A stretch of 62,961 nt of DNA, filler included, from an uncultured bacterium (GTDB lineage: Bacteria > B130-G9), in the NCBI GenBank assembly GCA_965372715.1. It is 7 parts of 7 records of this genome, joined end to end, with 100 filler letters (N's around TTAATTAATTAA, not from the genome) between each part and the next. Parts side by side here need not be neighbours in the genome. Positions count along the whole stretch, not along the records: positions 40,301 to 49,307 come from CBDVDH010000086.1; 6 more parts are not named here. One strand, 5' to 3'. Positions within the stretch are counted from its first letter, which is position 1; every line of letters begins with the position of its first letter. Below the pieces are notes generated by a model. The model saw only the letters and a program-made list of their open reading frames with translations. It was not told the origin of the DNA and did no database searches. Below are positions 1 through 62,961 of the stretch, piece by piece. Both the position numbers and the translations under genes were made by a program.

Positions 1-27
1 GCCCTTCATACGTTCGGTCACATCAGA

Positions 28-54
28 GAAGGGCGGGGCAAGCACCGCCCCTAC
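28..54 (-). repeat. GTAG-type REP-like palindrome, family A (GTAGGGGCGGTGCTTGCCCCGCCC)
   Basis: Same 24-27 nt imperfect hairpin at 28-54, 10925-10951, 21338-21364, 58307-58330 and 58465-58491, all within ~60 nt of contig ends. Bases 1-10 (gcccttcata) look like the tail of an inverted partner copy. Confidence 0.85.
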
Positions 55-247
55 GCGCCGATCCGCGCCGTTCAAGACCGTGTCTTCGCACGACGGTTCA
101 TCCAAAGTGTCGCCTCCAATAAGGCCTGGGAGGATAAGAACCGGTCGGCCAAGAATCGTGCGACAACAATGCGGGCCGAAATCGCTATAATACATTCGAG
201 GATTATTCTGCGAGAACTACAACTGGGATAAGAAGAGGATAGATGAG

Positions 248-2605
248 ATGACTGATAACGATGTCATAGACGACCCATTTGCCCGATACGCTTCGCGGGT
301 CAAAGACGCGCGGCTTGAGCAGCTGAATGCTATCTGCGGAGGCGCCCCTGACAGCCGCTCGGCGCGATCGGCCAAAGCGATCTTGGCACGACGAGAGACT
401 CTCACAGACTCTCAAAGCGAAATCGAATCGGCCAAGCCGCCGTCAAGCCGGGCGGTTGTGGAATTCACTGACAGGACCGACCAGTTCGTCAAGGAGGCCG
501 CTGGCAGCGAAAAGATCAATCGCGATTACCTTGCCGAGACGAGGTCTGGCTTGCTGGGGCTGCCGAAGCGGTTGGGACTGAGGGCGATAAGATACCCTGT
601 GAGGACATATACTGACGGGCTTTTCGCACAACAGGAAGCCTTCAATTCCATTGCCGCGTCGTTCACTTTCGAAAGTGCGAAGCAGGCGAAGTCGCTGCTC
701 GAGCTGGGCAACCAGCTGGAGCAGAAGGCGCACCTACAGCGGGATTTCAATCACAGCGCGATTGCCTGCGTGGGCGCTATGGCTGACGCCATATCATCGC
801 TTTGGGGAGCGCTTCAGGAGCAAAGTGAGTTCAACTCACAGATCACTTCCCTATTGAACGACGTGATAGACGGCACGAGTGAACTCGCCGCCTCTTTGAA
901 GGAGGGAACCGACCGAAGACTCGCGGTCTGCGAGAATAGGCTGGACAGCGTGGAAGAGATACTGCGGCAGCAAGCTGAGGAGAACACGAAGCGATTCGAC
1001 GCGACCGAGGCGCGCGCAACCAGCCTGTTTGAGGCGCTTGAGGTAAACCTCTCCGAAACTCGGGACCATCTGTCCGGGCGGCTTGATTCAGCCGAGGCCA
1101 GGATTGAGGCCCAGGACTGGCGGGTTGGCGCAGTTGAGTCGCGGGCGGATACTTCTGAGGAGCAGCTCGGGCTGCTCGACGAGAGATGCCAGAAATCGGA
1201 GGCCCGCCTCGATAGCGCCGAGGACGGTCTGACTTCTCTCGGTCAGGAACAGCTCCGTGTCCAGAAGCGGTCGGATGAGATTGAGGGAGCGCTCAGAGCC
1301 AACGACGAACGGTTCGAGGAGGATGAGCGACACATTGAGGACCTCGCTAGCCAGCTGGGTTCCACTTCGCAAGCCATTCAGAACACACACTCGTTCTTCT
1401 CGCTTCAACTGGACGCTGTTGACGCCCGCATCGAGCACGCCCAGATCAGGCAACACGAGACCTCCGAGTGGGTGGCGAAGCTAGAGGGCAGACTTGACGC
1501 TTCAGACGAATGGTTGACAAATCTCGCCAAGGATGCTGACTCGACCAAGGACTGGCTCGATAACGTCAACTCCGAGGCCCAGAAACATGGAGAGTGGCTT
1601 TCCAGCATACAGGCCGACGTCAAGAGCCATGCCGACTGGCTTGGCAACCTGGAAACCACCACAAAGGAGCACAACGACTGGCTTTCGACCATAACAGAGG
1701 GCAAGGACAAGCTCGACATTTGGACGGGCAATCTTCAGAAAACCCAAGATGAGCACGCCTCGCTGCTCTCTGAACTTACGCAACATCAAAAGGAGATCGA
1801 TTATCAGATAGTCTTCGTAAAGCGCAAACTCGAGGAGGCTCAGCCAGACGCCTCAGCCACCCAGATTCGCAAAGAGAGCGTCGTTGCAGGGGGCCTTGAA
1901 AGCGGCCTGACCGAGGACGAATACGTCATCTTCGAGGACCGCTTCAGAGGTGAGAGCTCCGCTCTCAAGGCAAGACAGCAGCGTTATCTGGAGCATTTTG
2001 AGGGCTGCAAGAACGTCATAGACCTCGGCTGCGGACGAGGGGAGTTTCTGGAGCTGCTGGGCGAGCAAAGCATCAACTGTCTTGGGATTGACTCGAATCC
2101 CGAGATGATTCGAATATGCAAGTCAAAGGGGCTTGCAGCTAAGCAGGACGATCTGGTCGCGTTTCTTGAGGCGGCCGATGACGCCTCGTTTGACGGGGTT
2201 TTCTGCTCTCAGGTCGTGGAGCACTTCTCGCCAGGCATGGTCCTGAGGATATGCAAACTGATTGCGCGCAAGCTCTGTCCGGGGGGCGCCATGGTCGTGG
2301 AAACGATCGAGCCCCGCTCGATCTACGCTCTTGTCAACAGCTTTCTGCTGGACCCGTCCCACGTCTTTCCCGTCCACCCGGAACTATTGGAGTTCGGCTT
2401 CTCACTCACGGATGTTGAGCTTGAGGGGATTCAGCATCTTGCGCCCGTGCCTGAAGACGAACGGCTTGAGTTCCCAGATAACTCGCGGCCCGACGAATTA
2501 AGGGCGGACGAAAGGGGACTTGCAGACAAAAACTTCGGGAGGATCGATCGATTCCTGTTCGGCTTTCAGGACTATGCGCTAATCGGCAGAAAGGCCAAAA
2601 CGTAG
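248..2605 (+). CDS. Class I SAM-dependent methyltransferase with long N-terminal coiled coil (surface-glycan methyltransferase-like)
   Basis: 785 aa. C-terminal FEDRFRG, IDLGCGRGEFL (SAM motif I), GIDSN, QVVEH and LDPSH motifs follow a long heptad-rich coiled-coil region. Confidence 0.85.
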   Translation: MTDNDVIDDPFARYASRVKDARLEQLNAICGGAPDSRSARSAKAILARRETLTDSQSEIESAKPPSSRAVVEFTDRTDQFVKEAAGSEKINRDYLAETRSGLLGLPKRLGLRAIRYPVRTYTDGLFAQQEAFNSIAASFTFESAKQAKSLLELGNQLEQKAHLQRDFNHSAIACVGAMADAISSLWGALQEQSEFNSQITSLLNDVIDGTSELAASLKEGTDRRLAVCENRLDSVEEILRQQAEENTKRFDATEARATSLFEALEVNLSETRDHLSGRLDSAEARIEAQDWRVGAVESRADTSEEQLGLLDERCQKSEARLDSAEDGLTSLGQEQLRVQKRSDEIEGALRANDERFEEDERHIEDLASQLGSTSQAIQNTHSFFSLQLDAVDARIEHAQIRQHETSEWVAKLEGRLDASDEWLTNLAKDADSTKDWLDNVNSEAQKHGEWLSSIQADVKSHADWLGNLETTTKEHNDWLSTITEGKDKLDIWTGNLQKTQDEHASLLSELTQHQKEIDYQIVFVKRKLEEAQPDASATQIRKESVVAGGLESGLTEDEYVIFEDRFRGESSALKARQQRYLEHFEGCKNVIDLGCGRGEFLELLGEQSINCLGIDSNPEMIRICKSKGLAAKQDDLVAFLEAADDASFDGVFCSQVVEHFSPGMVLRICKLIARKLCPGGAMVVETIEPRSIYALVNSFLLDPSHVFPVHPELLEFGFSLTDVELEGIQHLAPVPEDERLEFPDNSRPDELRADERGLADKNFGRIDRFLFGFQDYALIGRKAKT

Positions 2606-2753
2606 AGTTGCAGGCCGCAGCGTCGCCGCATACCGGCCCTGCCTGGAGTGCCCAGGGGACAACCCGCGAAGCAGTCTCCGCCTCCTGCTGCCCGCGGACC
2701 TTGGACTTGGCCGTACGGCGGACTGCGCTCCGCTTTCGATCGCGAAAAAACGC

Positions 2754-2781
2754 TTGACCCTGTCCGAAACGCCGCTATTAT
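2754..2781 (+). promoter_or_regulatory. Putative sigma70 promoter
   Basis: TTGACC-N16-TATTAT upstream of the GAGGAG RBS and ATG 2866. Confidence 0.4.
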
Positions 2782-2865
2782 CAATACCTAGTTTCTGGGC
2801 AAATTGTGTTTAGAGTGTCCGTCCGATCGTAGTGTTCTAAACGTAAGGTTAGAGGAGTAATCAGA

Positions 2866-4122
2866 ATGAAAGAGCAATGCAAGATGTTGTTTGCGGCGGC
2901 TGTGCTGGCCCTTCTAGGCAGTATAGTATCCGCTGGCCCGGTGGCGGACATTATGGTGATATGTGACGTTTTCACACCGGGTGATGAGATCGACGCATGG
3001 GTTACAGCGGCGAACCCGACACACGAATTCCAGATCGATGTCTATCTGAGCGGTACGACCAGCGGCTCGACCCTTTGGCTAAGTTCTTCGGGTTGGGGTC
3101 CTCAGGAGGTCCCGTTCATTGCTGGCTACGTGATGCCTCAATTCTCTGAGCCGGTTACGCTGAAACTGGCTTCTGTTACCGCCGGACAGCCCCCGAGTCA
3201 GCCCGGTCAGAGATGCAGGCTTAGGCTTTGGCTGAGGCCCTCGAACGTGCCGGAGATGGTCTATTCTGAGGACGAGGCGTCATTCTCCGTGGCGCCTGAG
3301 GGATTCGTTGCGATCCCATCCGGAAGGTTCGTGATGGGAACTGGGAATAAGGATGAATGGTCTATGGAGATTGAGGTCCCGCACAATGTGTGCCTGAACT
3401 CCTTTTTCATCGGGAGACACGAGACGACGAACAAGGAGTTCGCCGATTTCATGAACGATGCAGGTGGACAGGTTGATGAATACGGCTGTTTTCGAGGTTC
3501 GCACGGTGAGCTTTGGGCTCTGGGCAATCTCGAGGTCGAGCTTGCGGATGAGGGTTTTAGAGCGCTTGCCGGATATGAGAGGTATCCTGCGAAGATCAGG
3601 CGTGAGGGCGCACAGGCCTATGCATCCTTCAATGAATGCGAGCTGCCAACCGAGGCCCAATGGGAGTATGCTGCGAGAGCTTTTGCGGCCGGCGATTATT
3701 CATGGGGCAATGAGGCCTCATGTGAATTCGGGAATATAGCCATTCGTGATCTTCAGACATGCAACGAGGACACACTCCCAGTGGGTTCTTATCCGGCCAA
3801 TGGCTTCGGCCTCCATGACGTGTCGGGTAATGTCTCAGAAATGTGTAGCGACTGGTTTGACAGAGATATATCAAATGGTCTTCCGTGGGGTACAAGCTAT
3901 TACCAATGGTGTTATGACAACTTTCCGGACGCAATTGTGGACCCTGAGGGGCCGACTGGCCCGCCTCCGGGCTCTGAGATCACGCAGGCTTGGCCGTTCA
4001 AGTCGGTCCGTGGTGGGTCGTGTAATTATCTTGACAACTGGGAGCTCTGCAAGCTCTGGGCAAGGAGGCAATGCACTGACAGCTATGAGGGCTGCAGGCT
4101 CGTGATGCAACTCCCGGGGTGA
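2866..4122 (+). CDS. Secreted formylglycine-generating enzyme (SUMF1/FGE-sulfatase) domain protein
   Basis: Signal peptide. Motifs FVMG, HETTNKEF, LPTEAQWEYAARA, NGFGLHDVSGNVSEMCSDW and VRGGS. GAGGAG RBS. Confidence 0.88.
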   Translation: MKEQCKMLFAAAVLALLGSIVSAGPVADIMVICDVFTPGDEIDAWVTAANPTHEFQIDVYLSGTTSGSTLWLSSSGWGPQEVPFIAGYVMPQFSEPVTLKLASVTAGQPPSQPGQRCRLRLWLRPSNVPEMVYSEDEASFSVAPEGFVAIPSGRFVMGTGNKDEWSMEIEVPHNVCLNSFFIGRHETTNKEFADFMNDAGGQVDEYGCFRGSHGELWALGNLEVELADEGFRALAGYERYPAKIRREGAQAYASFNECELPTEAQWEYAARAFAAGDYSWGNEASCEFGNIAIRDLQTCNEDTLPVGSYPANGFGLHDVSGNVSEMCSDWFDRDISNGLPWGTSYYQWCYDNFPDAIVDPEGPTGPPPGSEITQAWPFKSVRGGSCNYLDNWELCKLWARRQCTDSYEGCRLVMQLPG

Positions 4123-4257
4123 TCACAATGGCCCTGTTTGCCCGAGTGGAGAGGCGAATGAGGATGGACTTCGCCAGCAACATCGCGTCGTGCGAATGGG
4201 AGTTCAGAAAATACGGGGAGAAAAGGAAAAGGGGACAAAAGGAGAAAGGGAATTGAT

Positions 4258-4284
4258 GTAAGGGCGTGGTCTGAAGACCCACCC
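4258..4284 (+). repeat. GTAG-type REP-like palindrome, family B (GTAGGGGCGTGGTCTGAGACCCGCCC variants)
   Basis: Variants at 4258-4284, 9998-10024, 21138-21163, and an inverted pair at 40428-40453/40507-40532. Confidence 0.7.
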
Positions 4285-4562
4285 ACATAGGTCAAACCGC
4301 CGTCGCGAACTTGTCCGCCGAAGCCGGGCGGCGGAGCGGATAAGATAATGAACTCTTCGGGGGCTCGGGTGCGGGCCCCCACGTTTGCTCTGTTGATGTT
4401 GGCCGCGTTTCCGTCTTGCCGGCGAGTCGGCCGCGCGCTGACTCGCCGGATTCGTCAAGAGCAGGATCGGCCCGTTACAGTGGGCATTGCCCATTTTCCT
4501 TTCGCCTAATGACCCTTTGAACTTTTCGCCTGTTTCCCTGTCGGGAGCGCCTCCGCTGTGTC

Positions 4563-4591
4563 TTGACAACCCGGGATGGCATATCTACTAT
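4563..4591 (+). promoter_or_regulatory. Putative sigma70 promoter
   Basis: TTGACA-N17-TACTAT, about 80 nt upstream of ATG 4671. Confidence 0.55.
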
Positions 4592-4670
4592 CCTTTCCGT
4601 GATTTGGCCTTGATTGGCGATGGGCCTGGGAGCGCATCAAGGAAGCTGTAATCGCTTGTGAGGGCAAAGA

Positions 4671-5336
4671 ATGAGCGAGCTTGATCGAGAGGAAATACTC
4701 AACAAGGTCAGTGAGGGCAAGAGCCTGAAGGGTCTAGATTTGTCCAAGGCAAACCTCGTTGAGGTGGACCTCACTGGTGTTAGCCTGAAGGAGTGTAATC
4801 TTGGCGGGGCCAACTTCTACGGGGCGATTCTGGAAGGCGTGGTTTTCTCAGGGGCAGACCTGACAGCATCGGACTTTTATAAGGCCGATCTTCAGGGCGC
4901 CAAGCTCGTCGGCGCCAGCCTTTCGAGGGCTCGTTTCAAGGATAGCGACCTTGAAGGCGCCGATCTTTCGGACGCTGACCTCAAGAACGCGAATCTGGAA
5001 TGGGCCGACCTCAAGAACGCGAAGATGTCAAACGCCAACCTTGAGCGATGCAATCTTTATCAAGCGAACCTCAAGCGAGCCGACTTGACGGGCGCAAATT
5101 GCAGAGGAGCGAATTTTGAGAACGCCAATCTCAAGGGCGCGACCCTCGTTAGGTGTGAGGGGCAGGTTTGCAGTTTTTATAGGGCAAGGCTCACAAATGC
5201 TGACCTAAAGGGCGCCAAACTTGACGGCGCTAATCTAAAACAGGCTGAGGTTTTCGGTGCGAACTTTGAGGGCGTTTCGGGATTGACTGACGAGCAGCTC
5301 GAATACGCTCGCTCCTCCGGCGCAAAGGGCTTATGA
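4671..5336 (+). CDS. Pentapeptide repeat protein
   Basis: Tandem A(D/N)LxX repeats (ADLSD ADLKN ANLEW ADLKN...) over about 180 aa. Confidence 0.93.
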   Translation: MSELDREEILNKVSEGKSLKGLDLSKANLVEVDLTGVSLKECNLGGANFYGAILEGVVFSGADLTASDFYKADLQGAKLVGASLSRARFKDSDLEGADLSDADLKNANLEWADLKNAKMSNANLERCNLYQANLKRADLTGANCRGANFENANLKGATLVRCEGQVCSFYRARLTNADLKGAKLDGANLKQAEVFGANFEGVSGLTDEQLEYARSSGAKGL

Positions 5337-5478
5337 GCGTAGCCTTTATGCCATGCAACGACGGAGGCTACACTCTCTAATTGGCTGGTAAGAAGCAAGC
5401 ATTCGGCCGTGTATTTGAACCTGATCGTCGTATAGCTGCCGAGCTAACCTATGGATACTACCCCAACGGGGCAACGAG

Positions 5479-6327
5479 ATGAATTTAGCCACGAAGAAAC
5501 GTCTTTCTGATCTGGCCACTCAGGCTCGCGTTCTAATCCTGAACATGCTGGCCAAGGCCGGGTCAGGCCACACGGGTGGTTCTCTTTCTGTTGTAGAACT
5601 ACTCACTTATCTTTATTTCCACAGAATGCGGCACAAGGTTGAAGACCCGGCATGGCCTGGCCGTGACCGCTTGGTCCTGTCTAAGGGTCACGCTGCGCCG
5701 GCTCTTTACACTGTGCTTTCGTTGTGCGGCTATTTCCCTCGCGCTGAGTTGTTCAAGTTGCGGCGAATAGCCGGTTCCTTGCAGGGACATCCCGACATTC
5801 GGCGGACAGTCGGGCTTGAGGCCACAACTGGCTCGCTTGGTCAAGGACTCTCAATGGCAAATGGGATAGCACTTGGTCTGCGCCTTTCGGGCAACAGGTC
5901 CAGAGTTTATGCTATCCTTGGGGACGGCGAGCTCCAGGAGGGTCAGGTCTGGGAAGCCGCAATGAGCGCCTCGCACTACAGGCTTCGCAATGTAGTGGCT
6001 TTCGTTGATGCGAACGGGCTTCAGATCGACGGTCCGGTGGAGCAGGTAATGGGCCTGGAACCGATGACTGACAAGTGGGAGGCTTTCGGATGGGACGTGC
6101 AGGAGATTGACGGCCACGATTTCTCGCAGATCGACGAGGCGGTTCAACGTGCAGAGGAGCGCCGTGACGATAGGCCAAATGTGATCGTGGCGAGAACCAC
6201 AAAAGGCAAAGGCGTGTCATTCATGGAGGACAAGCTCCAGTATCACGGCGTGGCGCCCACGATGGACGAACTGCGGCGAGCGATGGAAGAACTCGGCGGC
6301 GAAGTTCTATTCGAGGAGAAAAACTGA
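5479..6327 (+). CDS. tkt: Transketolase, N-terminal (TPP-binding) subunit
   Basis: SGHTGGSLS, DRLVLSKGH, LQGHP, TGSLGQG and GDGELQEGQVWEA motifs. Confidence 0.95.
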   Translation: MNLATKKRLSDLATQARVLILNMLAKAGSGHTGGSLSVVELLTYLYFHRMRHKVEDPAWPGRDRLVLSKGHAAPALYTVLSLCGYFPRAELFKLRRIAGSLQGHPDIRRTVGLEATTGSLGQGLSMANGIALGLRLSGNRSRVYAILGDGELQEGQVWEAAMSASHYRLRNVVAFVDANGLQIDGPVEQVMGLEPMTDKWEAFGWDVQEIDGHDFSQIDEAVQRAEERRDDRPNVIVARTTKGKGVSFMEDKLQYHGVAPTMDELRRAMEELGGEVLFEEKN

Positions 6328-7379
6328 TGGGACTGGGGCGCCTCTGCACCGGGAAAAAACTGACGGGTCTCAGGGACGTCTATGCTGAGACTCTAATCGA
6401 ACTTGCCGAGGCCAACGAGGACATAGTGGTGCTCGACGCGGACCTGGCGCAGTCAACGAGAACAGCTAGATTCGGGGCCAGGTTCCCCGACCGCTTCTTT
6501 AACATGGGTATATCCGAGCAGGACATGATAGGCACGGCCGCGGGGCTCGCGCTGGCCGGCAAGGTCCCGTTCGTGAGCACATTTGCCATTTTCGAGACGG
6601 GACGAGCGTGGGAGCAGATACGCCTCGCGCTGTGTCTTTCTCAACTCCCTGTGAAGCTGGTGTCGAGCCACGGCGGAATCACGGTAGGTGAAGACGGCCC
6701 CACGCATCACTGCGCCGAGGACGCGGCACTGATGCGAGTTCTGCCCAATATGACGGTCGTTTTTCCGGCAGACGCCTGCGAGATGAGAAGCGTTATCCTG
6801 GAGAGTATGTCAATGGCCGGCCCTCTTTACGTCAGGGGCTCAAGAGAGAAATTCCCCGACGTCCACTGCCCAGACACTAAGCTTCGAATAGGCAAGGCGT
6901 CGGTCCTGAGGAACGGCTGGGACATCGCGATAATCGCCTGCGGCCTCATGGTCGATTTCTCACTTCAGGCCGCTGAGATGCTCGAGCGAGATGGTATCGA
7001 CGCCCGAGTCATAAACATGTCAACCTTGAAACCCATTGACAAGGAAACCACTATTGCAGCAGCAAGAGAGACCGGTCTCGTATTGACCGTCGAAGAACAC
7101 TCCATAATTGGGGGCCTCGGAAGCGGCGTATGCGAGGTGTTGAGCGAGAATTGCCCCACGCCGGTTCGGAGAATGGGGGTCTGCGACCAATTCGTGGTCT
7201 CAGGAACGCCCTGCGAGCTCTTGGAGTCGTGCGGCCTGACCCCGCAGAACATCAAGAAAACAGCCGCCGAGATGTTGAGCGGTACTCGGAGCTCTGCTGT
7301 CAAGCCCAAAGCTCTCCGAAAAACAAAGAGAGAAGCCTCTTCTCACAAAAATCCAATAACACGAGGGACGAAACCATGA
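6327..7379 (+). CDS. tkt: Transketolase, C-terminal (pyrimidine-binding/C-terminal) subunit
   Basis: VLDADL, FFNMGISEQ, GEDGPTH and EEHSIIGGLG motifs. Stop/start overlap with the N-terminal subunit. Confidence 0.93.
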   Translation: MGLGRLCTGKKLTGLRDVYAETLIELAEANEDIVVLDADLAQSTRTARFGARFPDRFFNMGISEQDMIGTAAGLALAGKVPFVSTFAIFETGRAWEQIRLALCLSQLPVKLVSSHGGITVGEDGPTHHCAEDAALMRVLPNMTVVFPADACEMRSVILESMSMAGPLYVRGSREKFPDVHCPDTKLRIGKASVLRNGWDIAIIACGLMVDFSLQAAEMLERDGIDARVINMSTLKPIDKETTIAAARETGLVLTVEEHSIIGGLGSGVCEVLSENCPTPVRRMGVCDQFVVSGTPCELLESCGLTPQNIKKTAAEMLSGTRSSAVKPKALRKTKREASSHKNPITRGTKP

Positions 7380-9157
7380 AAAAAGCAATAGTGATCATTC
7401 TAATTCTCATCATTGCGGGCATCGGCGTCGCATACTACATGACGCAAATGCGCGAGCAAAAGCCCGCACTGCCAAAGACGACCGCCGCGGCGGCACAGGC
7501 TTCAGAGCTCCTGTCCTACGTTCCGGACACGGCTGCGCTGTGCGTGGTTTTCTCGAGCATCGGTGAGCTAAAGACGGCAATTGAGAACAGCGACTACTTC
7601 AAGAAGCTCTCTTCGACCTCACTTTGGCAGAGTTCGGTACCCCTGGTGGCGGCGCAGTTCCAGCAGGCCCTCAAGAATCGCGAGCTTCAGGCCGGAATCG
7701 AGGTCGATCCTCCTGACCTGGGCCTCATCTGGGACCTGGTTGGCGAGGAGATAGCCGTCGCATTCTTGCCGGGGCAGGAGCCTGATACGTGGGGTTCTGC
7801 TTTTTTGGCAAGAGTGAAGAACCCGCAGAGACTCAAGAAGATAATAACGCTCCTCACGGATAGCGCAAAGAACGCGGGATTCACTTTCAGCGACATCAAG
7901 TATAACGATGAGTCGATAAAAAAAGCTGTGAAGGCGCCTGACAAGGGGGAGTTCTACATTTGTCAGACGCACAGGCTTCTGACGGGCGCAACTGATCTCG
8001 AGGCGCTCAAGTCCGTAATCGACCTGATCTCGTCGGACGCCAAGAACAGTTTGGCGAGTTCTGCGAGTTACAAGGCCGTCGCGAGCAAGCTTAGAGCGGG
8101 CCATTTCGGCGAGTTCTTCATGAAACTCGGCATCGATATGGGTTCAATGTTCATGTCAGTTGCGAGCGTCGAAGGGCTGCCAATCCAGAGCAAGATGCAG
8201 GGGATGCCGGAGATGGCCGGCGACTCGTTGACGAGGCTCTATGTTAAGGATGGCCTCCAGTTCGAGTCTTATACCACGCTCGATCCCGAGAAAAGCGACC
8301 CGAAGGTTGTCGGCTTCTACAAATATGCGCCCAACGATCTGCCTCTACTTGCGGTAGTCCCGCAGGGCTCAACGATGGCTTTCGCCTTGAACTGCCTAGA
8401 CGCAAAGGCGATGTATGAGATGATGATCGACTCGGCGATGGCTCAGAATCCGATGGTTGCCGTGATAGTGTCGGGATTCCTTACGGAGCTTGAGAAGAAG
8501 ATCGGAGTCTCAATAGCAGACGATCTCCTGCCAGCCGTTGGTCCTGACGTCGCATTCTACTACAAGGGTTTAAGCTTCAAGCAGGCGCTTTCGCTGCCCG
8601 AATTCGGCTTTGCGTGCAGCTCTAGCAATCCGGAAAGGCTCTACAATGCTTTCCCCAAGATCGGTGATCATCTGTTGAGTTTCGCCGAAGATAAGGTGCC
8701 TGAGGCCAAACACGCCGAGGAAACCTACAAAGGCCACTCGGTCCACGAAATACGGCTCGTGACGCCTATCGGCGAGATGAGCCTCGCGGCGGCCGTCGTT
8801 GACAAGCATTTCTGCCTTGGCTTTGGCCGCGAACAAGTCAACATGATGATAGATTGCCTCGACGGCGACCATCCCCGGTTGAAGGATCAGCCAGAATACA
8901 CGTCGATCAGCGCGGGTTTCCCCAGAGAGTCTAACCAGATTGTGTATCTCGATTTCGAGGCGCTGTGGCGCCAGATAAAATCCGCGCTGGAGCTTTATGC
9001 CCAAGTCGCTGAACCGGAGTCAAAAGAAGTCTTTGAGTTCTTTGATGTCCTGTTGAAGCCGATGAAGACGGCCTTTTCCACGAGCCTCTATGAACACCCC
9101 TCAGAAAGCATCGCCGTTCAAAAGGGCTACGGACACGCCAAGATCGAGGCGGAATAG
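7376..9157 (+). CDS. Membrane-anchored periplasmic protein, DUF3352-like
   Basis: Start moved to ATG 7376 (MKKAIVIILILII..., ATGA overlap, GAGG RBS). N-terminal TM helix and an internally duplicated alpha/beta pattern (LLSYVP / LLAVVP). Confidence 0.6.
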   Translation: MKKAIVIILILIIAGIGVAYYMTQMREQKPALPKTTAAAAQASELLSYVPDTAALCVVFSSIGELKTAIENSDYFKKLSSTSLWQSSVPLVAAQFQQALKNRELQAGIEVDPPDLGLIWDLVGEEIAVAFLPGQEPDTWGSAFLARVKNPQRLKKIITLLTDSAKNAGFTFSDIKYNDESIKKAVKAPDKGEFYICQTHRLLTGATDLEALKSVIDLISSDAKNSLASSASYKAVASKLRAGHFGEFFMKLGIDMGSMFMSVASVEGLPIQSKMQGMPEMAGDSLTRLYVKDGLQFESYTTLDPEKSDPKVVGFYKYAPNDLPLLAVVPQGSTMAFALNCLDAKAMYEMMIDSAMAQNPMVAVIVSGFLTELEKKIGVSIADDLLPAVGPDVAFYYKGLSFKQALSLPEFGFACSSSNPERLYNAFPKIGDHLLSFAEDKVPEAKHAEETYKGHSVHEIRLVTPIGEMSLAAAVVDKHFCLGFGREQVNMMIDCLDGDHPRLKDQPEYTSISAGFPRESNQIVYLDFEALWRQIKSALELYAQVAEPESKEVFEFFDVLLKPMKTAFSTSLYEHPSESIAVQKGYGHAKIEAE

Positions 9158-9168
9158 AGCCCAACGCA

Positions 9169-9951
9169 ATGAGAATCTGCGTTCTGGCGAGCAGCAGCTC
9201 CGGAAACTGCACGCTGGTTGAGTCCAGCGGCGCTCGCATCCTATTGGACGTTGGCATCTCGTGGGCGCGGGTCGCAGAAGCGCTTGCCTCGATTGGGGTC
9301 GATCCGGTCTCGATTGACGCGATACTTGTATCGCACGAGCATACAGACCACGTAGCGGGCGTTGGGATCGCTGCCAGAAAGCTGCGCTGCCCGGTTTACA
9401 TAAACTTCGACACGCTCAGCTTTGTCGCGTCGCGGCTCAAAAACATCAGCAAGGAACAGATTGTGCTGACCGAGGTTGGCAAACCATTTTCGATCAACGA
9501 CATGGAGTTCACGACGTTTCCTGTTCCGCATGACGCTGCGCGTCCCGTTGGATACGTGGTTAAATGCAACGGCCTAAAGGTCGGGATCGCGACCGACCTG
9601 GGCTACCCAACGAATGTCGTCAGACACTGCCTGAGCGCCTGCAACGGACTCGTTTTAGAATCGAATCACGACAGGCAGATGCTTCTGGATGGCCCCTATC
9701 CCTTCGAGCTCAAGCAGCGAATCGCGAGCAAACAAGGCCATTTGTCGAATGAGCAATCGGCAAACCTCTTGTCGAAGGTCATCCACGAAAACCTGGCTAA
9801 TGTGCTGCTTTCACACCTCAGCGACGAGAACAACACGCCAGAGCTCGCGTTCAACGCCACCGCAAAGGTCTTGACCGAGTTGAACCGAGATGACGTCACC
9901 CTTTCGCTGACCTATCGCGACCGGCCAAGCGACGTCGTCACGATAGAGTGA
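9169..9951 (+). CDS. MBL-fold metallo-hydrolase, YycJ/WalJ-like
   Basis: LASSSSGN, SHEHTDH, PHDA, TDLG, ESNHD, GHLSN and HLS..NN motifs. Confidence 0.9.
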   Translation: MRICVLASSSSGNCTLVESSGARILLDVGISWARVAEALASIGVDPVSIDAILVSHEHTDHVAGVGIAARKLRCPVYINFDTLSFVASRLKNISKEQIVLTEVGKPFSINDMEFTTFPVPHDAARPVGYVVKCNGLKVGIATDLGYPTNVVRHCLSACNGLVLESNHDRQMLLDGPYPFELKQRIASKQGHLSNEQSANLLSKVIHENLANVLLSHLSDENNTPELAFNATAKVLTELNRDDVTLSLTYRDRPSDVVTIE

Positions 9952-10029
9952 GGTAGGCGACCCTGTCAATTCGGCGTCTGGTGGCGGAGATAGTCTTGTA
10001 GAGGCGAGGTCTGAAGACCCGCCCGCCTA

Positions 10030-10207
10030 TCCCGTATTATTCATAAACTCGCGATGCCATGAGGTGTGGGGCGGGCTTTCCAGCCCGCCTTTTGTAGCGA
10101 TTGCCGCATTCCTTGGACGCGACACTCTGTCACGCGAGACCCTGTCTTTGGCAGGCTGGAAAGCCAACCCCACACCGACGAGAGTCATGCCCTTGAATTA
10201 TTCGGGT
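10030..10207 (+). mobile_element. 178-bp MITE (family C), copy 1
   Basis: Imperfect TIRs (TCCCGTATTATTCA / TGAATTATTCGGGT), TA on both flanks, internal inverted GTGGGGCGGGCTTTCCAGCCCGCC pair. Homologous copies at 33611, 45319 and 62910. Confidence 0.8.
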
Positions 10208-10217
10208 TAGGGCAGAT

Positions 10218-10381
10218 GCCGCGTCAGGCCGCGGCAAGTGAAAGCGGTGCCAGGTCACCGCACTCCAAACCACCCAACGGGTGCAAGACGCATCACTACT
10301 GTATGCAACAAGATCAGCCTTGTGAATGGCTGAAGCGAGTTCAAGACACGATGTCAGCGACCATCAATCTGATTCTTCGGG
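10218..10381 (+). repeat. Right part of MITE-like family E
   Basis: Aligns by eye with ~51791-51953 (CCGCGTCAGGCCGCGGCAAGTGAAAGCGGTGCC...TCAATCTGATT) and partly with 60558-60628. Confidence 0.65.
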
Positions 10382-10816
10382 TTGGAGGAGTTTCCCCATT
10401 GGGGAAACGGGAGAAAAGGAAAAAGGCAAAAAAGGAGAAGAGGGACTGGTCTGCCCTAGTGTAAAGGCTCCAAATCCCCCCTCACGAACGCGGGGCGGCC
10501 TGTCGCGCGGGCCTTCTGCCAGACAGACGTATTCCACTTCCCAAGGGTCCTGAACATGGCTATGCAGGAACTCACTCAAGGATTTGAACCTCGGATTTGG
10601 GGAAACTCCTGTGATTGGGGAGGGGTTTCCGCAACACGGAAATGGTAGAAAAGGACAAAGGGGCAATCCACCTTTGTTCGCCGCGTCGCGAAGCCAACTT
10701 GGCTGAATATGTGCTTAGTGCGCACTTTCTTCGAGGCGCAACCGGTATAGCGTACTCTCACGGCATCAGCTTTCCGTTCTTTTCTCACCACAGAGACACA
10801 GAGACACAGAGACACA

Positions 10817-10916
10817 NNNNNNNNNNNNNNNNNNNNNNNNNNNNNNNNNNNNNNNNNNNNTTAATTAATTAANNNNNNNNNNNNNNNNNNNNNNNNNNNN
10901 NNNNNNNNNNNNNNNN
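10817..10916. other. Artificial contig linker
   Basis: N44-TTAATTAATTAA-N44, with stops in all six frames. Confidence 0.99.
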
Positions 10917-10924
10917 GAACGCGT

Positions 10925-10951
10925 GAAGGGCGGGGCAAGCACCGCCCCTAC
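10925..10951 (-). repeat. REP-like palindrome, family A
   Basis: Identical to 28-54. Confidence 0.85.
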
Positions 10952-10976
10952 AAGACATATTATCCATGCCAAAAGC

Positions 10977-11570
10977 TCATTTGGGAGGGCTCTCCTCTGG
11001 AACCTTCTTCAGCCACTCGCTCTCAAAGGCGGAAAGGACCTCGGCGCTCGCGTCGGTCAAACCACTTGCGTAAAGCATACCCGGCGGCGAATCGATCAAG
11101 ACAAGGTCGTAGCCTTTTTTCTTCGCAACGCGTTCTATGACCGACTTGATCTCCTGCGTCAGGGCCGCCATCATCGTCTCCTGGCTGCGCTCCAGCTGCT
11201 TCTCAGTGTCCTCCACCAAGAACTTCAGCTCCAGTTTCCCCTTCTCGAACCTCCTGCGCCTTTCCCTTCTCTCCGCGTCGCTCAAGGCCATGAACTCGGG
11301 AGACGACAACTCCTTCTCAAGCCGCTGCAAATGCCCCGTCTTCGACTCGACCTTCGCCCTGGCCTCCGTGACCTGGTCTCTGAATCTGACCTGCACCGCC
11401 TTACCAGGCAGGCTGTCCATCAAGATGGCCTTAAGGTCGATTGTCACAATGGTCTGCTGACTAGTGGAAGCCGGCGCGTCGGCATTTGAGGCGCCCGGCG
11501 CGAATATAACGCCCAGGGCCAGAGCCGAGCCGAGCGCGAATGTGATTACGGTGCCGATGACTGCTGTCAT
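10977..11570 (-). CDS. skp: OmpH/Skp family periplasmic chaperone (second copy)
   Basis: Signal peptide, IVTIDLKAILMDS, helical coiled coil, VAKKKGYDLVL. Downstream of bamA. Confidence 0.85.
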   Translation of the reverse strand: MTAVIGTVITFALGSALALGVIFAPGASNADAPASTSQQTIVTIDLKAILMDSLPGKAVQVRFRDQVTEARAKVESKTGHLQRLEKELSSPEFMALSDAERRERRRRFEKGKLELKFLVEDTEKQLERSQETMMAALTQEIKSVIERVAKKKGYDLVLIDSPPGMLYASGLTDASAEVLSAFESEWLKKVPEESPPK

Positions 11571-12127
11571 TTCGTGGTCTGGCCCTCGGTCTTTTCGGTT
11601 TTTCGGTCGATTCTTTTGATCATCTCGTCCGTGAGGTCGAACTCTGGGTTGCCATAGAGAACAACTCCCAACCGTTCAAGAATGATTGAATATCCCAGGT
11701 CCCTTGCCATCTCGCCCGCCGTGGCCTCCACGAGTTTATGGATCTTCTTGGCGTTTTCTCGGTTCAAGACGTCCGCATCGTCGTACGCCTCCGATATGAA
11801 GATATCGAGTTCGGCCTTTTTTGTGCGCTGTTGGCGCTTGAGCTTCTCCCGGGCCTCATTGGTTAGGGGGAGGGCCTCGTTTGCGATTTTCTCGCCGAGC
11901 TCCCTAAGTTCTTGCTCCTTGCGGTCGATGTCGCCCTGCTTCTTCTCCTGAAGTTCCTTCAACTGCTGATGTGCACGCTTCCCTATTTGGGTCTCGGTTA
12001 GAACTCTTTGCTGCTCGACGAAACCGACCTTAACGCCTGTCGTTATCTGCGTTGTTCCGAGGCTGAGCGATGCGGCTAGCAGCGCAATGGTTGTCGCAGC
12101 GATGATTCCTGCCAGAATGCTCTTCAT
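11567..12127 (-). CDS. skp: OmpH/Skp family periplasmic chaperone
   Basis: Signal peptide, KVGFVEQQRVL, GYSIIL and DLTDEMIK motifs. GGAGG RBS. Confidence 0.9.
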   Translation of the reverse strand: MKSILAGIIAATTIALLAASLSLGTTQITTGVKVGFVEQQRVLTETQIGKRAHQQLKELQEKKQGDIDRKEQELRELGEKIANEALPLTNEAREKLKRQQRTKKAELDIFISEAYDDADVLNRENAKKIHKLVEATAGEMARDLGYSIILERLGVVLYGNPEFDLTDEMIKRIDRKTEKTEGQTTK

Positions 12128-12156
12128 GACGTATTAAACCTCCCCAAATCTTATTA

Positions 12157-14622
12157 TCAGTTTCCTATTCCTATCGCGAAATCGAAACTAGACCTTTCTT
12201 CGCCTTTAAATGGCTTACGCTTAATACCATACACCAGCCGTATTGGATATACAAACATCGGCACGAATATCTTGAGCTCCAGCCCGTAGCTGGTTCTGAG
12301 CTGCTCGAGGTCATAAGCCTCCCCCCCAGGGAATACCTGTCCCGCGTCCCAGAAAACGCCAACGTGCAACGGATCAGCCAGAATATAGAAGAGCTCCGTC
12401 GTGAAGAGCAGCGACTTGTTACCCCCAACCGAGTTGCCGTATTTGTCCTTTGGGCCTATCTCGTAGGTGTCGAAACCACGCCCGCCGAGCATCGCGCCGC
12501 CCAAATAGTATCTCTCAAACATCGGCAGGTCGTCGCCGTTATAGCCATTCCCGTATTGAACTCGCCCCTTGGTCGTGAACGTGAGACGGTCCATGAGGGG
12601 GTAATGGTGAGCAACTTCGGCCTTCAGTTTGTAGAAATCGTTGTCGCCACCTAAGAAGGCGCCGGCGAATTGACCCGTCGCGGACGCGTAAACACCGCGC
12701 GTGGGCTTTATCCAATTATCCCTCGAATCCCAACGGATCGAGACCGTGTCACTGCTCGTCAAGCTCGTCTCCGCCTCGTATGATATGTCGCTCTCAAGCG
12801 GCGCTAAACGGTCGCTAGAGTCAACGTCAGGGCTCCAGTGTATGTCTCTGTCGTTGCTTCGGTATTCGCCCAGGCCGATGTCGGAGATACGGACATTTTC
12901 GAGACGATAGGTGCTCGAGATGCGAATGTGGTCCGTGAGCCGTTTGCCAAACGTCAGCCGACCACCCGCCGACTCCCTCGTGTACCACTGGTATTCGGTC
13001 TCGTGATCGTATATTCCTACGCCAAACGAGTAATTGGTGTCCAGGAAATATGGCTCATCGAAGTTGATCTCATACGTCTTGGTCTTGTCGCTGATATGCG
13101 CCGTCACGCCAAAAGTCTGGCCGTAGCCCAGAGAATTGTGCTCGACGATGCTGCCGCCAATACCGAACTTCTGATACTCGCTGTAGCTCGCTGTGAGGCG
13201 GAACTCATGTAGCCGTCCCTCTTTAATACCGATGTTCACGTCCGCCGTCTTCTTCTCGTGGTCTGCGTCGAGATCAGGCTCAATCTCCGGCTGGATGTAC
13301 CCGAGGTAGCGGATCTTGTCGATGCCAGCACGGAGTTCTGTCATGTCCAGAATGTCCCCCTCTGCGAGGTTGACCTCGCGCCTCAGCACCTTGTCGCGTG
13401 TGCGTGTATTGCCCGTGAACGACAGTCGCCCAAGCCTGTACTGCTCGCCCTCATCAATCGAAATCAGGATATCAACAGTGGCAGCCTCCTTGTGCAGTTC
13501 GTGCGTTACCCGAACCTGCGCATAGATATATCCTCGACTGGCGTAGAGCTCGCGAATCGCCGCCACCGCTGTCTCCTGCACTGCCAGGCTGTAGTCGGCG
13601 CCCGCGACGAGCTTTCCCTGGGAGCCTCTGAATATGCCGAACCTCATCCGACCCGGTATCGCGACGTGCCGGAGACCTTCCATCAGAGTATCGGTGGAAA
13701 AGACAGTGTTGCCCTCAATCGATGTCTTTGCGATTTTGTAGGGCTTGCCCTCAAAGATCGTGAACTTAATGACGAGGCCCTCACGCTCCTCGTTGTATTC
13801 GACCTCGGGGTCCGCGACTTTCACCTCCAGAAAGCCGTTGCTCTTATAGAAATGCGCAAGCCGCGATCGATCGCGCTCAAGCTCCTGGGCGTCCAACTTG
13901 CCGAGCTTGGTGAAAAAGAAACGCGCCCCGCTGACGGGGTGCTTGGTGAAGCGCTCCCTTGTCATCAAGGCGCCCTTGAGCTTGAAGCTCGAGAAGGCGA
14001 GGTTGCCCGCGAAGGTTATGTCGGAGACCTTCACCTTTGCCCGCTCGTCAATCGAGAAGACGACAATCACCGATTCGGGAGAGATTTTGTGCACATCGGG
14101 GGTTATCTTGGCATGTGAAAACCCTCTCTCGAGATAGAGCCTCTTGATTGCTACCGTGCTCTCAGCGAGCTTGTACTTGTCCAGCGGCTTCTTGAGCTCG
14201 ATAGTTATTTCGTCCCTTATCTTGTCGGGTTTGACCTCTTTGCTGCCCTCGATCCTTATCCCATCGACCAGAGGCCTTTCAGCTAGGACAAAGATCAGGA
14301 TTATCCCGTCTTCGTGAGGCTCAGTGTAGGCCCTGACGTCCTCGAAGAAGCCCAGCGCGTAAAGCTCGCGTATCTGCTGCGTCACGGCCGCTTTCGAGAG
14401 TATGTCTCCTGGCTTTATATCGACGTAGAAAAGGACTGTTTCTACGGACAGCCTCGAGGTTCCCTCGACCTCGACAGCCTTGATGACCGGGGCCGACGTT
14501 TCGGCGCAGGAATCAGAAACAAACAAGCAACAGGTCAGTGCAAGGGCCGCGGCAAGAAAACTAGTCCATCCCCATCCGAACGGGCTCTTAGTTGCCGCTA
14601 TCCACGCCAACTTCGGTCTCAA
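12157..14622 (-). CDS. bamA: Outer membrane protein assembly factor BamA
   Basis: Repeated POTRA domains (ELYALGFFEDV, GNTRTRDKVLRRE), barrel strands, loop-6 GRGF motif. Next to skp. Confidence 0.93.
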   Translation of the reverse strand: MRPKLAWIAATKSPFGWGWTSFLAAALALTCCLFVSDSCAETSAPVIKAVEVEGTSRLSVETVLFYVDIKPGDILSKAAVTQQIRELYALGFFEDVRAYTEPHEDGIILIFVLAERPLVDGIRIEGSKEVKPDKIRDEITIELKKPLDKYKLAESTVAIKRLYLERGFSHAKITPDVHKISPESVIVVFSIDERAKVKVSDITFAGNLAFSSFKLKGALMTRERFTKHPVSGARFFFTKLGKLDAQELERDRSRLAHFYKSNGFLEVKVADPEVEYNEEREGLVIKFTIFEGKPYKIAKTSIEGNTVFSTDTLMEGLRHVAIPGRMRFGIFRGSQGKLVAGADYSLAVQETAVAAIRELYASRGYIYAQVRVTHELHKEAATVDILISIDEGEQYRLGRLSFTGNTRTRDKVLRREVNLAEGDILDMTELRAGIDKIRYLGYIQPEIEPDLDADHEKKTADVNIGIKEGRLHEFRLTASYSEYQKFGIGGSIVEHNSLGYGQTFGVTAHISDKTKTYEINFDEPYFLDTNYSFGVGIYDHETEYQWYTRESAGGRLTFGKRLTDHIRISSTYRLENVRISDIGLGEYRSNDRDIHWSPDVDSSDRLAPLESDISYEAETSLTSSDTVSIRWDSRDNWIKPTRGVYASATGQFAGAFLGGDNDFYKLKAEVAHHYPLMDRLTFTTKGRVQYGNGYNGDDLPMFERYYLGGAMLGGRGFDTYEIGPKDKYGNSVGGNKSLLFTTELFYILADPLHVGVFWDAGQVFPGGEAYDLEQLRTSYGLELKIFVPMFVYPIRLVYGIKRKPFKGEERSSFDFAIGIGN

Positions 14623-17044
14623 CTACGCTCCGGGTTCTGCCGCGTCCAAACGCAATCTTGTCGTCTTGGACTGTTACTGTAACAAGCGTGCCGGTCTTTA
14701 TGCTGCCTGAAATGAACTCATCCGCCACGGGGTCCTCAACGTGCTTTTGCACGAGCCGTCGAAGCGGCCTTGCGCCGCCCTTTTGGGTCATTGCCCGCAT
14801 AACCAGCCATTCAAGCGCATCATTGTCGGCCTTAATGTGCAGTCCCACTCTAGAGATGTTCTTGTCGATCTCCTCAATGAAGAGTGAGGCTATCTGTAAC
14901 AGGGCGGGCTTATCGAGCTCGTTGAAGCACAGGACCTCGTCGAGGCGATTCATGAACTCGGGCGCGAACTTCTGTGCCGTTTCCCTGATGAGCGCATCTC
15001 TGATCTTCGCATGTCGCTTATCAGAGGAGCTCTCGCCAAAACCCACCGACACCCCCTTGCTTATCATCTTACTCCCGATATTGGAGGTCATAATGAGGAT
15101 GCAGTTTCTGAAATCAACGAGGCGCCCCATCCCGTCCGTCAGTCTCCCTTCTTCCAGCACCTGGAGCAGGATATTGAAGACGTCCGGATGCGCCTTTTCC
15201 ACCTCATCCAAGAGCAACACACTGTATGGGCGCAGCCTAATCTTCTCAGTCAACTGGCCGCCCTCGCCATAGCCAACGTAGCCCGGCGGGGAGCCGATGA
15301 GTCTGGAGACAGTATGCTTCTCCATGAACTCCGACATGTCCAGGCGGATCAGCGCGTCGGGACTGTGGAAAACCTCTTCTGCAAGCGCCTCTGCAAGCTT
15401 GGTCTTGCCAACACCGGTCGGGCCCAGGAACAAGAACGCCCCAATCGTCCTGTCCGGGCTCTTAAAGCCAGCTCGTGAGCGCCTGACAGCCCGGCATACA
15501 GCGGCAATCGCCTCGGCCTGGCCGACCACGAGTTTACGCAGGTTCTGTTCAATCGATTTGTATTTTGCCGCCTCGGTTAGGCTCAGTTTTGTGACCGGGA
15601 CCCCTGTCCAGCGAGACACCACAAACTCAATGTCAGAGCAGTCAACTTTCATCCGTACGTTCTTCAAGCTGGAGCGCCAGCGTGATCGCTCCCTTGAGAT
15701 GCACTCGGAGACCTCCGCTCCCTTGTCCCTGAGCTCGGCAGCCCGTTCAAAGTCCTGTTTGTTGACCAGCTCGGCCTTGCGCTTCGTAATGCTCGCGAAC
15801 TGGGATTCAAGCTCGCGTATCTCGTCCGGGACCGAGGCGCCCATGAAGCGTTTTCTGGCGCACGCCTCGTCCATCACGTCGATCGCCTTGTCCGGGAGGA
15901 ACCGGTCGCAGATATACTGGTCGGAAAGAACCACGGCTGCGTCGATTGCGCAATCGCTTATTATTACGTTGTGGTAGTCCTCGTATTTCGACCTGAGGCC
16001 CTTGAGTATCGACTTGGCCTCCTTCACAGAAGGCGCGTCAACGACTATCGTCTGAAACCTGCGCTCCAGGGCGCCGTCCTTGCTTATTATCCGGCGATAC
16101 TCCTTTGCGGTCGTGGCGCCGATGCACTGGATTTCCCCTCTGGCCAGGGCGGGCTTCAGCATGTTAGCAGCGTCAATGGAGCCTTCGGCGGAGCCGGCGC
16201 CGACCAGCGTGTGGAGCTCGTCAACGAAGAGAATGATCTTCTTTGTGCTTGTGATCTCGCGAAGGACTGTCTTGAGCCTCTCCTCGAACTGACCGCGATA
16301 CTTGGTTCCGGCAACCAAGGCGCCGACGTCGAGGGCCACTATCCGCTTTCCGCGCAACCTCTCAGGGACCTCGCCCTTGACCAGAAGTTGAGCCAGTCCT
16401 TCCGCAATCGCAGTCTTACCGACGCCTGGTTCACCTATCAGAACAGGATTGTTCTTCGTCCGTCGGCACAGTATCTGCATAGCTCGCTCGATCTCTTTTG
16501 TTCGACCGATTACCGGGTCGAGATTGCCTTCGGCGCCCAGTTGCGTGAGATCGCGACCTATCTCATCAAGCGCTGGGGAACCGGATTTGCCCGGCGGAAC
16601 GTGCTCCATTGTCGTAGTCTCGAGGATACGACGCTTGACCATGAGCAGATTCACCCCCATCTCGTGCAGAACATCCGAAGCGAGACCGCTTCGCTCCCGA
16701 ATAAGCCCTAGCAAAAGATGCTCCGTTCCCACGTAGCGATGATTCATCGATTTCGCCTCGTTGGCGGAATACCTGAGAACGCGCCTGGCGCTAACGCTGA
16801 ACGGGATCTCATCAGTTGGTGGGGAGGTGCCTCCGGCGGTCATCCTGAGTGAGAGTTTTGCGCGGACAGCTCGCAGGTCCATGCCGCACTCCCTCAGAAC
16901 GGCACAACCCGTGTTGTCGGAGTCCTTCAAAAGACCCAATAGGATATGCTCCGTCCTCAAAGAGGGGTGACCGCAGCGCAGCGCTTCTTTCTTGGCGTAA
17001 TAGACGGTCTTCTTGGCGCCATCAGTATATCTGTCACTAAACAT
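14588..17044 (-). CDS. clpC: ATP-dependent Clp protease ATP-binding subunit ClpC
   Basis: Clp-N repeats ([16 protein letters not shown]), two AAA modules ([16 protein letters not shown]), UVR-like middle domain. Start placed at ATG 17044 behind AGGA. Confidence 0.93.
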
Positions 17045-17207
17045 ATCAAATCCTACAAGATGCGTGGCTTCTGACCTGTGCTTTCGCACGAGGCTACTTC
17101 GCCACCGTTGTCACCAGGCAAGGCAACTGCGAATAAAGAGGACATTCGCCTCTGCTTCGCAAATGCGCCTAGTCCATATTTGAACATAGCCAAGACCGCC
17201 AAGAATA

Positions 17208-17894
17208 TCAAGTTGCCTCGCAAACATACACGCCATCTGTTAGCCGGAGCACCTGATCGGCGTGTGACGCGAGTTCCTCGTTGTGCGTAACAACAACGAG
17301 AGTCTTGCCTTTCTTGATGGTCAGGTCCAAAAGCAGCGAGAACACACGCCGGCCTGTCTCTCGATCGAGGTTGCCGGTCGGCTCGTCCGCCAGGATGATT
17401 TCGGGTTCCCCGACCAGTGCCCTTGCGACGGCAACACGCTGCTGTTCGCCGAAAGAAAGCTCCGCCGGCCTGTGCGAACTGCGCCGTTCAAGCCCCACTC
17501 CTTCCAAGAGCGACAACGACCGAAGCCGCGCCTTTTTGGGGCTTGTGCGCCTGATCATCAGCGGTATCGAGACGTTCTCGACCGCGCTGAACTCCGGCAG
17601 CAGGTAGTGGAACTGGAATACGAACCCTATCCGCTCGTTCCTGAAGTGTGAGAGCTCAGCTCTTGACGCCTTAAACACATCCTTGCCGTCGAAGATCACC
17701 TTGCCGGACGTCGGTCTGAGCAGTGTGCCAATCACGTGAAGAAGCGTCGTCTTGCCGGCGCCTGAAGAGCCAATCACGCAGACGAACTGCCCCTTTGTTA
17801 TCGAAAAGGACACTGATTTTAGCACCTCTATGACCGTGTCCCCTCGGACGAAATGCTTGCATAGGTTCTCAATGACCAGGAGGCTGCTATTCAT
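17208..17894 (-). CDS. lolD: Lipoprotein-releasing ABC transporter ATP-binding protein LolD
   Basis: GSSGAGKT, GFVFQFHYLL, LSFGEQQRVAVARAL, ADEPTGNLD. Follows the lolC/E gene. Confidence 0.9.
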   Translation of the reverse strand: MNSSLLVIENLCKHFVRGDTVIEVLKSVSFSITKGQFVCVIGSSGAGKTTLLHVIGTLLRPTSGKVIFDGKDVFKASRAELSHFRNERIGFVFQFHYLLPEFSAVENVSIPLMIRRTSPKKARLRSLSLLEGVGLERRSSHRPAELSFGEQQRVAVARALVGEPEIILADEPTGNLDRETGRRVFSLLLDLTIKKGKTLVVVTHNEELASHADQVLRLTDGVYVCEAT

Positions 17895-17950
17895 ACTTGA
17901 CTACCTCCAGCGCGCCGAAACACCCAACTTGGAACTTGAAACTTGGAACA

Positions 17951-19219
17951 CTATTCATATCTGATCGCCTCCACCGGATCGAGGCGGGCCGCCTGCCGGG
18001 AAGGATAGAGCGTTGCCACGAAGCTCAACAGGATAGAGCCGACGCAGATGAGGACAAAATCCAAAAGGGTCATCTTGAAAGGTAGATAGCTCAAGTAATA
18101 GACGTCGCCGCTCAGCTTTATCAGCTGGTGTTTGTCGGCCAGAAAGCAAGCCACGGAGCCGACCAGCGCGCCAATCACGGTCCCGACTACACCGATCAAC
18201 GTGCCCTCTATCATGAATATCCCCATGACGCTTCGGTTGGTTGCGCCCATCGACTTGAGTATGCCGATATCCTTATTCCTCTCCATCACCATCATTATGA
18301 GCGTGCTGGCGATATTGAACGCGGCCACGAGGACGATGAGCGCGAGGATGATGAACATGGCGATCTTTTCGAGCTTCATCGCGGCGAAGAGGTTCTTGTT
18401 CATCTCCTGCCAGTCTGCCGCTTTGTAGGGCGGCCCGAGAACCTGGGCGACTTTTTCTGCCACGCTCTTGGCTTTGTAGATGTCGTCAGTTTTGACTTCG
18501 TAGCCGTTGATCTCGTCCCCCATGTCGAAAAAATCCTGCGCTGCGACGAGCGAGACATAGGCCAGGCTTGAGTCGAACTCATACATCCCGGACCCAAAAA
18601 TCCCCGCGACCACCATCCACCTGAGTTTTGGGACTAGGCCAGTCGGCGTCTGCCTCCCAAAAGGTGAGATAACGGCCACCTTGTCTCCGAGATACAGGCC
18701 CAGATTGCTCGCCATCTCTTGACCGATGATGATCCCGTCGTATTTGCCGTCGGTCTCGTCTTCGGGCTTGAAATCACGTCGCGAAAGGGAAGCCAGCTTG
18801 CCCTCCATCATGTTCTTCTGAAGATCGCTGACCGAGACCTCAAGCCTGGGGTCAACGCCTCTAATCGCTATCCCTTGCGTCCTGTATGGCGAACGGACCA
18901 TGACCTGTCCGAAAACGAATGGCGAAACTCCGGCAACGCCATCGACCGCTCTTATTTTCTGCATCACCTCAGCCGAGAGAAGTATGTTCGGAGCGTCGCT
19001 GAATGGCTGTCTAGTCACGAGGATGTGCGCCCGTATGCCCAATATCTTCTCTCGAAGGTCCTGTTCAAAGCCCGTCATCACCGCCAAGACTATGATCAGC
19101 GCGGCGACGCCCAGTGCGATGCCGCCCACGGAGATAACAGTGATGATCGATATGAAAGCTTGTTTTCGCCTGGCCCGGAGAAGCCGAAGCGCGAATGCCA
19201 GTTCAAAGGACCTTACCAT
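17951..19219 (-). CDS. lolC: Lipoprotein-releasing ABC transporter permease LolC/E
   Basis: GIALGVAALIIVLAVMTGF, VAAFNIASTL, DIGILKSMGA and ATLYPS..AARLDPVEAIRYE motifs. Confidence 0.92.
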   Translation of the reverse strand: MVRSFELAFALRLLRARRKQAFISIITVISVGGIALGVAALIIVLAVMTGFEQDLREKILGIRAHILVTRQPFSDAPNILLSAEVMQKIRAVDGVAGVSPFVFGQVMVRSPYRTQGIAIRGVDPRLEVSVSDLQKNMMEGKLASLSRRDFKPEDETDGKYDGIIIGQEMASNLGLYLGDKVAVISPFGRQTPTGLVPKLRWMVVAGIFGSGMYEFDSSLAYVSLVAAQDFFDMGDEINGYEVKTDDIYKAKSVAEKVAQVLGPPYKAADWQEMNKNLFAAMKLEKIAMFIILALIVLVAAFNIASTLIMMVMERNKDIGILKSMGATNRSVMGIFMIEGTLIGVVGTVIGALVGSVACFLADKHQLIKLSGDVYYLSYLPFKMTLLDFVLICVGSILLSFVATLYPSRQAARLDPVEAIRYE

Positions 19220-19248
19220 GTGTCTCTTGTTTCCCGGTGATTTCTAAC

Positions 19249-20070
19249 CTATTTGGCCCGGTCCAGGAGCTTCTCAAGCTCCACCATGCTGCGCCGCGCA
19301 TTTGACTCCTGGTGCCCCTCAATCGTCAGCGCAAGCTTCTCCCAGAGGTTCGGGAGGTTATCGAAAAGCGCTTTGAAATCGGCCGTGCCGTCACCGATTG
19401 CTAGGTGTTGGTCGCATTTCCCGTTGTTGTCGTGCAGGTGCAGCTCCAAGAGGCGTCCCTTTACGCTTTCCAACCACACCAGAAGGTCGCAGCGCCCAAA
19501 AACGTTGAAGTGGCCGATGTCGAAGCAGTGGCCGAATAGGCTCGGGTCCAGGTTTTCGACGAGGCGGCATAGCGGCTCAGGGCTGTCCTCAAGCGTGTTC
19601 TCCAGAGCCAGCACAACGCCCTTTTGATGCGCCTCGCGACCCACATGGTCCCAGAATCTCGTGCTGTTTTCGAGCCAAGTGTCGAACATCTCGCCGTATT
19701 TGAAACGGTCAAAAGCGGCATGCACAACCATCGTTCCAGCTCCGAGAAAGGAAGCGACATCTAGTGCCTTTAGAATCCGCCTTTTGGTGACGCTCGTGAT
19801 CTCTGGGTCCGTTCCGCCGGGGCTGAGCTCCATATATGGGCCGTGCATGGTGCGTGACAGGCCCGTCTCGGCAAGAGATGTCCTAATCTGGCCAAGCTCC
19901 AGATTGTCCAGATTGTCCAGGTCCTGGCAGTTCAGATAAAGCTCCGGGTTCAACCCATCGCGAAGCACAATCGGCATGTATTTGTCCCTGTCCGCAAACG
20001 GGACGTGGACGAAAACGTTGGCCCGTCGGCTGCCCATCTGATCGGTCGCGCCCGAGATCGAATCTCTCAT
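19249..20070 (-). CDS. Sugar-phosphate isomerase/epimerase (xylose isomerase-like TIM barrel)
   Basis: MHGP, LALEN, CFDIGH, ELHLHDN, DQHLAIGDG and TIE motifs. Start codon uncertain. Confidence 0.85.
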   Translation of the reverse strand: MRDSISGATDQMGSRRANVFVHVPFADRDKYMPIVLRDGLNPELYLNCQDLDNLDNLELGQIRTSLAETGLSRTMHGPYMELSPGGTDPEITSVTKRRILKALDVASFLGAGTMVVHAAFDRFKYGEMFDTWLENSTRFWDHVGREAHQKGVVLALENTLEDSPEPLCRLVENLDPSLFGHCFDIGHFNVFGRCDLLVWLESVKGRLLELHLHDNNGKCDQHLAIGDGTADFKALFDNLPNLWEKLALTIEGHQESNARRSMVELEKLLDRAK

Positions 20071-20072
20071 CC

Positions 20073-20951
20073 CTAAAACATCCCCCAATACCAGTTTATA
20101 AGGCTTCTACCGCAGAAGGATGATACTATCGCGCCCAAAGATAGCAACGGGCCGAAACGGACCTCGGTCTTTCGTGAGACCTTGCCGCGCAGAAGAGCGG
20201 GCAGAAAGAGTGCGGTTCCGACCACGCTTGCGACCAGGACCGATAGGAGGGCCAACCGAAACCCCAAGTATGCCCCGAGCAGGGCGCCGATCCGAACGTC
20301 GCCGCCGCCCATCATCCGCCCTTTGCTCAAGAGGACAATCGCGAAGAAGAGGCCCCCGCCAATCAGAATGCCCAAGACGGACGAAAGCGGCGAGCTTGCG
20401 AAAGGTGAAGGTACCAGCCGATAAGTTCTTGAGGCGCCGCCTACGTTCCAGAGCAGCGCGGTCAGGACTAGTCCGCAGCCTATCCCTGGAAGGCTAACAA
20501 CGTCGGGCACAAGCCCAGTCCGATGATCGATCACGGCAATGAGCACGACAAAGAAGCAGAACGAGAGCCATGCGGCAGCTTCGAGCAATCTCGGCGCCGC
20601 GGGTTCCAGCCTCAAGGTCCGGAGGTCCAGGCCGACGCCGACAGCGATCAGCACACATAGAATCCCCATTATCGCCTCGATAATGGGGTATTGCAGCGTC
20701 AGCTTCACCTTACAGTGCCGACATCTGCCGCGCAGCAACACAAAACTCAATATGGGGATATTATCCAACATGCGGATTGCGGTCTTGCAGTTCTGGCAGA
20801 AAGAGCCGGGCCTGACAATCGACTGACCTTGCGCGATTCTGAATGAACAGACGTTCAAGAAGCTGCCGATTGAAAGCCCCAACACAAAGATGACGAAAAG
20901 CTCTAGCACAAAGAACAGGTCCAAATCTCCCACAGCAAACCCAATCGCCAT
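20073..20951 (-). CDS. pilD: Prepilin peptidase PilD
   Basis: GSFLNV, CxxC...CxxC (CQNC, CRHC), AVID, MGGGD and FGPLL motifs. Confidence 0.92.
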   Translation of the reverse strand: MAIGFAVGDLDLFFVLELFVIFVLGLSIGSFLNVCSFRIAQGQSIVRPGSFCQNCKTAIRMLDNIPILSFVLLRGRCRHCKVKLTLQYPIIEAIMGILCVLIAVGVGLDLRTLRLEPAAPRLLEAAAWLSFCFFVVLIAVIDHRTGLVPDVVSLPGIGCGLVLTALLWNVGGASRTYRLVPSPFASSPLSSVLGILIGGGLFFAIVLLSKGRMMGGGDVRIGALLGAYLGFRLALLSVLVASVVGTALFLPALLRGKVSRKTEVRFGPLLSLGAIVSSFCGRSLINWYWGMF

Positions 20952-21169
20952 CTGAAAGCGCCAGGAGCATACATTAGCAAGCCGTCAAGACTGCTTCTTG
21001 CATTCTCAACTATCAGGTTGGGGATCATACTCGATCTCGTTTGACTATTGCAGTTGGTTTTTCGCGGTCGGCAGCGAACCGCACCCGTCTGCCTTTAGGC
21101 GGAGCAAGGAGGCTGGGACATAAGTCGTTGCGCTTGTGTAGGGGCGGCGTCTCAGACCCGCCCTTTCGA

Positions 21170-21209
21170 ATTGATGGTCGCATAAGATGCCTCGTATCCG
21201 CGGGGATTC
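21170..21209 (+). repeat. Dispersed repeat F, truncated at contig end
   Basis: ATTGATGGTCGCATAAGATGCCTCGTATCCGC(G/A)GGGATTC, also at 49253-49292 with one mismatch. Confidence 0.75.
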
Positions 21210-21309
21210 NNNNNNNNNNNNNNNNNNNNNNNNNNNNNNNNNNNNNNNNNNNNTTAATTAATTAANNNNNNNNNNNNNNNNNNNNNNNNNNNNNNNNNNN
21301 NNNNNNNNN
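21210..21309. other. Artificial contig linker
   Basis: N44-TTAATTAATTAA-N44. Confidence 0.99.
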
Positions 21310-21513
21310 CAGGCGCAGTCTCGCCAAAGGCGGATATGAAGGGCGGGGCAAGCACCGCCCCTACCATGCCCACACCGAATTATGACCCGGCCTCCAAAAG
21401 TCCCCCGCACACCGTCAATACGATCCTTGACTGAGGAGTTTGGTATTGGCAGCCGACTATCACTCGTGCTAAGGTCGATCTGCTTGATTGACCTTGAACG
21501 AAATCGGCGAGAC

Positions 21514-23553
21514 ATGAGACTGATCATTCTGCTCATCAGCATTCTGGCCTTGCTTCACCCGCTAATGGGCTGTCGAAGGCCAGAGCCGCCCGAAGTCCCG
21601 ACGCTTGATATCGCATCCGGTCATTATCTCGATGGTCAGTTCTCCAGGGCCAGGGACGAGATCAAGCGTCTGCTTGAAAAGGACATCGGCTCAGAGCTTC
21701 GCGCCGAGGCATGGCTGCTCGATGCGAAGATCCTGCTTTCCATGGGCGACTTTGAGAGCGCCTTAGCCGCGCTCGAGTCGATTTCTGAGCCGGCCATTGG
21801 TCTCAAGCCCGATATCGACTATGTGCTCGCGAAATCGCTCATATTCGCTGGTCGTCTGGAGCGAGCGAAACGCGTGATCGCTTCCATCGAAGCATCAGGG
21901 CCGGCGCCTGAGGGCGCCATTAGGCTACAGCTGCTCAAGGCGTTTCGGGCCACGAGGTCTGGCGAGTATGACAGGGCGCAGCAGCTGGCCGACGCGGTTA
22001 TATGGTCGTCCGAAGGCGTTCTGCGCGCCGAGGGCCAGTTCGCAAAAGGGTTCTGCCTCTATGAAGAGAGGCGCTTCGCCGAGTCGCTCGGCTATATGAA
22101 TCAGGCTGTTAAGGGACTTCGGCCTGGCTACGAGCGCTACGTCTCGGCGTTCGTCGCTGCCCGTTCCGCGGACTCGCTGATGCGGTATGAGCAGTCAATT
22201 GACCTCTACATGGCTGCGCTTTCGGAGGCCAAGAATCTCGCCGACCTTGAGACGTCAATCAGATCTTCGATCGAGCGGCTGCTTCTGTCAAAGATGCAGC
22301 AAGATGGCCTCCAAGCCGTTATTCAGCGATTTGGCATTGGTTTCCCGGCCGATGTCGCCACCTTCGCACTGGCAAGGCGCCTCATCCGCGATGGCAGGCA
22401 TCACGACGCTGAGCAGATACTCGCCGAGTTCCCAGCGCGTTTCGCAGGCAGCAAATGGGCAGAGGTGGCCGCGGATGTTCATAACATGATCGTCATGGGG
22501 ATGCTAGGCGATCCGGACCGCATCGGCCTCATCGCGCCTTTAAGCGGCGACCTAGCGGATTTCGGGGAGGAAGTGCTGCTCGGCACTAGGTTAGCGATTG
22601 CGGATTACTGCGCCGCGTCTGAGGCGAGCATAGCGCTCATCGTGCGCGACAGTGAGGGCGACCCAGACTTGGCGGCCGAGGCGTTCGTCGATCTTGCCGA
22701 GAACGAGAAGGTCATTGCTGTCATCGGGCCGGTCCTGAGCAAATCACTCAGCGCCGTGTCATCGATGGCGACCGAGTATCGGATGCTGGCTTTTTCGCCA
22801 TCCGCATGTGGCGCAGGCGCCCTGGGCGGAAGCCAATACGTCTTTAGGAACTGTTTGCCTCTTTGGACGCAGGCTCGGGCGATAGCGCAGTTCGCGGTCA
22901 AGCGGCTCCACCTTCTGCGGATCGCGGTTCTGATGCCCGAGAAGGAATACGGCACGCTGCTCGCCGATTCATTCATAGACGCTGCGGCAAGCGCCGGCGC
23001 CGAGGTCATCTTCATCAAGAGCTACCCAGCTGGCGAAATGGACTTCGCGGACCGACTGTCCGGCCTATGCGAGCTCGAGCCTGAGGCCATATTCATCGCG
23101 GACTACGCCTCGCAGGTCTCGGTCATCGCGCCTCAGATAGAATACAGCAACATCCACGACGCGGTGCTCTTGGGCTGGGACGGCTGGCACTCCGCCTCAG
23201 CGCTTGCGCCAGTCCTGGGCCAGCTGGAGGGAGCGTTCTTCGTGTCAGGCTTCTGGCTCGACGATGAGACGACCGCGGCCAACAGGCTTCAAGAGCGGCT
23301 TCTTACGGAACAGAACGTGGATTGCTCCCCGCTTCTCGCGCAGAGCTACGACGCGGCGTCTATCCTATGCACGGCGCTCTTCCGCGGCGCGTTCTATCGG
23401 CAGGACCTCCGCGATGAGGTGTCCTGGCTCAAGTTCCGTGGCGTCCTCGGCAGCTACGGCTTCACAGCAAGCGGTCAGGCCACCCGTCCCCTCCACGTCC
23501 TCACCGTCGCCAACGGCCAGATTGTAAAGGTCTGCGACATCGAGGTGGAATGA
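21514..23553 (+). CDS. TPR + periplasmic-binding-fold lipoprotein (LppC/LpoA-like PBP activator)
   Basis: Start moved to ATG 21514, giving a lipoprotein signal (MRLIILLISILALLHPLMGC). TPR-like helices, then IGLIAPLSG, VIGPVLS, YG..LA..F and SYDAA of the type-1 PBP fold. Confidence 0.8.
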   Translation: MRLIILLISILALLHPLMGCRRPEPPEVPTLDIASGHYLDGQFSRARDEIKRLLEKDIGSELRAEAWLLDAKILLSMGDFESALAALESISEPAIGLKPDIDYVLAKSLIFAGRLERAKRVIASIEASGPAPEGAIRLQLLKAFRATRSGEYDRAQQLADAVIWSSEGVLRAEGQFAKGFCLYEERRFAESLGYMNQAVKGLRPGYERYVSAFVAARSADSLMRYEQSIDLYMAALSEAKNLADLETSIRSSIERLLLSKMQQDGLQAVIQRFGIGFPADVATFALARRLIRDGRHHDAEQILAEFPARFAGSKWAEVAADVHNMIVMGMLGDPDRIGLIAPLSGDLADFGEEVLLGTRLAIADYCAASEASIALIVRDSEGDPDLAAEAFVDLAENEKVIAVIGPVLSKSLSAVSSMATEYRMLAFSPSACGAGALGGSQYVFRNCLPLWTQARAIAQFAVKRLHLLRIAVLMPEKEYGTLLADSFIDAAASAGAEVIFIKSYPAGEMDFADRLSGLCELEPEAIFIADYASQVSVIAPQIEYSNIHDAVLLGWDGWHSASALAPVLGQLEGAFFVSGFWLDDETTAANRLQERLLTEQNVDCSPLLAQSYDAASILCTALFRGAFYRQDLRDEVSWLKFRGVLGSYGFTASGQATRPLHVLTVANGQIVKVCDIEVE

Positions 23554-23709
23554 GGACGTGAGGTTTGGGGCATTGACTTAAAGGTATTCCAACTTTAAAG
23601 CTCTGCCCAGATGTGAGAATCTGTATTCGGAATGTCCTGAATGACCAGTGCCGAACCTGTTAGCGGCAGCGAATTGCACCAATACAGACCGAGGAGCAAT
23701 GCTAAGAAG

Positions 23710-24542
23710 ATGAGCAAACTCATGGACCTCATAGGGCTTGCGGGAATCGAGCTGATTGACTTCAAGATTCACTGCGCGACGGACTGGAATTCCTCCCCCC
23801 TCTGGAATTCCTCCCCCCTTGAGGCGTTCTTTGACGGCACTTTCAAGGAATGGCAGGAATACCAGACCAGAAAGAACTTCCAGTGTGAGCACGTGCTCAC
23901 GCTGATTCATCTCAGGAAGGACCTGTGGTTATTTGCAGGGATCTACGCAGTGAAGGGATTCACATCCAAGCAGAAGGAGGACGGCAAGCCTTACTACCTT
24001 TACAGCACTGAAGAAGTTAAGGGTCTCGAGCAGCTAACCGGCAGGGCTGTAGTCCGCTTCAACAAGTCTTTTCGAGCCCCGTATCTGCTCGGAGAGAAGT
24101 ATTCAGACAAGCTGATCGTTGAGAGAATCTGCAAGAAGTGGATGACGATGGGGACTTCCCTGGCTTCAATTCGGTCCTACTTTCTTTCGCAATGCTCAGA
24201 ACCATAGTGCGAGAGGCAAACCCGTCTTGGCGCACAGCTCTCGCCAACGTTGCTGGCGTTTACCTGATCACGGACAGATCGGACGGCAGACACTACGTGG
24301 GGAGCGCATACGGGGGAGAGGGTATATGGCAACGCTGGACGTCCTACGCCAAGGACGGACACAGCGGGAACGTTGAGCTTCGAGATCTCCTTCGAGAGCG
24401 AGGCGAGGACCATGAACAGAACTTCCAGTTCTCGCTTCTCGAGGTCTGCGACCTTCACTCGAGCAACGATTACGTCATTGCCAGAGAGACCCATTGGAAG
24501 CAGGTCCTTAGATCACGCGAGTTCGGTCTGAACAAAAACTGA
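23710..24542 (+). pseudogene. GIY-YIG nuclease family protein, frameshifted
   Basis: Two overlapping ORFs (ending 24207 and 24542) join across the G4 run at 24150-24153 to give ...WMTMGDFPGF.... The C-terminal part has GVYLI..YVGSA, RW and E..WK motifs. Confidence 0.8.
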
Positions 24543-24700
24543 GGGGGACTGGACTTCCACCTGCACAACTCCGACATGAGGGATAAGCAGTCAGAAGAAC
24601 AGTGTAGCCCCTTCCTCCATTCACTTCTCAGGGCTACGCCTTCCACGTTCCCGCTCTTGACCGTCAATGGCTCTTGACTTGCAGGTAATCCGCGCTGCGT

Positions 24701-25924
24701 TCAGAGGCTTCGGAACGGGATGGCCGTGACCTCCGGGGCAAGGGGGAGGCGCACGTCGCCGGGATGCACCACATAGCCCGGAGCGGCTACATCCCTGAAA
24801 TCTCTCTGGAAGGCCTTGATGCCATCAGTCATCGCGGGCTTCGGCGTGGCGGAGAGCTTTGCCTCGATAGGAATCAGCCCAGCGCCGGTTGAGATGACAA
24901 TATCGACTTCGCTGCCGCGGGCCGTCCGCCAAAAGTATATCTGCGGGCTTTCTCCACGATGGACGTAGGTTTTCAGTATCTCGATAAGGACTGCTGTCTC
25001 AAATATCACACCGCCCATGGGCCCCTGCGCAGCGTGTTCGGGGTCCCTGAGGCCCGCGAGGTAGCACAACGTCCCAGTATCCGTGAAATAGACTTTGGGC
25101 GTCTTGACGAGTCGCTTGCCAACGTTTGCGAAATACGGGCGCAAGATGATCACCTGAAAGCTCGCCTCGAGAACCGCAAGCCACGCCTTGGCGGTATTGA
25201 CTGTAACACCAAGATCACGGGCGATATCTGTCAGGTTCAATAGCTGGCCGCATCTCGCCGCGACGGCGCGCAAGAAGCTCTGAAACTGGGTAAGGTCGCC
25301 AATCTGACGCAATGAACGAACATCCCGCTCGAGGTATGTCTGAACATAGCTCGCATGCCACAGCGAAAGGCCCCTGTCTCGCCCTGCTACAAGTTCGGGA
25401 TAGCTGCCGCGGAGCAGCTCCCGCCACAGCTCTGAATGGGACCCGCGCCCTCGCTCCTCGTCCACGGCGTCGCTCTCCCACGGCAGCTCTGCCTCCGGCC
25501 GCCCAATCGACTCACGCCGAGAAAGCGGGAGTAACCTCAGCACAGCGGCACGCCCAGCAAGCGTCTCCGTTACTCGCTCCATCAACAGCAGGTTCTGTGA
25601 GCCGGTCAGAACATATTGCCCGCACGTATCACGGGCAGCATCTACACGCTCCTTTACATAAGCAAGCAAGTCGGGAGCATGTTGCACCTCGTCAAGAACA
25701 ACAGGAGGCGGGTGCATATCGAGGAAACCTCGCGGGTCGGAAAACGCCGCGGCCCGAATGTCGGGCGCCTCAAGCGATACATAACCGTACTGGTCGGCCA
25801 GGAGATGCTGTAGCAGTGTGGTCTTTCCGGACTGCCGGGGACCGGTGAGGACGACGACGGGGAACTCCCTTAGTGCCTGCTTGAGAACAGGTTCTAGTGA
25901 ACGTTTGATGTAGTTACGAGTCAT
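24701..25924 (-). CDS. AAA+ ATPase with DUF4143 domain (COG1373 family)
   Basis: GPRQSGKTT, LDEVQ, LTGS, TYLERD, KRLVKTPKVYFTDTG and EVD...IEAK motifs. AGGAGG RBS. Confidence 0.92.
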   Translation of the reverse strand: MTRNYIKRSLEPVLKQALREFPVVVLTGPRQSGKTTLLQHLLADQYGYVSLEAPDIRAAAFSDPRGFLDMHPPPVVLDEVQHAPDLLAYVKERVDAARDTCGQYVLTGSQNLLLMERVTETLAGRAAVLRLLPLSRRESIGRPEAELPWESDAVDEERGRGSHSELWRELLRGSYPELVAGRDRGLSLWHASYVQTYLERDVRSLRQIGDLTQFQSFLRAVAARCGQLLNLTDIARDLGVTVNTAKAWLAVLEASFQVIILRPYFANVGKRLVKTPKVYFTDTGTLCYLAGLRDPEHAAQGPMGGVIFETAVLIEILKTYVHRGESPQIYFWRTARGSEVDIVISTGAGLIPIEAKLSATPKPAMTDGIKAFQRDFRDVAAPGYVVHPGDVRLPLAPEVTAIPFRSL

Positions 25925-25944
25925 GATCTCCTCCTATCGGTATA

Positions 25945-25967
25945 ATTCTGCATTCAGAATGCACAAT
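25945..25967. promoter_or_regulatory. Palindromic operator candidate upstream of the COG1373 ATPase
   Basis: ATTCTGCATTC-A-GAATGCACAAT, about 20 nt upstream of the start codon. Confidence 0.45.
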
Positions 25968-26131
25968 CGCGCCCGCAACATCAAGCCTCTATCCAGAACA
26001 TCAGGCGCCAAGGCCCGGCGAGCAAAACGTGCAACAAGATCTCTTCGTGTGTCTTCGTGTCCTTCGTGGATTCCTGGTTGCGCTCCGGCGGTTGACCGTG
26101 GCCGGATGCGGTTGCTATACTTTCTGGCCTT

Positions 26132-26818
26132 ATGGACGAGCTTGTCGGGATCATATCTGAGATCAAAGGCTTTCTACGGCTACAGGCCGACCTGGGCGCG
26201 AGGGAGTATCCGAAGGAAGTGGTGTCGCTGCTGCCCAGGGGCGCAAGGTCGCTCAATGAGCTCGAGCAGGAGGCGCTGTCCTGCAAGCGGTGTCGGCTCT
26301 GGGAGACGAGGAACAAGGTCGTGTTTGGCGCCGGGAATCCGAATGCTGACCTCGTGCTCGTCGGCGAGGCGCCGGGCGGGGAGGAGGACAGGCAGGGCAT
26401 CCCATTCGTGGGCCGAGCGGGTTTGCTTCTGACGAAGATCCTGAAGTCGATAGACTTCGAGCGGGAGGAGGTCTTTATCGCGAACGTTCTGAAGTGTCGT
26501 CCGCCGGAGAATCGAGACCCACTTGCGGATGAGGTAGAGGCCTGCGAGCAGTTCTTGGTTGAGCAGATTATGGCTATCAAGCCGAAAATAATCTGCGCGC
26601 TAGGCGCATTCGCCGCGAGGACGCTTCTGAAGCTGGGGCCGAGCACGTCGATCGGTTCGCTGCGAGGCGTTGTCCACAATTATCATGGGGTGCCGCTCGT
26701 GGCGACATATCATCCGGCGTATCTTCTGCGTTCGCCGAACAAGAAGCGGGACACGTGGGAGGACGTGAAGTTCCTTCGGCGGCTGTATGAGAAGCTTACG
26801 GACACGGAAGGGCAATGA
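26132..26818 (+). CDS. udg: Uracil-DNA glycosylase, family 4 (Fe-S)
   Basis: CxxC, GEAPG, PFVG, NVLKCRPP and TYHPAY motifs. TTGACC-N18-TATACT promoter with extended TG just upstream. Confidence 0.93.
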   Translation: MDELVGIISEIKGFLRLQADLGAREYPKEVVSLLPRGARSLNELEQEALSCKRCRLWETRNKVVFGAGNPNADLVLVGEAPGGEEDRQGIPFVGRAGLLLTKILKSIDFEREEVFIANVLKCRPPENRDPLADEVEACEQFLVEQIMAIKPKIICALGAFAARTLLKLGPSTSIGSLRGVVHNYHGVPLVATYHPAYLLRSPNKKRDTWEDVKFLRRLYEKLTDTEGQ

Positions 26819-27207
26819 CCGGCGAGAAGCTCGAGCCGCTGACGGACTTTCAGAAGGAGCTGATTGAGAAGGTCGCGCGGAAGGTTGTGAGGTGGCACGC
26901 GGCGGTTCCGGCGATATTCACGCTGGAGTCGATGAAGCCATTGAGCTTCGTCGGCAGTCAGTTTCTGATCGCGATAGGGCCTTTTGCTGAGATAGTGTTC
27001 AATCACGACGAGTATGAGCAGTTTGTGCTCGCAATGGAGAGTCGGGACAACGTAGAGTATTTTCTTCAGCGGATTGAGTCGCTCGATGCGAAGGCGAGGG
27101 ACGAGGAGAAGGCCGCTCGGAAGCGTGCCAAGGAGCTTCGGCGGGACCGGCGCGCAGCGCGACGCGCGGAGAGGCTTCAAGCCAGAGCCGCGAGCGAGGA
27201 CAATTGA
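26815..27207 (+). CDS. Hypothetical protein
   Basis: 130 aa, ATGA overlap with udg. Core VPAIFTLESMKPLSFVGSQ and a basic tail. Confidence 0.7.
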   Translation: MTGEKLEPLTDFQKELIEKVARKVVRWHAAVPAIFTLESMKPLSFVGSQFLIAIGPFAEIVFNHDEYEQFVLAMESRDNVEYFLQRIESLDAKARDEEKAARKRAKELRRDRRAARRAERLQARAASEDN

Positions 27208-27267
27208 CTAGTTCTTCCCGGGTAGTATGATCTTCGCTGCCAGATTTTTTCATAATAAGGATGAGAT

Positions 27268-29085
27268 ATGACCGAGATTGTGCCAGAAAACGTAAGGTCG
27301 ATTCTCGCGACCGACTGCGGCAGCACGACAACGAAGGCGATACTCATAGAGAAGCGCGACGGCGAGTATCGACTGATCGTTCGGGGCGAGGCGCCGACGA
27401 CGGTTGAAGCGCCGTTTGAGGACGTCACGATGGGGGCCCTAAACGCGATTGCCGAGGTTGAGGAGTTGACTGGCAGGAGGATTCTGGACGGGCCCAAGAT
27501 ACTTTCTCCTCAGACGGACGAGAAGACCGGCGTCGATATATACATCTCGACATCGAGCGCAGGCGGTGGGCTTCAGATGATGGTCGGCGCCGTTGTCAAG
27601 AGCATGACGGTCGAATCTGCTCAGCGTGCAGCGCTCGGGGCTGGAGCCATCGTCATGGACGCGATTGCGTCGAACGACGGCCGGCTGCCTCACGAGAAGA
27701 TCGAGCGGATACGTCAGCTTCGTCCGGACATGATTCTGCTGGCCGGCGGGATTGATGGCGGCACGATATCGCACGTTGTGGAGATGGCGGAGCTGATAGC
27801 GGCTGCTGATCCGAAGCCTCGGCTCGGGATGTCGTATCGATTGCCCGTTATCTATGCCGGCAACAAGGACGCAAGGGGCGAGATAACTGAGCGCCTGGGC
27901 GAAAAGACGGACCTTTCGATCGTCGATAACCTTCGGCCGGTGCTTGAGCGGGAGAACCTCACCCCGGCGCGGAACATGATACACGATCTATTCATGGAGC
28001 ACGTGATGGCTCAGGCGCCGGGCTACAAGAAGCTCATGGCCTGGACGGACGCGCCGATCATGCCGACGCCGGGCGCCGTGGGCAAGATAATCGAGACGAT
28101 AGCGAAACTCGAGAATATTCAGGTGGTTGGTGTTGACATCGGCGGCGCTACGACTGACATTTTTTCCGTGTTTTCGGGCGTCTTCAACCGCACTGTTTCG
28201 GCCAATCTCGGGATGAGTTACAGCGTGTCGAATGTGCTGGCCGAGGCTGGCCTAGAGAACGTGATGCGCTGGATACCGTTCGATTTGGACGAGCGGGACC
28301 TCAGGAATCGGATCAAGAACAAGATGATTCGGCCGACGACGATACCTCAGAGTCTTCAGGAGCTGATTATCGAGCAGGCGATCGCAAGGGAGGCGTTGAG
28401 GCTTGCCTTTGAGCATCATAAGTCGCTTGCGGTTGGGCTGAAGGGCGTGCAGCAGGAGCGGACGATCTCGGACGCTTTTGCGCAATCTGGGACGGGCGCG
28501 ACGCTGGTCAACCTTATGCAGCTGGACATGCTAGTCGGCAGCGGTGGCATTCTGTCACATGCGCCTCGCCGGCATCAGGCGGCCGTCATGCTGATAGACG
28601 CATTTCAGCCGGAGGGCGTCACGCGGCTGGCGGTTGACAGCATCTTCATGATGCCGCAGTTGGGCGTTCTATCGACGCTGCACGAGACCGCTGCGACCGA
28701 GGTCTTTGACAAGGATTGTCTGATCCACCTGGGCACTTGCGTGGCGCCGACCGGGTCAGGGAAACCCGGGGCCCCCTGCATGCAGGTTTCGGCAGACCTG
28801 CCGAGCGGCCAGCACCGGGAGATATCACTCAGCCTGGGCGAGATGTATCTTCTTGAGGCAGATGTCGGCGAGACAGTTCAGTTGACTGTGAGTCCTCATA
28901 AGGGATTCGACGTTGGCGCCGGTTCCGGCAAGTCAATCACGACGAATGTGAGTGGCGGTGTTGTCGGAGTCGTCCTTGACGCTCGAGGCAGGCCCATCGC
29001 GCTTCCGGAGGACAGACCGGAGCGGGTTCGCAAGTTCCAGGAGTGGCACAAGGCACTTTCAATGTATCCTGAATACTCTTTCTGA
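27268..29085 (+). CDS. glmL: Glutamate mutase L (GlmL)-like actin-fold ATPase with C-terminal extension
   Basis: TDCGSTTTK and VDIGGATTDIFS phosphate motifs, SSAGGGL, LAGGIDGG, MPTP, RTVSANLGM. TTGACT-N16-TATGAT promoter at 27204-27231. Confidence 0.82.
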   Translation: MTEIVPENVRSILATDCGSTTTKAILIEKRDGEYRLIVRGEAPTTVEAPFEDVTMGALNAIAEVEELTGRRILDGPKILSPQTDEKTGVDIYISTSSAGGGLQMMVGAVVKSMTVESAQRAALGAGAIVMDAIASNDGRLPHEKIERIRQLRPDMILLAGGIDGGTISHVVEMAELIAAADPKPRLGMSYRLPVIYAGNKDARGEITERLGEKTDLSIVDNLRPVLERENLTPARNMIHDLFMEHVMAQAPGYKKLMAWTDAPIMPTPGAVGKIIETIAKLENIQVVGVDIGGATTDIFSVFSGVFNRTVSANLGMSYSVSNVLAEAGLENVMRWIPFDLDERDLRNRIKNKMIRPTTIPQSLQELIIEQAIAREALRLAFEHHKSLAVGLKGVQQERTISDAFAQSGTGATLVNLMQLDMLVGSGGILSHAPRRHQAAVMLIDAFQPEGVTRLAVDSIFMMPQLGVLSTLHETAATEVFDKDCLIHLGTCVAPTGSGKPGAPCMQVSADLPSGQHREISLSLGEMYLLEADVGETVQLTVSPHKGFDVGAGSGKSITTNVSGGVVGVVLDARGRPIALPEDRPERVRKFQEWHKALSMYPEYSF

Positions 29086-29106
29086 CGATAACAATGAGGT
29101 AGCGTC

Positions 29107-30237
29107 TTGGCTCACGCATACACACCAGGGCTGAAAGTAGTTGAGAGAACCGTAATCAGGAAGCCGCGTATCCTTCCGCTTAAGGGCCAGGTGCTCGTCG
29201 AGCAGGGAATGACTGTCAAGGCGGAGGACGTCGTCGCAAAGACCGACCTTCCGGGCAACGTGTATCCTGTCAACGTTGCGAATATCTTGGGGATCGTCCC
29301 TGAAGATATTGAGCACTCCATGCTGGTAGAGCAAGGCGGGGCGGTCAAGAAGGACGAGCCGATAGCGATGACGAAGGGCTTCTTTGGGCTTTTTAAGTCG
29401 TTCTGCAATTCCCCGGCCGATGGAACCATCGAGAACATCTCCAAGGTAACGGGGCAAGTCCTTGTGCGCGGGGCGCCGCTTCCTGTGTCTGTCGATGCCT
29501 ACATCGACGGCACAGTCGTCGAGGTCTTTGAGGATGAGGGTGTGCTCGTAGAGACTCAGGGCGCGTTCGTGCAGGGGATATTCGGCATAGGCGGCGAGGC
29601 CTGTGGCACGATCCGACTGGTCTGTAGTTCACCGAACGAAGTATTGGACAAGAGCTCGATCCCCGACGATTGCAGGGGACAGGTTCTCGTCGGCGGCTCG
29701 CTCGTAACCAGCGACGCAACCAGACGGGCCATCGAGCTGGGCGCAGTGGGTATTGTTGTTGGTGGGCTTGCCGACCAGGACCTGCGGGACTTTTTGGGAT
29801 ATGACATCGGCGTTGCGATAACCGGTTCTGAGCAGTTGGGCATAACGCTCGTCATAACGGAGGGCTTCGGAGAGATCAACATGGCCAGCAGCACATTTGA
29901 GATACTCAAATCTAACGAGGGCAGACGAGCTTCCATCAACGGCGCGACGCAGATACGGGCCGGCGTGCTACGGCCAGAGGTCGTGATACCCTTCGGAGCG
30001 AGCCAGGAGCAACAGCGGAGCGAGACAGCGGAGAAGCCATCGGTCGGCCTTCAAGTGGGCAGCGAGATTAGGGCAATCCGTGAGCCGTATTTCGGCCGCC
30101 TGGGCACGGTGACCGCACTCCCGCCGGAGCTTCAGAAGCTCGAGACCGAGTCGCACGCTAGAGTTTTGGAGGTGGAGTTTGACGACGGCTCCAGGACGAT
30201 ACTTCCCCGGGCCAATGTCGAGATGATAGAGCACTAG
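29107..30237 (+). CDS. Hypothetical protein (barrel-sandwich-hybrid-like N-terminus, KOW/SH3-like C-terminus) in the glmL operon
   Basis: 376 aa, TTG start with GAGG RBS. Segments VKKDEPIA..SPADGTI, QGIFGIGGE, TEGFG and IREPYFGRLGTV. Confidence 0.7.
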   Translation: MAHAYTPGLKVVERTVIRKPRILPLKGQVLVEQGMTVKAEDVVAKTDLPGNVYPVNVANILGIVPEDIEHSMLVEQGGAVKKDEPIAMTKGFFGLFKSFCNSPADGTIENISKVTGQVLVRGAPLPVSVDAYIDGTVVEVFEDEGVLVETQGAFVQGIFGIGGEACGTIRLVCSSPNEVLDKSSIPDDCRGQVLVGGSLVTSDATRRAIELGAVGIVVGGLADQDLRDFLGYDIGVAITGSEQLGITLVITEGFGEINMASSTFEILKSNEGRRASINGATQIRAGVLRPEVVIPFGASQEQQRSETAEKPSVGLQVGSEIRAIREPYFGRLGTVTALPPELQKLETESHARVLEVEFDDGSRTILPRANVEMIEH

Positions 30238-30398
30238 ATTCGGCGTTGAGGGCAGCAGCGCAACGCGCCTGGAGGCCCTCGTCGCCATACGTGTGGATGT
30301 TGAGGGTTTAAGTCCTAACAATTGTACGCATATTCGTCGAGTTCGTTTTCCCTGAATCACTACGTTTCAACGCGGTGATATGAATGGCTCTTATTATT

Positions 30399-30527
30399 CT
30401 AGCACCCGAATTCATTCGGGTGACCTGAGGACGCCGAGGCACTCCCCTCCAAAGAATCCCGTCCTGAAAAGGATGTAGGGCGGGCGGCGGTCTCCGATGC
30501 AGCCCCCCGAATGAATTCGGGGGTTAG
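30399..30527. repeat. Inverted doublet of a CCCGAATTCATTCGGG hairpin (family D)
   Basis: Copies at 30399-30422 and, inverted, at 30504-30527. Third copy at 49457-49480. Confidence 0.7.
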
Positions 30528-30715
30528 GATAATGATGGCCATTTGCATCGCCTCGGCTGAAGCCGGGCGATGAGCTCCGGATATGTGCACACGTCCATAG
30601 ATCAGAATCACCCCGTTGCGCACGTCGTTACAGCTGTTGTCCTCTTTCGGAAAACGTCATACATAGAGCCCAGCAAACTGCCCCATCAACTTCGAATATG
30701 CGTATAATTGTCAGG

Positions 30716-30815
30716 NNNNNNNNNNNNNNNNNNNNNNNNNNNNNNNNNNNNNNNNNNNNTTAATTAATTAANNNNNNNNNNNNNNNNNNNNNNNNNNNNN
30801 NNNNNNNNNNNNNNN
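30716..30815. other. Artificial contig linker
   Basis: N44-TTAATTAATTAA-N44. Confidence 0.99.
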
Positions 30816-31760
<945 letters not shown>

Positions 31761-31829
31761 CAACGCGCATAACTTTACGCAAAAATGCTCCATAGACCTC
31801 TTCCGAGAAGCAATACTCGACATAAAGTT

Positions 31830-31946
31830 TCTCGGCGGTTATAGCGAAGGGGGTACGCCCGTTCCCATTCCGAACACGGAAGCTAAGTCCTTCTGCGCCG
31901 ATGGTACTGCCCTCTCTAGGGGTGGGAGAGTAGGTCGCCGCCGAGA
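31830..31946 (+). rRNA. rrf: 5S rRNA
   Basis: Complementary ends TCTCGGCGG / CCGCCGAGA, CCCATTCCGAAC, GATGGTACT, GGGAGAGTAGGTC. Followed by a T-tract. Confidence 0.96.
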
Positions 31947-32074
31947 TTTTTCTTTTTTAACCGCTGCCCAATGCCTACTCATCAGGCTTGAATATACAGC
32001 CGCCGGATGTATCATTCCAATCAGAAAGAGGCCGTTGGCTTATTCACGCTCAGAGATAAAGGAGAACGCCTGCG

Positions 32075-32314
32075 ATGCCCAGAGCATTGGCGGAAATGAC
32101 AGAAGCGGAATTCGAGGCCCTTGTCCAGAAGACGGTTGATGAACGACTGAGTGTGTGGCTCACCCAGTTGATGGATGCCGTAATCGGCGCCGATGAGGAA
32201 GACACGGCAGTATTCAAGCCAGAGTTCGCCGAGTCGCTCAACAGATCAATCGCCCAAGCTGAGGCAGGAGACCTGGCAGACCTCCGATCACTTCGTCCGC
32301 GCCATGGTGACTAA
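32075..32314 (+). CDS. Small hypothetical protein, antitoxin-like
   Basis: 79 aa, AAGGAG RBS, acidic. C-terminal FKPEFAESLNRSIAQAEAG resembles type II antitoxin tails (inference). Confidence 0.5.
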   Translation: MPRALAEMTEAEFEALVQKTVDERLSVWLTQLMDAVIGADEEDTAVFKPEFAESLNRSIAQAEAGDLADLRSLRPRHGD

Positions 32315-32339
32315 GTCCATTATGGGTCGACCTGTAATC

Positions 32340-33038
32340 ATGGAATCGAGTTGCCCAAGAATCTATTCGTATGTTGTCAGGACTGACAGCGGGCTCGCCC
32401 CAAACCCATTCTGGGGCTATTGCACTCTTGCAGTCTGCACACCAAATCATCAAGGGATCAAGGCCCGCAAGGGCGATTGGATTGTTGGCTGGACTTCCGC
32501 CGAAAGGGGCCCCAAGCTGCTCTACGCGATGCTCCTCACGGAGGCAGGGCTATGTTTCGATAAGTATTTCAAGGATTCTCGCTTTCAAGATAAAAAGCCC
32601 CTATTATCTGGCGATTGGATGCAGCGATGTGGGGACAACATTTATTATCTGCGCGACGGGAAATGGAAACAGCTAGATTCTCCCTTCCATCACGCAGAGG
32701 ATATCGCAAGGGATACGGGCGATAAGCGCCACTACGTTTTTATATCGCAAGATTTCTATTATTTCGGGCGAGAAGCAGTGGAGGTGCCGGGAAAATTCGC
32801 TGCAATAGTGAAGAGGGGACGGGGATGCAACGGCCCTGAATTCTTTGAATCATCTGGATTATTACCGGTCTGCGCTCAATTTGTGGATTGGCTAAGGGAA
32901 TCTGACCTGGATATACACGGAGATCCCTTTGATAGAGAGGGAGATTGCTGTCGGCGGAGTTCCAAATCGCGCTGTTCGGTTTCACGCGCCAGGAATCCGA
33001 GGGGGGTCGTCCGTAAAAAAGAAGGTTGCTGCAGTTGA
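32340..33038 (+). CDS. Nucleotide-modification-associated domain 2 (Nmad2)-like protein
   Basis: IYSYVVRTDSGLAPNPFWGYCTLAVC, GDWIVG, GDNIY and FYYFG match my recollection of the Nmad2 family. Start could be 32304. Confidence 0.7.
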   Translation: MESSCPRIYSYVVRTDSGLAPNPFWGYCTLAVCTPNHQGIKARKGDWIVGWTSAERGPKLLYAMLLTEAGLCFDKYFKDSRFQDKKPLLSGDWMQRCGDNIYYLRDGKWKQLDSPFHHAEDIARDTGDKRHYVFISQDFYYFGREAVEVPGKFAAIVKRGRGCNGPEFFESSGLLPVCAQFVDWLRESDLDIHGDPFDREGDCCRRSSKSRCSVSRARNPRGVVRKKEGCCS

Positions 33039-33254
33039 GTTTAAGCGCGGAGTTCGCGAGGAATTAAGCAGGCAGTATTGCGCTGATCCAGAGGCGTTCC
33101 TTCGCAAGTTCAAAGAGCAATACGGCCATTTGCAGAAACAGAAGCGCGGCGCAAACACGAGGTGAGGCAGCATGTTCTGGGCTGGACGCGGCGTTCTTGG
33201 CTTATCTCTGGAGACGTGACGTCGAGTCCTGCTTGACACGGAGGCTATGGTTCA

Positions 33255-33581
33255 GTGGCTGACATCGATGATCTGATCTTGCGTCGGGCACGTGCGGCGC
33301 TTTCGGTGATCGCCAGGCAGGCTCGCGTCCGGGCGGCCTTTCTCTTCGGGTCGTATGTCGAGGGCAAGCCGGACGAATTCAGCGACATAGACATCGCAGC
33401 TTTCGTTGAGGGCGCCGGGCAATGGGATTTGGAGCGGCATGTGCGCGCAGGCGTCGAGGCACGGAGAGAGGTTGGCTACGACATCGAGCTGCACTTCTTT
33501 GCGGCCGAGCTCTTGGAGAACCCGCCGAAGGCGAGTTTTGCCGCCTACGTCCAGAGCCACGGGGTCCCCGTCGAAATGTGA
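33255..33581 (+). CDS. Minimal nucleotidyltransferase (MNT) domain protein
   Basis: LFGSYVEG..DEFSDIDIA motif. No HEPN partner adjacent. Confidence 0.8.
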   Translation: MADIDDLILRRARAALSVIARQARVRAAFLFGSYVEGKPDEFSDIDIAAFVEGAGQWDLERHVRAGVEARREVGYDIELHFFAAELLENPPKASFAAYVQSHGVPVEM

Positions 33582-33610
33582 GAAACGTTACGCAGCCTCA
33601 TGGAGGCACA

Positions 33611-33788
33611 GCCCGAATAATTCAAGGCCGTGACTCTCGTGGGTGTGGGACAGCCTCTTCCAGCCTGCCAAAGACAGCGTCTCGCGCGACACAATGTTCC
33701 GTATCTGCGATGCGGCAATCACTAAAAAGGCAGGCTGGAAAGCCCGCCCCACACCTCATCCCATCCGCAGTTTGTGAATAATACAGGT
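33611..33788 (-). mobile_element. 178-bp MITE (family C), copy 2
   Basis: Reverse-orientation homologue of 10030-10207, same length. Confidence 0.8.
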
Positions 33789-33898
33789 TAAGATCCTGCC
33801 GGCTCACAGATTTTGGCCCGGGGATTTGACTGGCGTCGCGCTTCTGTGTCAGACTTGATACGAAGTCGTGGCATTTCTGTAAACCTGAGGGGAACTAG

Positions 33899-34090
33899 AT
33901 GAAGAGATGGAGAATACTCCTGTCTGTTTTGCTGCTTATTGTGGTCATGTTCATTCTTTCGTTCCTGATAACGGTGATGGCGTCGCGAGTGATCCCGGCC
34001 AAGGAGGAACTGGGCAAGGCCAAGCAACCGGCGTCCATTGGCGCCCGGGCGCCTCGGCCAACCGGCGAATCGAAGCCCCACTCAGATTAG
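33899..34090 (+). CDS. Small single-pass membrane protein
   Basis: 63 aa, GAGGGG RBS, basic N-terminus followed by a long hydrophobic helix. Confidence 0.5.
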   Translation: MKRWRILLSVLLLIVVMFILSFLITVMASRVIPAKEELGKAKQPASIGARAPRPTGESKPHSD

Positions 34091-34241
34091 ATGCGCCCGG
34101 CCCCGAACGTGGCCTCGTCAGAACGCGATGTCGCAGGAGAGCGTGAAGAGGTTATTGAGCGCTGCGCGCTGCGTTCAAGGATGATGGCCGCTTGCAGCCG
34201 GTTCGTATAGATGCGCGGCTGAGCAGGATGGTATCGATGCC

Positions 34242-35246
34242 CTATCCCGATCGCTGATGACCTCTTCTCTTGGACTTTGGACTTTGGACTAACACCGCTT
34301 TCGCGGCGGTTCTATGCTCGTAGCCGATGAGTCCGGAGAAGATGACACAAGCGACTGAGAACGGCACGAGGCGCGATGCTGCCATCCGTTTGAGCGTGGG
34401 CGCTGTTAGGCGGTTGAACAGGACTCTCTTTATGAGTTTCTTGGCGACCTCGACCCATGAGCCCTCAAAAACAACCGTCTGATCAACGCGGAGCAGCTTG
34501 CGGAGCTCGGGGCGCCTCAAGGAAAGCACTGCCGCGTCCTTGCCAGCTTGTTTCTGCCGAATGAGGAACTCATCGAGCGTCTGCGTGTGCTCGTGGAACG
34601 CCTCCGCGCGTGGCTCATAGATGATCGAGGCGCCTCCCTTCTGAAGCATCCAGCCGACATAGGTGTCGTCGTAATAGACGACGTCTGTTGGGAAGCCGCC
34701 GCCGTCCTCAAGCAGCTTCTTAGGGATGGCACAGTTGCCCGTGTAGAATATGCCGGGTGGCAGCGCACCGGCGGGTGTCGCGTCATTGAGTTGGGACTGT
34801 GCGGCGCTCTTGTCGGCCAGATAGCGGACGAACCGCGTTTTCTGGACAGAGGTGGCTAGCTGAACGGCTCCTTGAACAGCAACGTTGGCGCCCATTTTTT
34901 GGAACACCTTCAAATGGGTTTCGACAAGGTGTTCCGAGGCGATTATGTCGTCGCCGACGAATAGGAGGATGTCGCCTTCAGCGATATTCGCGGCAAGGTT
35001 CCGCGCCACCGCTGGTCCGGCGTGCTCTTGGGTCAGAACTCGCAGATTCGGGATTTCGTCCGTTGCTTTCGTTAACCAGTTTAGCGTCCCGTCTGTTGAA
35101 CCATCGTCAACGACGATTATTTCGATCGATTCTGCTGGACACGTTTGACGCTTGAGCGATCGTATGGCCGTTTTGAGCTTCTCCAGCCGGTTGAACGTGG
35201 GAACGATCACGGATACGCGGAGGGAGCGATTCGGCATGTCTTTCAA
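34242..35246 (-). CDS. Glycosyltransferase family 2
   Basis: VSVIVPTFNR, VDDGSTD, GPAVARN and FVGDD motifs. Confidence 0.9.
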   Translation of the reverse strand: MKDMPNRSLRVSVIVPTFNRLEKLKTAIRSLKRQTCPAESIEIIVVDDGSTDGTLNWLTKATDEIPNLRVLTQEHAGPAVARNLAANIAEGDILLFVGDDIIASEHLVETHLKVFQKMGANVAVQGAVQLATSVQKTRFVRYLADKSAAQSQLNDATPAGALPPGIFYTGNCAIPKKLLEDGGGFPTDVVYYDDTYVGWMLQKGGASIIYEPRAEAFHEHTQTLDEFLIRQKQAGKDAAVLSLRRPELRKLLRVDQTVVFEGSWVEVAKKLIKRVLFNRLTAPTLKRMAASRLVPFSVACVIFSGLIGYEHRTAAKAVLVQSPKSKRRGHQRSG

Positions 35247-35433
35247 TTCCTATTCGGGGTTGGCGGTTTTGCTATCATAGGCGGACTGCTGATCCTGGAC
35301 ACACGACTTTGGACCTTCGACGGACCTTCGACTTTGGACTTCCGGTTTGACATACAGTCCTTGAACACTTAGCATATTTGGCCGTAACAAGACCGGCGTG
35401 CCGGTTTGCGTGTGGATGGAGTAGTGTATTGTA

Positions 35434-36837
35434 GTGCTGAAAGAGCATCACCGAGTAGTCCTTTTTCTCTTCGCTGCTTGCGATATTGTGGCCACCATAG
35501 GCGCCTTTATCGCGGCGTACTGTATTCGGTTCTACACCATATTTGAAGCGCCCGCAGGCATCCCTGATACTGGGCTTTACTTTGACCCCTTTGTTTTCAG
35601 CGCCATCGCCTTCCTATGGGTTGGGGCATTCGGCATCGCGGGCCTGTATCAACCGAGGCGGCTCAAGCCCAGGATCGACGAGTTCTTCAAGATCATCTAT
35701 GTCGTGTTTCTGGCGGTGTTCTTGCTGATGGGCGCAGGCTATCTGTATCGCGATTACCTTTTCTCAAGAGGTGTCCTGCTCATCTTCTTGGTTATCGACA
35801 TCATCGCAATTGCTTCGTTTAGGATGATTTTGAGGAGCGTCTTGGCGCACCTTAGAAAGGCTGGCTACAACCTGAGGCGTCTCTTGATAGTAGGCAGCGG
35901 AGACCTGGCAAAGAACCTCATCCGGAGGATAAAGGAGAATCCCTACACTGGTCTGAAGATAGTCGGCGCTGTGGACAACTCGCGGAGAATAGGCGAAAGG
36001 GTCGAGGACGATGTGAAGATAGTCGGTCGCATCGGGGACACGAGGCGCCTCGCCGATGAGTTTGGGGCGGATCAGGTCTTGATAACGCTTCCGTATTCTC
36101 AGCATAAGGCGCTCGAGAGAATCCTTAACGATTTGAAGGATACTCTGATTGACGTAAAGATCGCCCCTGACATCTTGCAGCACATCATGCTCCGCTCTTA
36201 TGTGGAGCAGCTTGACGGCATCCCGATCGTCAATCTTACCTACACGCCTCTTTCTGGTTGGAGGTATAGGGTCAAGCGGTTGCAGGATTTGGTCTTTTCA
36301 GCGCTCGGGCTTGCGTTTCTTTCCCCTGTCTTTCTGCTGGTCTCGGTGATCATCAAGTGCACGTCGAAAGGCTCTGTATTCTATCGACAGAAGCGAATGG
36401 GCCTCGATGGCAATTTATTCACCTTGTACAAGTTCAGGACCATGGTTGATGGCGCCGATCAGTCGGGCCGTGAGTGGACGACCAAGAACGATCCCAGAAT
36501 AACGAGGTTCGGGGCCGTTCTGAGGCGATTTAGCGTTGATGAGATTCCCCAGTTTTACAGCGTGTTAAAAGGTGACATGAGCATCGTGGGGCCAAGACCC
36601 GAACAGCCCTCATTCGTTGACGAGTTCAGGAATACCATACCGCAGTACATGCTGCGGCATAAGGTGAAGTCGGGAATGACAGGACTTGCGCAGGTCAACG
36701 GCTGGCGCGGCGACACCTCGATGCGCAAGCGGCTGAAGAGCGATCTTTATTACATAGAGAATTGGTCTTTGTCGATGGATTTCAAGATCCTGTATTACAC
36801 TGTAGCTAGGGCTTTCAACCAGAAGAACGCCTATTGA
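35434..36837 (+). CDS. wcaJ: Undecaprenyl-phosphate glucose phosphotransferase (WcaJ-like)
   Basis: N-terminal TMs, KRLQD, YKFRTM, DPRITRFG, DEIPQ, GDMSIVGPRPE, GMTGLAQVNG, DLYYIENWS. TTGACA-N17-TAGCAT promoter at 35347-35375. Confidence 0.9.
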   Translation: MLKEHHRVVLFLFAACDIVATIGAFIAAYCIRFYTIFEAPAGIPDTGLYFDPFVFSAIAFLWVGAFGIAGLYQPRRLKPRIDEFFKIIYVVFLAVFLLMGAGYLYRDYLFSRGVLLIFLVIDIIAIASFRMILRSVLAHLRKAGYNLRRLLIVGSGDLAKNLIRRIKENPYTGLKIVGAVDNSRRIGERVEDDVKIVGRIGDTRRLADEFGADQVLITLPYSQHKALERILNDLKDTLIDVKIAPDILQHIMLRSYVEQLDGIPIVNLTYTPLSGWRYRVKRLQDLVFSALGLAFLSPVFLLVSVIIKCTSKGSVFYRQKRMGLDGNLFTLYKFRTMVDGADQSGREWTTKNDPRITRFGAVLRRFSVDEIPQFYSVLKGDMSIVGPRPEQPSFVDEFRNTIPQYMLRHKVKSGMTGLAQVNGWRGDTSMRKRLKSDLYYIENWSLSMDFKILYYTVARAFNQKNAY

Positions 36838-36838
36838 G

Positions 36839-37771
36839 ATGATCTACACGCTGACGCTCAACCCGGCGCTGGATCGCACAATCCGAGTAAAGCAGCTGAC
36901 CTTCGACGACGCTAATCGTGTGATATCTGAAGAGCGATTTGCCGCTGGCAAGGGGATTGATGTGTCCCGGGTAGTGATTGAGCTCGGTGGGAGCACGATG
37001 GCGTTTGGCTTTGTTGGCGGCTACGCTGGGGCGGAGCTCGAGGATAGGCTTAGGTTGGCGGGCGTTCCGGCGGATTTCGTCCATATAGGCTCCGAAACGA
37101 GGACGAATGTTGTCATCATGGACCTTGAGACCAATTCGATCACGGCTCTCAACGCAAAGGGCCCTCATGCGACCCGGGTTGAATACGAGCAGCTGTTGAA
37201 GAAGCTCAAGGAGCACAAGTTTAGGCCGGGCTTTTTCGTCTTATCGGGAAGCGCGCCGCCAGGCGTGCCAACAGATGTTTACTATGAGATCGTCGGAATC
37301 GCTAAAAACGGCAACCTAAAGGCCGTACTGGACGCGGACGGCGAGCTTCTGAAGAGGGGCATTGAGGCGAAGCCGTTCTTGATAAAGCCGAACAGCCATG
37401 AGCTTCGGCGCCTCCTGGGCTCTGAGGTGGAAGGGATCGAGGAAGTCAAAAGAGCTGGGGCAAAGATTCGGGCTACGGGCGTTGAGAACGTTCTTGTCTC
37501 GATGGGCTCTGATGGGGCCGTTTTGGTGTGCGAAGAGGGCTCCTTTCTCGCCAAGCCGCCAGAGGTCGAGGCAGTCAGCCCGGTCGGAGCGGGAGACTCG
37601 CTCGTGGCCGGTTTCGTTTTGGGTCTGGACACCGGGCTTTCGTTTTGCGAGAGTCTGAGACTTGGCGTAGCTGCCGGCGCAGCTTGTGCCCTAACGCCCG
37701 GCACAGAACTCAGCAAGTATGAGGATGTATATATAGTCAGGTCAGATGTTGAAGTGACGCAGCTCGGCTAG
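36839..37771 (+). CDS. pfkB: 1-phosphofructokinase-family hexose kinase (PfkB)
   Basis: TLTLNPALD, AGKGIDVS, LIKPN..EL and VGAGDS motifs. Confidence 0.9.
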   Translation: MIYTLTLNPALDRTIRVKQLTFDDANRVISEERFAAGKGIDVSRVVIELGGSTMAFGFVGGYAGAELEDRLRLAGVPADFVHIGSETRTNVVIMDLETNSITALNAKGPHATRVEYEQLLKKLKEHKFRPGFFVLSGSAPPGVPTDVYYEIVGIAKNGNLKAVLDADGELLKRGIEAKPFLIKPNSHELRRLLGSEVEGIEEVKRAGAKIRATGVENVLVSMGSDGAVLVCEEGSFLAKPPEVEAVSPVGAGDSLVAGFVLGLDTGLSFCESLRLGVAAGAACALTPGTELSKYEDVYIVRSDVEVTQLG

Positions 37772-37815
37772 CCGAGCTGCGAGAATGAATCTGTTTTGGG
37801 CTTTCGGAGGTTTTA

Positions 37816-39132
37816 GTGAATATCTGTGTAGTTGGTGTGGGATACGTTGGCCTTGTCACAGGCGCGGTGTTCGCGGATTTGGGCAACGATGTCATCTGCG
37901 TTGATATTGATGAGAAGAAGATCGAGAACCTTAAGAATGGGATAATGCCGATCTTTGAGCCGGGGCTTGAGGAGATGGTTGTCCACAACGCGAAGGACGG
38001 CCGGCTCCTTTTTACGACGGATATCAAGGAGGGCGTCGGGAAGTCGGAGATAATCTTCATCGGTGTGAACACGCCGGCGAAGGATGACGGCGAGACGGAC
38101 CTCAGTTACGTTAAGGCCGTCGCGGAGAGTATCGCTGAGTGCATCGATGATTACAAGATCATCGTCAACAAGAGCACCGTTCCAGTGGGCACAGGGGACC
38201 TCGTAAAGGAGATCATCGAGAGCAAAAAGCGCAAGGACGTCGATTTCGATGTTGTTTCCAATCCGGAGTTTCTGCGAGAAGGCTCGGCCATAAAAGATAC
38301 TTTGGAGCCGGACAGAATCGTGATAGGGGCCCCCAGCAAGAACGTTGCGATGAGGCTTCTGGAGCTTTACGCGGTTCTTGAACGACCGATGATAATCACT
38401 GATGTGCACAGCGCCGAGATAATCAAGTATGCCTCCAACGCCTTTCTTGCAACGAAGATATCGTTCGTCAACTTCATCGCAGACCTGTGCGAGCTGGCCG
38501 GCGCCGATGTAAACCACGTTGTCAAGGGCATGGGCACAGACAGACGGATTGGCAATCTGTTCCTTCAGCCGGGCCTGGGCTACGGCGGCTCCTGTTTCCC
38601 CAAGGACAGCAGCTCTTTAGCGCACACCGTCAAGAAACTCGGCGGAGATGCGTCGATAGTCGATGCCGTGATGCGAATAAACGTCCTGAGGAGTGAAAAG
38701 CTCCTCGAGAAGATCGAAAAGCGGTTTTCCTCGCTTGAGGGCAAGACCTTTGCCATGCTAGGGCTGGCCTTTAAGCCTAATACCGATGATATCCGAGAGG
38801 CCAAGTCGCTTGAGCTGATCGAGGGCCTGCTGGAGCGCAAGGCAAGCGTTCGAGTGTATGACCCGGTGGCTATGGATAACGTGAAAGAGCAGTTTCCAGA
38901 CATAACATACTGCCAAAATGCGTATGAGGCGACCGAAGGCGCTGATGCCATGATCCTGGTGACCGAATGGAACGAGTTCAGGCTTCTGAACTTTGAGAAG
39001 GTCAAGCGCGTGATACGGCAGCGGATCATATTCGATGGCCGGAATATCTATGACCCCAAGAGGATGTTCGCTCTTGGTTTCGAGTATCACGGCATGGGCT
39101 TGCGGCCATACGCGGGTAGTCCAAGTGCCTAG
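37816..39132 (+). CDS. ugd: UDP-glucose 6-dehydrogenase
   Basis: [32 protein letters not shown] and [10 protein letters not shown] motifs. Confidence 0.95.
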
Positions 39133-40090
39133 AACTCTAGTTACCGGCGGCGCAGGCTTCATCGGCTCGCATTTGTGCGAGTTCTTGCTTGACAAGGGGC
39201 ATGAGGTCATTTGCATCGATAACCTCCTGACGGGTACAATCGACAATATCGCTCACCTCAAGAGCGAGAGGTTCACCTTCCTCAAATACAACGTGACCAA
39301 CTACCTTTTTGCGAACGGCCCCCTTGACTACGTTCTTCATTTGGCCAGCCCCGCTAGCCCGGTTGACTATATGGAATTACCAATTCAGACATTGAAGGTT
39401 GGCGCGCTCGGAACCCTAAACGCCATAGGGCTGGCTAAAGCCAAGAACGCGACATTTCTGCTCGCCTCGACCTCAGAGGTCTATGGCGACCCCGAGCATC
39501 ATCCTCAGGAGGAATCTTACTGGGGCAACGTCAATCCCATCGGCCCGCGGGGCGTCTATGATGAGGCGAAGCGGTTCGCCGAGGCGCTCACAATGGCCTA
39601 CAACCGGTACCACTCGGTGAGGACCAGGATAGCCAGGATATTCAACACATTCGGGCCGCGGATGCGCCTCAAGGATGGCCGCGTTGTTCCGAATTTTATA
39701 TGCCAGGCACTGGCGAAAGAGCCTCTTACCGTGTATGGCGATGGCTCTCAGACCAGGTCGTTCTGCTACGTTTCCGATTTGGTGGACGGCCTGTATCGAC
39801 TGATGCTCTCTGACGAAACCGGGCCGACGAACATCGGGAATCCCAGCGAGATGTCGATACTGGAGTTTGCAGAGAGAATAAACGAGCTGACCGGCAGCTC
39901 CGCTGGGCTTGTTTATGAGGACCTGCCGATCGACGATCCCAGGCATCGCAGGCCCGACATTGGCAAGGCCAAGAGAGTGCTCGACTGGGAGCCTAAGGTC
40001 GCCCTTGAAGAGGGGCTAAGGCTCACGCTCGATTGGTTCAAGACCCAGGTTGGGAACGCTTCCTCGGCGCAGGAAGCCTCGAGCGGCTGA
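39125..40090 (+). CDS. UDP-glucuronate decarboxylase (SDR family)
   Basis: GTG start 39125. [31 protein letters not shown] and [10 protein letters not shown] motifs. Confidence 0.9.
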
Positions 40091-40200
40091 CATTGCCTTC
40101 GTAGGTGCTCTTGAGTATGACGAGCCTGTGTGAGGCAGGCTTTTCGAGGCTGGGTCATAATTCGATTGGCGAGGATTTCGTTGTCCATTCAGACAACAAC

Positions 40201-40300
40201 NNNNNNNNNNNNNNNNNNNNNNNNNNNNNNNNNNNNNNNNNNNNTTAATTAATTAANNNNNNNNNNNNNNNNNNNNNNNNNNNNNNNNNNNNNNNNNNNN
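40201..40300. other. Artificial contig linker
   Basis: N44-TTAATTAATTAA-N44. Confidence 0.99.
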
Positions 40301-40310
40301 CCTCATAAAG

Positions 40311-40357
40311 CCAGATGGCCTCAGACAATCACGTGGTGATTGTCTGAGGCCATCTGG
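40311..40357. repeat. Perfect 22-bp inverted repeat with 3-nt loop
   Basis: CCAGATGGCCTCAGACAATCAC-GTG-GTGATTGTCTGAGGCCATCTGG. Confidence 0.9.
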
Positions 40358-40427
40358 TTTAGGGATTGCGCGAGGGACACGGATTCCCCGCGTTGAAGAG
40401 GCTGTCCAATAAGTCGATTCTGGAGAT

Positions 40428-40532
40428 GTAGGGGCGTGGTCTGAGACCCGCCCGTGTATGTCAATTCGTCGAATGCTGTATTCTCGACGGGCCGATCAAT
40501 TAGAAAGGGCGGGTCTGAGACCACGCCCCTAC
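40428..40532. repeat. REPIN-like inverted doublet of REP family B
   Basis: GTAGGGGCGTGGTCTGAGACCCGCCC ... GGGCGGGTCTGAGACCACGCCCCTAC. Confidence 0.8.
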
Positions 40533-40587
40533 AAAGGCTCATCGCGAGGGACATTATCTTTGGCAGGCTGGAAAGCCCGCCCTACAG

Positions 40588-42720
40588 TCACGAGGCTCCG
40601 GCGCCGCGGAAGAGGCCTGTTGCGTATTGGGAGTTGCTGCCGTTGAAGAGGCTCTCGTTGCGGTAGCGGTCGCGGAGTTCAGCCTTCTTGCCCAGGTTCC
40701 AGCTGGAGACCTTCGTAAAATAGCCCGTGATGCGCGTGATGCCATCGACGTTCTTGCTGTGGCAGTATGGGCACTCAGCGGCGAGGCCCCGCGAGGTCTT
40801 GTTGCAGTCGTTGCAAGTCGTGAACTCCGGCGAGAAAGCTATCTGGTCGTTGTCGGTGAACTTGAAGGCCTTGACGACGAAGTTCGCAAGCGACTCCGCG
40901 CTCGGTCGCTGCTCGCCGAGCCAAAGGTGCGAGATCGCGCCCGCCTCGATCAGCGGATGAAACATCCCCTCGAGGCGCACGCGCTCGATTGGGTTCGTAA
41001 CCGAGCCTACGTCGAATAGCGTGGAGTTTGAGTAATAGACGCCGCCGTTGTTCGGGTTGCCCTTGACGACTTTTGAGGCGATTGACGGGAAGTGCTTCAG
41101 GTCGAGCCTCGCAAACCTATAGGCGGTCGATTCGGCCGGCGTCTGCTCCAGAACGAACTTCATGTTGTGCTTCTTGCTGAGTCGGTCGGTCATAATCTTC
41201 ATGTGGGCAGTAACCTGAAGGCCGAACTTCAGCGCCCGCGTCGTCTCGTGCATGTGTTCGCCCGTGTGAGCAAAGACCATATCGTCAAGGCCGACCATGC
41301 CCATCAGATATGACGCCTTTTCAAGCCGCAGATAGCTCATCCCGTCCTTCTTCATCGTCAGAAGCGCCAGCGGGCCGGTCTCGCCGAGCGCAAGCAGCTT
41401 CTCGATGAATATGCGCTTCTGCATGTGCGCCTCGGCCGCGAGTTTCATGAGCTCGGTGAGCCTCTGGAACAGCACGGTGTCGTTGCCGCCCGCCTCGTAG
41501 GCGATTCTCGGCAGATTCGTCGTTACGTTCTGAAGCGCGGAGAAACGCATCCGCCAGGGCTGCTTAGCGTCCTCGATGTCCTCCGAGGTCAACTTGAACG
41601 ACAGCCGACAGCACTCGCTGATCTTCGCCGTCTCGCCGCGATCAAATACGAAATACGTGTTGCCCATCTTGCTCGCAACATCGCAGATGTGACGCAGGAA
41701 CTTCTCGTGGCCCTCGGTCTTGAAGAACTCGTCCGTTATATGCACAAGCGGCTTGGGGAAGAAAAACGGCCGACCAGACCCATCGCCCTCCATATAGATG
41801 TCGAAGAGCGCCCACACAAATCGCTGAGCATCCTTCTCGTATTCTTTATACTTCTTGCCGGTATATTCACCGCCGGGGCCAATCGCATCGACCTCGCGGA
41901 AGTGCTTCGGGACCTCCCAATAGAGATTCAGGTCGGAGAAAATCGCCTGGCCTCCCCTCGCAACTGCTTGCTGAGAGAACTCAAATATCAATATCTGCGC
42001 CAGCTGGCGAAGCTCGTTGTCCGGCATATCGACTATGTAAGGAGCGAAGAAAAGATTCACCGCGTCCCAGCCTATCGCCCCAGCAAAATGACCCTGAAGA
42101 GCGGCCGAGAACTTCAGCACGTGCGCGAGCAGAACCTCCGGATGCTTCGCCGGCTTGGCTATCGAGAGCGCGTTGGGCAGCGACAGGCCGAACTTCTTAA
42201 CGTATTCCAACGATTGCCCGGAGCAGTAAGGACGGTCAATGAATCCAAGGTCGTGAAGATGAATGTCGCCCGAAAGATGCGCATCGGCAACCGGCTGAGA
42301 GAAGACTGTCAGGAGCGCATATTCCTTCTTGATGCTCTCCGCAAGCGTAAGATTCGTCGCCTCCGGCCCATGCGGGACGTTAGCGTTCTCCTTGTTCGGG
42401 TGCAAAATCAGCTCGTTGACATCGTAGAGCGGGACGCCGAGCCGCGTATGATAGCGCCTCGCATCCTCAAGCCCGTGCTCTATCAACTTGGAGTTGACCA
42501 TCTCGCGCACAAGAGGCGCGGTAACGACCTTGATCGATGAACGCAGAAGCTGCTCCTCGACCTCGCGACCTATCTTCTCCGCCGTGTCCGCATCGATGTC
42601 CGTCTCCCTAATGAGAGCGTTGACGATGCGCTCGCGGCTCCATTTGACGACCTCCTCGCTCGATGTGCGAACGAACATCGCGATGTCCGTCGCCTCGCCA
42701 TTAAGCGCCGCGGGGCTCAT
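40588..42720 (-). CDS. nrdD: Anaerobic (class III) ribonucleoside-triphosphate reductase
   Basis: N-terminal ATP cone, KENAN, HLSGDIHLHDL, PYC, SECCRL, TPAES, Zn site CNDC/CPYC, glycyl-radical RITGY. Start placed at ATG 42720 (alternatives 42768 and 42798). Confidence 0.95.
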   Translation of the reverse strand: MSPAALNGEATDIAMFVRTSSEEVVKWSRERIVNALIRETDIDADTAEKIGREVEEQLLRSSIKVVTAPLVREMVNSKLIEHGLEDARRYHTRLGVPLYDVNELILHPNKENANVPHGPEATNLTLAESIKKEYALLTVFSQPVADAHLSGDIHLHDLGFIDRPYCSGQSLEYVKKFGLSLPNALSIAKPAKHPEVLLAHVLKFSAALQGHFAGAIGWDAVNLFFAPYIVDMPDNELRQLAQILIFEFSQQAVARGGQAIFSDLNLYWEVPKHFREVDAIGPGGEYTGKKYKEYEKDAQRFVWALFDIYMEGDGSGRPFFFPKPLVHITDEFFKTEGHEKFLRHICDVASKMGNTYFVFDRGETAKISECCRLSFKLTSEDIEDAKQPWRMRFSALQNVTTNLPRIAYEAGGNDTVLFQRLTELMKLAAEAHMQKRIFIEKLLALGETGPLALLTMKKDGMSYLRLEKASYLMGMVGLDDMVFAHTGEHMHETTRALKFGLQVTAHMKIMTDRLSKKHNMKFVLEQTPAESTAYRFARLDLKHFPSIASKVVKGNPNNGGVYYSNSTLFDVGSVTNPIERVRLEGMFHPLIEAGAISHLWLGEQRPSAESLANFVVKAFKFTDNDQIAFSPEFTTCNDCNKTSRGLAAECPYCHSKNVDGITRITGYFTKVSSWNLGKKAELRDRYRNESLFNGSNSQYATGLFRGAGAS

Positions 42721-42843
42721 TTGCAGGTTCTCACCCCCGTAATCACGTATAATTTCTGTTCTACTCATACCTTTTCCCACATATCCCTGTGCTTCCAAAA
42801 GCCACTTTCAAGCACTTCTGCCGCCCGAATTCAGCTCCTCCAT

Positions 42844-42890
42844 CAACATTATTTAGTATGTCAAGCGATACTACATACAAGATATGGGAT
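42844..42890. promoter_or_regulatory. Tandem NrdR boxes overlapping the nrdD promoter
   Basis: CAACATTATTTAGTAT (42844-42859) and ATACAAGATATGGGAT (42875-42890) fit acaCwAtATaTwGtg and start 31 nt apart. Minus-strand TTGACA at 42859-42864 and 42892-42897. Confidence 0.7.
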
Positions 42891-43074
42891 ATGTCAAGCC
42901 TCTTCGCCGCCCAAGAATGAAACGCACTCGGGTCACGCGAGCTCCAAATATGAACCCAAAATCAACAATATAAGCCTCTACACTAAGGGCAGTATCAATC
43001 ATATAGAGCAGTATAACACATTCGCCTCGCCCTGCTATCGGGTTCCGAAGCGTCGGATGTAAAGCCTTGGTCAG

Positions 43075-43347
43075 CAAATCCGAGAGCACGCTGGCGAGAT
43101 AAAGAGCCGGTTCAATGTGCATGAACTGGGGCTTTTCGGCTCCCATGCGCGGAGCAGGGCTGACGGACGGAGCGATATAGACATCCTCGTCGGATTGAGG
43201 CAACCTACATTCGATAGCTACGTGGACCTGAAGTTTTGCCTGGAGGGCCTGTGGCAAGAGGGTGTGGACCCGGTGATTGCAGATACTCTGAAGCAAAAGC
43301 TCAAACCGCAAATAACGCGTGAAGTGATTCATGGTAAGGGGTTATGA
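43075..43347 (+). pseudogene. MNT antitoxin paralogue, probably 5'-degraded
   Basis: QIREHAGEIKSRFNVHELGLFGSHAR..SDIDILV...TLKQKLKPQITREV, colinear with 43534-43845. No convincing start codon. Confidence 0.7.
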
Positions 43348-43417
43348 GGTCTATTTGGATGATATAGTCGGAGCGGCAGACAGGTTCAACCTCAAGAAGT
43401 GGGGCAATGGGAATTGA
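43331..43417 (+). pseudogene. HepT/DUF86 N-terminal fragment
   Basis: MVRGYEVYLDDIVGAADR resembles [18 protein letters not shown] of 43829, then breaks off. Confidence 0.55.
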
Positions 43418-43544
43418 CGAGATCTTGAAGGACAAGCGCGAGAAGATACTTCGCATCGCCGCCAAGCACGGTGCACGAAATGTGGGCGTATTCGGTCCTG
43501 TCGCTCTCGTCGAAGCGGACGAGGAAAGGAACGATGAAGAGTGA
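43407..43544 (+). pseudogene. MNT N-terminal fragment (different subfamily)
   Basis: MGIDEILKDKREKILRIAAKHGARNVGVFGPVA..EADE then stop. GS motif degenerate. Confidence 0.6.
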
Positions 43545-43845
43545 AGAACTGACTTCTGATGGGATTATGGAACTCCTGTGCAAACATGCCGGCGAGATGA
43601 AGAGCCGATTCAGCGTGCGAAGGATGGGCCTTTTTGGGTCCTACTCACGACGCAAGTCGCGAGTGAAGAGTGACATAGACATCCTGGTTGAGTTGAGCGA
43701 ATCCACTTTTGACAATTATATGGACCTCAAGTTCTTTCTAGAAGAACTACTCAACAGAGAAGTTGACCTGGTGATGGCCGAGACCCTAAAGCGACGGCTT
43801 AGGCCTCGAATACTACGCGAGGTGATGTATGCCGAGGGATCATAG
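43534..43845 (+). CDS. mntA: MntA-like nucleotidyltransferase antitoxin
   Basis: ATG 43534 behind [33 protein letters not shown] and VDLV motifs. Confidence 0.88.
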
Positions 43846-44170
43846 GCTCTATCTGGAGGATATCGTTGAGGCGGCCAACAGAATACTGCGCTACACTGTC
43901 GGGATGGGCTATGACTCCTTTGCCTCGGACGATAAGACACTAGACGCGGTGGTTCGCAACCTGGAGATCATTGGTGAAGCTGCAAAAAGACTGCCTCAGA
44001 GTGCGAAACAGAGGACGCCGGATATCGAATGGCGTAAGATCGCGGGACTCAGAAACATCCTTATTCATGAGTACTTTGGCATTAGCAAGGTGATTGTCTG
44101 GGACATAGTGCAGGGCAAGGTACCTTCGCTGAAGACGGCCTGTAAGAGCCTGCTGGCGGAGGGAGACTGA
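43829..44170 (+). CDS. hepT: HepT-like (DUF86) HEPN ribonuclease toxin
   Basis: [13 protein letters not shown] and [17 protein letters not shown] (RxxxxH). Overlaps mntA. Confidence 0.92.
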
Positions 44171-44176
44171 GGGCAA

Positions 44177-44785
44177 GTGTATCAACCTGAAGTGAAACTG
44201 CTCTTCGTCGAGCGGTACTGTAATCCGGAGAACGGTTGGCTTGTGTTCGTTGACATCGACCCGGCAGAGGTGGGCAACGCGGGGGGTTGGCCCAAGACCG
44301 AAAAAGCCTGGGTGCGCAAGAACCAAATGCAGGATAGGGGGAAGAGAGCAATCAAGGGATTGGAGAAGCTCGGGGCAAAGGTTGGCGGAAGCAGAGCCAA
44401 ATGGCTCTCAGCTCTCTCCCATCAATTGGGAGCTTGTGAGGCCCCGGCGATTCCTGGCGATCGCGACATTATTGCGATCAATCCCTCCCTCATGCGGCTT
44501 GTGGTCGCGGAAGTAGAAGGCGCATCAACCGGCCAACCCGAACAGAAGATATATAAAGCTATTGGGCAGATTGTAGTAGCAGTTGGAGCGGTCGATCCAA
44601 AAGCCTTTGACGCGAGCTTTGTCGTGGCCGTGCATGGTGAACGGATGAAAAACCACTTACAGAAGGCAACGGCTCTGGAGAAGATAGGTGTTTCCGCCGT
44701 GTGCATTGAAAAGGACCGAGCGCAGGACGTATGGCTCTTCGGCAGGCGATTAAACCAATGTTGCGACGGGGCACAGGGTTGGTAA
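44177..44785 (+). CDS. Hypothetical protein, possible PD-(D/E)XK-type nuclease
   Basis: 202 aa, GAGG RBS. GDRDIIAI...VVAEVEG...YKAIGQI spacing resembles a restriction-endonuclease-like core. Confidence 0.5.
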   Translation: MYQPEVKLLFVERYCNPENGWLVFVDIDPAEVGNAGGWPKTEKAWVRKNQMQDRGKRAIKGLEKLGAKVGGSRAKWLSALSHQLGACEAPAIPGDRDIIAINPSLMRLVVAEVEGASTGQPEQKIYKAIGQIVVAVGAVDPKAFDASFVVAVHGERMKNHLQKATALEKIGVSAVCIEKDRAQDVWLFGRRLNQCCDGAQGW

Positions 44786-44873
44786 GGGCCAATGGCAGGT
44801 TACATATATCCGGTGCAAGATGGAGCTTTCATAAGCGTGCGACGGCACTGACGGGCATTGCTCCGCGGCCTTA

Positions 44874-44958
44874 CAGCTCAATACTGCAAGAACAGCTGGC
44901 CCCACTTGGTCTTTAGGGCCTCTTTGACGCGCTTTCTGCCCTTCACGTTGTGCCAGTA
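44874..44958 (-). repeat. Diverged copy 1 of the DUF362 gene 3' end
   Basis: Encodes YWHNVKGRKRVKEALKTKWGQLFLQY*, versus YWYPFKGRKRVKEALKTKWGQLFLQY* in the gene. Confidence 0.9.
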
Positions 44959-45041
44959 GCGGCCAAGTCCAGCACCGTATGAATGAGGACGGAATTGATG
45001 TAATATGCTGGGCATGAGTCTGAGAGCGGAGGTCCAGTATG

Positions 45042-45137
45042 CCCAAAGTGGATTACGACATCCTGTGGGACACCATTGCCCATAACCTCCCGGACCTTAT
45101 CACTCTACTGGATGACATCTTAGGGGAAGAGGCATAG
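45042..45137 (+). pseudogene. HepT/DUF86 C-terminal fragment
   Basis: PKVDYDILWDTIAHNLPDLITLLDDILGEEA* matches the typical DUF86 C-terminus. Confidence 0.6.
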
Positions 45138-45194
45138 TCGAGGTGCGCTAAGACAAAACCAAATGCCCCAAAAACCACGATATGTCGGGCGCGA

Positions 45195-45292
45195 CAGCTC
45201 AATACTGCTGGAACAGCTGGCCCCACTTGGTTTTGAGGGCCTCTTGGACGGGCTTTCTGCCTTTGAAGGGATACCAGTCGTGGTAGATGATT
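45195..45292 (-). repeat. Diverged copy 2 of the DUF362 gene 3' end
   Basis: About 98 nt homologous to 46237-46340, with a few substitutions and a 6-nt deletion in TACCAGTACCAG. Confidence 0.9.
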
Positions 45293-45318
45293 TGGGCAAA
45301 CCAGATCGAAAGAGCCTA

Positions 45319-45496
45319 ACCCGCATTATTCATAAACTGCGGATGCGATGAGATGTGGGGCGGGCTTTCCAGCCTGCCTATTGCAGTGATTGCTGCATCC
45401 CTCGCATGGAACACTCTGTCGGGCGAGACCCTGTCTTTGGCAGGCTGGAAAGCCTGCCCTACACCGACGAGAGTCCCGACCTTGAATTATTCGGGC
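45319..45496 (+). mobile_element. 178-bp MITE (family C), copy 3
   Basis: ACCCGCATTATTCA...TGAATTATTCGGGC, TA on both flanks. Right end overlaps the abiEi stop codon. Confidence 0.82.
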
Positions 45497-46128
45497 TAAT
45501 ACAGGAACAGCGCCTCCAGATACGGCCGAATGACTTTGCTCACGCGGCAGATGCGGGCGAATTCCATGAGCTTGTCGATACTGAAATCTCTGCGCGTTCG
45601 ACACTCCTTCAGCGCCTCAATCGCGATATCCAGGCCGATCTTATTGCGGAACTTGAAGCAGTCAGCTACTGTTTTCTCCAGACAGTAGATGCGAATGGGA
45701 ACCCCATCTATTGTGTGGGGCTCAATTCCCTCTGAAAATGCTCTACCACGAAAACAGAACACGCGAACAGGAGGATAGTCGAAAGCGGGGGACCAGGAAT
45801 CTCGCCTTACCGCCAGCTGGACTTCGTGGGGAACCTGGGTCGTTACCTCGTGGAACGCTAGGGCTGAGATCAGGCATATGACAGCATCGTGTGCCTTCCG
45901 AGCCACGGCTACAAGGTCCGGATTCCCGAGTGGGCCGATGCTTACCAGGCGGTATAGCCCCCGTGACATCCGCTCAAGCAGCCCAGCGTCTCGCATAGCA
46001 TAAAGTGTTCTTGGGTGAATGCCGAGCTCGATAGCATCCCTGGTGCGCAGCAGGCCATCCCGTCGCCGGAAGACAACCTTCGCCCTTTCGGTCTGTTTAT
46101 CGCTGTGCTTCACTTGGCGCCTTTCCAT
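45496..46128 (-). CDS. abiEi: Type IV TA antitoxin AbiEi-family transcriptional regulator
   Basis: wHTH N-terminus (LLRTRDAIELGI..LERMSRGLY), ICLISALAFH, EKTVADCF and RPYLEAL. ATG at 46128. Confidence 0.85.
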   Translation of the reverse strand: MERRQVKHSDKQTERAKVVFRRRDGLLRTRDAIELGIHPRTLYAMRDAGLLERMSRGLYRLVSIGPLGNPDLVAVARKAHDAVICLISALAFHEVTTQVPHEVQLAVRRDSWSPAFDYPPVRVFCFRGRAFSEGIEPHTIDGVPIRIYCLEKTVADCFKFRNKIGLDIAIEALKECRTRRDFSIDKLMEFARICRVSKVIRPYLEALFLY

Positions 46129-46129
46129 T

Positions 46130-46177
46130 TGGATAAAATCCTCCACACTTATCAACAAGTGTGGAGGATTCTATCCA
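46130..46177. promoter_or_regulatory. 21-bp inverted repeat, probable AbiEi autoregulatory operator
   Basis: TGGATAAAATCCTCCACACTT-N6-AAGTGTGGAGGATTCTATCCA (20/21 complementary), directly upstream of the abiEi ATG. Confidence 0.7.
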
Positions 46178-46240
46178 GTTAACAGTGGTTGTCAACCAAA
46201 CTAAAGGCCCGGAAACGACCGCGGCATCAAGAGGGGCAGC

Positions 46241-47323
46241 TTAATACTGCAAGAACAGCTGGCCCCACTTGGTTTTGAGGGCTTCTTTGACGCGCTTTCT
46301 GCCCTTGAAGGGATACCAGTACCAGTCGTGGTAGATGATTGAGGCGAGGTATGACCAGGGGGCGAGGAAGGTGCGGAGGAGGAACTTCTCCGCGAAGTGC
46401 AGGGGGCCCCAGTAGATGGCCTTTTGGCCGCGGCTGGCGAGGGTGTTTACGTCTTTCTGGAAGTGCCAGTTGACCTCGGAGACGTCCTCCCCGACGATCT
46501 CTATCTCTTTGAAGTCGCCGCAGCCCAGGCCCTTCTCGTGGGCTATGCGGATGAACCTGAGCTCCAAGGGGTCGAGGCCCATCATGTGGGCGGAGACGGC
46601 GTCAATAGCGACGAGGTCTGCGCTCGCGAGAATGTAGTCCTTTACGTAAGGGATCATGCACCTGGGCCCCGGGCCGTCGCCGGCGAATGTACCGTCCATC
46701 ACTGCGAAGAGGCCGGGGTGTATCTCCTTTTGAATCGTCAGAAGGTCAACGAGCGTCTCGTGTATGACCGAATGCGTCCAGTGCCGCTTCTCGTGCAAAA
46801 GGCCGCCGAAGGCGTTCTTCATGGCTCCGGTCATTGTGGTGAAGATGTGCGTCTTGACCGTCGGGAGCTGGATGATATTGCTGCCGATGAGGCGCTTGGG
46901 TATCTGGATGCCGGTTCTGAAGATGTCGTGCAGCGCTAGCATCTCGCCTTTTGGGTGGTATGTTACCCAGTCCTCGTTTTCGTAGAGGTGGATGTTGCGG
47001 ATGCCATATTTCTCCAGAACGGGCTTGTGTTTGTTCGCGACCTCGCCCTTCTTGGCCGAGACCACGACCGTGCGGTTGTGGGCGCCCCAGAGCGATTCGG
47101 CGGGGTAGCCATCGTCCAGCATCGTCTTGATAACGCCCTCGAGCTGCCAGGGCGTCGTTGAACACGCAGGATAGAAGACGTGCCAGGAGATGTTTATCTT
47201 AAGGGCCGTTTCTTTGTCTTTGGGCAGATGACTCTGGTAGTTGGCCATCCGCATGAGCTTGCCGTAGTCATCGAGAACTGTCTCAGGTTCCGTCTTTAGA
47301 ACGGCCACTATTGATTTCGCCAT
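46241..47323 (-). CDS. DUF362 domain protein
   Basis: LKINISW, STTPWQLEG, LPTVKTH, TGAMKNAFG, DG..AGDGPGP and DLVAIDAV motifs. AAGGAGAGG RBS. Confidence 0.85.
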   Translation of the reverse strand: MAKSIVAVLKTEPETVLDDYGKLMRMANYQSHLPKDKETALKINISWHVFYPACSTTPWQLEGVIKTMLDDGYPAESLWGAHNRTVVVSAKKGEVANKHKPVLEKYGIRNIHLYENEDWVTYHPKGEMLALHDIFRTGIQIPKRLIGSNIIQLPTVKTHIFTTMTGAMKNAFGGLLHEKRHWTHSVIHETLVDLLTIQKEIHPGLFAVMDGTFAGDGPGPRCMIPYVKDYILASADLVAIDAVSAHMMGLDPLELRFIRIAHEKGLGCGDFKEIEIVGEDVSEVNWHFQKDVNTLASRGQKAIYWGPLHFAEKFLLRTFLAPWSYLASIIYHDWYWYPFKGRKRVKEALKTKWGQLFLQY

Positions 47324-47343
47324 GTTACCTCTCCTTTCGACGG

Positions 47344-47916
47344 CTACCAGTGTATCGTCTTTGCGAATTCGAACAGGCCGCCAGCCTCAATCATCGATAG
47401 CAATACGGGTGATATCGGCCCGCACTTGATGGTATTCTTGTCCTTCCCTAGCGCCACTTCTCCGCTCTTCAGGTCGATCGAGACCGGTGAGCCGTCCTGC
47501 AAGGCCTCAAGGAGAGCTCTTGCGGCCGGTTGAGCGTTCTCAAACGACTGCACTGCCATGCCAGAGTTGATCGCATTCCGGAAGTATATCGGCGCAAACG
47601 ACTGAGCCATAATCGCCTTTATACCAAGTGCGCCGAAGCAATCAACCGCCTGTTGACGCGACGAGCCGGCCCCGAAATTGGTCCCAACGACAAGCACCTG
47701 GTAATTCGACGCCACTTTCGGGAAATGCTCCCATCCGGGCAAGTTGCCGAATGCAAACTGGCCCATCTGCGAGACGTCCGTAACGTGAAGATGAGCGTTG
47801 TGAAATATCATGTCGGTGTCGATGTTATCAATCAAGGCGCCTTTTGGGTCCTTTATGAAACAGGCGCTGCCAGTTATTGCCTGAACGCCTGCCGGTTGGG
47901 AATCTGGTTTAGTCAT
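47344..47916 (-). CDS. leuD: 3-isopropylmalate dehydratase/homoaconitase-type small subunit
   Basis: DNIDTDMI, NFGAGSSRQQA and SFAPIYFRNAIN motifs. Substrate not established. Confidence 0.8.
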   Translation of the reverse strand: MTKPDSQPAGVQAITGSACFIKDPKGALIDNIDTDMIFHNAHLHVTDVSQMGQFAFGNLPGWEHFPKVASNYQVLVVGTNFGAGSSRQQAVDCFGALGIKAIMAQSFAPIYFRNAINSGMAVQSFENAQPAARALLEALQDGSPVSIDLKSGEVALGKDKNTIKCGPISPVLLSMIEAGGLFEFAKTIHW

Positions 47917-47970
47917 GCTGTCATCTCTATCTCTTTCAATCTAGGGCAGGCTGGAAAGCCCGCCCCACAC

Positions 47971-49215
47971 TCACTCTGGCACTCGAATCTCACCATAAAT
48001 GGCAGAATAGGCCGCGACGACGGGGCTTGCAAGGTAGGTCTCTCCTGCTCCCTGCTTGCCGGGGAAATTACGATTGCCGGTGCTTATCTGGACCTCGCCC
48101 TTGCCGGTCATGCCGACCTGTCCGGCCGCACAGCCTGCGCAGCCCTGGCTTAAGATTATCGCCCCGGCGTCGTATAGCTTCGCCAGTATCCCTTCCTTCA
48201 AGAGCCGTCCGTAGATTTCCTTTGTAGCGGGGGCAATCCTGAACATAACGCCGCTTTTCACCCGTCGGCCCTCAAGAATACTCGCCGCAACACTGATGTC
48301 CTCGAATCGCCCATTGGTGCAAGAACCGATCAGGATCGAATCTATTTGCGTTCCGGCCACCTCTGAAACGTTAACGACCGAACACGGATTCCCCGGCAGC
48401 GCTATCTTCGGCTGAAGACTCGACACGTCAATCTCCAACTTCTTGACGCAATTCGCGTCCGCGTCGGGCGAAGCGAGCACGTCCGGGCGATGACTGTCCA
48501 CAATCTTTAATTCGACCAGCACTTCATCATTAGGAGCAATCAGCCCCGCAACGCCCCCCGCCTCCGTCACCAGGCTTGAAAGCGTAATCCGGCCGGAGAG
48601 GTTGAGCGCATCTACTGTCTCGCCGCAGAAGTCCACAGCCATACCCAGGGCGCCAGCTGGCCCCAAGTCTCCCAGAAAGCGCAGCGCCACGTCCTTTGCT
48701 GTTACGGGATAATCAAAGGGGCCGGTTATCTTCACACGTATCGTCTCGGGGACCTTAAACCAGACCTTTCGAGTCTTGAAAGCAAACGCTACGTCTCGGT
48801 CGCCCATTCCGAGGCCCAGCGCGCCTATTGCCCCGACGAGGTTCAGATGGCTGTCGGTTCCGACGACCGTTGAGGCCGGAATACAGTGCCCCTCGTCAAC
48901 AATCACGTGCGAACCGATACCGCTATCAACGTCGTAAACCCGTATTCCGTGCCTCCTGGCGAACGTGCGGATTACGTGCTGATTGTTCGCGTAGCCGACC
49001 GTATTGGCGGGCGCCTGACAGTCGAACGTGAAAAGCGTGGCCGATGGATCACCGACCGGGCTCTCTGGATACTCGCGCTCCAGGTGACCTACGACGTTTG
49101 CGCCGCCGAAATCCCGCGCGCATGCGAGGTCTAGCGACAGCCAGACGACGTCGCCGGCCTTCGCGTCGCCCGACGTGTGCGCCGAGACTATCCTCTCAAC
49201 GAGTGTTTTCGCCAA
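47971..49215 (-). CDS. leuC: 3-isopropylmalate dehydratase/homoaconitase-type large subunit
   Basis: TTG start 49215 behind AGGAGG. GTDSH, IGSCTNGR, GCAGC, STGNRNF and YLASP motifs. Substrate not established. Confidence 0.82.
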   Translation of the reverse strand: MAKTLVERIVSAHTSGDAKAGDVVWLSLDLACARDFGGANVVGHLEREYPESPVGDPSATLFTFDCQAPANTVGYANNQHVIRTFARRHGIRVYDVDSGIGSHVIVDEGHCIPASTVVGTDSHLNLVGAIGALGLGMGDRDVAFAFKTRKVWFKVPETIRVKITGPFDYPVTAKDVALRFLGDLGPAGALGMAVDFCGETVDALNLSGRITLSSLVTEAGGVAGLIAPNDEVLVELKIVDSHRPDVLASPDADANCVKKLEIDVSSLQPKIALPGNPCSVVNVSEVAGTQIDSILIGSCTNGRFEDISVAASILEGRRVKSGVMFRIAPATKEIYGRLLKEGILAKLYDAGAIILSQGCAGCAAGQVGMTGKGEVQISTGNRNFPGKQGAGETYLASPVVAAYSAIYGEIRVPE

Positions 49216-49307
49216 AGATCCTGGTCTCCCTCCTATCGCTTGCCCCCCACCGATTGATGGTCGCATAAGATGCCTCGTATCCGCAGGGATTCATGTAGGC
49301 GGGCGGG

Positions 49308-49407
49308 NNNNNNNNNNNNNNNNNNNNNNNNNNNNNNNNNNNNNNNNNNNNTTAATTAATTAANNNNNNNNNNNNNNNNNNNNNNNNNNNNNNNNNNNNN
49401 NNNNNNN
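49308..49407. other. Artificial contig linker
   Basis: N44-TTAATTAATTAA-N44. Confidence 0.99.
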
Positions 49408-49533
49408 GGCCCCGCTCTACAACCTCGTATGTGAAAGGTAAATAAGATACACTACACTAGCCCCCGAATTCATTCGGGGGAATCGGGGGCGCCCGGCATC
49501 CTCCCTCATCTCCTCCTCGGATGGGCAAACTCC

Positions 49534-49887
49534 TCACGCGTAGAGGCTCGACATCTCCTTTTGGACGATGATGCCGTCCTGAAGGTGGATCATCCGGTCG
49601 CAGCTTTCGGCGAGATCGAGGTCGTGTGTGGCGATGAATACGGCAAGGCCGGAAGCGGCCAGTTCTTTGAAGAGGTCCGTCATGCTATCACGCACCTGGG
49701 TGGAGAACCTGCCAGTCGGCTCGTCCGCTATCAGTACTCTCGGATTCAAGATCAAGGCACGGGCAATCGCGACCCTCTGCATGTCTCCTCCGCTGAGCAT
49801 CCTGACCTGTATATGGTCCCTGCCCCTCAATCCAACCTCCTCCAGCTTCGATGAGGCGATGCCGGCGGCGGTGTTTACGAGCCGAGA
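49534..49887 (-). pseudogene. ABC transporter ATP-binding protein, C-terminal fragment
   Basis: LSGGDMQRVAIARAL, ADEPTG and ATHD present, but no Walker A. In-frame stop just upstream. Confidence 0.75.
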
Positions 49888-49959
49888 TCATTCCAGTATT
49901 ATCATCTCACGTATCCGTTGTGTGTCATTTATAACACATTCAGTTCTGGGGAGATTGCA

Positions 49960-50535
49960 GTGGCTAAGATAGAGATTGAGCCGACGACGACGGGGCTGCC
50001 GATGAGCTGTGTGGTGGTCTCGTGTCATGAGTCCAAGCACGGGGGCAATATCACTGCGATCGCATATTGTGCCATCGTGAATGTCAAACCACCCATGATC
50101 GCAGTCTCTATCAGGCCGTCCCGCTACTCGTATTCGCTCATCAAAGGGACGGGAGATTTCGTGGTGAATGTCCCTCTTGCTGATCAGGCGAGGCTGGTTG
50201 ACCTGGCCGGCGTCGTATCGGGCAAGAGCCTCGATAAATTCGACCTCGCAGGACTAACCAGGGCTACTGCTTCGAGGGTCAAGTCCCCGCTCATAGAGGA
50301 ATTCCCGATCAACATGGAGTGCAAGCTGCTCGATGTGGTCGAGCTGCCAACGCACAACCTCTTCATCGGCGAAGTGGTCGCTCTTCACGCGGACGAGGAG
50401 CTGATTGACGACAAGGGTCATCTAAGTTCTGATGCTGCCCCGTTTCTGGTGTTCTACAACCAGGGTTATTTCGCTATCGGCGAGAAGGTCGGACAGTTCG
50501 GGTTCTCGAAGGCGAGCAGCGACAAGGGCTCTTGA
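49960..50535 (+). CDS. Flavin reductase family protein (flavoredoxin-like)
   Basis: GTG start 49960 behind GGAG. PPMIAVSI, DFVVNVP, GVVSG...DKF, ECKL and THNLFIGEV motifs. Confidence 0.88.
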   Translation: MAKIEIEPTTTGLPMSCVVVSCHESKHGGNITAIAYCAIVNVKPPMIAVSIRPSRYSYSLIKGTGDFVVNVPLADQARLVDLAGVVSGKSLDKFDLAGLTRATASRVKSPLIEEFPINMECKLLDVVELPTHNLFIGEVVALHADEELIDDKGHLSSDAAPFLVFYNQGYFAIGEKVGQFGFSKASSDKGS

Positions 50536-50560
50536 TGACGTGTGATCTGGTAAGGCGAGT

Positions 50561-51604
50561 ATGACGCAGCAAGTATCTGACTTCAGAAGCGACACGGTAA
50601 CGAGACCCACGCCCAAGATGCGCCGGGCAATGGCTGAGGCCGTCGTTGGCGACGATGTTCTTGGCGATGACCCCACTGTCAATAGGCTTGAGGCGAAAGC
50701 GGCGGCAATTCTGGGCATGGAGGCCGCGCTTTTCGTCCCGTCCGGCACGATGGGCAACGAGATCGCCATCAACGTCTGGACCAGCCCCGGCGACGAGATC
50801 ATCGTGGACAACAGATCGCACATCTACCTCTATGAGGCGGCCGGCCCGGCGCTCATATCAGGGGTTCAGGTCTGCCCCATTGACACTAAGGACGGCGTCA
50901 TACCTCTGGACACAATCCGCGCCTCAATCAGGGATTCTTCCGATGTGCATTGCCCGAGAACGCGGCTTTTCTGCATCGAGAATACGCACAACATGCACGG
51001 GGGCCGGGTCCTGCCGATCGACTACCTGCGAAGTTTGAGGGAGCTCTCGCTCCAGCGGCAGATACCAATCCACCTCGACGGGGCCAGGATATTCAACGCC
51101 TCGGCCGCAACGGGCATTTCGCCAGCCGAATACGCATCACTCGCCGACAGCGTGATGTTCTGCCTCTCAAAGGGCCTGGGCGCCCCAATCGGCTCGATGC
51201 TCGTCGGGACCTCCGATTTCATTGATAAGGCGAGTCGCGTTCGGAAGGTGCTGGGCGGCGGGATGCGTCAGGTCGGCGTCATCGCCGCGCCGGCAATCAT
51301 CGCGCTCGACGAGATGGTCGATCGCCTCCATATAGACAATGAGAACGCGAAAAAGATCGCTCGTGGCATTGCTGACCTGGCTGGCATCGTTCTCGACCCG
51401 GAAACGGTCGAAACGAACATCGTGATGGTGCATCTCGAGCCGCCGGCCCCGTCAGCGGCGGAGCTCTCTCATCCGCTTGAGGAACGAGGCGTCTGGGGAA
51501 TCCCGCTTGGGCCAGATACGATCCGGTTCGTCACGCATTTCGACGTCGATGAGTCCGACGTCGAGCACCTCATCGAGGCGATGCGGGACGTGCTGGCCGG
51601 ATAG
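50561..51604 (+). CDS. ltaE: Low-specificity L-threonine aldolase
   Basis: [46 protein letters not shown] and GGGMRQ motifs. Confidence 0.93.
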
Positions 51605-51621
51605 GTTCTCGGTTTCCGCAT

Positions 51622-51953
51622 CCCAGTAATCAGATTGAAGGAGCATCCGGCTCTATGCATGCCCTATGGAGTGCGGCGGCTCGACGCCGCTTTCTTTGGT
51701 GGTGGCTTGACACCACCTTCTGATGGACGGCTCCTTCGACCTCGCAGATAGCGATTCGGAGATACGGACGTTAATCGATGCTAACCGGCGCCGCGTCAGG
51801 CCGCGGCAAGTGAAAGCGGTGCCGGGTCACCGCACTCCAAAGCACCGAACGGGTGCAAGCCACAAACCGACCGCGGTCGCAATGATCACCCGTTGGCAGG
51901 AGCAGAACGAGTTGACCGCACGAGGTCTGACGTCGTCAATCTGATTTTTCGGG
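51622..51953. mobile_element. MITE-like element family E (~330 bp) with internal REP-like doublet
   Basis: Ends CCCAGTAATCAGATTGA / TCAATCTGATTTTTCGGG. Internal inverted hairpins GGAGTGCGGCGGCTCGACGCCGCTTT and AAAGCGGTGCCGGGTCACCGCACTCC. Confidence 0.6.
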
Positions 51954-52070
51954 CGAAGATTGCCACTTGACAAACCCGTCCGCCTCTATAGCATCAGGCT
52001 GTACCGCTCGGCATTTTGGTTTAGGAGTGCCTGAAGGCGAGCATCAGCCTGTGCTTGCCTTGGGCTTCTG

Positions 52071-55000
52071 ATGACTAGGAGGGTTTCGATGAAGACCAAC
52101 CAAAGCGCTTTGCCAGCCAGTTTTCTTCTCATCACCTTTTTGCTTCTGGGGGCTTTCCCAACGCCCTCAGGCGGAGCTTTTGAGCCGGACCTTTCGGCCT
52201 GCCTCGTCATGCGGCAGCCAGATGGCTCGTTGCCGGACGCGATTGACGACGATTCCCTAATTGTCCTCGACTACGGTTCGTTTGTGCTCGTCAACCTTCG
52301 ACCGTCGGCCATCGAGCAGCTGGTCGCCTCAGGAGTAGTTGTCGAGGACCTGTCTGCACGGACACTTGTCAGACTGGGAGACTACGTGTTCGATCCCGTC
52401 GATGGACCCAGCTTCTTGCCCGCTGCCCTGCGGCTTAGCGAGGAAGAAAGGGCAACCTCGCAATACGTCATTGTGCAGTGGTATGGGCCGGTTAGGCGCG
52501 ACTTTCTGGAATCGCTCGAGGCGGCCGGAGCAAGATGCATCCAGTACATTCCCGATTTCGGGATGCTGGTCAGGCGCGGGCCAACACCGTTGCAATCGCT
52601 TCTGGAGTTTGATTTCGTGCGCGCCGTTACGCCTTACGAGCCGGCCTTTAAGGTCGAACGCGTTCTCTTAGAGCCGCTCGGGGTCCAGTTGCTTGGCGTT
52701 CATCTTGACAAGGTCCCTGACTACGAACGCGTGCTTGGATTGCTGAGCGCGTTCGGTGAGATAACACAAGACCCCGTCATCACTGCCTCGAGGATCATTG
52801 TCCGCCTGCGAGCCGACACAGCTAACGTGCCCAAGATCGCCTCAATCCCTGAGGTTCTGGTCGTTGGGCTCTACACCGAGCCTCAGAAGCACGACGAGAT
52901 TCAGGACCAGATCATGTCGATGGAGCTTGGCGATAACGGCTTGCCCACGGTGGGCTATCGGGAGTTCCTCGAATACGTGGGGGTTACCGGCGCGGACGTG
53001 CCGGTTGCCGTGTGCGACACGGGCGTTGACACGGGGACGGACTACGATTCGATGCATCTTGACCTGAGAGGTCGGGTCCTCGCAGTCATCGACTATGCGG
53101 GCAATTCCGGAAGAGACTACGACGGCCACGGGACACATTGTGCGGGGATCATAGCGGGCAACGGGGCGAGCGAAGTCAGCGACAGCAATGACTTCGAGGT
53201 CGGCCTGGGCATCGCGCCCGAGGCGCTGATCGTTACCCAGAACTACTTGGCGGATTGGTATGACGTGGCGATTGTTGATCTACTTGGTGCGGCCTACTCT
53301 GCTGGGGCGCAGGTTCACAGCAATAGCTGGGGCGACGGCTATTACTCGGAGCGAGGCTACACAACCACGTGCATCGAGTGGGACGAGGCAATGCTGGACG
53401 TGAAGCCGAGCGAGAACGGGACGCAGCGGCTTATCGTGTTCAAATCCGCCGGCAACGACGGGAGCTCTGGGCTTTCCTCACCCGGCGAGGCGAAGAACAC
53501 AATCGCCATCGGCGCGACCGAGAATTATCGACCTGAGAAGGGCTGTAGCAGCATCAACAGCCTGGCCGATTTCAGCTCGCGCGGGATGTGTGAGGATGGC
53601 CGTGTGAAGCCTGATCTGTGCTGCCCCGGCGCATGCATTATCTCTGCGCTCTCATCAGAATCGTATCCGGGATGGGCTTACGGCAGTTTCGGCAGCTATC
53701 ACGAGTATTGCTCCGGGACGAGCATGTCTTGCCCGGCGGCGGCCGGGACCGCAGCGCTGCTCGTGGAGAAGGTGCGGAATGAGACCGAGAATCTCCCGTC
53801 GCCGGCGCTTGTGCGGGCTTGGATGATCGCGACGGCGTTTGACATGCCGGACCCGTCAAACAAGCCAATCCCGAACAATGACGAGGGTTGGGGCCGTATC
53901 GACCTTTCTGCGCTGCTCGATCCTGATGCGGACATCCTTTACTACGACGAGGAGGTGGTGTTTACCGAGACAGGCGAAGACCATATCATGACGGTCTCTG
54001 TTGGCTCGATGACGGAGCCTTTCAGGGTTGCGCTGGCGTGGCTCGACGCACCCGGGGCACTCCACGCGCAGCCAGCCCTCGTCAACGACCTCGACCTGAT
54101 CGTGACCGGCGCCGATTGGACGGAATACCTGGGCAACAACTTCTCAGATAGCTTCTCCGAGCCCGGTGGGCAGCCAGACCGACGAAACAACGTCGAATGC
54201 GTGTTTGTTGAGGCGCCTCAAGGACAATACCACATTCGCGTGGTGGCTCACCAGATAACGAGCGACACGACGCCGGGTACAAGCGGCATTCAGCAGCCGT
54301 TTGCGCTATTTGTGAGCAACGCGCTCGACATCAGTTCGAAGGCGTGGATTCGCTTTTCGGAGAGGGCGTATCGCTGCGACGCCGAGGTGGAGGTTACGCT
54401 AGCGGACCTCGACCTCGCTGAGGCCTCGAGTGTTACTGTTATGGCTGCATCGACATACGCGCCGGATGAGTGGCTCGAGGTGTCGCTCTTCCCGAACGAG
54501 GAGCATCCGGGCATGTTCTCCGGGACCTTCAATCTAACGCCCTCCGACGAGTTTGAACACGACGCCGTTCGGATAGCGCACGATTATTTCGTCGGCGCGC
54601 TTTATATCGACGAGGACGATGGGATGGGCGGACGCAGCGTAGAGCTGATATGCTATGCGCAGGCCGACTGTCAGGGGCCGATACTTCAGAGCATCGAGAT
54701 CACCCAGTCCGAGTCCGGACGTGTCCACTTCTTCATTGGGGCCAGCGAGCCCTGTTCAGCTAAGATCGGTTACTGGGACGCAACGGGCCACGTCAATTAC
54801 ATCCAGAGTCCGCCGAATCAACGCAAGGAGGAGCACGACATAGACATCGTGGACCTTTACCCATGCTCAAGCTATTGGGCGGCTATCGAGCTTACCGATG
54901 CCTACGGGAACTCCACAACCTGGGACAACGAGGGCCAATTCTTCACATTCGAGACGAAATACTATGGCACAAAAACTTACACCGGTGGGGAGATTGGTGA

Positions 55001-58000
55001 TGAGGACGGTTGGTATTCCAGCGCCTCAAACGGCGACCCATGGCGCAAGAGCACTCGAAGGGCTTATTCAGGGGATGCCGCTTGGTATTGCGGCAGCGAG
55101 GCGTCCGGCAACTACGGCAACAACTGGGACACGAGCCTCATCTCGGACGAGTTCGTCGTGACACCTGGCGCCAAGCTTCGGTTCGTGGTTCGTTCCGACA
55201 CAGAGAGCAGCTATGATTACCTTAAGGTCTATGTTCGGCATGACGGTCGAGACACACAGCTCTCGGGGATGTCATTCTCAGGCAGCTCGGGCGGATGGCA
55301 GATAAAGGAGAGATCTCTTCAGGTCTATGAGGATGAAACCGTCAGAATAAAGTTCCGGTTCACCTCGGACTCTTCAGTGACTTATGAGGGCAGCTACATC
55401 GACGAGTGCATGGTTATCGCGGAGGGGGATTGCGCGTCGGGCATCCTGCTGACGGACAAGGACGGTTACACCTGCTCGCAGACCGTTCAGGTAACGCTGC
55501 TTGACAGTAACTTAGGGCAGGACCCCTCGACGGCAGAAGAGATAAGCATCAGATTGGGGAAGTTCCCGTCTGCTTTTGGGGTGGACCTCGCGCTGACGGA
55601 GGTCGCGCCCGACTCTCCCCGATTCTCAGGCGAAGTGCCGCTCTCGGCCGACGGGGCGCCCGGAACGCTGCCGGTCAGCCACGACGACCAGCTCTGGTTC
55701 GCTTACACCGATCCATATCCCTCCGATACCCAAGGCGAGACTGTCCTTATCACGGTTTATATAGACTGTGAGGCGCCTGTCATTACTAGTTATCAGAGCG
55801 GTTGCTTGAGCCCCGAGGTCGGCGTCGTTCGGTTCACTACGGACACCCCGAGTCGGGCGCATCTGCATTTTCTTGGCGCGGAGGACGCGGTGGTCATGCA
55901 GGACAGCGAAGCCCTTTCCACGGAGCACGAGATCACCATCACTGGCCTTGAGGAATGCACTGAGTATCAGTTTTATCTCGAAATGTGGGACGAGGTCGGC
56001 AACTATCGATTGATGGATAACGAGGGGCTCTATTACGCGTTTGAGACCCCCAGGGAACGTGTGGCCCTGAAGGACGACTGCGAGCAGGGCGAGGGCGACT
56101 GGGGGCACTACTCAAACTACGGCGCCGACCAGTGGCATCTCTCGAGCCGGCGGTCATGTTCCGGTTCTTTCTCTTGGTTCTGCGGCAGCGATGACGGGAA
56201 CTACGGGGACAACATGGAGTGCATATTGGCCCTGGACCCCCTGGAATGGCTGCCCGGTTCAACCTTGACATTTCAGACCTTCTACTCGCTCGAGTCGGGC
56301 TACGATTACGGTTACGTCGAGGTCTATAACCCAGAGACATCCTCGTGGCGAACGCTGGAGCAGATCAACGGCTCGTCAGGCGACTGGGCGACCTTATCGA
56401 TCGATCTTCCCGACTACGAGGAGCCTTCAGCGCTACGTTTCAGAATGAAGACCGATTCGTACACAGTCTATGAAGGTTGGTTCATTGATGACATCGCTAT
56501 CAAAGGACTGTGGGATTGCCACTCGGGAACGCTTCTGCTCGGTCGGCGGACAGTCGGGTGCACGTGCACGCAGCTCCAAATCGAGCTCGTTGACCTGGAC
56601 CTGAACACAGACCCCGGCCGAGTCGAGACGATCGACGTCACGGTCTCGTCAGCCGAGACGGGCGATTCGGTTACGACGACGCTCAGCGAAATGGACACCG
56701 ATAGCTCGAGATTCACCGGCGCTGTCTTCGTGACTGACGAGGACAAAGACGGGGCGGCCGATACCATCCAAGTGACGGACGCAGACAGCGTGTCTGTCAG
56801 CTATTGGGACGAGATATATGGGCCTGAAAAGCAACCGCAGATGGTCGTTGAGGACGTATCGACTGACTGCGTAAGGCCCGAGATTCTAGATTTCGACGTG
56901 GTCCCAATCGGGGCGGCCGACGCGTTAGCGTCGTGCACGATCTCGAGAGCGGTCGAGTGCGTGTTCAGCTATGAATCGGTGGGTTCGGGACTAAACGTCA
57001 ACGTAGCCGGAGGCGGCCCAAAAGAGCGGTTCTGTATATTGGTTAGCGATCTCGACAAGTGTGAGGAGTATCATTTCACACTCGAGTTGGTTGACACGGT
57101 CGGCAATCACGTCTCGGTCGATTGCGACTCGCCGGAGTATTTCTTCACGGCCGGATACCCCTGGGTCGAATACTCAACGGGCTTCGGAGACCCAGAGGGC
57201 TGGGCCACAGGCTCACTGAAACCCATCTATCGCCCCGAAGAGGACGTCTGGGAGTGGAGGGAGTTCGGGGGCGCCGATGACGAGGCCGGCTGCTTCTATG
57301 CTGAGATACCGGCCGATGTCGAGTCGGTCGATGCAGTCCTAGTCTCGCCTCCAGTGTGGGCATTGGGCGCCATGACGGTCTCTTTCTCCGAAAAACACTC
57401 ATCCGGTAGTATTGATCTGGTGGTCGAGGCGGCAGTCCTTCCGCATAGTGAGTGGGTCGATATCACGCCTTTTGACGTAAGCCATCTCCCCGGCAACACA
57501 TGGCACGATGTCGCGACCGTCTTCTCCACCAACTCCGAGAAGTGCAGATACCGCATCAGGGTGCAGTCGGGGCCGGGCGCCGCCTCCGCGCACGTTTGCA
57601 TAGACAGTTTTTCGCTTACGAACGACATCGGGTGCGAACCCAGACTCGACATTTCCTGTAACGCTTACGAATACAGGGTCAACAGCACAATCAAGATGGA
57701 CTTGCGCGCAAGTCTAGGCAATCTGACAGGCGAGTATTTCTTGACCGCGGCCGCCATCTCCTCGAAGGGGTATCATTTCTATTACCCCAACTGGTCGCCG
57801 CTAGTCAGTCTCGTCCCACTCGATTTCACCAAAGAGGGGCCTCTGACAATGACGCTCGTGGACCATACGATCGAGACACTGGCGGACGCCATTGACCTTC
57901 AAGGGTATTGGCTTGTGGAAGGAACGCTCTACGACGCCTCGGGCAACCCCGTAAGCGCCGCAACGCAAAAGGGATTTCTGGTGATACCGCAGGTCGATCT

Positions 58001-58277
58001 CGTCCCGTGCGCCTCGCTCGCAGTATCGCCTGTTGCTGCTATGGTGCAGGAAGCCGTCTTCTTCGACGCATCGGCGTCGTTTGATGACGTAACTCCTGAA
58101 GAGGCTCTGCTCTTCCGATGGGACCTCGAGGCGGACGGGGCCTGGGACTCTGATTTCGGACAGTCGGCGATTCTGGAAATGCGCTTTGAATACCCAGGCG
58201 CCTTCGAGGTTCTCGTTGAGGTGATGGATTCCCTCGGCCAGACTGATATCGCCGCTCAGGTGGTTTACGTCTATTGA
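52071..58277 (+). CDS. Large secreted S8 (subtilisin-like) serine peptidase with repeated beta-sandwich modules and C-terminal PKD domain
   Basis: Signal peptide. Triad motifs CDTG, GHGTHCAG and SGTSMSCP, oxyanion SAGN, GWGRIDL. PKD-like FDASASFD..FRWDLEADG. Start may be 52089. Confidence 0.9.
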   Translation: MTRRVSMKTNQSALPASFLLITFLLLGAFPTPSGGAFEPDLSACLVMRQPDGSLPDAIDDDSLIVLDYGSFVLVNLRPSAIEQLVASGVVVEDLSARTLVRLGDYVFDPVDGPSFLPAALRLSEEERATSQYVIVQWYGPVRRDFLESLEAAGARCIQYIPDFGMLVRRGPTPLQSLLEFDFVRAVTPYEPAFKVERVLLEPLGVQLLGVHLDKVPDYERVLGLLSAFGEITQDPVITASRIIVRLRADTANVPKIASIPEVLVVGLYTEPQKHDEIQDQIMSMELGDNGLPTVGYREFLEYVGVTGADVPVAVCDTGVDTGTDYDSMHLDLRGRVLAVIDYAGNSGRDYDGHGTHCAGIIAGNGASEVSDSNDFEVGLGIAPEALIVTQNYLADWYDVAIVDLLGAAYSAGAQVHSNSWGDGYYSERGYTTTCIEWDEAMLDVKPSENGTQRLIVFKSAGNDGSSGLSSPGEAKNTIAIGATENYRPEKGCSSINSLADFSSRGMCEDGRVKPDLCCPGACIISALSSESYPGWAYGSFGSYHEYCSGTSMSCPAAAGTAALLVEKVRNETENLPSPALVRAWMIATAFDMPDPSNKPIPNNDEGWGRIDLSALLDPDADILYYDEEVVFTETGEDHIMTVSVGSMTEPFRVALAWLDAPGALHAQPALVNDLDLIVTGADWTEYLGNNFSDSFSEPGGQPDRRNNVECVFVEAPQGQYHIRVVAHQITSDTTPGTSGIQQPFALFVSNALDISSKAWIRFSERAYRCDAEVEVTLADLDLAEASSVTVMAASTYAPDEWLEVSLFPNEEHPGMFSGTFNLTPSDEFEHDAVRIAHDYFVGALYIDEDDGMGGRSVELICYAQADCQGPILQSIEITQSESGRVHFFIGASEPCSAKIGYWDATGHVNYIQSPPNQRKEEHDIDIVDLYPCSSYWAAIELTDAYGNSTTWDNEGQFFTFETKYYGTKTYTGGEIGDEDGWYSSASNGDPWRKSTRRAYSGDAAWYCGSEASGNYGNNWDTSLISDEFVVTPGAKLRFVVRSDTESSYDYLKVYVRHDGRDTQLSGMSFSGSSGGWQIKERSLQVYEDETVRIKFRFTSDSSVTYEGSYIDECMVIAEGDCASGILLTDKDGYTCSQTVQVTLLDSNLGQDPSTAEEISIRLGKFPSAFGVDLALTEVAPDSPRFSGEVPLSADGAPGTLPVSHDDQLWFAYTDPYPSDTQGETVLITVYIDCEAPVITSYQSGCLSPEVGVVRFTTDTPSRAHLHFLGAEDAVVMQDSEALSTEHEITITGLEECTEYQFYLEMWDEVGNYRLMDNEGLYYAFETPRERVALKDDCEQGEGDWGHYSNYGADQWHLSSRRSCSGSFSWFCGSDDGNYGDNMECILALDPLEWLPGSTLTFQTFYSLESGYDYGYVEVYNPETSSWRTLEQINGSSGDWATLSIDLPDYEEPSALRFRMKTDSYTVYEGWFIDDIAIKGLWDCHSGTLLLGRRTVGCTCTQLQIELVDLDLNTDPGRVETIDVTVSSAETGDSVTTTLSEMDTDSSRFTGAVFVTDEDKDGAADTIQVTDADSVSVSYWDEIYGPEKQPQMVVEDVSTDCVRPEILDFDVVPIGAADALASCTISRAVECVFSYESVGSGLNVNVAGGGPKERFCILVSDLDKCEEYHFTLELVDTVGNHVSVDCDSPEYFFTAGYPWVEYSTGFGDPEGWATGSLKPIYRPEEDVWEWREFGGADDEAGCFYAEIPADVESVDAVLVSPPVWALGAMTVSFSEKHSSGSIDLVVEAAVLPHSEWVDITPFDVSHLPGNTWHDVATVFSTNSEKCRYRIRVQSGPGAASAHVCIDSFSLTNDIGCEPRLDISCNAYEYRVNSTIKMDLRASLGNLTGEYFLTAAAISSKGYHFYYPNWSPLVSLVPLDFTKEGPLTMTLVDHTIETLADAIDLQGYWLVEGTLYDASGNPVSAATQKGFLVIPQVDLVPCASLAVSPVAAMVQEAVFFDASASFDDVTPEEALLFRWDLEADGAWDSDFGQSAILEMRFEYPGAFEVLVEVMDSLGQTDIAAQVVYVY

Positions 58278-58352
58278 TATGAATAGCAAGGGCTGTGCAG
58301 CGCTTCGTAGGGGCGGTGCTTGCCCCGCCCTATCCTGTGTGATCGAACCTAT

Positions 58353-58452
58353 NNNNNNNNNNNNNNNNNNNNNNNNNNNNNNNNNNNNNNNNNNNNTTAA
58401 TTAATTAANNNNNNNNNNNNNNNNNNNNNNNNNNNNNNNNNNNNNNNNNNNN
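58353..58452. other. Artificial contig linker
   Basis: N44-TTAATTAATTAA-N44. Confidence 0.99.
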
Positions 58453-58550
58453 GACCCAACGTATGAAGGGCGGGGCAAGCACCGCCCCTACACACCCCGT
58501 GTGCAATTACGTCCCAGTCTTAACCCGCGCAGCCTCTTCACGTATGGGCC

Positions 58551-59189
58551 TCAACGCTTGCGGGCGCCTGCCATATATTCCCAGATAGAAAAGCCAAGCG
58601 CGATGGGGCTCACGCAGAGCCTTCGCGCCACCTGCTCCAGCATCTCACGTGTGTCGTGGTACGAGCTTGCCTTCAGACCGGCACGCCCGACGAAGCCATT
58701 GATCAACCCATCTGGGGCGATGGTCTCAATCCCGGCAAGCATTCTGAAGTAGTCCGCTGTCATGTTGCCGATGCCTCGCAGCTGCTTCAGCCGCTCGACG
58801 TTGGCGGAGCTTTCGAGCCACGCCCTGAGGTCCGCACGGGTCTCCACGCCTTCGTCCCTCAAGAATCTCGCAACATTCAGAATCGCCCGAGTTTTGACCT
58901 CGCCATTCCAGCGGATCAACGTAGAAAGACCGATTCGCTCAGCCAGGGCAAGGAAGCCGCTCGTCGTCCGCGCCTCGGGGAAATCGGCCCTCAACCGGTC
59001 AACACGAGGCTTGACCACCTGCTGATAGTTGATGCCTGACTGTAAGATTGCATCAACGACTATCGCGCCTACGTGATCATCCGTCCCACCCAGCGTATCA
59101 TTGATCGTGAAATCGCTCAGCGAGCGGATATAACCCACCAGCGCCTCGACGTTGTCGCTCAGTTCACCCGCAGTGCTCGTCATGGGCAC
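58551..59189 (-). CDS. Hypothetical protein with helix-hairpin-helix motif (HhH-GPD glycosylase-like)
   Basis: LKQLRGIGNMTADYF HhH motif followed by IAPD. Confidence 0.55.
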   Translation of the reverse strand: MPMTSTAGELSDNVEALVGYIRSLSDFTINDTLGGTDDHVGAIVVDAILQSGINYQQVVKPRVDRLRADFPEARTTSGFLALAERIGLSTLIRWNGEVKTRAILNVARFLRDEGVETRADLRAWLESSANVERLKQLRGIGNMTADYFRMLAGIETIAPDGLINGFVGRAGLKASSYHDTREMLEQVARRLCVSPIALGFSIWEYMAGARKR

Positions 59190-59295
59190 GATAATACATA
59201 AGATCGGCCTCTTGGCACAAGTGAGGCCTGCTCTTTGTTCTCTGGTTGACAGATTCGCTCAGTTTCCGACCTGCTCCTTTAGCACCGGGGTAGCC

Positions 59296-60402
59296 ATGAA
59301 GCACATCGGAAAGGGTCTAAGTGCCGTTTTGAAGGGCAAAAAGCTGATCAGGGGCGGTGTTCTTGTTGCGATTGCGGGCCTGGCGGGTTTCATCGCCATA
59401 GGAGGCCAAGACATCATCTTTCCGCCGCGCTATACAGGTCCCGTCTCGGACCATTTTGACGGCGTGCGGTTTCACAACCTACACGTTACACGTCGTGCGA
59501 GATCGAAAGACGCGCGCAAATGGATGGCCAATCGAAAGGTCGGACCCTGGCGCGAATACCAGAATCACCCACCCGGGCCGCCTCCTCCCCAGCGAGTCGG
59601 AACGGAGCAGCTCCGTGTGACATTCGTCAATCACGCCACCGTTCTCATCCAAATGGACGGCCTCAACATCCTGACCGACCCTATATGGACAATGCGCGCA
59701 AGCCCCGTGAGCTGGGCGGGCCCGCCGCGCGTGCGGCCCCCAGGCATACGCATTGAGGACCTCCCTCCCATCGATTGGGTCATCATAAGTCACAACCACT
59801 ACGATCATCTGAATATCCCAACCCTCAAACACCTGAACCACAAGTTCAGGCCTCGATTCCTTACGGGGCTCGGAAATGCAAGACTGCTCTTCAGACATGC
59901 CATTCAGGATGTTACAGAGATCGACTGGTGGGATACCGTATCCTTCTCAGATGAGGTCAAGGCGACCGGAGTCCCTGCCCAGCACTTCTCAGCCAGAGGT
60001 CCGTTCGACCGCAACAGGACGCTGTGGCTGGGTTTCGTCATCGAGGGCCCGTCGGGCAAGGTCTATTTCGCAGGTGACACAGGCGCTGGGCCACATATTC
60101 AGCAGATTCGCGACCGCTTTGGTCCTTTGCGCCTCGCCATGCTCCCTATCGGCGCCTACAAGCCGCGTTGGTTCATGCGGCGGGTTCATCTCACGCCCAA
60201 AGACGCGGTTGAGGCGCATCTGACGCTCGACGCGCAGACGAGCATGGGGATTCACTTCGGAACCTTCAAAGGACTGGCGGATGACAGCCAGGATGACCCA
60301 GTGAACGATCTCAACGAGGCCCTTCAAAAGCTGAATGTCCCGACCGAGCGGTTTTGGGTGCTCGACTTCGGCGAGGGCCGAGACGTCCCACCGGTCGGCT
60401 AG
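59296..60402 (+). CDS. MBL-fold metallo-hydrolase, NAPE-PLD/RomA-like
   Basis: ATG 59296, N-terminal TM. SDHFDG, LTDPIW, SHNHYDHL, PAQHFS, YFAGDTG, LPIGAY and IHFGTF motifs. Confidence 0.9.
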   Translation: MKHIGKGLSAVLKGKKLIRGGVLVAIAGLAGFIAIGGQDIIFPPRYTGPVSDHFDGVRFHNLHVTRRARSKDARKWMANRKVGPWREYQNHPPGPPPPQRVGTEQLRVTFVNHATVLIQMDGLNILTDPIWTMRASPVSWAGPPRVRPPGIRIEDLPPIDWVIISHNHYDHLNIPTLKHLNHKFRPRFLTGLGNARLLFRHAIQDVTEIDWWDTVSFSDEVKATGVPAQHFSARGPFDRNRTLWLGFVIEGPSGKVYFAGDTGAGPHIQQIRDRFGPLRLAMLPIGAYKPRWFMRRVHLTPKDAVEAHLTLDAQTSMGIHFGTFKGLADDSQDDPVNDLNEALQKLNVPTERFWVLDFGEGRDVPPVG

Positions 60403-60531
60403 ACAGGCGGCTCAAGCAGCTGCACCGTGGGGGACGAAGATTCGTTGGAATTGACACCGAACGAGAGTATATCGATCTGTCTGCTAGAGAATATGAGCAG
60501 TTGGCCGCAAATCAAGAGGGTTAACGAATAA

Positions 60532-60628
60532 CTCGGAGAGATCAGATTGTTTTCGACAAGAGCAGCCTCGTGAATGGCTCAGGCGAGCTCAAGACACGAC
60601 GTCAACGATTGTCGATCTGATTATTGGG
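60532..60628. repeat. Short member of MITE-like family E (lacks the internal doublet)
   Basis: GATCAGATTG ... CGATCTGATTATTGGG ends. Interior resembles 10308-10381. Confidence 0.5.
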
Positions 60629-60838
60629 GAGGCGCAACGCAGGTTGACAGTTCAGGTTGACCCAGGCAACCTATGCTTTGGAGGATTTGCACAGTTGCCT
60701 GCGTCACATAGGTGGGCAGAGGAGAAGAGGCTTCCCGTCGCACTTCTGTCCTGAAGACGCTGGCGGAGGCGCATTTACGGCGAATCGCAATGCCTAAAGA
60801 GGGCTGCACGTTCTGTTAGGAGCGGTTCTTAGCATGAG

Positions 60839-62377
60839 ATGGCGCGAATAGCCAGGATGTTCTTACTTCGGGCAGGAAAGGCCGTATCCAACCGGCCCTT
60901 GATATGGCTCATCACGGCCTTTGTCCTCTCACACGTTATGTATTACGCAATAGGGAGTCGTTTCGATGAAACGTCTCTTCTCACGTTCGCCCAGTATCTG
61001 GACCCGGAGCTTCTAAAGCACAATTTGCTGGAGAGCCTCCTATACCTACACAGCCAGCCCCCCCTCTTCAATCTGTTCCTGGGGATCGTTCTCAAGTGCT
61101 CTTTCTTGGACCCGAGCTTACTTTTTCAATGTGCCTATCTCGTCTGCGGGCTGGTTCTCTACTTCTCCCTGTTCTTTCTCCAGGTCAGGATGGGGGTAAA
61201 CAGGCCCCTTGCCTTTGTCATCAGCACCGCGTTTATGGCGAGTCCCTCGTTCATCAAATATGAGCATTGGCTGTTCTACACACTCCCACTGACTGCTGTG
61301 CTCACATTGTCCGGCCTGCTGCTGCTGGGGTTCTTGGAAAGGAAACGCTTCTGGCTCGGCTTTTGGTTCTTCTCCTCGCTGTTTGTTTTGGCAGGTATTC
61401 GTTCGCTATTCCATATATCTTACTTCGCTCTAATAGTGGTAGCACTGGTGGCGCTCAATTGGCCTGACCGAAAGAAGGTGATGCTTAGCGCTTTAGTGCC
61501 GTTCGTGCTCATTCTGTCCCTTTATTGCAAGAATCTCGTTCTTTTTGGCAGATTCCAGACCAGTTCCTGGCTGGGCATCCACGCCTCAAAGATCACGACC
61601 CTTAATCTTTCAGAGCAACAGCGCAACCAGTTGGTGTCTGAGGGGAAGCTCTCCGAGCTGGCTTTGATCCATCGCTGGTCGCCCCTGGCGAAGTTCCCCC
61701 CCGAGTATCGAGACGTAAGCGGTTACGAGGACATCCCCGCTTTGAGGCAGGTCATCAAATCAACCGGTCTCACCAACTATAACCACCTGGCGTATTTAGC
61801 CATTTCCGAGCAATACCTCGAAGATTCTATACAGGTTGTGAGGCATCGCCCCAAGGCCTATCTCAACGGCGTGATGAAATCATGGCTGATCTACTTCACG
61901 CCTCGCGGGCATTTTGCCCCTCTGGAGGCGCCCTCGGCTCTGTCTTCGCTCAACAGCATCTACGACACGTTCTTCTACGGCAGAATACCTTACGATATGT
62001 CCCAAACAGGCGTTCTGCCTTTTTGTCTGATCCCAGGCTATCGCGTTTACCTCTTTCTGTTTATAGGTCTGCCGTTTTTATTCGCCTACGGGCTGATGCT
62101 GGCTCTGAGCAGGAGGTCTGCCAGCGCTGGGCTGGACCGCAATCGACGAATAGTGATCCTTTACATCTGCCTTGCCATGGCCTTCGTGGCGGTCCCTGGA
62201 AACCTGCTAGAGTTGACGGAGAACAACCGGTATAGGTTCTCGACAGAACCGTTTTCATTGGTATTGCTGGGCCTCTTCATCCAGTTCTTTCTGATACCCC
62301 GCCTGAGCCGAGCTCTGTGTCGAAGAGACTCCCGCCCGTGCGAAGCCCCTCAAGGTCCCAAGATGCACGAAGACTAG
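60839..62377 (+). CDS. Polytopic membrane protein, possibly GT-C-fold glycosyltransferase
   Basis: 512 aa with about 11-12 hydrophobic segments, an HSQPPLFN loop and a C-terminal NRYRF. Confidence 0.6.
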   Translation: MARIARMFLLRAGKAVSNRPLIWLITAFVLSHVMYYAIGSRFDETSLLTFAQYLDPELLKHNLLESLLYLHSQPPLFNLFLGIVLKCSFLDPSLLFQCAYLVCGLVLYFSLFFLQVRMGVNRPLAFVISTAFMASPSFIKYEHWLFYTLPLTAVLTLSGLLLLGFLERKRFWLGFWFFSSLFVLAGIRSLFHISYFALIVVALVALNWPDRKKVMLSALVPFVLILSLYCKNLVLFGRFQTSSWLGIHASKITTLNLSEQQRNQLVSEGKLSELALIHRWSPLAKFPPEYRDVSGYEDIPALRQVIKSTGLTNYNHLAYLAISEQYLEDSIQVVRHRPKAYLNGVMKSWLIYFTPRGHFAPLEAPSALSSLNSIYDTFFYGRIPYDMSQTGVLPFCLIPGYRVYLFLFIGLPFLFAYGLMLALSRRSASAGLDRNRRIVILYICLAMAFVAVPGNLLELTENNRYRFSTEPFSLVLLGLFIQFFLIPRLSRALCRRDSRPCEAPQGPKMHED

Positions 62378-62671
62378 CGCAGAAAGGGACAAACCCGCCC
62401 AAGGATCTTCGGAAAGCAGAGGGCCCGCCGGATTCCATGGAGCCCGCGCCTCCTTGGCTGACCTTCCACAGGCGCTTGCCTCTAGTGGTCTACCCAAACG
62501 TCCAGTAGGCACAGCGCAGGTCTATGGTATTCCAGATATTCCAGGCCTCCGTCTGCGCATCAAACCAGTACCACTGTCCCCGCTCCAGCTCCGGCGACTT
62601 ATCCCGCCGGAGCACTATCCAGGCGCTATCATAATCCCTTTGGACGGTGAGAGAGTGCCAGGCTGGGATGC

Positions 62672-62926
62672 TCTGTCTGGGCCACCGGACCGCCGAAAGA
62701 GAGTGAGAAGATTTGCGGCAAGCATCCCACGCAGAGGCCGCTTGAACTTCTCAGAAGAATCGTCCTTGCGACAACTCAAGAGGACGACCTGATTCTGGAC
62801 CCGTTCACCGGCAGCTCAACCAGCGGCCTCGCGGCATATCTTCGCGGACGTAGATTCGTAGGCATCGACACGGCGAGGAAGTATATCGACCTTTCTATCA
62901 AGAGGTTTAATCCGTATTATTCATAA
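62672..62926 (+). pseudogene. N4/N6 DNA methyltransferase C-terminal remnant
   Basis: SVW..GPPK..EK..GKHPTQRPLELLRRIV...ILDPFTGSSTSG...RRFVGID. In-frame TGA at 62648, no start, no DPPY half. Confidence 0.75.
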
Positions 62927-62961
62927 ACTCGCGATGCCATGAGGTGTGGGGCGGGCTTTCC
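62910..62961 (+). mobile_element. MITE family C, copy 4 (truncated by window end)
   Basis: TA|ATCCGTATTATTCATAAACTCGCGATGCCATGAGGTGTGGGGCGGGCTTTCC, near-identical to the start of copy 1. Confidence 0.8.

Follow-up and report, generated by a model that had tools for sequence, protein, structure and literature searches.

How do toxin-antitoxin genes and other small defence cassettes enter chromosomes in which no mobile-element genes are visible? For islets that consist of toxin-antitoxin genes only and lack mobile-element genes, spread by recombination at flanking core genes has been proposed (PMC13617665). The locus analysed here bears on this question. It lies in a stretch of 62,961 nucleotides from the genome of an uncultured bacterium, referred to below as the window, in which the 3' end of a conserved protein-coding gene recurs between toxin-antitoxin genes. 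As cassettes came in, the end of this gene was exchanged more than once, probably through ordinary recombination and not through a new dedicated machine.

Tail copies and cargo in the window

The anchor of the array is a full-length DUF362-family gene of 360 codons (46241..47323, minus strand; Pfam PF04015, E 3e-23). Genes for the small and large subunits of an aconitase-family protein lie upstream of it (47344..49266, minus strand) and form a conserved left-hand context that is syntenic in four related genomes (L001, L002, L004 and L006). Among the best 120 of 8000 scored homologues, the DUF362 proteins were 73-100% identical and came from several phyla. The tail was conserved across these 120 as well, and is not a variable toxin domain. 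A sequence search returned no relative of solved structure. The anchor gene is enzyme-like and shares its Pfam clan with LarA (PMC11770544).

The original prediction had noted that the end of this gene recurs twice downstream in direct orientation, and the repeat analysis agreed. An 84-nt direct-repeat family (D1) occupies 46237-46320 in the gene tail, 45195-45278 and 44874-44957, with 85-92% identity and all copies oriented the same way as the gene. A 30-nt degenerate tail pattern matched three times in the window and in 0 of 100 shuffled sequences. The recurring segment comprises codons ~326-360 in the working gene (46237..46345, minus strand), codons ~325-360 in a first orphan, c2 (45195..45303, minus strand), and codons ~335-360 in a second orphan, c3 (44874..44958, minus strand). 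In the window, each of the three copies ends with the stop codon followed by GCTG.

Over the last 22 codons, stop included, c3 differs from the gene by four changes (GAA/GAG, CTC/CTA, AAA/AAG and TAA/TGA), all of which leave the reading unchanged. Beyond these codons c3 reads YWHNV and the gene YWYPF, as had been reported. The NV variant is present in full-length homologues (YWYNVKGRR in P0004, and WYNVIGR in P0039, P0042 and P0074), which fits the earlier view of c3 as the tail of a different functional allele. The other orphan, c2, is decaying, as had also been noted: 6 nt are deleted in frame, a further such deletion probably lies upstream, and the replacements R>P, K>Q and L>Q are present. 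Once two 6-nt deletions are allowed, its similarity to the gene reaches about 45303. A c2 ending at the same base as the c3 of the closest relative could therefore be ruled out. The sequence flanking the gene tail and that flanking c2 share a weak similarity over ~47 nt (z 3.9).

The arrangement of cargo around these tails, described beforehand as abiEi and a miniature inverted-repeat element (MITE), a HEPN fragment and an MNT/HEPN cluster, was borne out by Pfam, PADLOC and repeat evidence. Between the gene and c2 lies abiEi, the antitoxin/regulator gene of an AbiE system (45496..46158, minus strand; PADLOC AbiEi, E 4e-77 over the full profile). It is headed by a promoter-like site, TTGACA-16-TAGAAT (11/12 matches in a promoter scan), together with a 21-nt inverted repeat (I4, 95% complementary), a putative operator (46130..46195, minus strand); the same arrangement recurs in the closest relative, L004. 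AbiE is a type IV pair, of which L004 has both genes and the window abiEi alone. Homology to L004 stops at the end of abiEi, where the partner abiEii is missing, so the AbiE system of the window is a remnant.

The MITE follows at 45321..45498. It is short (~178 nt) and non-coding, its ends are terminal inverted repeats, and the 4-bp target TTAG is duplicated on either side of it. The element is present in three copies in the window, one 92% identical at 10031-10208 and one cut by the window end at 62912-62961. We considered whether it had caused the deletion of abiEii; its own TTAG duplication indicates a simple insertion beside the junction.

Between c2 and c3 lies a piece of a HepT (HEPN) toxin gene that codes for its C-terminal end (45039..45137, plus strand; Pfam HepT-like, E 0.0036, positions 96-119 of 120). 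Its Pfam score falls under the family cut-off, but the DNA is 87% identical to the end of the L004 HepT gene, and the fragment is the residue of a HepT/MNT cassette. Beyond c3, a run of MNT, HepT and a third ORF reads towards the orphan tail. A minimal nucleotidyltransferase gene (43471-43845; Pfam NTP_transf_2, E 1e-13) and a HEPN RNase gene (43829-44170; HepT-like, E 3e-29), adjacent on the plus strand, constitute a type VII toxin-antitoxin pair; scores against the NCBIfam MntA/HepT equivalogs were below their cut-offs, so the pair at 43471..44170 is assigned to the broad family only. The last gene of the run encodes 202 amino acids (44177..44785, plus strand). No family could be assigned to it, as it had no match in Pfam, NCBIfam, PADLOC or PHROGs, and its nearest named Atlas clusters, XisH (0.89) and Mrr_cat (0.87), are leads only. 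A truncated second MNT gene precedes the run (43117..43347, plus strand); it matches positions 18-83 of the 93-position Pfam Polbeta profile (E 2e-7).

Fuller arrays and remnants in related genomes

The array in the window is real and not an assembly artefact, since L004, whose DUF362 gene is 90% identical at the DNA level, carries the same array in fuller form. Its order is gene, abiEi, abiEii, c2 (about 61 codons), HepT, MNT and c3 (32 codons). AbiEii is complete (profile positions 3-297 of 299), c2 begins about 6 nt past its stop codon, and the HepT/MNT cassette is intact (HepT 3608-3886, MNT 3938-4360). The cassettes are thus bare operons with very tight junctions on both sides, and from tail to tail the units measure about 0.8-1.9 kb. 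The window copy of c2 with its flank is orthologous to L004 3449-3697 (87% identical), and L004 3698-4233 has no counterpart in the window. Set against L004, the window version is a decayed array from which abiEii and most of the HepT/MNT cassette were deleted and into which the MITE was inserted.

Further tails occur in other relatives. L034 has a 56-codon orphan tail followed by the same HepT/MNT cassette, and L001 and L002 have decayed tail remnants, that of L002 being marginal (2 of 300 shuffles reach its score). The cargo between tails is of three types: abiE, HepT/MNT, and an unnamed remnant in L001 and L002. Aligning the DUF362 loci of relatives, the check that had been suggested for this locus, therefore revealed both tail duplication and variation of the cargo, and supports the proposal of a hot spot at which cargo bordered by tail copies is exchanged. 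The claim of at least two successive events fared less uniformly. The array on which it was based stands, but the events do not belong to the recent past of this genome, as the array is common to L004.

Extra tails were restricted to one clade (tree support 97/99), and none of 27 distant DUF362 loci had a second tail (z at most 3.1). The clade was sampled by six genomes, one known from a protein only, and the tree does not settle the branching among four of them. All genomes are fragmentary metagenome-assembled genomes, and flanks were surveyed over at most 10 kb. The clade is uncultured, and its sole phylum-named member, L002, is labelled Candidatus Coatesbacteria.

Among short database proteins containing the tail there were 35 matches, most of which represent the gene itself, either truncated or read from an internal start. 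In five the N-terminus was unrelated, and the boundary fell at codon 263, 267, 275, 281 or 298. The one with boundary 298, P0121, is 90% identical, is coded on a separate 33.5-kb contig and is the sole short tail protein clearly of this clade. The other four come without genomic context and were therefore not counted as orphans.

Allelic origin and boundaries of the orphan tails

In all three comparisons of orphan and working tails, synonymous changes outnumbered non-synonymous ones (4:0 in the window, 10:2-4 in L004 and 11:3 between L006 and L034), together about 25 to 5-7. Since the differences are almost only synonymous, the orphan tails come from other functional alleles. As a rough expectation, decay after duplication within a genome would have given mostly non-synonymous changes.

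The cargo has a history of its own. Between the window and L004, dS was 0.45 for DUF362 and 0.28 for the aconitase small subunit, but 1.5 for abiEi. The dN of abiEi was 0.19-0.25 in all 6 pairs, which places the abiEi of the window no nearer to that of L004 than to those of L001 or L002. The abiEi tree is incongruent with the DUF362 tree; abiEi alleles were replaced independently of the host gene. A mosaic signal was also found at c3. The copies of the window and L004 are 100% identical over 53 nt, diverge about 13 nt before the stop codon, and are followed by different cargo, which marks a crossover inside a tail.

The right-hand boundary of the tails varies. The stop codon plus 4 nt, noted earlier as part of the recurring segment, is not a conserved att-like boundary: instead of GCTG, the stop is followed by TGTG in the L004 gene tail, GGGG in the third L004 copy and GTGG in the L034 orphan. 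The left edge, in contrast, lies at codons ~296-304 in five orphans from three contexts (c2 of L004, P0121, L034, the decayed copy of L001 and the remnant of L002). The exception is c3, which begins at codon 329 in L004 and at about 333-335 in the window. Compared for a shared left junction, the sequences upstream of the L034 orphan and of the L004 c2 aligned with a score of 26 (shuffles 18 ± 2.9, maximum 29). Because the left boundary recurs near codon 300, a site-specific mechanism stays in contention.

Recombination, integrases and the growth of the array

Our leading explanation, which we hold tentatively and with slightly less than even confidence, is serial displacement of the tail, in which related lineages exchange DNA by host recombination and tail copies act as homology arms. 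With every replacement of the 3' end of the highly conserved gene by DNA from a related lineage, a small toxin-antitoxin operon would come in, and the previous tail would be left as an orphan just past the new cassette. The array would grow in this way into gene, cassette, old tail, older cassette and older tail. Host recombination alone could suffice, with a first crossover in the conserved gene and a second that would be either a non-homologous join (homology-facilitated illegitimate recombination) or a crossover inside an existing tail copy. A cassette between the gene and a tail copy would then act like a natural knock-in construct, and double homologous recombination among relatives may pass on, replace, add or loop out cassettes, with the addictive toxin-antitoxin genes as the survivors. 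The comparisons show the array itself, its presence and variation in relatives, the origin of the orphan tails from other alleles, the mismatch between cassette and host gene trees, and the decay in this genome; the enzymology, RecA-type recombination in which no dedicated recombinase takes part, and the sequence of events are inferred. Most of the data are explicable by host recombination. The confinement of extra tails to one clade is expected if spread needs homology at the DNA level, and the bare cassettes and the lack of a recombinase at the loci surveyed also speak for it. The recurring left boundary counts against host recombination, as random illegitimate joins do not predict it, and the model must suppose a boundary that was established a single time and has been carried along with the module ever since. 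The presence of several kinds of unrelated cargo also calls for several non-homologous events, for which a site-specific system would be simpler. The tightness of both junctions of each cassette is a further point against it, and in fragmentary genomes with flanks of at most 10 kb a recombinase could lie elsewhere or outside the surveyed sequence.

A precedent for the proposed process is found in Rhs, CDI and T6SS loci, for whose orphan arrays sequential displacement of the homology-facilitated illegitimate recombination type has been proposed (PMC5361080). There, as here, displaced 3' pieces, each with a conserved stretch retained, trail a full-length gene, the newest module lies beside the gene, alleles from other strains are involved and no integrase is present; a combination of homologous and homology-facilitated illegitimate recombination, as we propose, is the mechanism put forward in that source (PMC5361080). 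The serial orphan 3' fragments from foreign alleles by which C-terminal displacement is recognised are found at the DUF362 locus. The parts differ in kind. In the Rhs, CDI and T6SS loci it is the variable toxin tip that is displaced, and the retained cargo consists of immunity genes, whereas here a conserved non-toxin tail is displaced, the cargo consists of self-contained toxin-antitoxin operons with their own promoter, and the anchor is the conserved DUF362 gene. The toxin-antitoxin islets cited at the outset are likewise small, hold toxin-antitoxin genes only and lack mobile-element genes (PMC13617665). Duplicated core-gene ends between cassettes are not mentioned in the excerpt of PMC13617665 used here; at the DUF362 locus the core-gene tail is copied between cassettes.

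An unlikely alternative is that at least two integrase-bearing elements inserted in tandem at the 3' end of DUF362, each with a substitute tail, and were later stripped to their toxin-antitoxin genes. A regenerated target with a displaced fragment in direct orientation is a hallmark of genomic islands (PMC4383910), and three copies are present in the window as in L004. At icd of Escherichia coli, the incoming DNA of e14 or phage 21 brings a substitute 3' end, and e14 is flanked by icd and the pseudogene icdC, whose differences are mostly synonymous or conservative (PMC13626634); the synonymous-biased tail differences described above match this pattern. With e14 and with tandem islands at tRNA genes the old end persists distally as a direct-repeat pseudogene (PMC13626634, PMC4383910), as it does here, and a fixed crossover core would give an orphan left edge that recurs near codon 300. 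Such elements are nevertheless 15 kb or larger and carry an integrase, whereas the L004 units are of about 0.8-1.9 kb and hold toxin-antitoxin genes only. The absence of a visible integrase, noted earlier, was confirmed for the 16 + 39 window ORFs scanned for recombinase Pfam families, and a wider search for a linked recombinase was equally negative in 39 ORFs of the sequenced flanks of four close loci (16 in L004; 23 in L001, L002 and L034) and in 104 ORFs within 5 kb downstream of the gene at 25 distant loci. No integrase family, IntI included, was found in the window or the flanks of related loci. Annotation of the window and of the four close loci likewise recognised neither phage nor conjugation genes. 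One ORF matches a PHROG of unknown function. Stripping would also have required deletions that stopped within about 6 nt of the abiEii stop codon and equally tightly around HepT/MNT. The tail, examined as a possible mimic of a phage or plasmid attachment site, had no match in 50,697 phage and 72,556 plasmid records, mostly from cultured hosts. The variable right-hand boundary speaks against such elements too. We further dismissed the idea that the DUF362 end serves as an integration target in phyla generally: despite its 73-77% conservation among them, 0 of 27 distant loci had an extra tail and 0 of 104 downstream ORFs encoded a recombinase.

Clearly less probable still is a system of non-autonomous cassettes, in which a circle of a substitute tail (~190 nt) and a toxin-antitoxin operon would insert near codon ~298 by means of a recombinase encoded elsewhere, in a logic akin to that of integron cassettes or Xer-dependent modules. 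Minimal cassettes of varied content that each have a tail copy at their border, a left boundary found repeatedly, the lack of a recombinase in cis and the movement of cassette alleles independently of the host gene would all suit such a system. No candidate recombinase was seen within the 63 kb of this genome, however, and the left edge of c3 and the right boundary depart from a fixed site. The folding of the tails is ordinary, with single-strand fold z of -0.3 to -1.1 against shuffles as a measure of general folding rather than of an attC model, and no inverted-repeat core was seen. Inspection by eye for a Xer/dif-like or palindromic core found nothing convincing save a CAGCTG palindrome and GGCC repeats. 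Moreover, once one module exists, homologous recombination between tails of 85-94% identity would mimic every feature. Recombinase-free modules spreading as natural knock-in constructs are possible as a weaker form of this reading. With no recombinase at the loci surveyed, no match to the tail in the phage and plasmid collections and no attC-like fold, the earlier suggestion of an integrative element or a new acquisition system is not supported.

Integron arrays grow in order as small units are inserted close to the promoter and displace the older ones distally; toxin-antitoxin cassettes are common in them. The order of the DUF362 array resembles theirs, but IntI, attI and attC-like folded sites are lacking and the repeat is a gene tail. 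The integron comparison has also been drawn for displacement arrays (PMC5361080).

Tandem duplication of the 3' part of the gene within one genome, followed by drift and unrelated insertions, is very improbable: the repeats are direct and close together, as unequal crossing-over can produce, but the synonymous bias, the unrelated cargo between copies (abiE in one interval, HepT/MNT in the other) and the incongruence of the abiEi alleles with the host gene all argue against it. A strain-chimeric contig is hardly credible even for an assembly as fragmented as this one, in which short contigs of about 4.5-10 kb are joined by linkers, given three copies that differ by 8-15% in unique flanks, the same part order with orthologous flanks of 81-87% identity in the separately deposited L004 and L034 records, and the same boundary on the contig of P0121.

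Within one uncultured clade, the locus provides a tangible series that can be compared from genome to genome, in which orphan tails record successive arrivals, losses and replacements of toxin-antitoxin cassettes. If host recombination alone is at work, a conserved gene end would serve as a portable homology arm by which a cassette can pass between relatives. Should a recombinase take part, the locus would represent a new kind of cassette system, integron-like, with the end of a protein-coding gene as its attachment site. Either way, the boundary recurring near codon 300 is a precise and testable feature.

The repeated DUF362 gene end

Artificial linkers (10817-10916, 21210-21309, 30716-30815, 40201-40300, 49308-49407 and 58353-58452; each 44 N, TTAATTAATTAA, 44 N) separate the seven contigs of the window, and features may not be read across them. 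The locus under study occupies the fifth contig, 40301-49307 (9007 bp). Its minus strand carries the genes for the large (47971-49266) and small (47344-47916) subunits of an aconitase-family enzyme, the DUF362 gene (46241-47323, 360 aa), abiEi (45496-46158) and, past a MITE at 45321-45498, two orphan copies of the DUF362 gene tail, c2 (45195-45303) and c3 (44874-44958). On the plus strand, opposite to DUF362, a HepT C-terminal fragment (45039-45137) lies between the two copies, and a 202-aa ORF, HepT, MNT and a truncated MNT (43117-44785) lie beyond c3. The same contig holds nrdD, the anaerobic ribonucleotide reductase gene (40588-42798).

The DUF362 protein is unusually conserved, with 73-100% identity in the best 120 homologues listed of 8000 scored, among which Nitrospirota, Aminicenantes, Planctomycetota and other phyla are named. 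A repeat search of the window found two further copies of the final 84 nt of the gene region at 85-92% identity, and a 30-nt tail pattern matched three times in the window and in none of 100 shuffles, confirming the original prediction that this 3' end recurs downstream. No other gene end is repeated in this way in the 63 kb of the window. Four changes separate c3 from the last 22 codons of the gene, all of which keep the reading; beyond these codons c3 reads YWHNV, and the NV form is present in full-length homologues, e.g. the database protein P0004. Copy c2 is decaying: it has deletions that keep the frame and substitutions at conserved residues. Single-strand folding of the tail copies was not unusual.

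The MITE family (about 178 nt, terminal inverted repeats CCCGyATTATTCA...) has two full copies, 92% identical, at 10031-10208 and 45321-45498, and a third cut by the window end (62912-62961). Three isolated copies of its inner hairpin motif are also present (33729, 40562 and 47945); none of the 34 related loci has this motif. Different contigs of the window share dispersed repeats at 10218-10292 and 51790-51864 (93% identical) and at 10300-10381 and 60548-60629 (80% identical). Two contigs carry, at their right-hand ends, a 40-nt repeat (21170-21209 and 49253-49292; 98% identical), perhaps an assembly-breaking one; one copy lies where the gene for the aconitase large subunit begins. The 202-aa ORF (44177-44785, plus strand, after MNT-HepT) had no family match in four libraries; among named Atlas clusters, XisH (0.89) and Mrr_cat (0.87) come closest, pointing tentatively to a PD-(D/E)xK nuclease fold. 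Other contigs hold the 3' third of a bacterial 23S rRNA (model positions 2046-2912) with 5S rRNA at a contig start (30895-31946), a 2068-aa protein with subtilase S8 and MAM-like domains (52071-58277, plus strand), and defence-like genes at 32193-33781 and 24701-25924 (Nmad2, MNT at 33255-33581, and a DUF4143/AAA_14 ATPase).

The array in related loci

Scanning one genome per species yielded 34 loci, represented by MAG contigs with flanks of up to 10 kb. Extra tails were restricted to the closest clade, which comprises the window and the loci L001, L002 (labelled Candidatus Coatesbacteria), L004 and L006 and is supported (97/99), the branching among the four members besides L002 being unresolved. 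A second tail was absent from 27 of 27 more distant loci (z at most 3.1), and querying these with each locus's own tail gave no match below E 0.01.

L004, whose DUF362 protein is 93% identical to that of the window (gene 90% at the DNA level), reads in order gene, abiEi, complete abiEii, c2 (about 61 codons), HepT, MNT, c3 (32 codons) and then different cargo. At the position of the window's 202-aa ORF it carries an unrelated 302-aa ORF (phrog_29694). Alignment of the window with L004 spans the gene and abiEi and resumes at c2, so that the window's array is an eroded version: it has lost abiEii, the left-hand portion of c2 and roughly 536 nt of the HepT/MNT cassette, and the MITE, with its own TTAG duplication, adjoins the first junction. 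L034 and the gene-bearing contig L006 belong to one MAG; L034 has a 56-codon orphan followed by the same HepT/MNT cassette as L004.

A sensitive protein-level scan placed a strongly decayed tail between gene and abiEi in L001 (8303-8416, just upstream of abiEi), with a score of 62 against 24 ± 4 for shuffles, 0 of 500 of which reached it. L002 has a marginal 11-residue remnant between the same genes (around 11770-11805; reached by 2 of 300 shuffles); both remnants start near codon 300. Another orphan, P0121, a database protein on a further 33.5-kb contig, has its boundary at codon 298. These comparisons show that the array is not an artefact and predates this genome.

Other defence genes near DUF362 include RAMP genes in L001 (13568-16158), a family typical of type III CRISPR-Cas, and an HD-CE/HATPase protein in L002 (13062-15362). 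In L027, a Planctomycetales MAG, an AbiEii-like ORF (10001-10567) directly follows the DUF362 gene.

Divergence of tails and cargo

Orphan and working tails within one genome differ mostly synonymously (synonymous to non-synonymous, 10 to 2-4 in L004, 11:3 in L006/L034 and 4:0 in the window). Since an unselected copy drifting after internal duplication would be expected to show a non-synonymous majority, the two tails must have accumulated their differences while each belonged to a working gene of a different lineage. Orphans are closer to their own genome's gene than to the same-position orphan of another genome; that of L034 differs at 15 positions from the gene of L006 and at 26 from c2 of L004.

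The dS values separating the window from L004 (aconitase small subunit, 0.28; DUF362, 0.45; distal MNT gene, 0.18; abiEi, 1.5) show that the region is a mosaic. For abiEi, dN was 0.19-0.25 in all six pairs among four genomes, so replacement of the abiE cassette has been independent of the gene that hosts it. Window and L004 share 53 nt of identical c3 sequence; their copies differ in the last 13 nt or so and are followed by unrelated cargo, a break that marks a crossover inside the tail. The varying cargo in relatives, the mostly synonymous tail differences and the independent abiE replacement together support the proposed tail-replacement hot spot.

Serial displacement and its possible mechanism

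Serial displacement is common to all readings: arriving DNA would carry a substitute tail and a toxin-antitoxin operon, shifting the previous tail distally. The sequences do not demonstrate the suggested integrative, att-based or new acquisition system. Integrase, resolvase and transposase families turned up neither in 55 ORFs of the window, nor in 39 ORFs of L001, L002, L004 and L034, nor, for 25 distant loci, in the 104 ORFs lying up to 5 kb downstream of DUF362 (L015, L017, L018 and L025, with too little downstream sequence, were excluded). The DUF362 tail had no match in phage and plasmid collections, and neither L004 nor L034 retains the 'stop + GCTG' edge of the window's copies.

We tentatively favour host recombination alone. 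A first crossover would fall inside the conserved DUF362 gene and a second at a non-homologous join or, once a tail copy is present, within that copy. Both flanks of a cassette between gene and tail copy would then be collinear with the intact gene of a naive relative, so that ordinary double recombination could insert or replace a cassette or add a further unit, and recombination between the direct repeats could delete one. Host recombination would account for the lack of recombinases, for cassettes that are bare operons, for the confinement to one clade, and for both the mosaic divergence and the crossover within c3. It agrees with proposals for orphan arrays of T6SS, Rhs and CDI (PMC5361080) and for islets of toxin-antitoxin genes only (PMC13617665).

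Against it stand the left edge of the orphans, which lies at codons ~296-304 in five of them across three contexts, a recurrence not predicted by random joins, and the bracketing of each of several unrelated cargo types by tails. Both observations are compatible with a fixed crossover core. Its source could be decayed elements of the e14/icd type that once bore an integrase (PMC13626634), an explanation we consider rather unlikely; mobilisation of the cassettes by a recombinase whose gene lies elsewhere, which would explain the same two observations, is more improbable still.

Searches of the open-access literature found no paper on such an array for DUF362, by title or abstract, and, among the entries listed, no description of one for C-terminal displacement with toxin-antitoxin genes or orphans. 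We rate displacement arrays and displaced target fragments as already known, and the pairing of a conserved non-toxin gene end with toxin-antitoxin cargo as what is new here.
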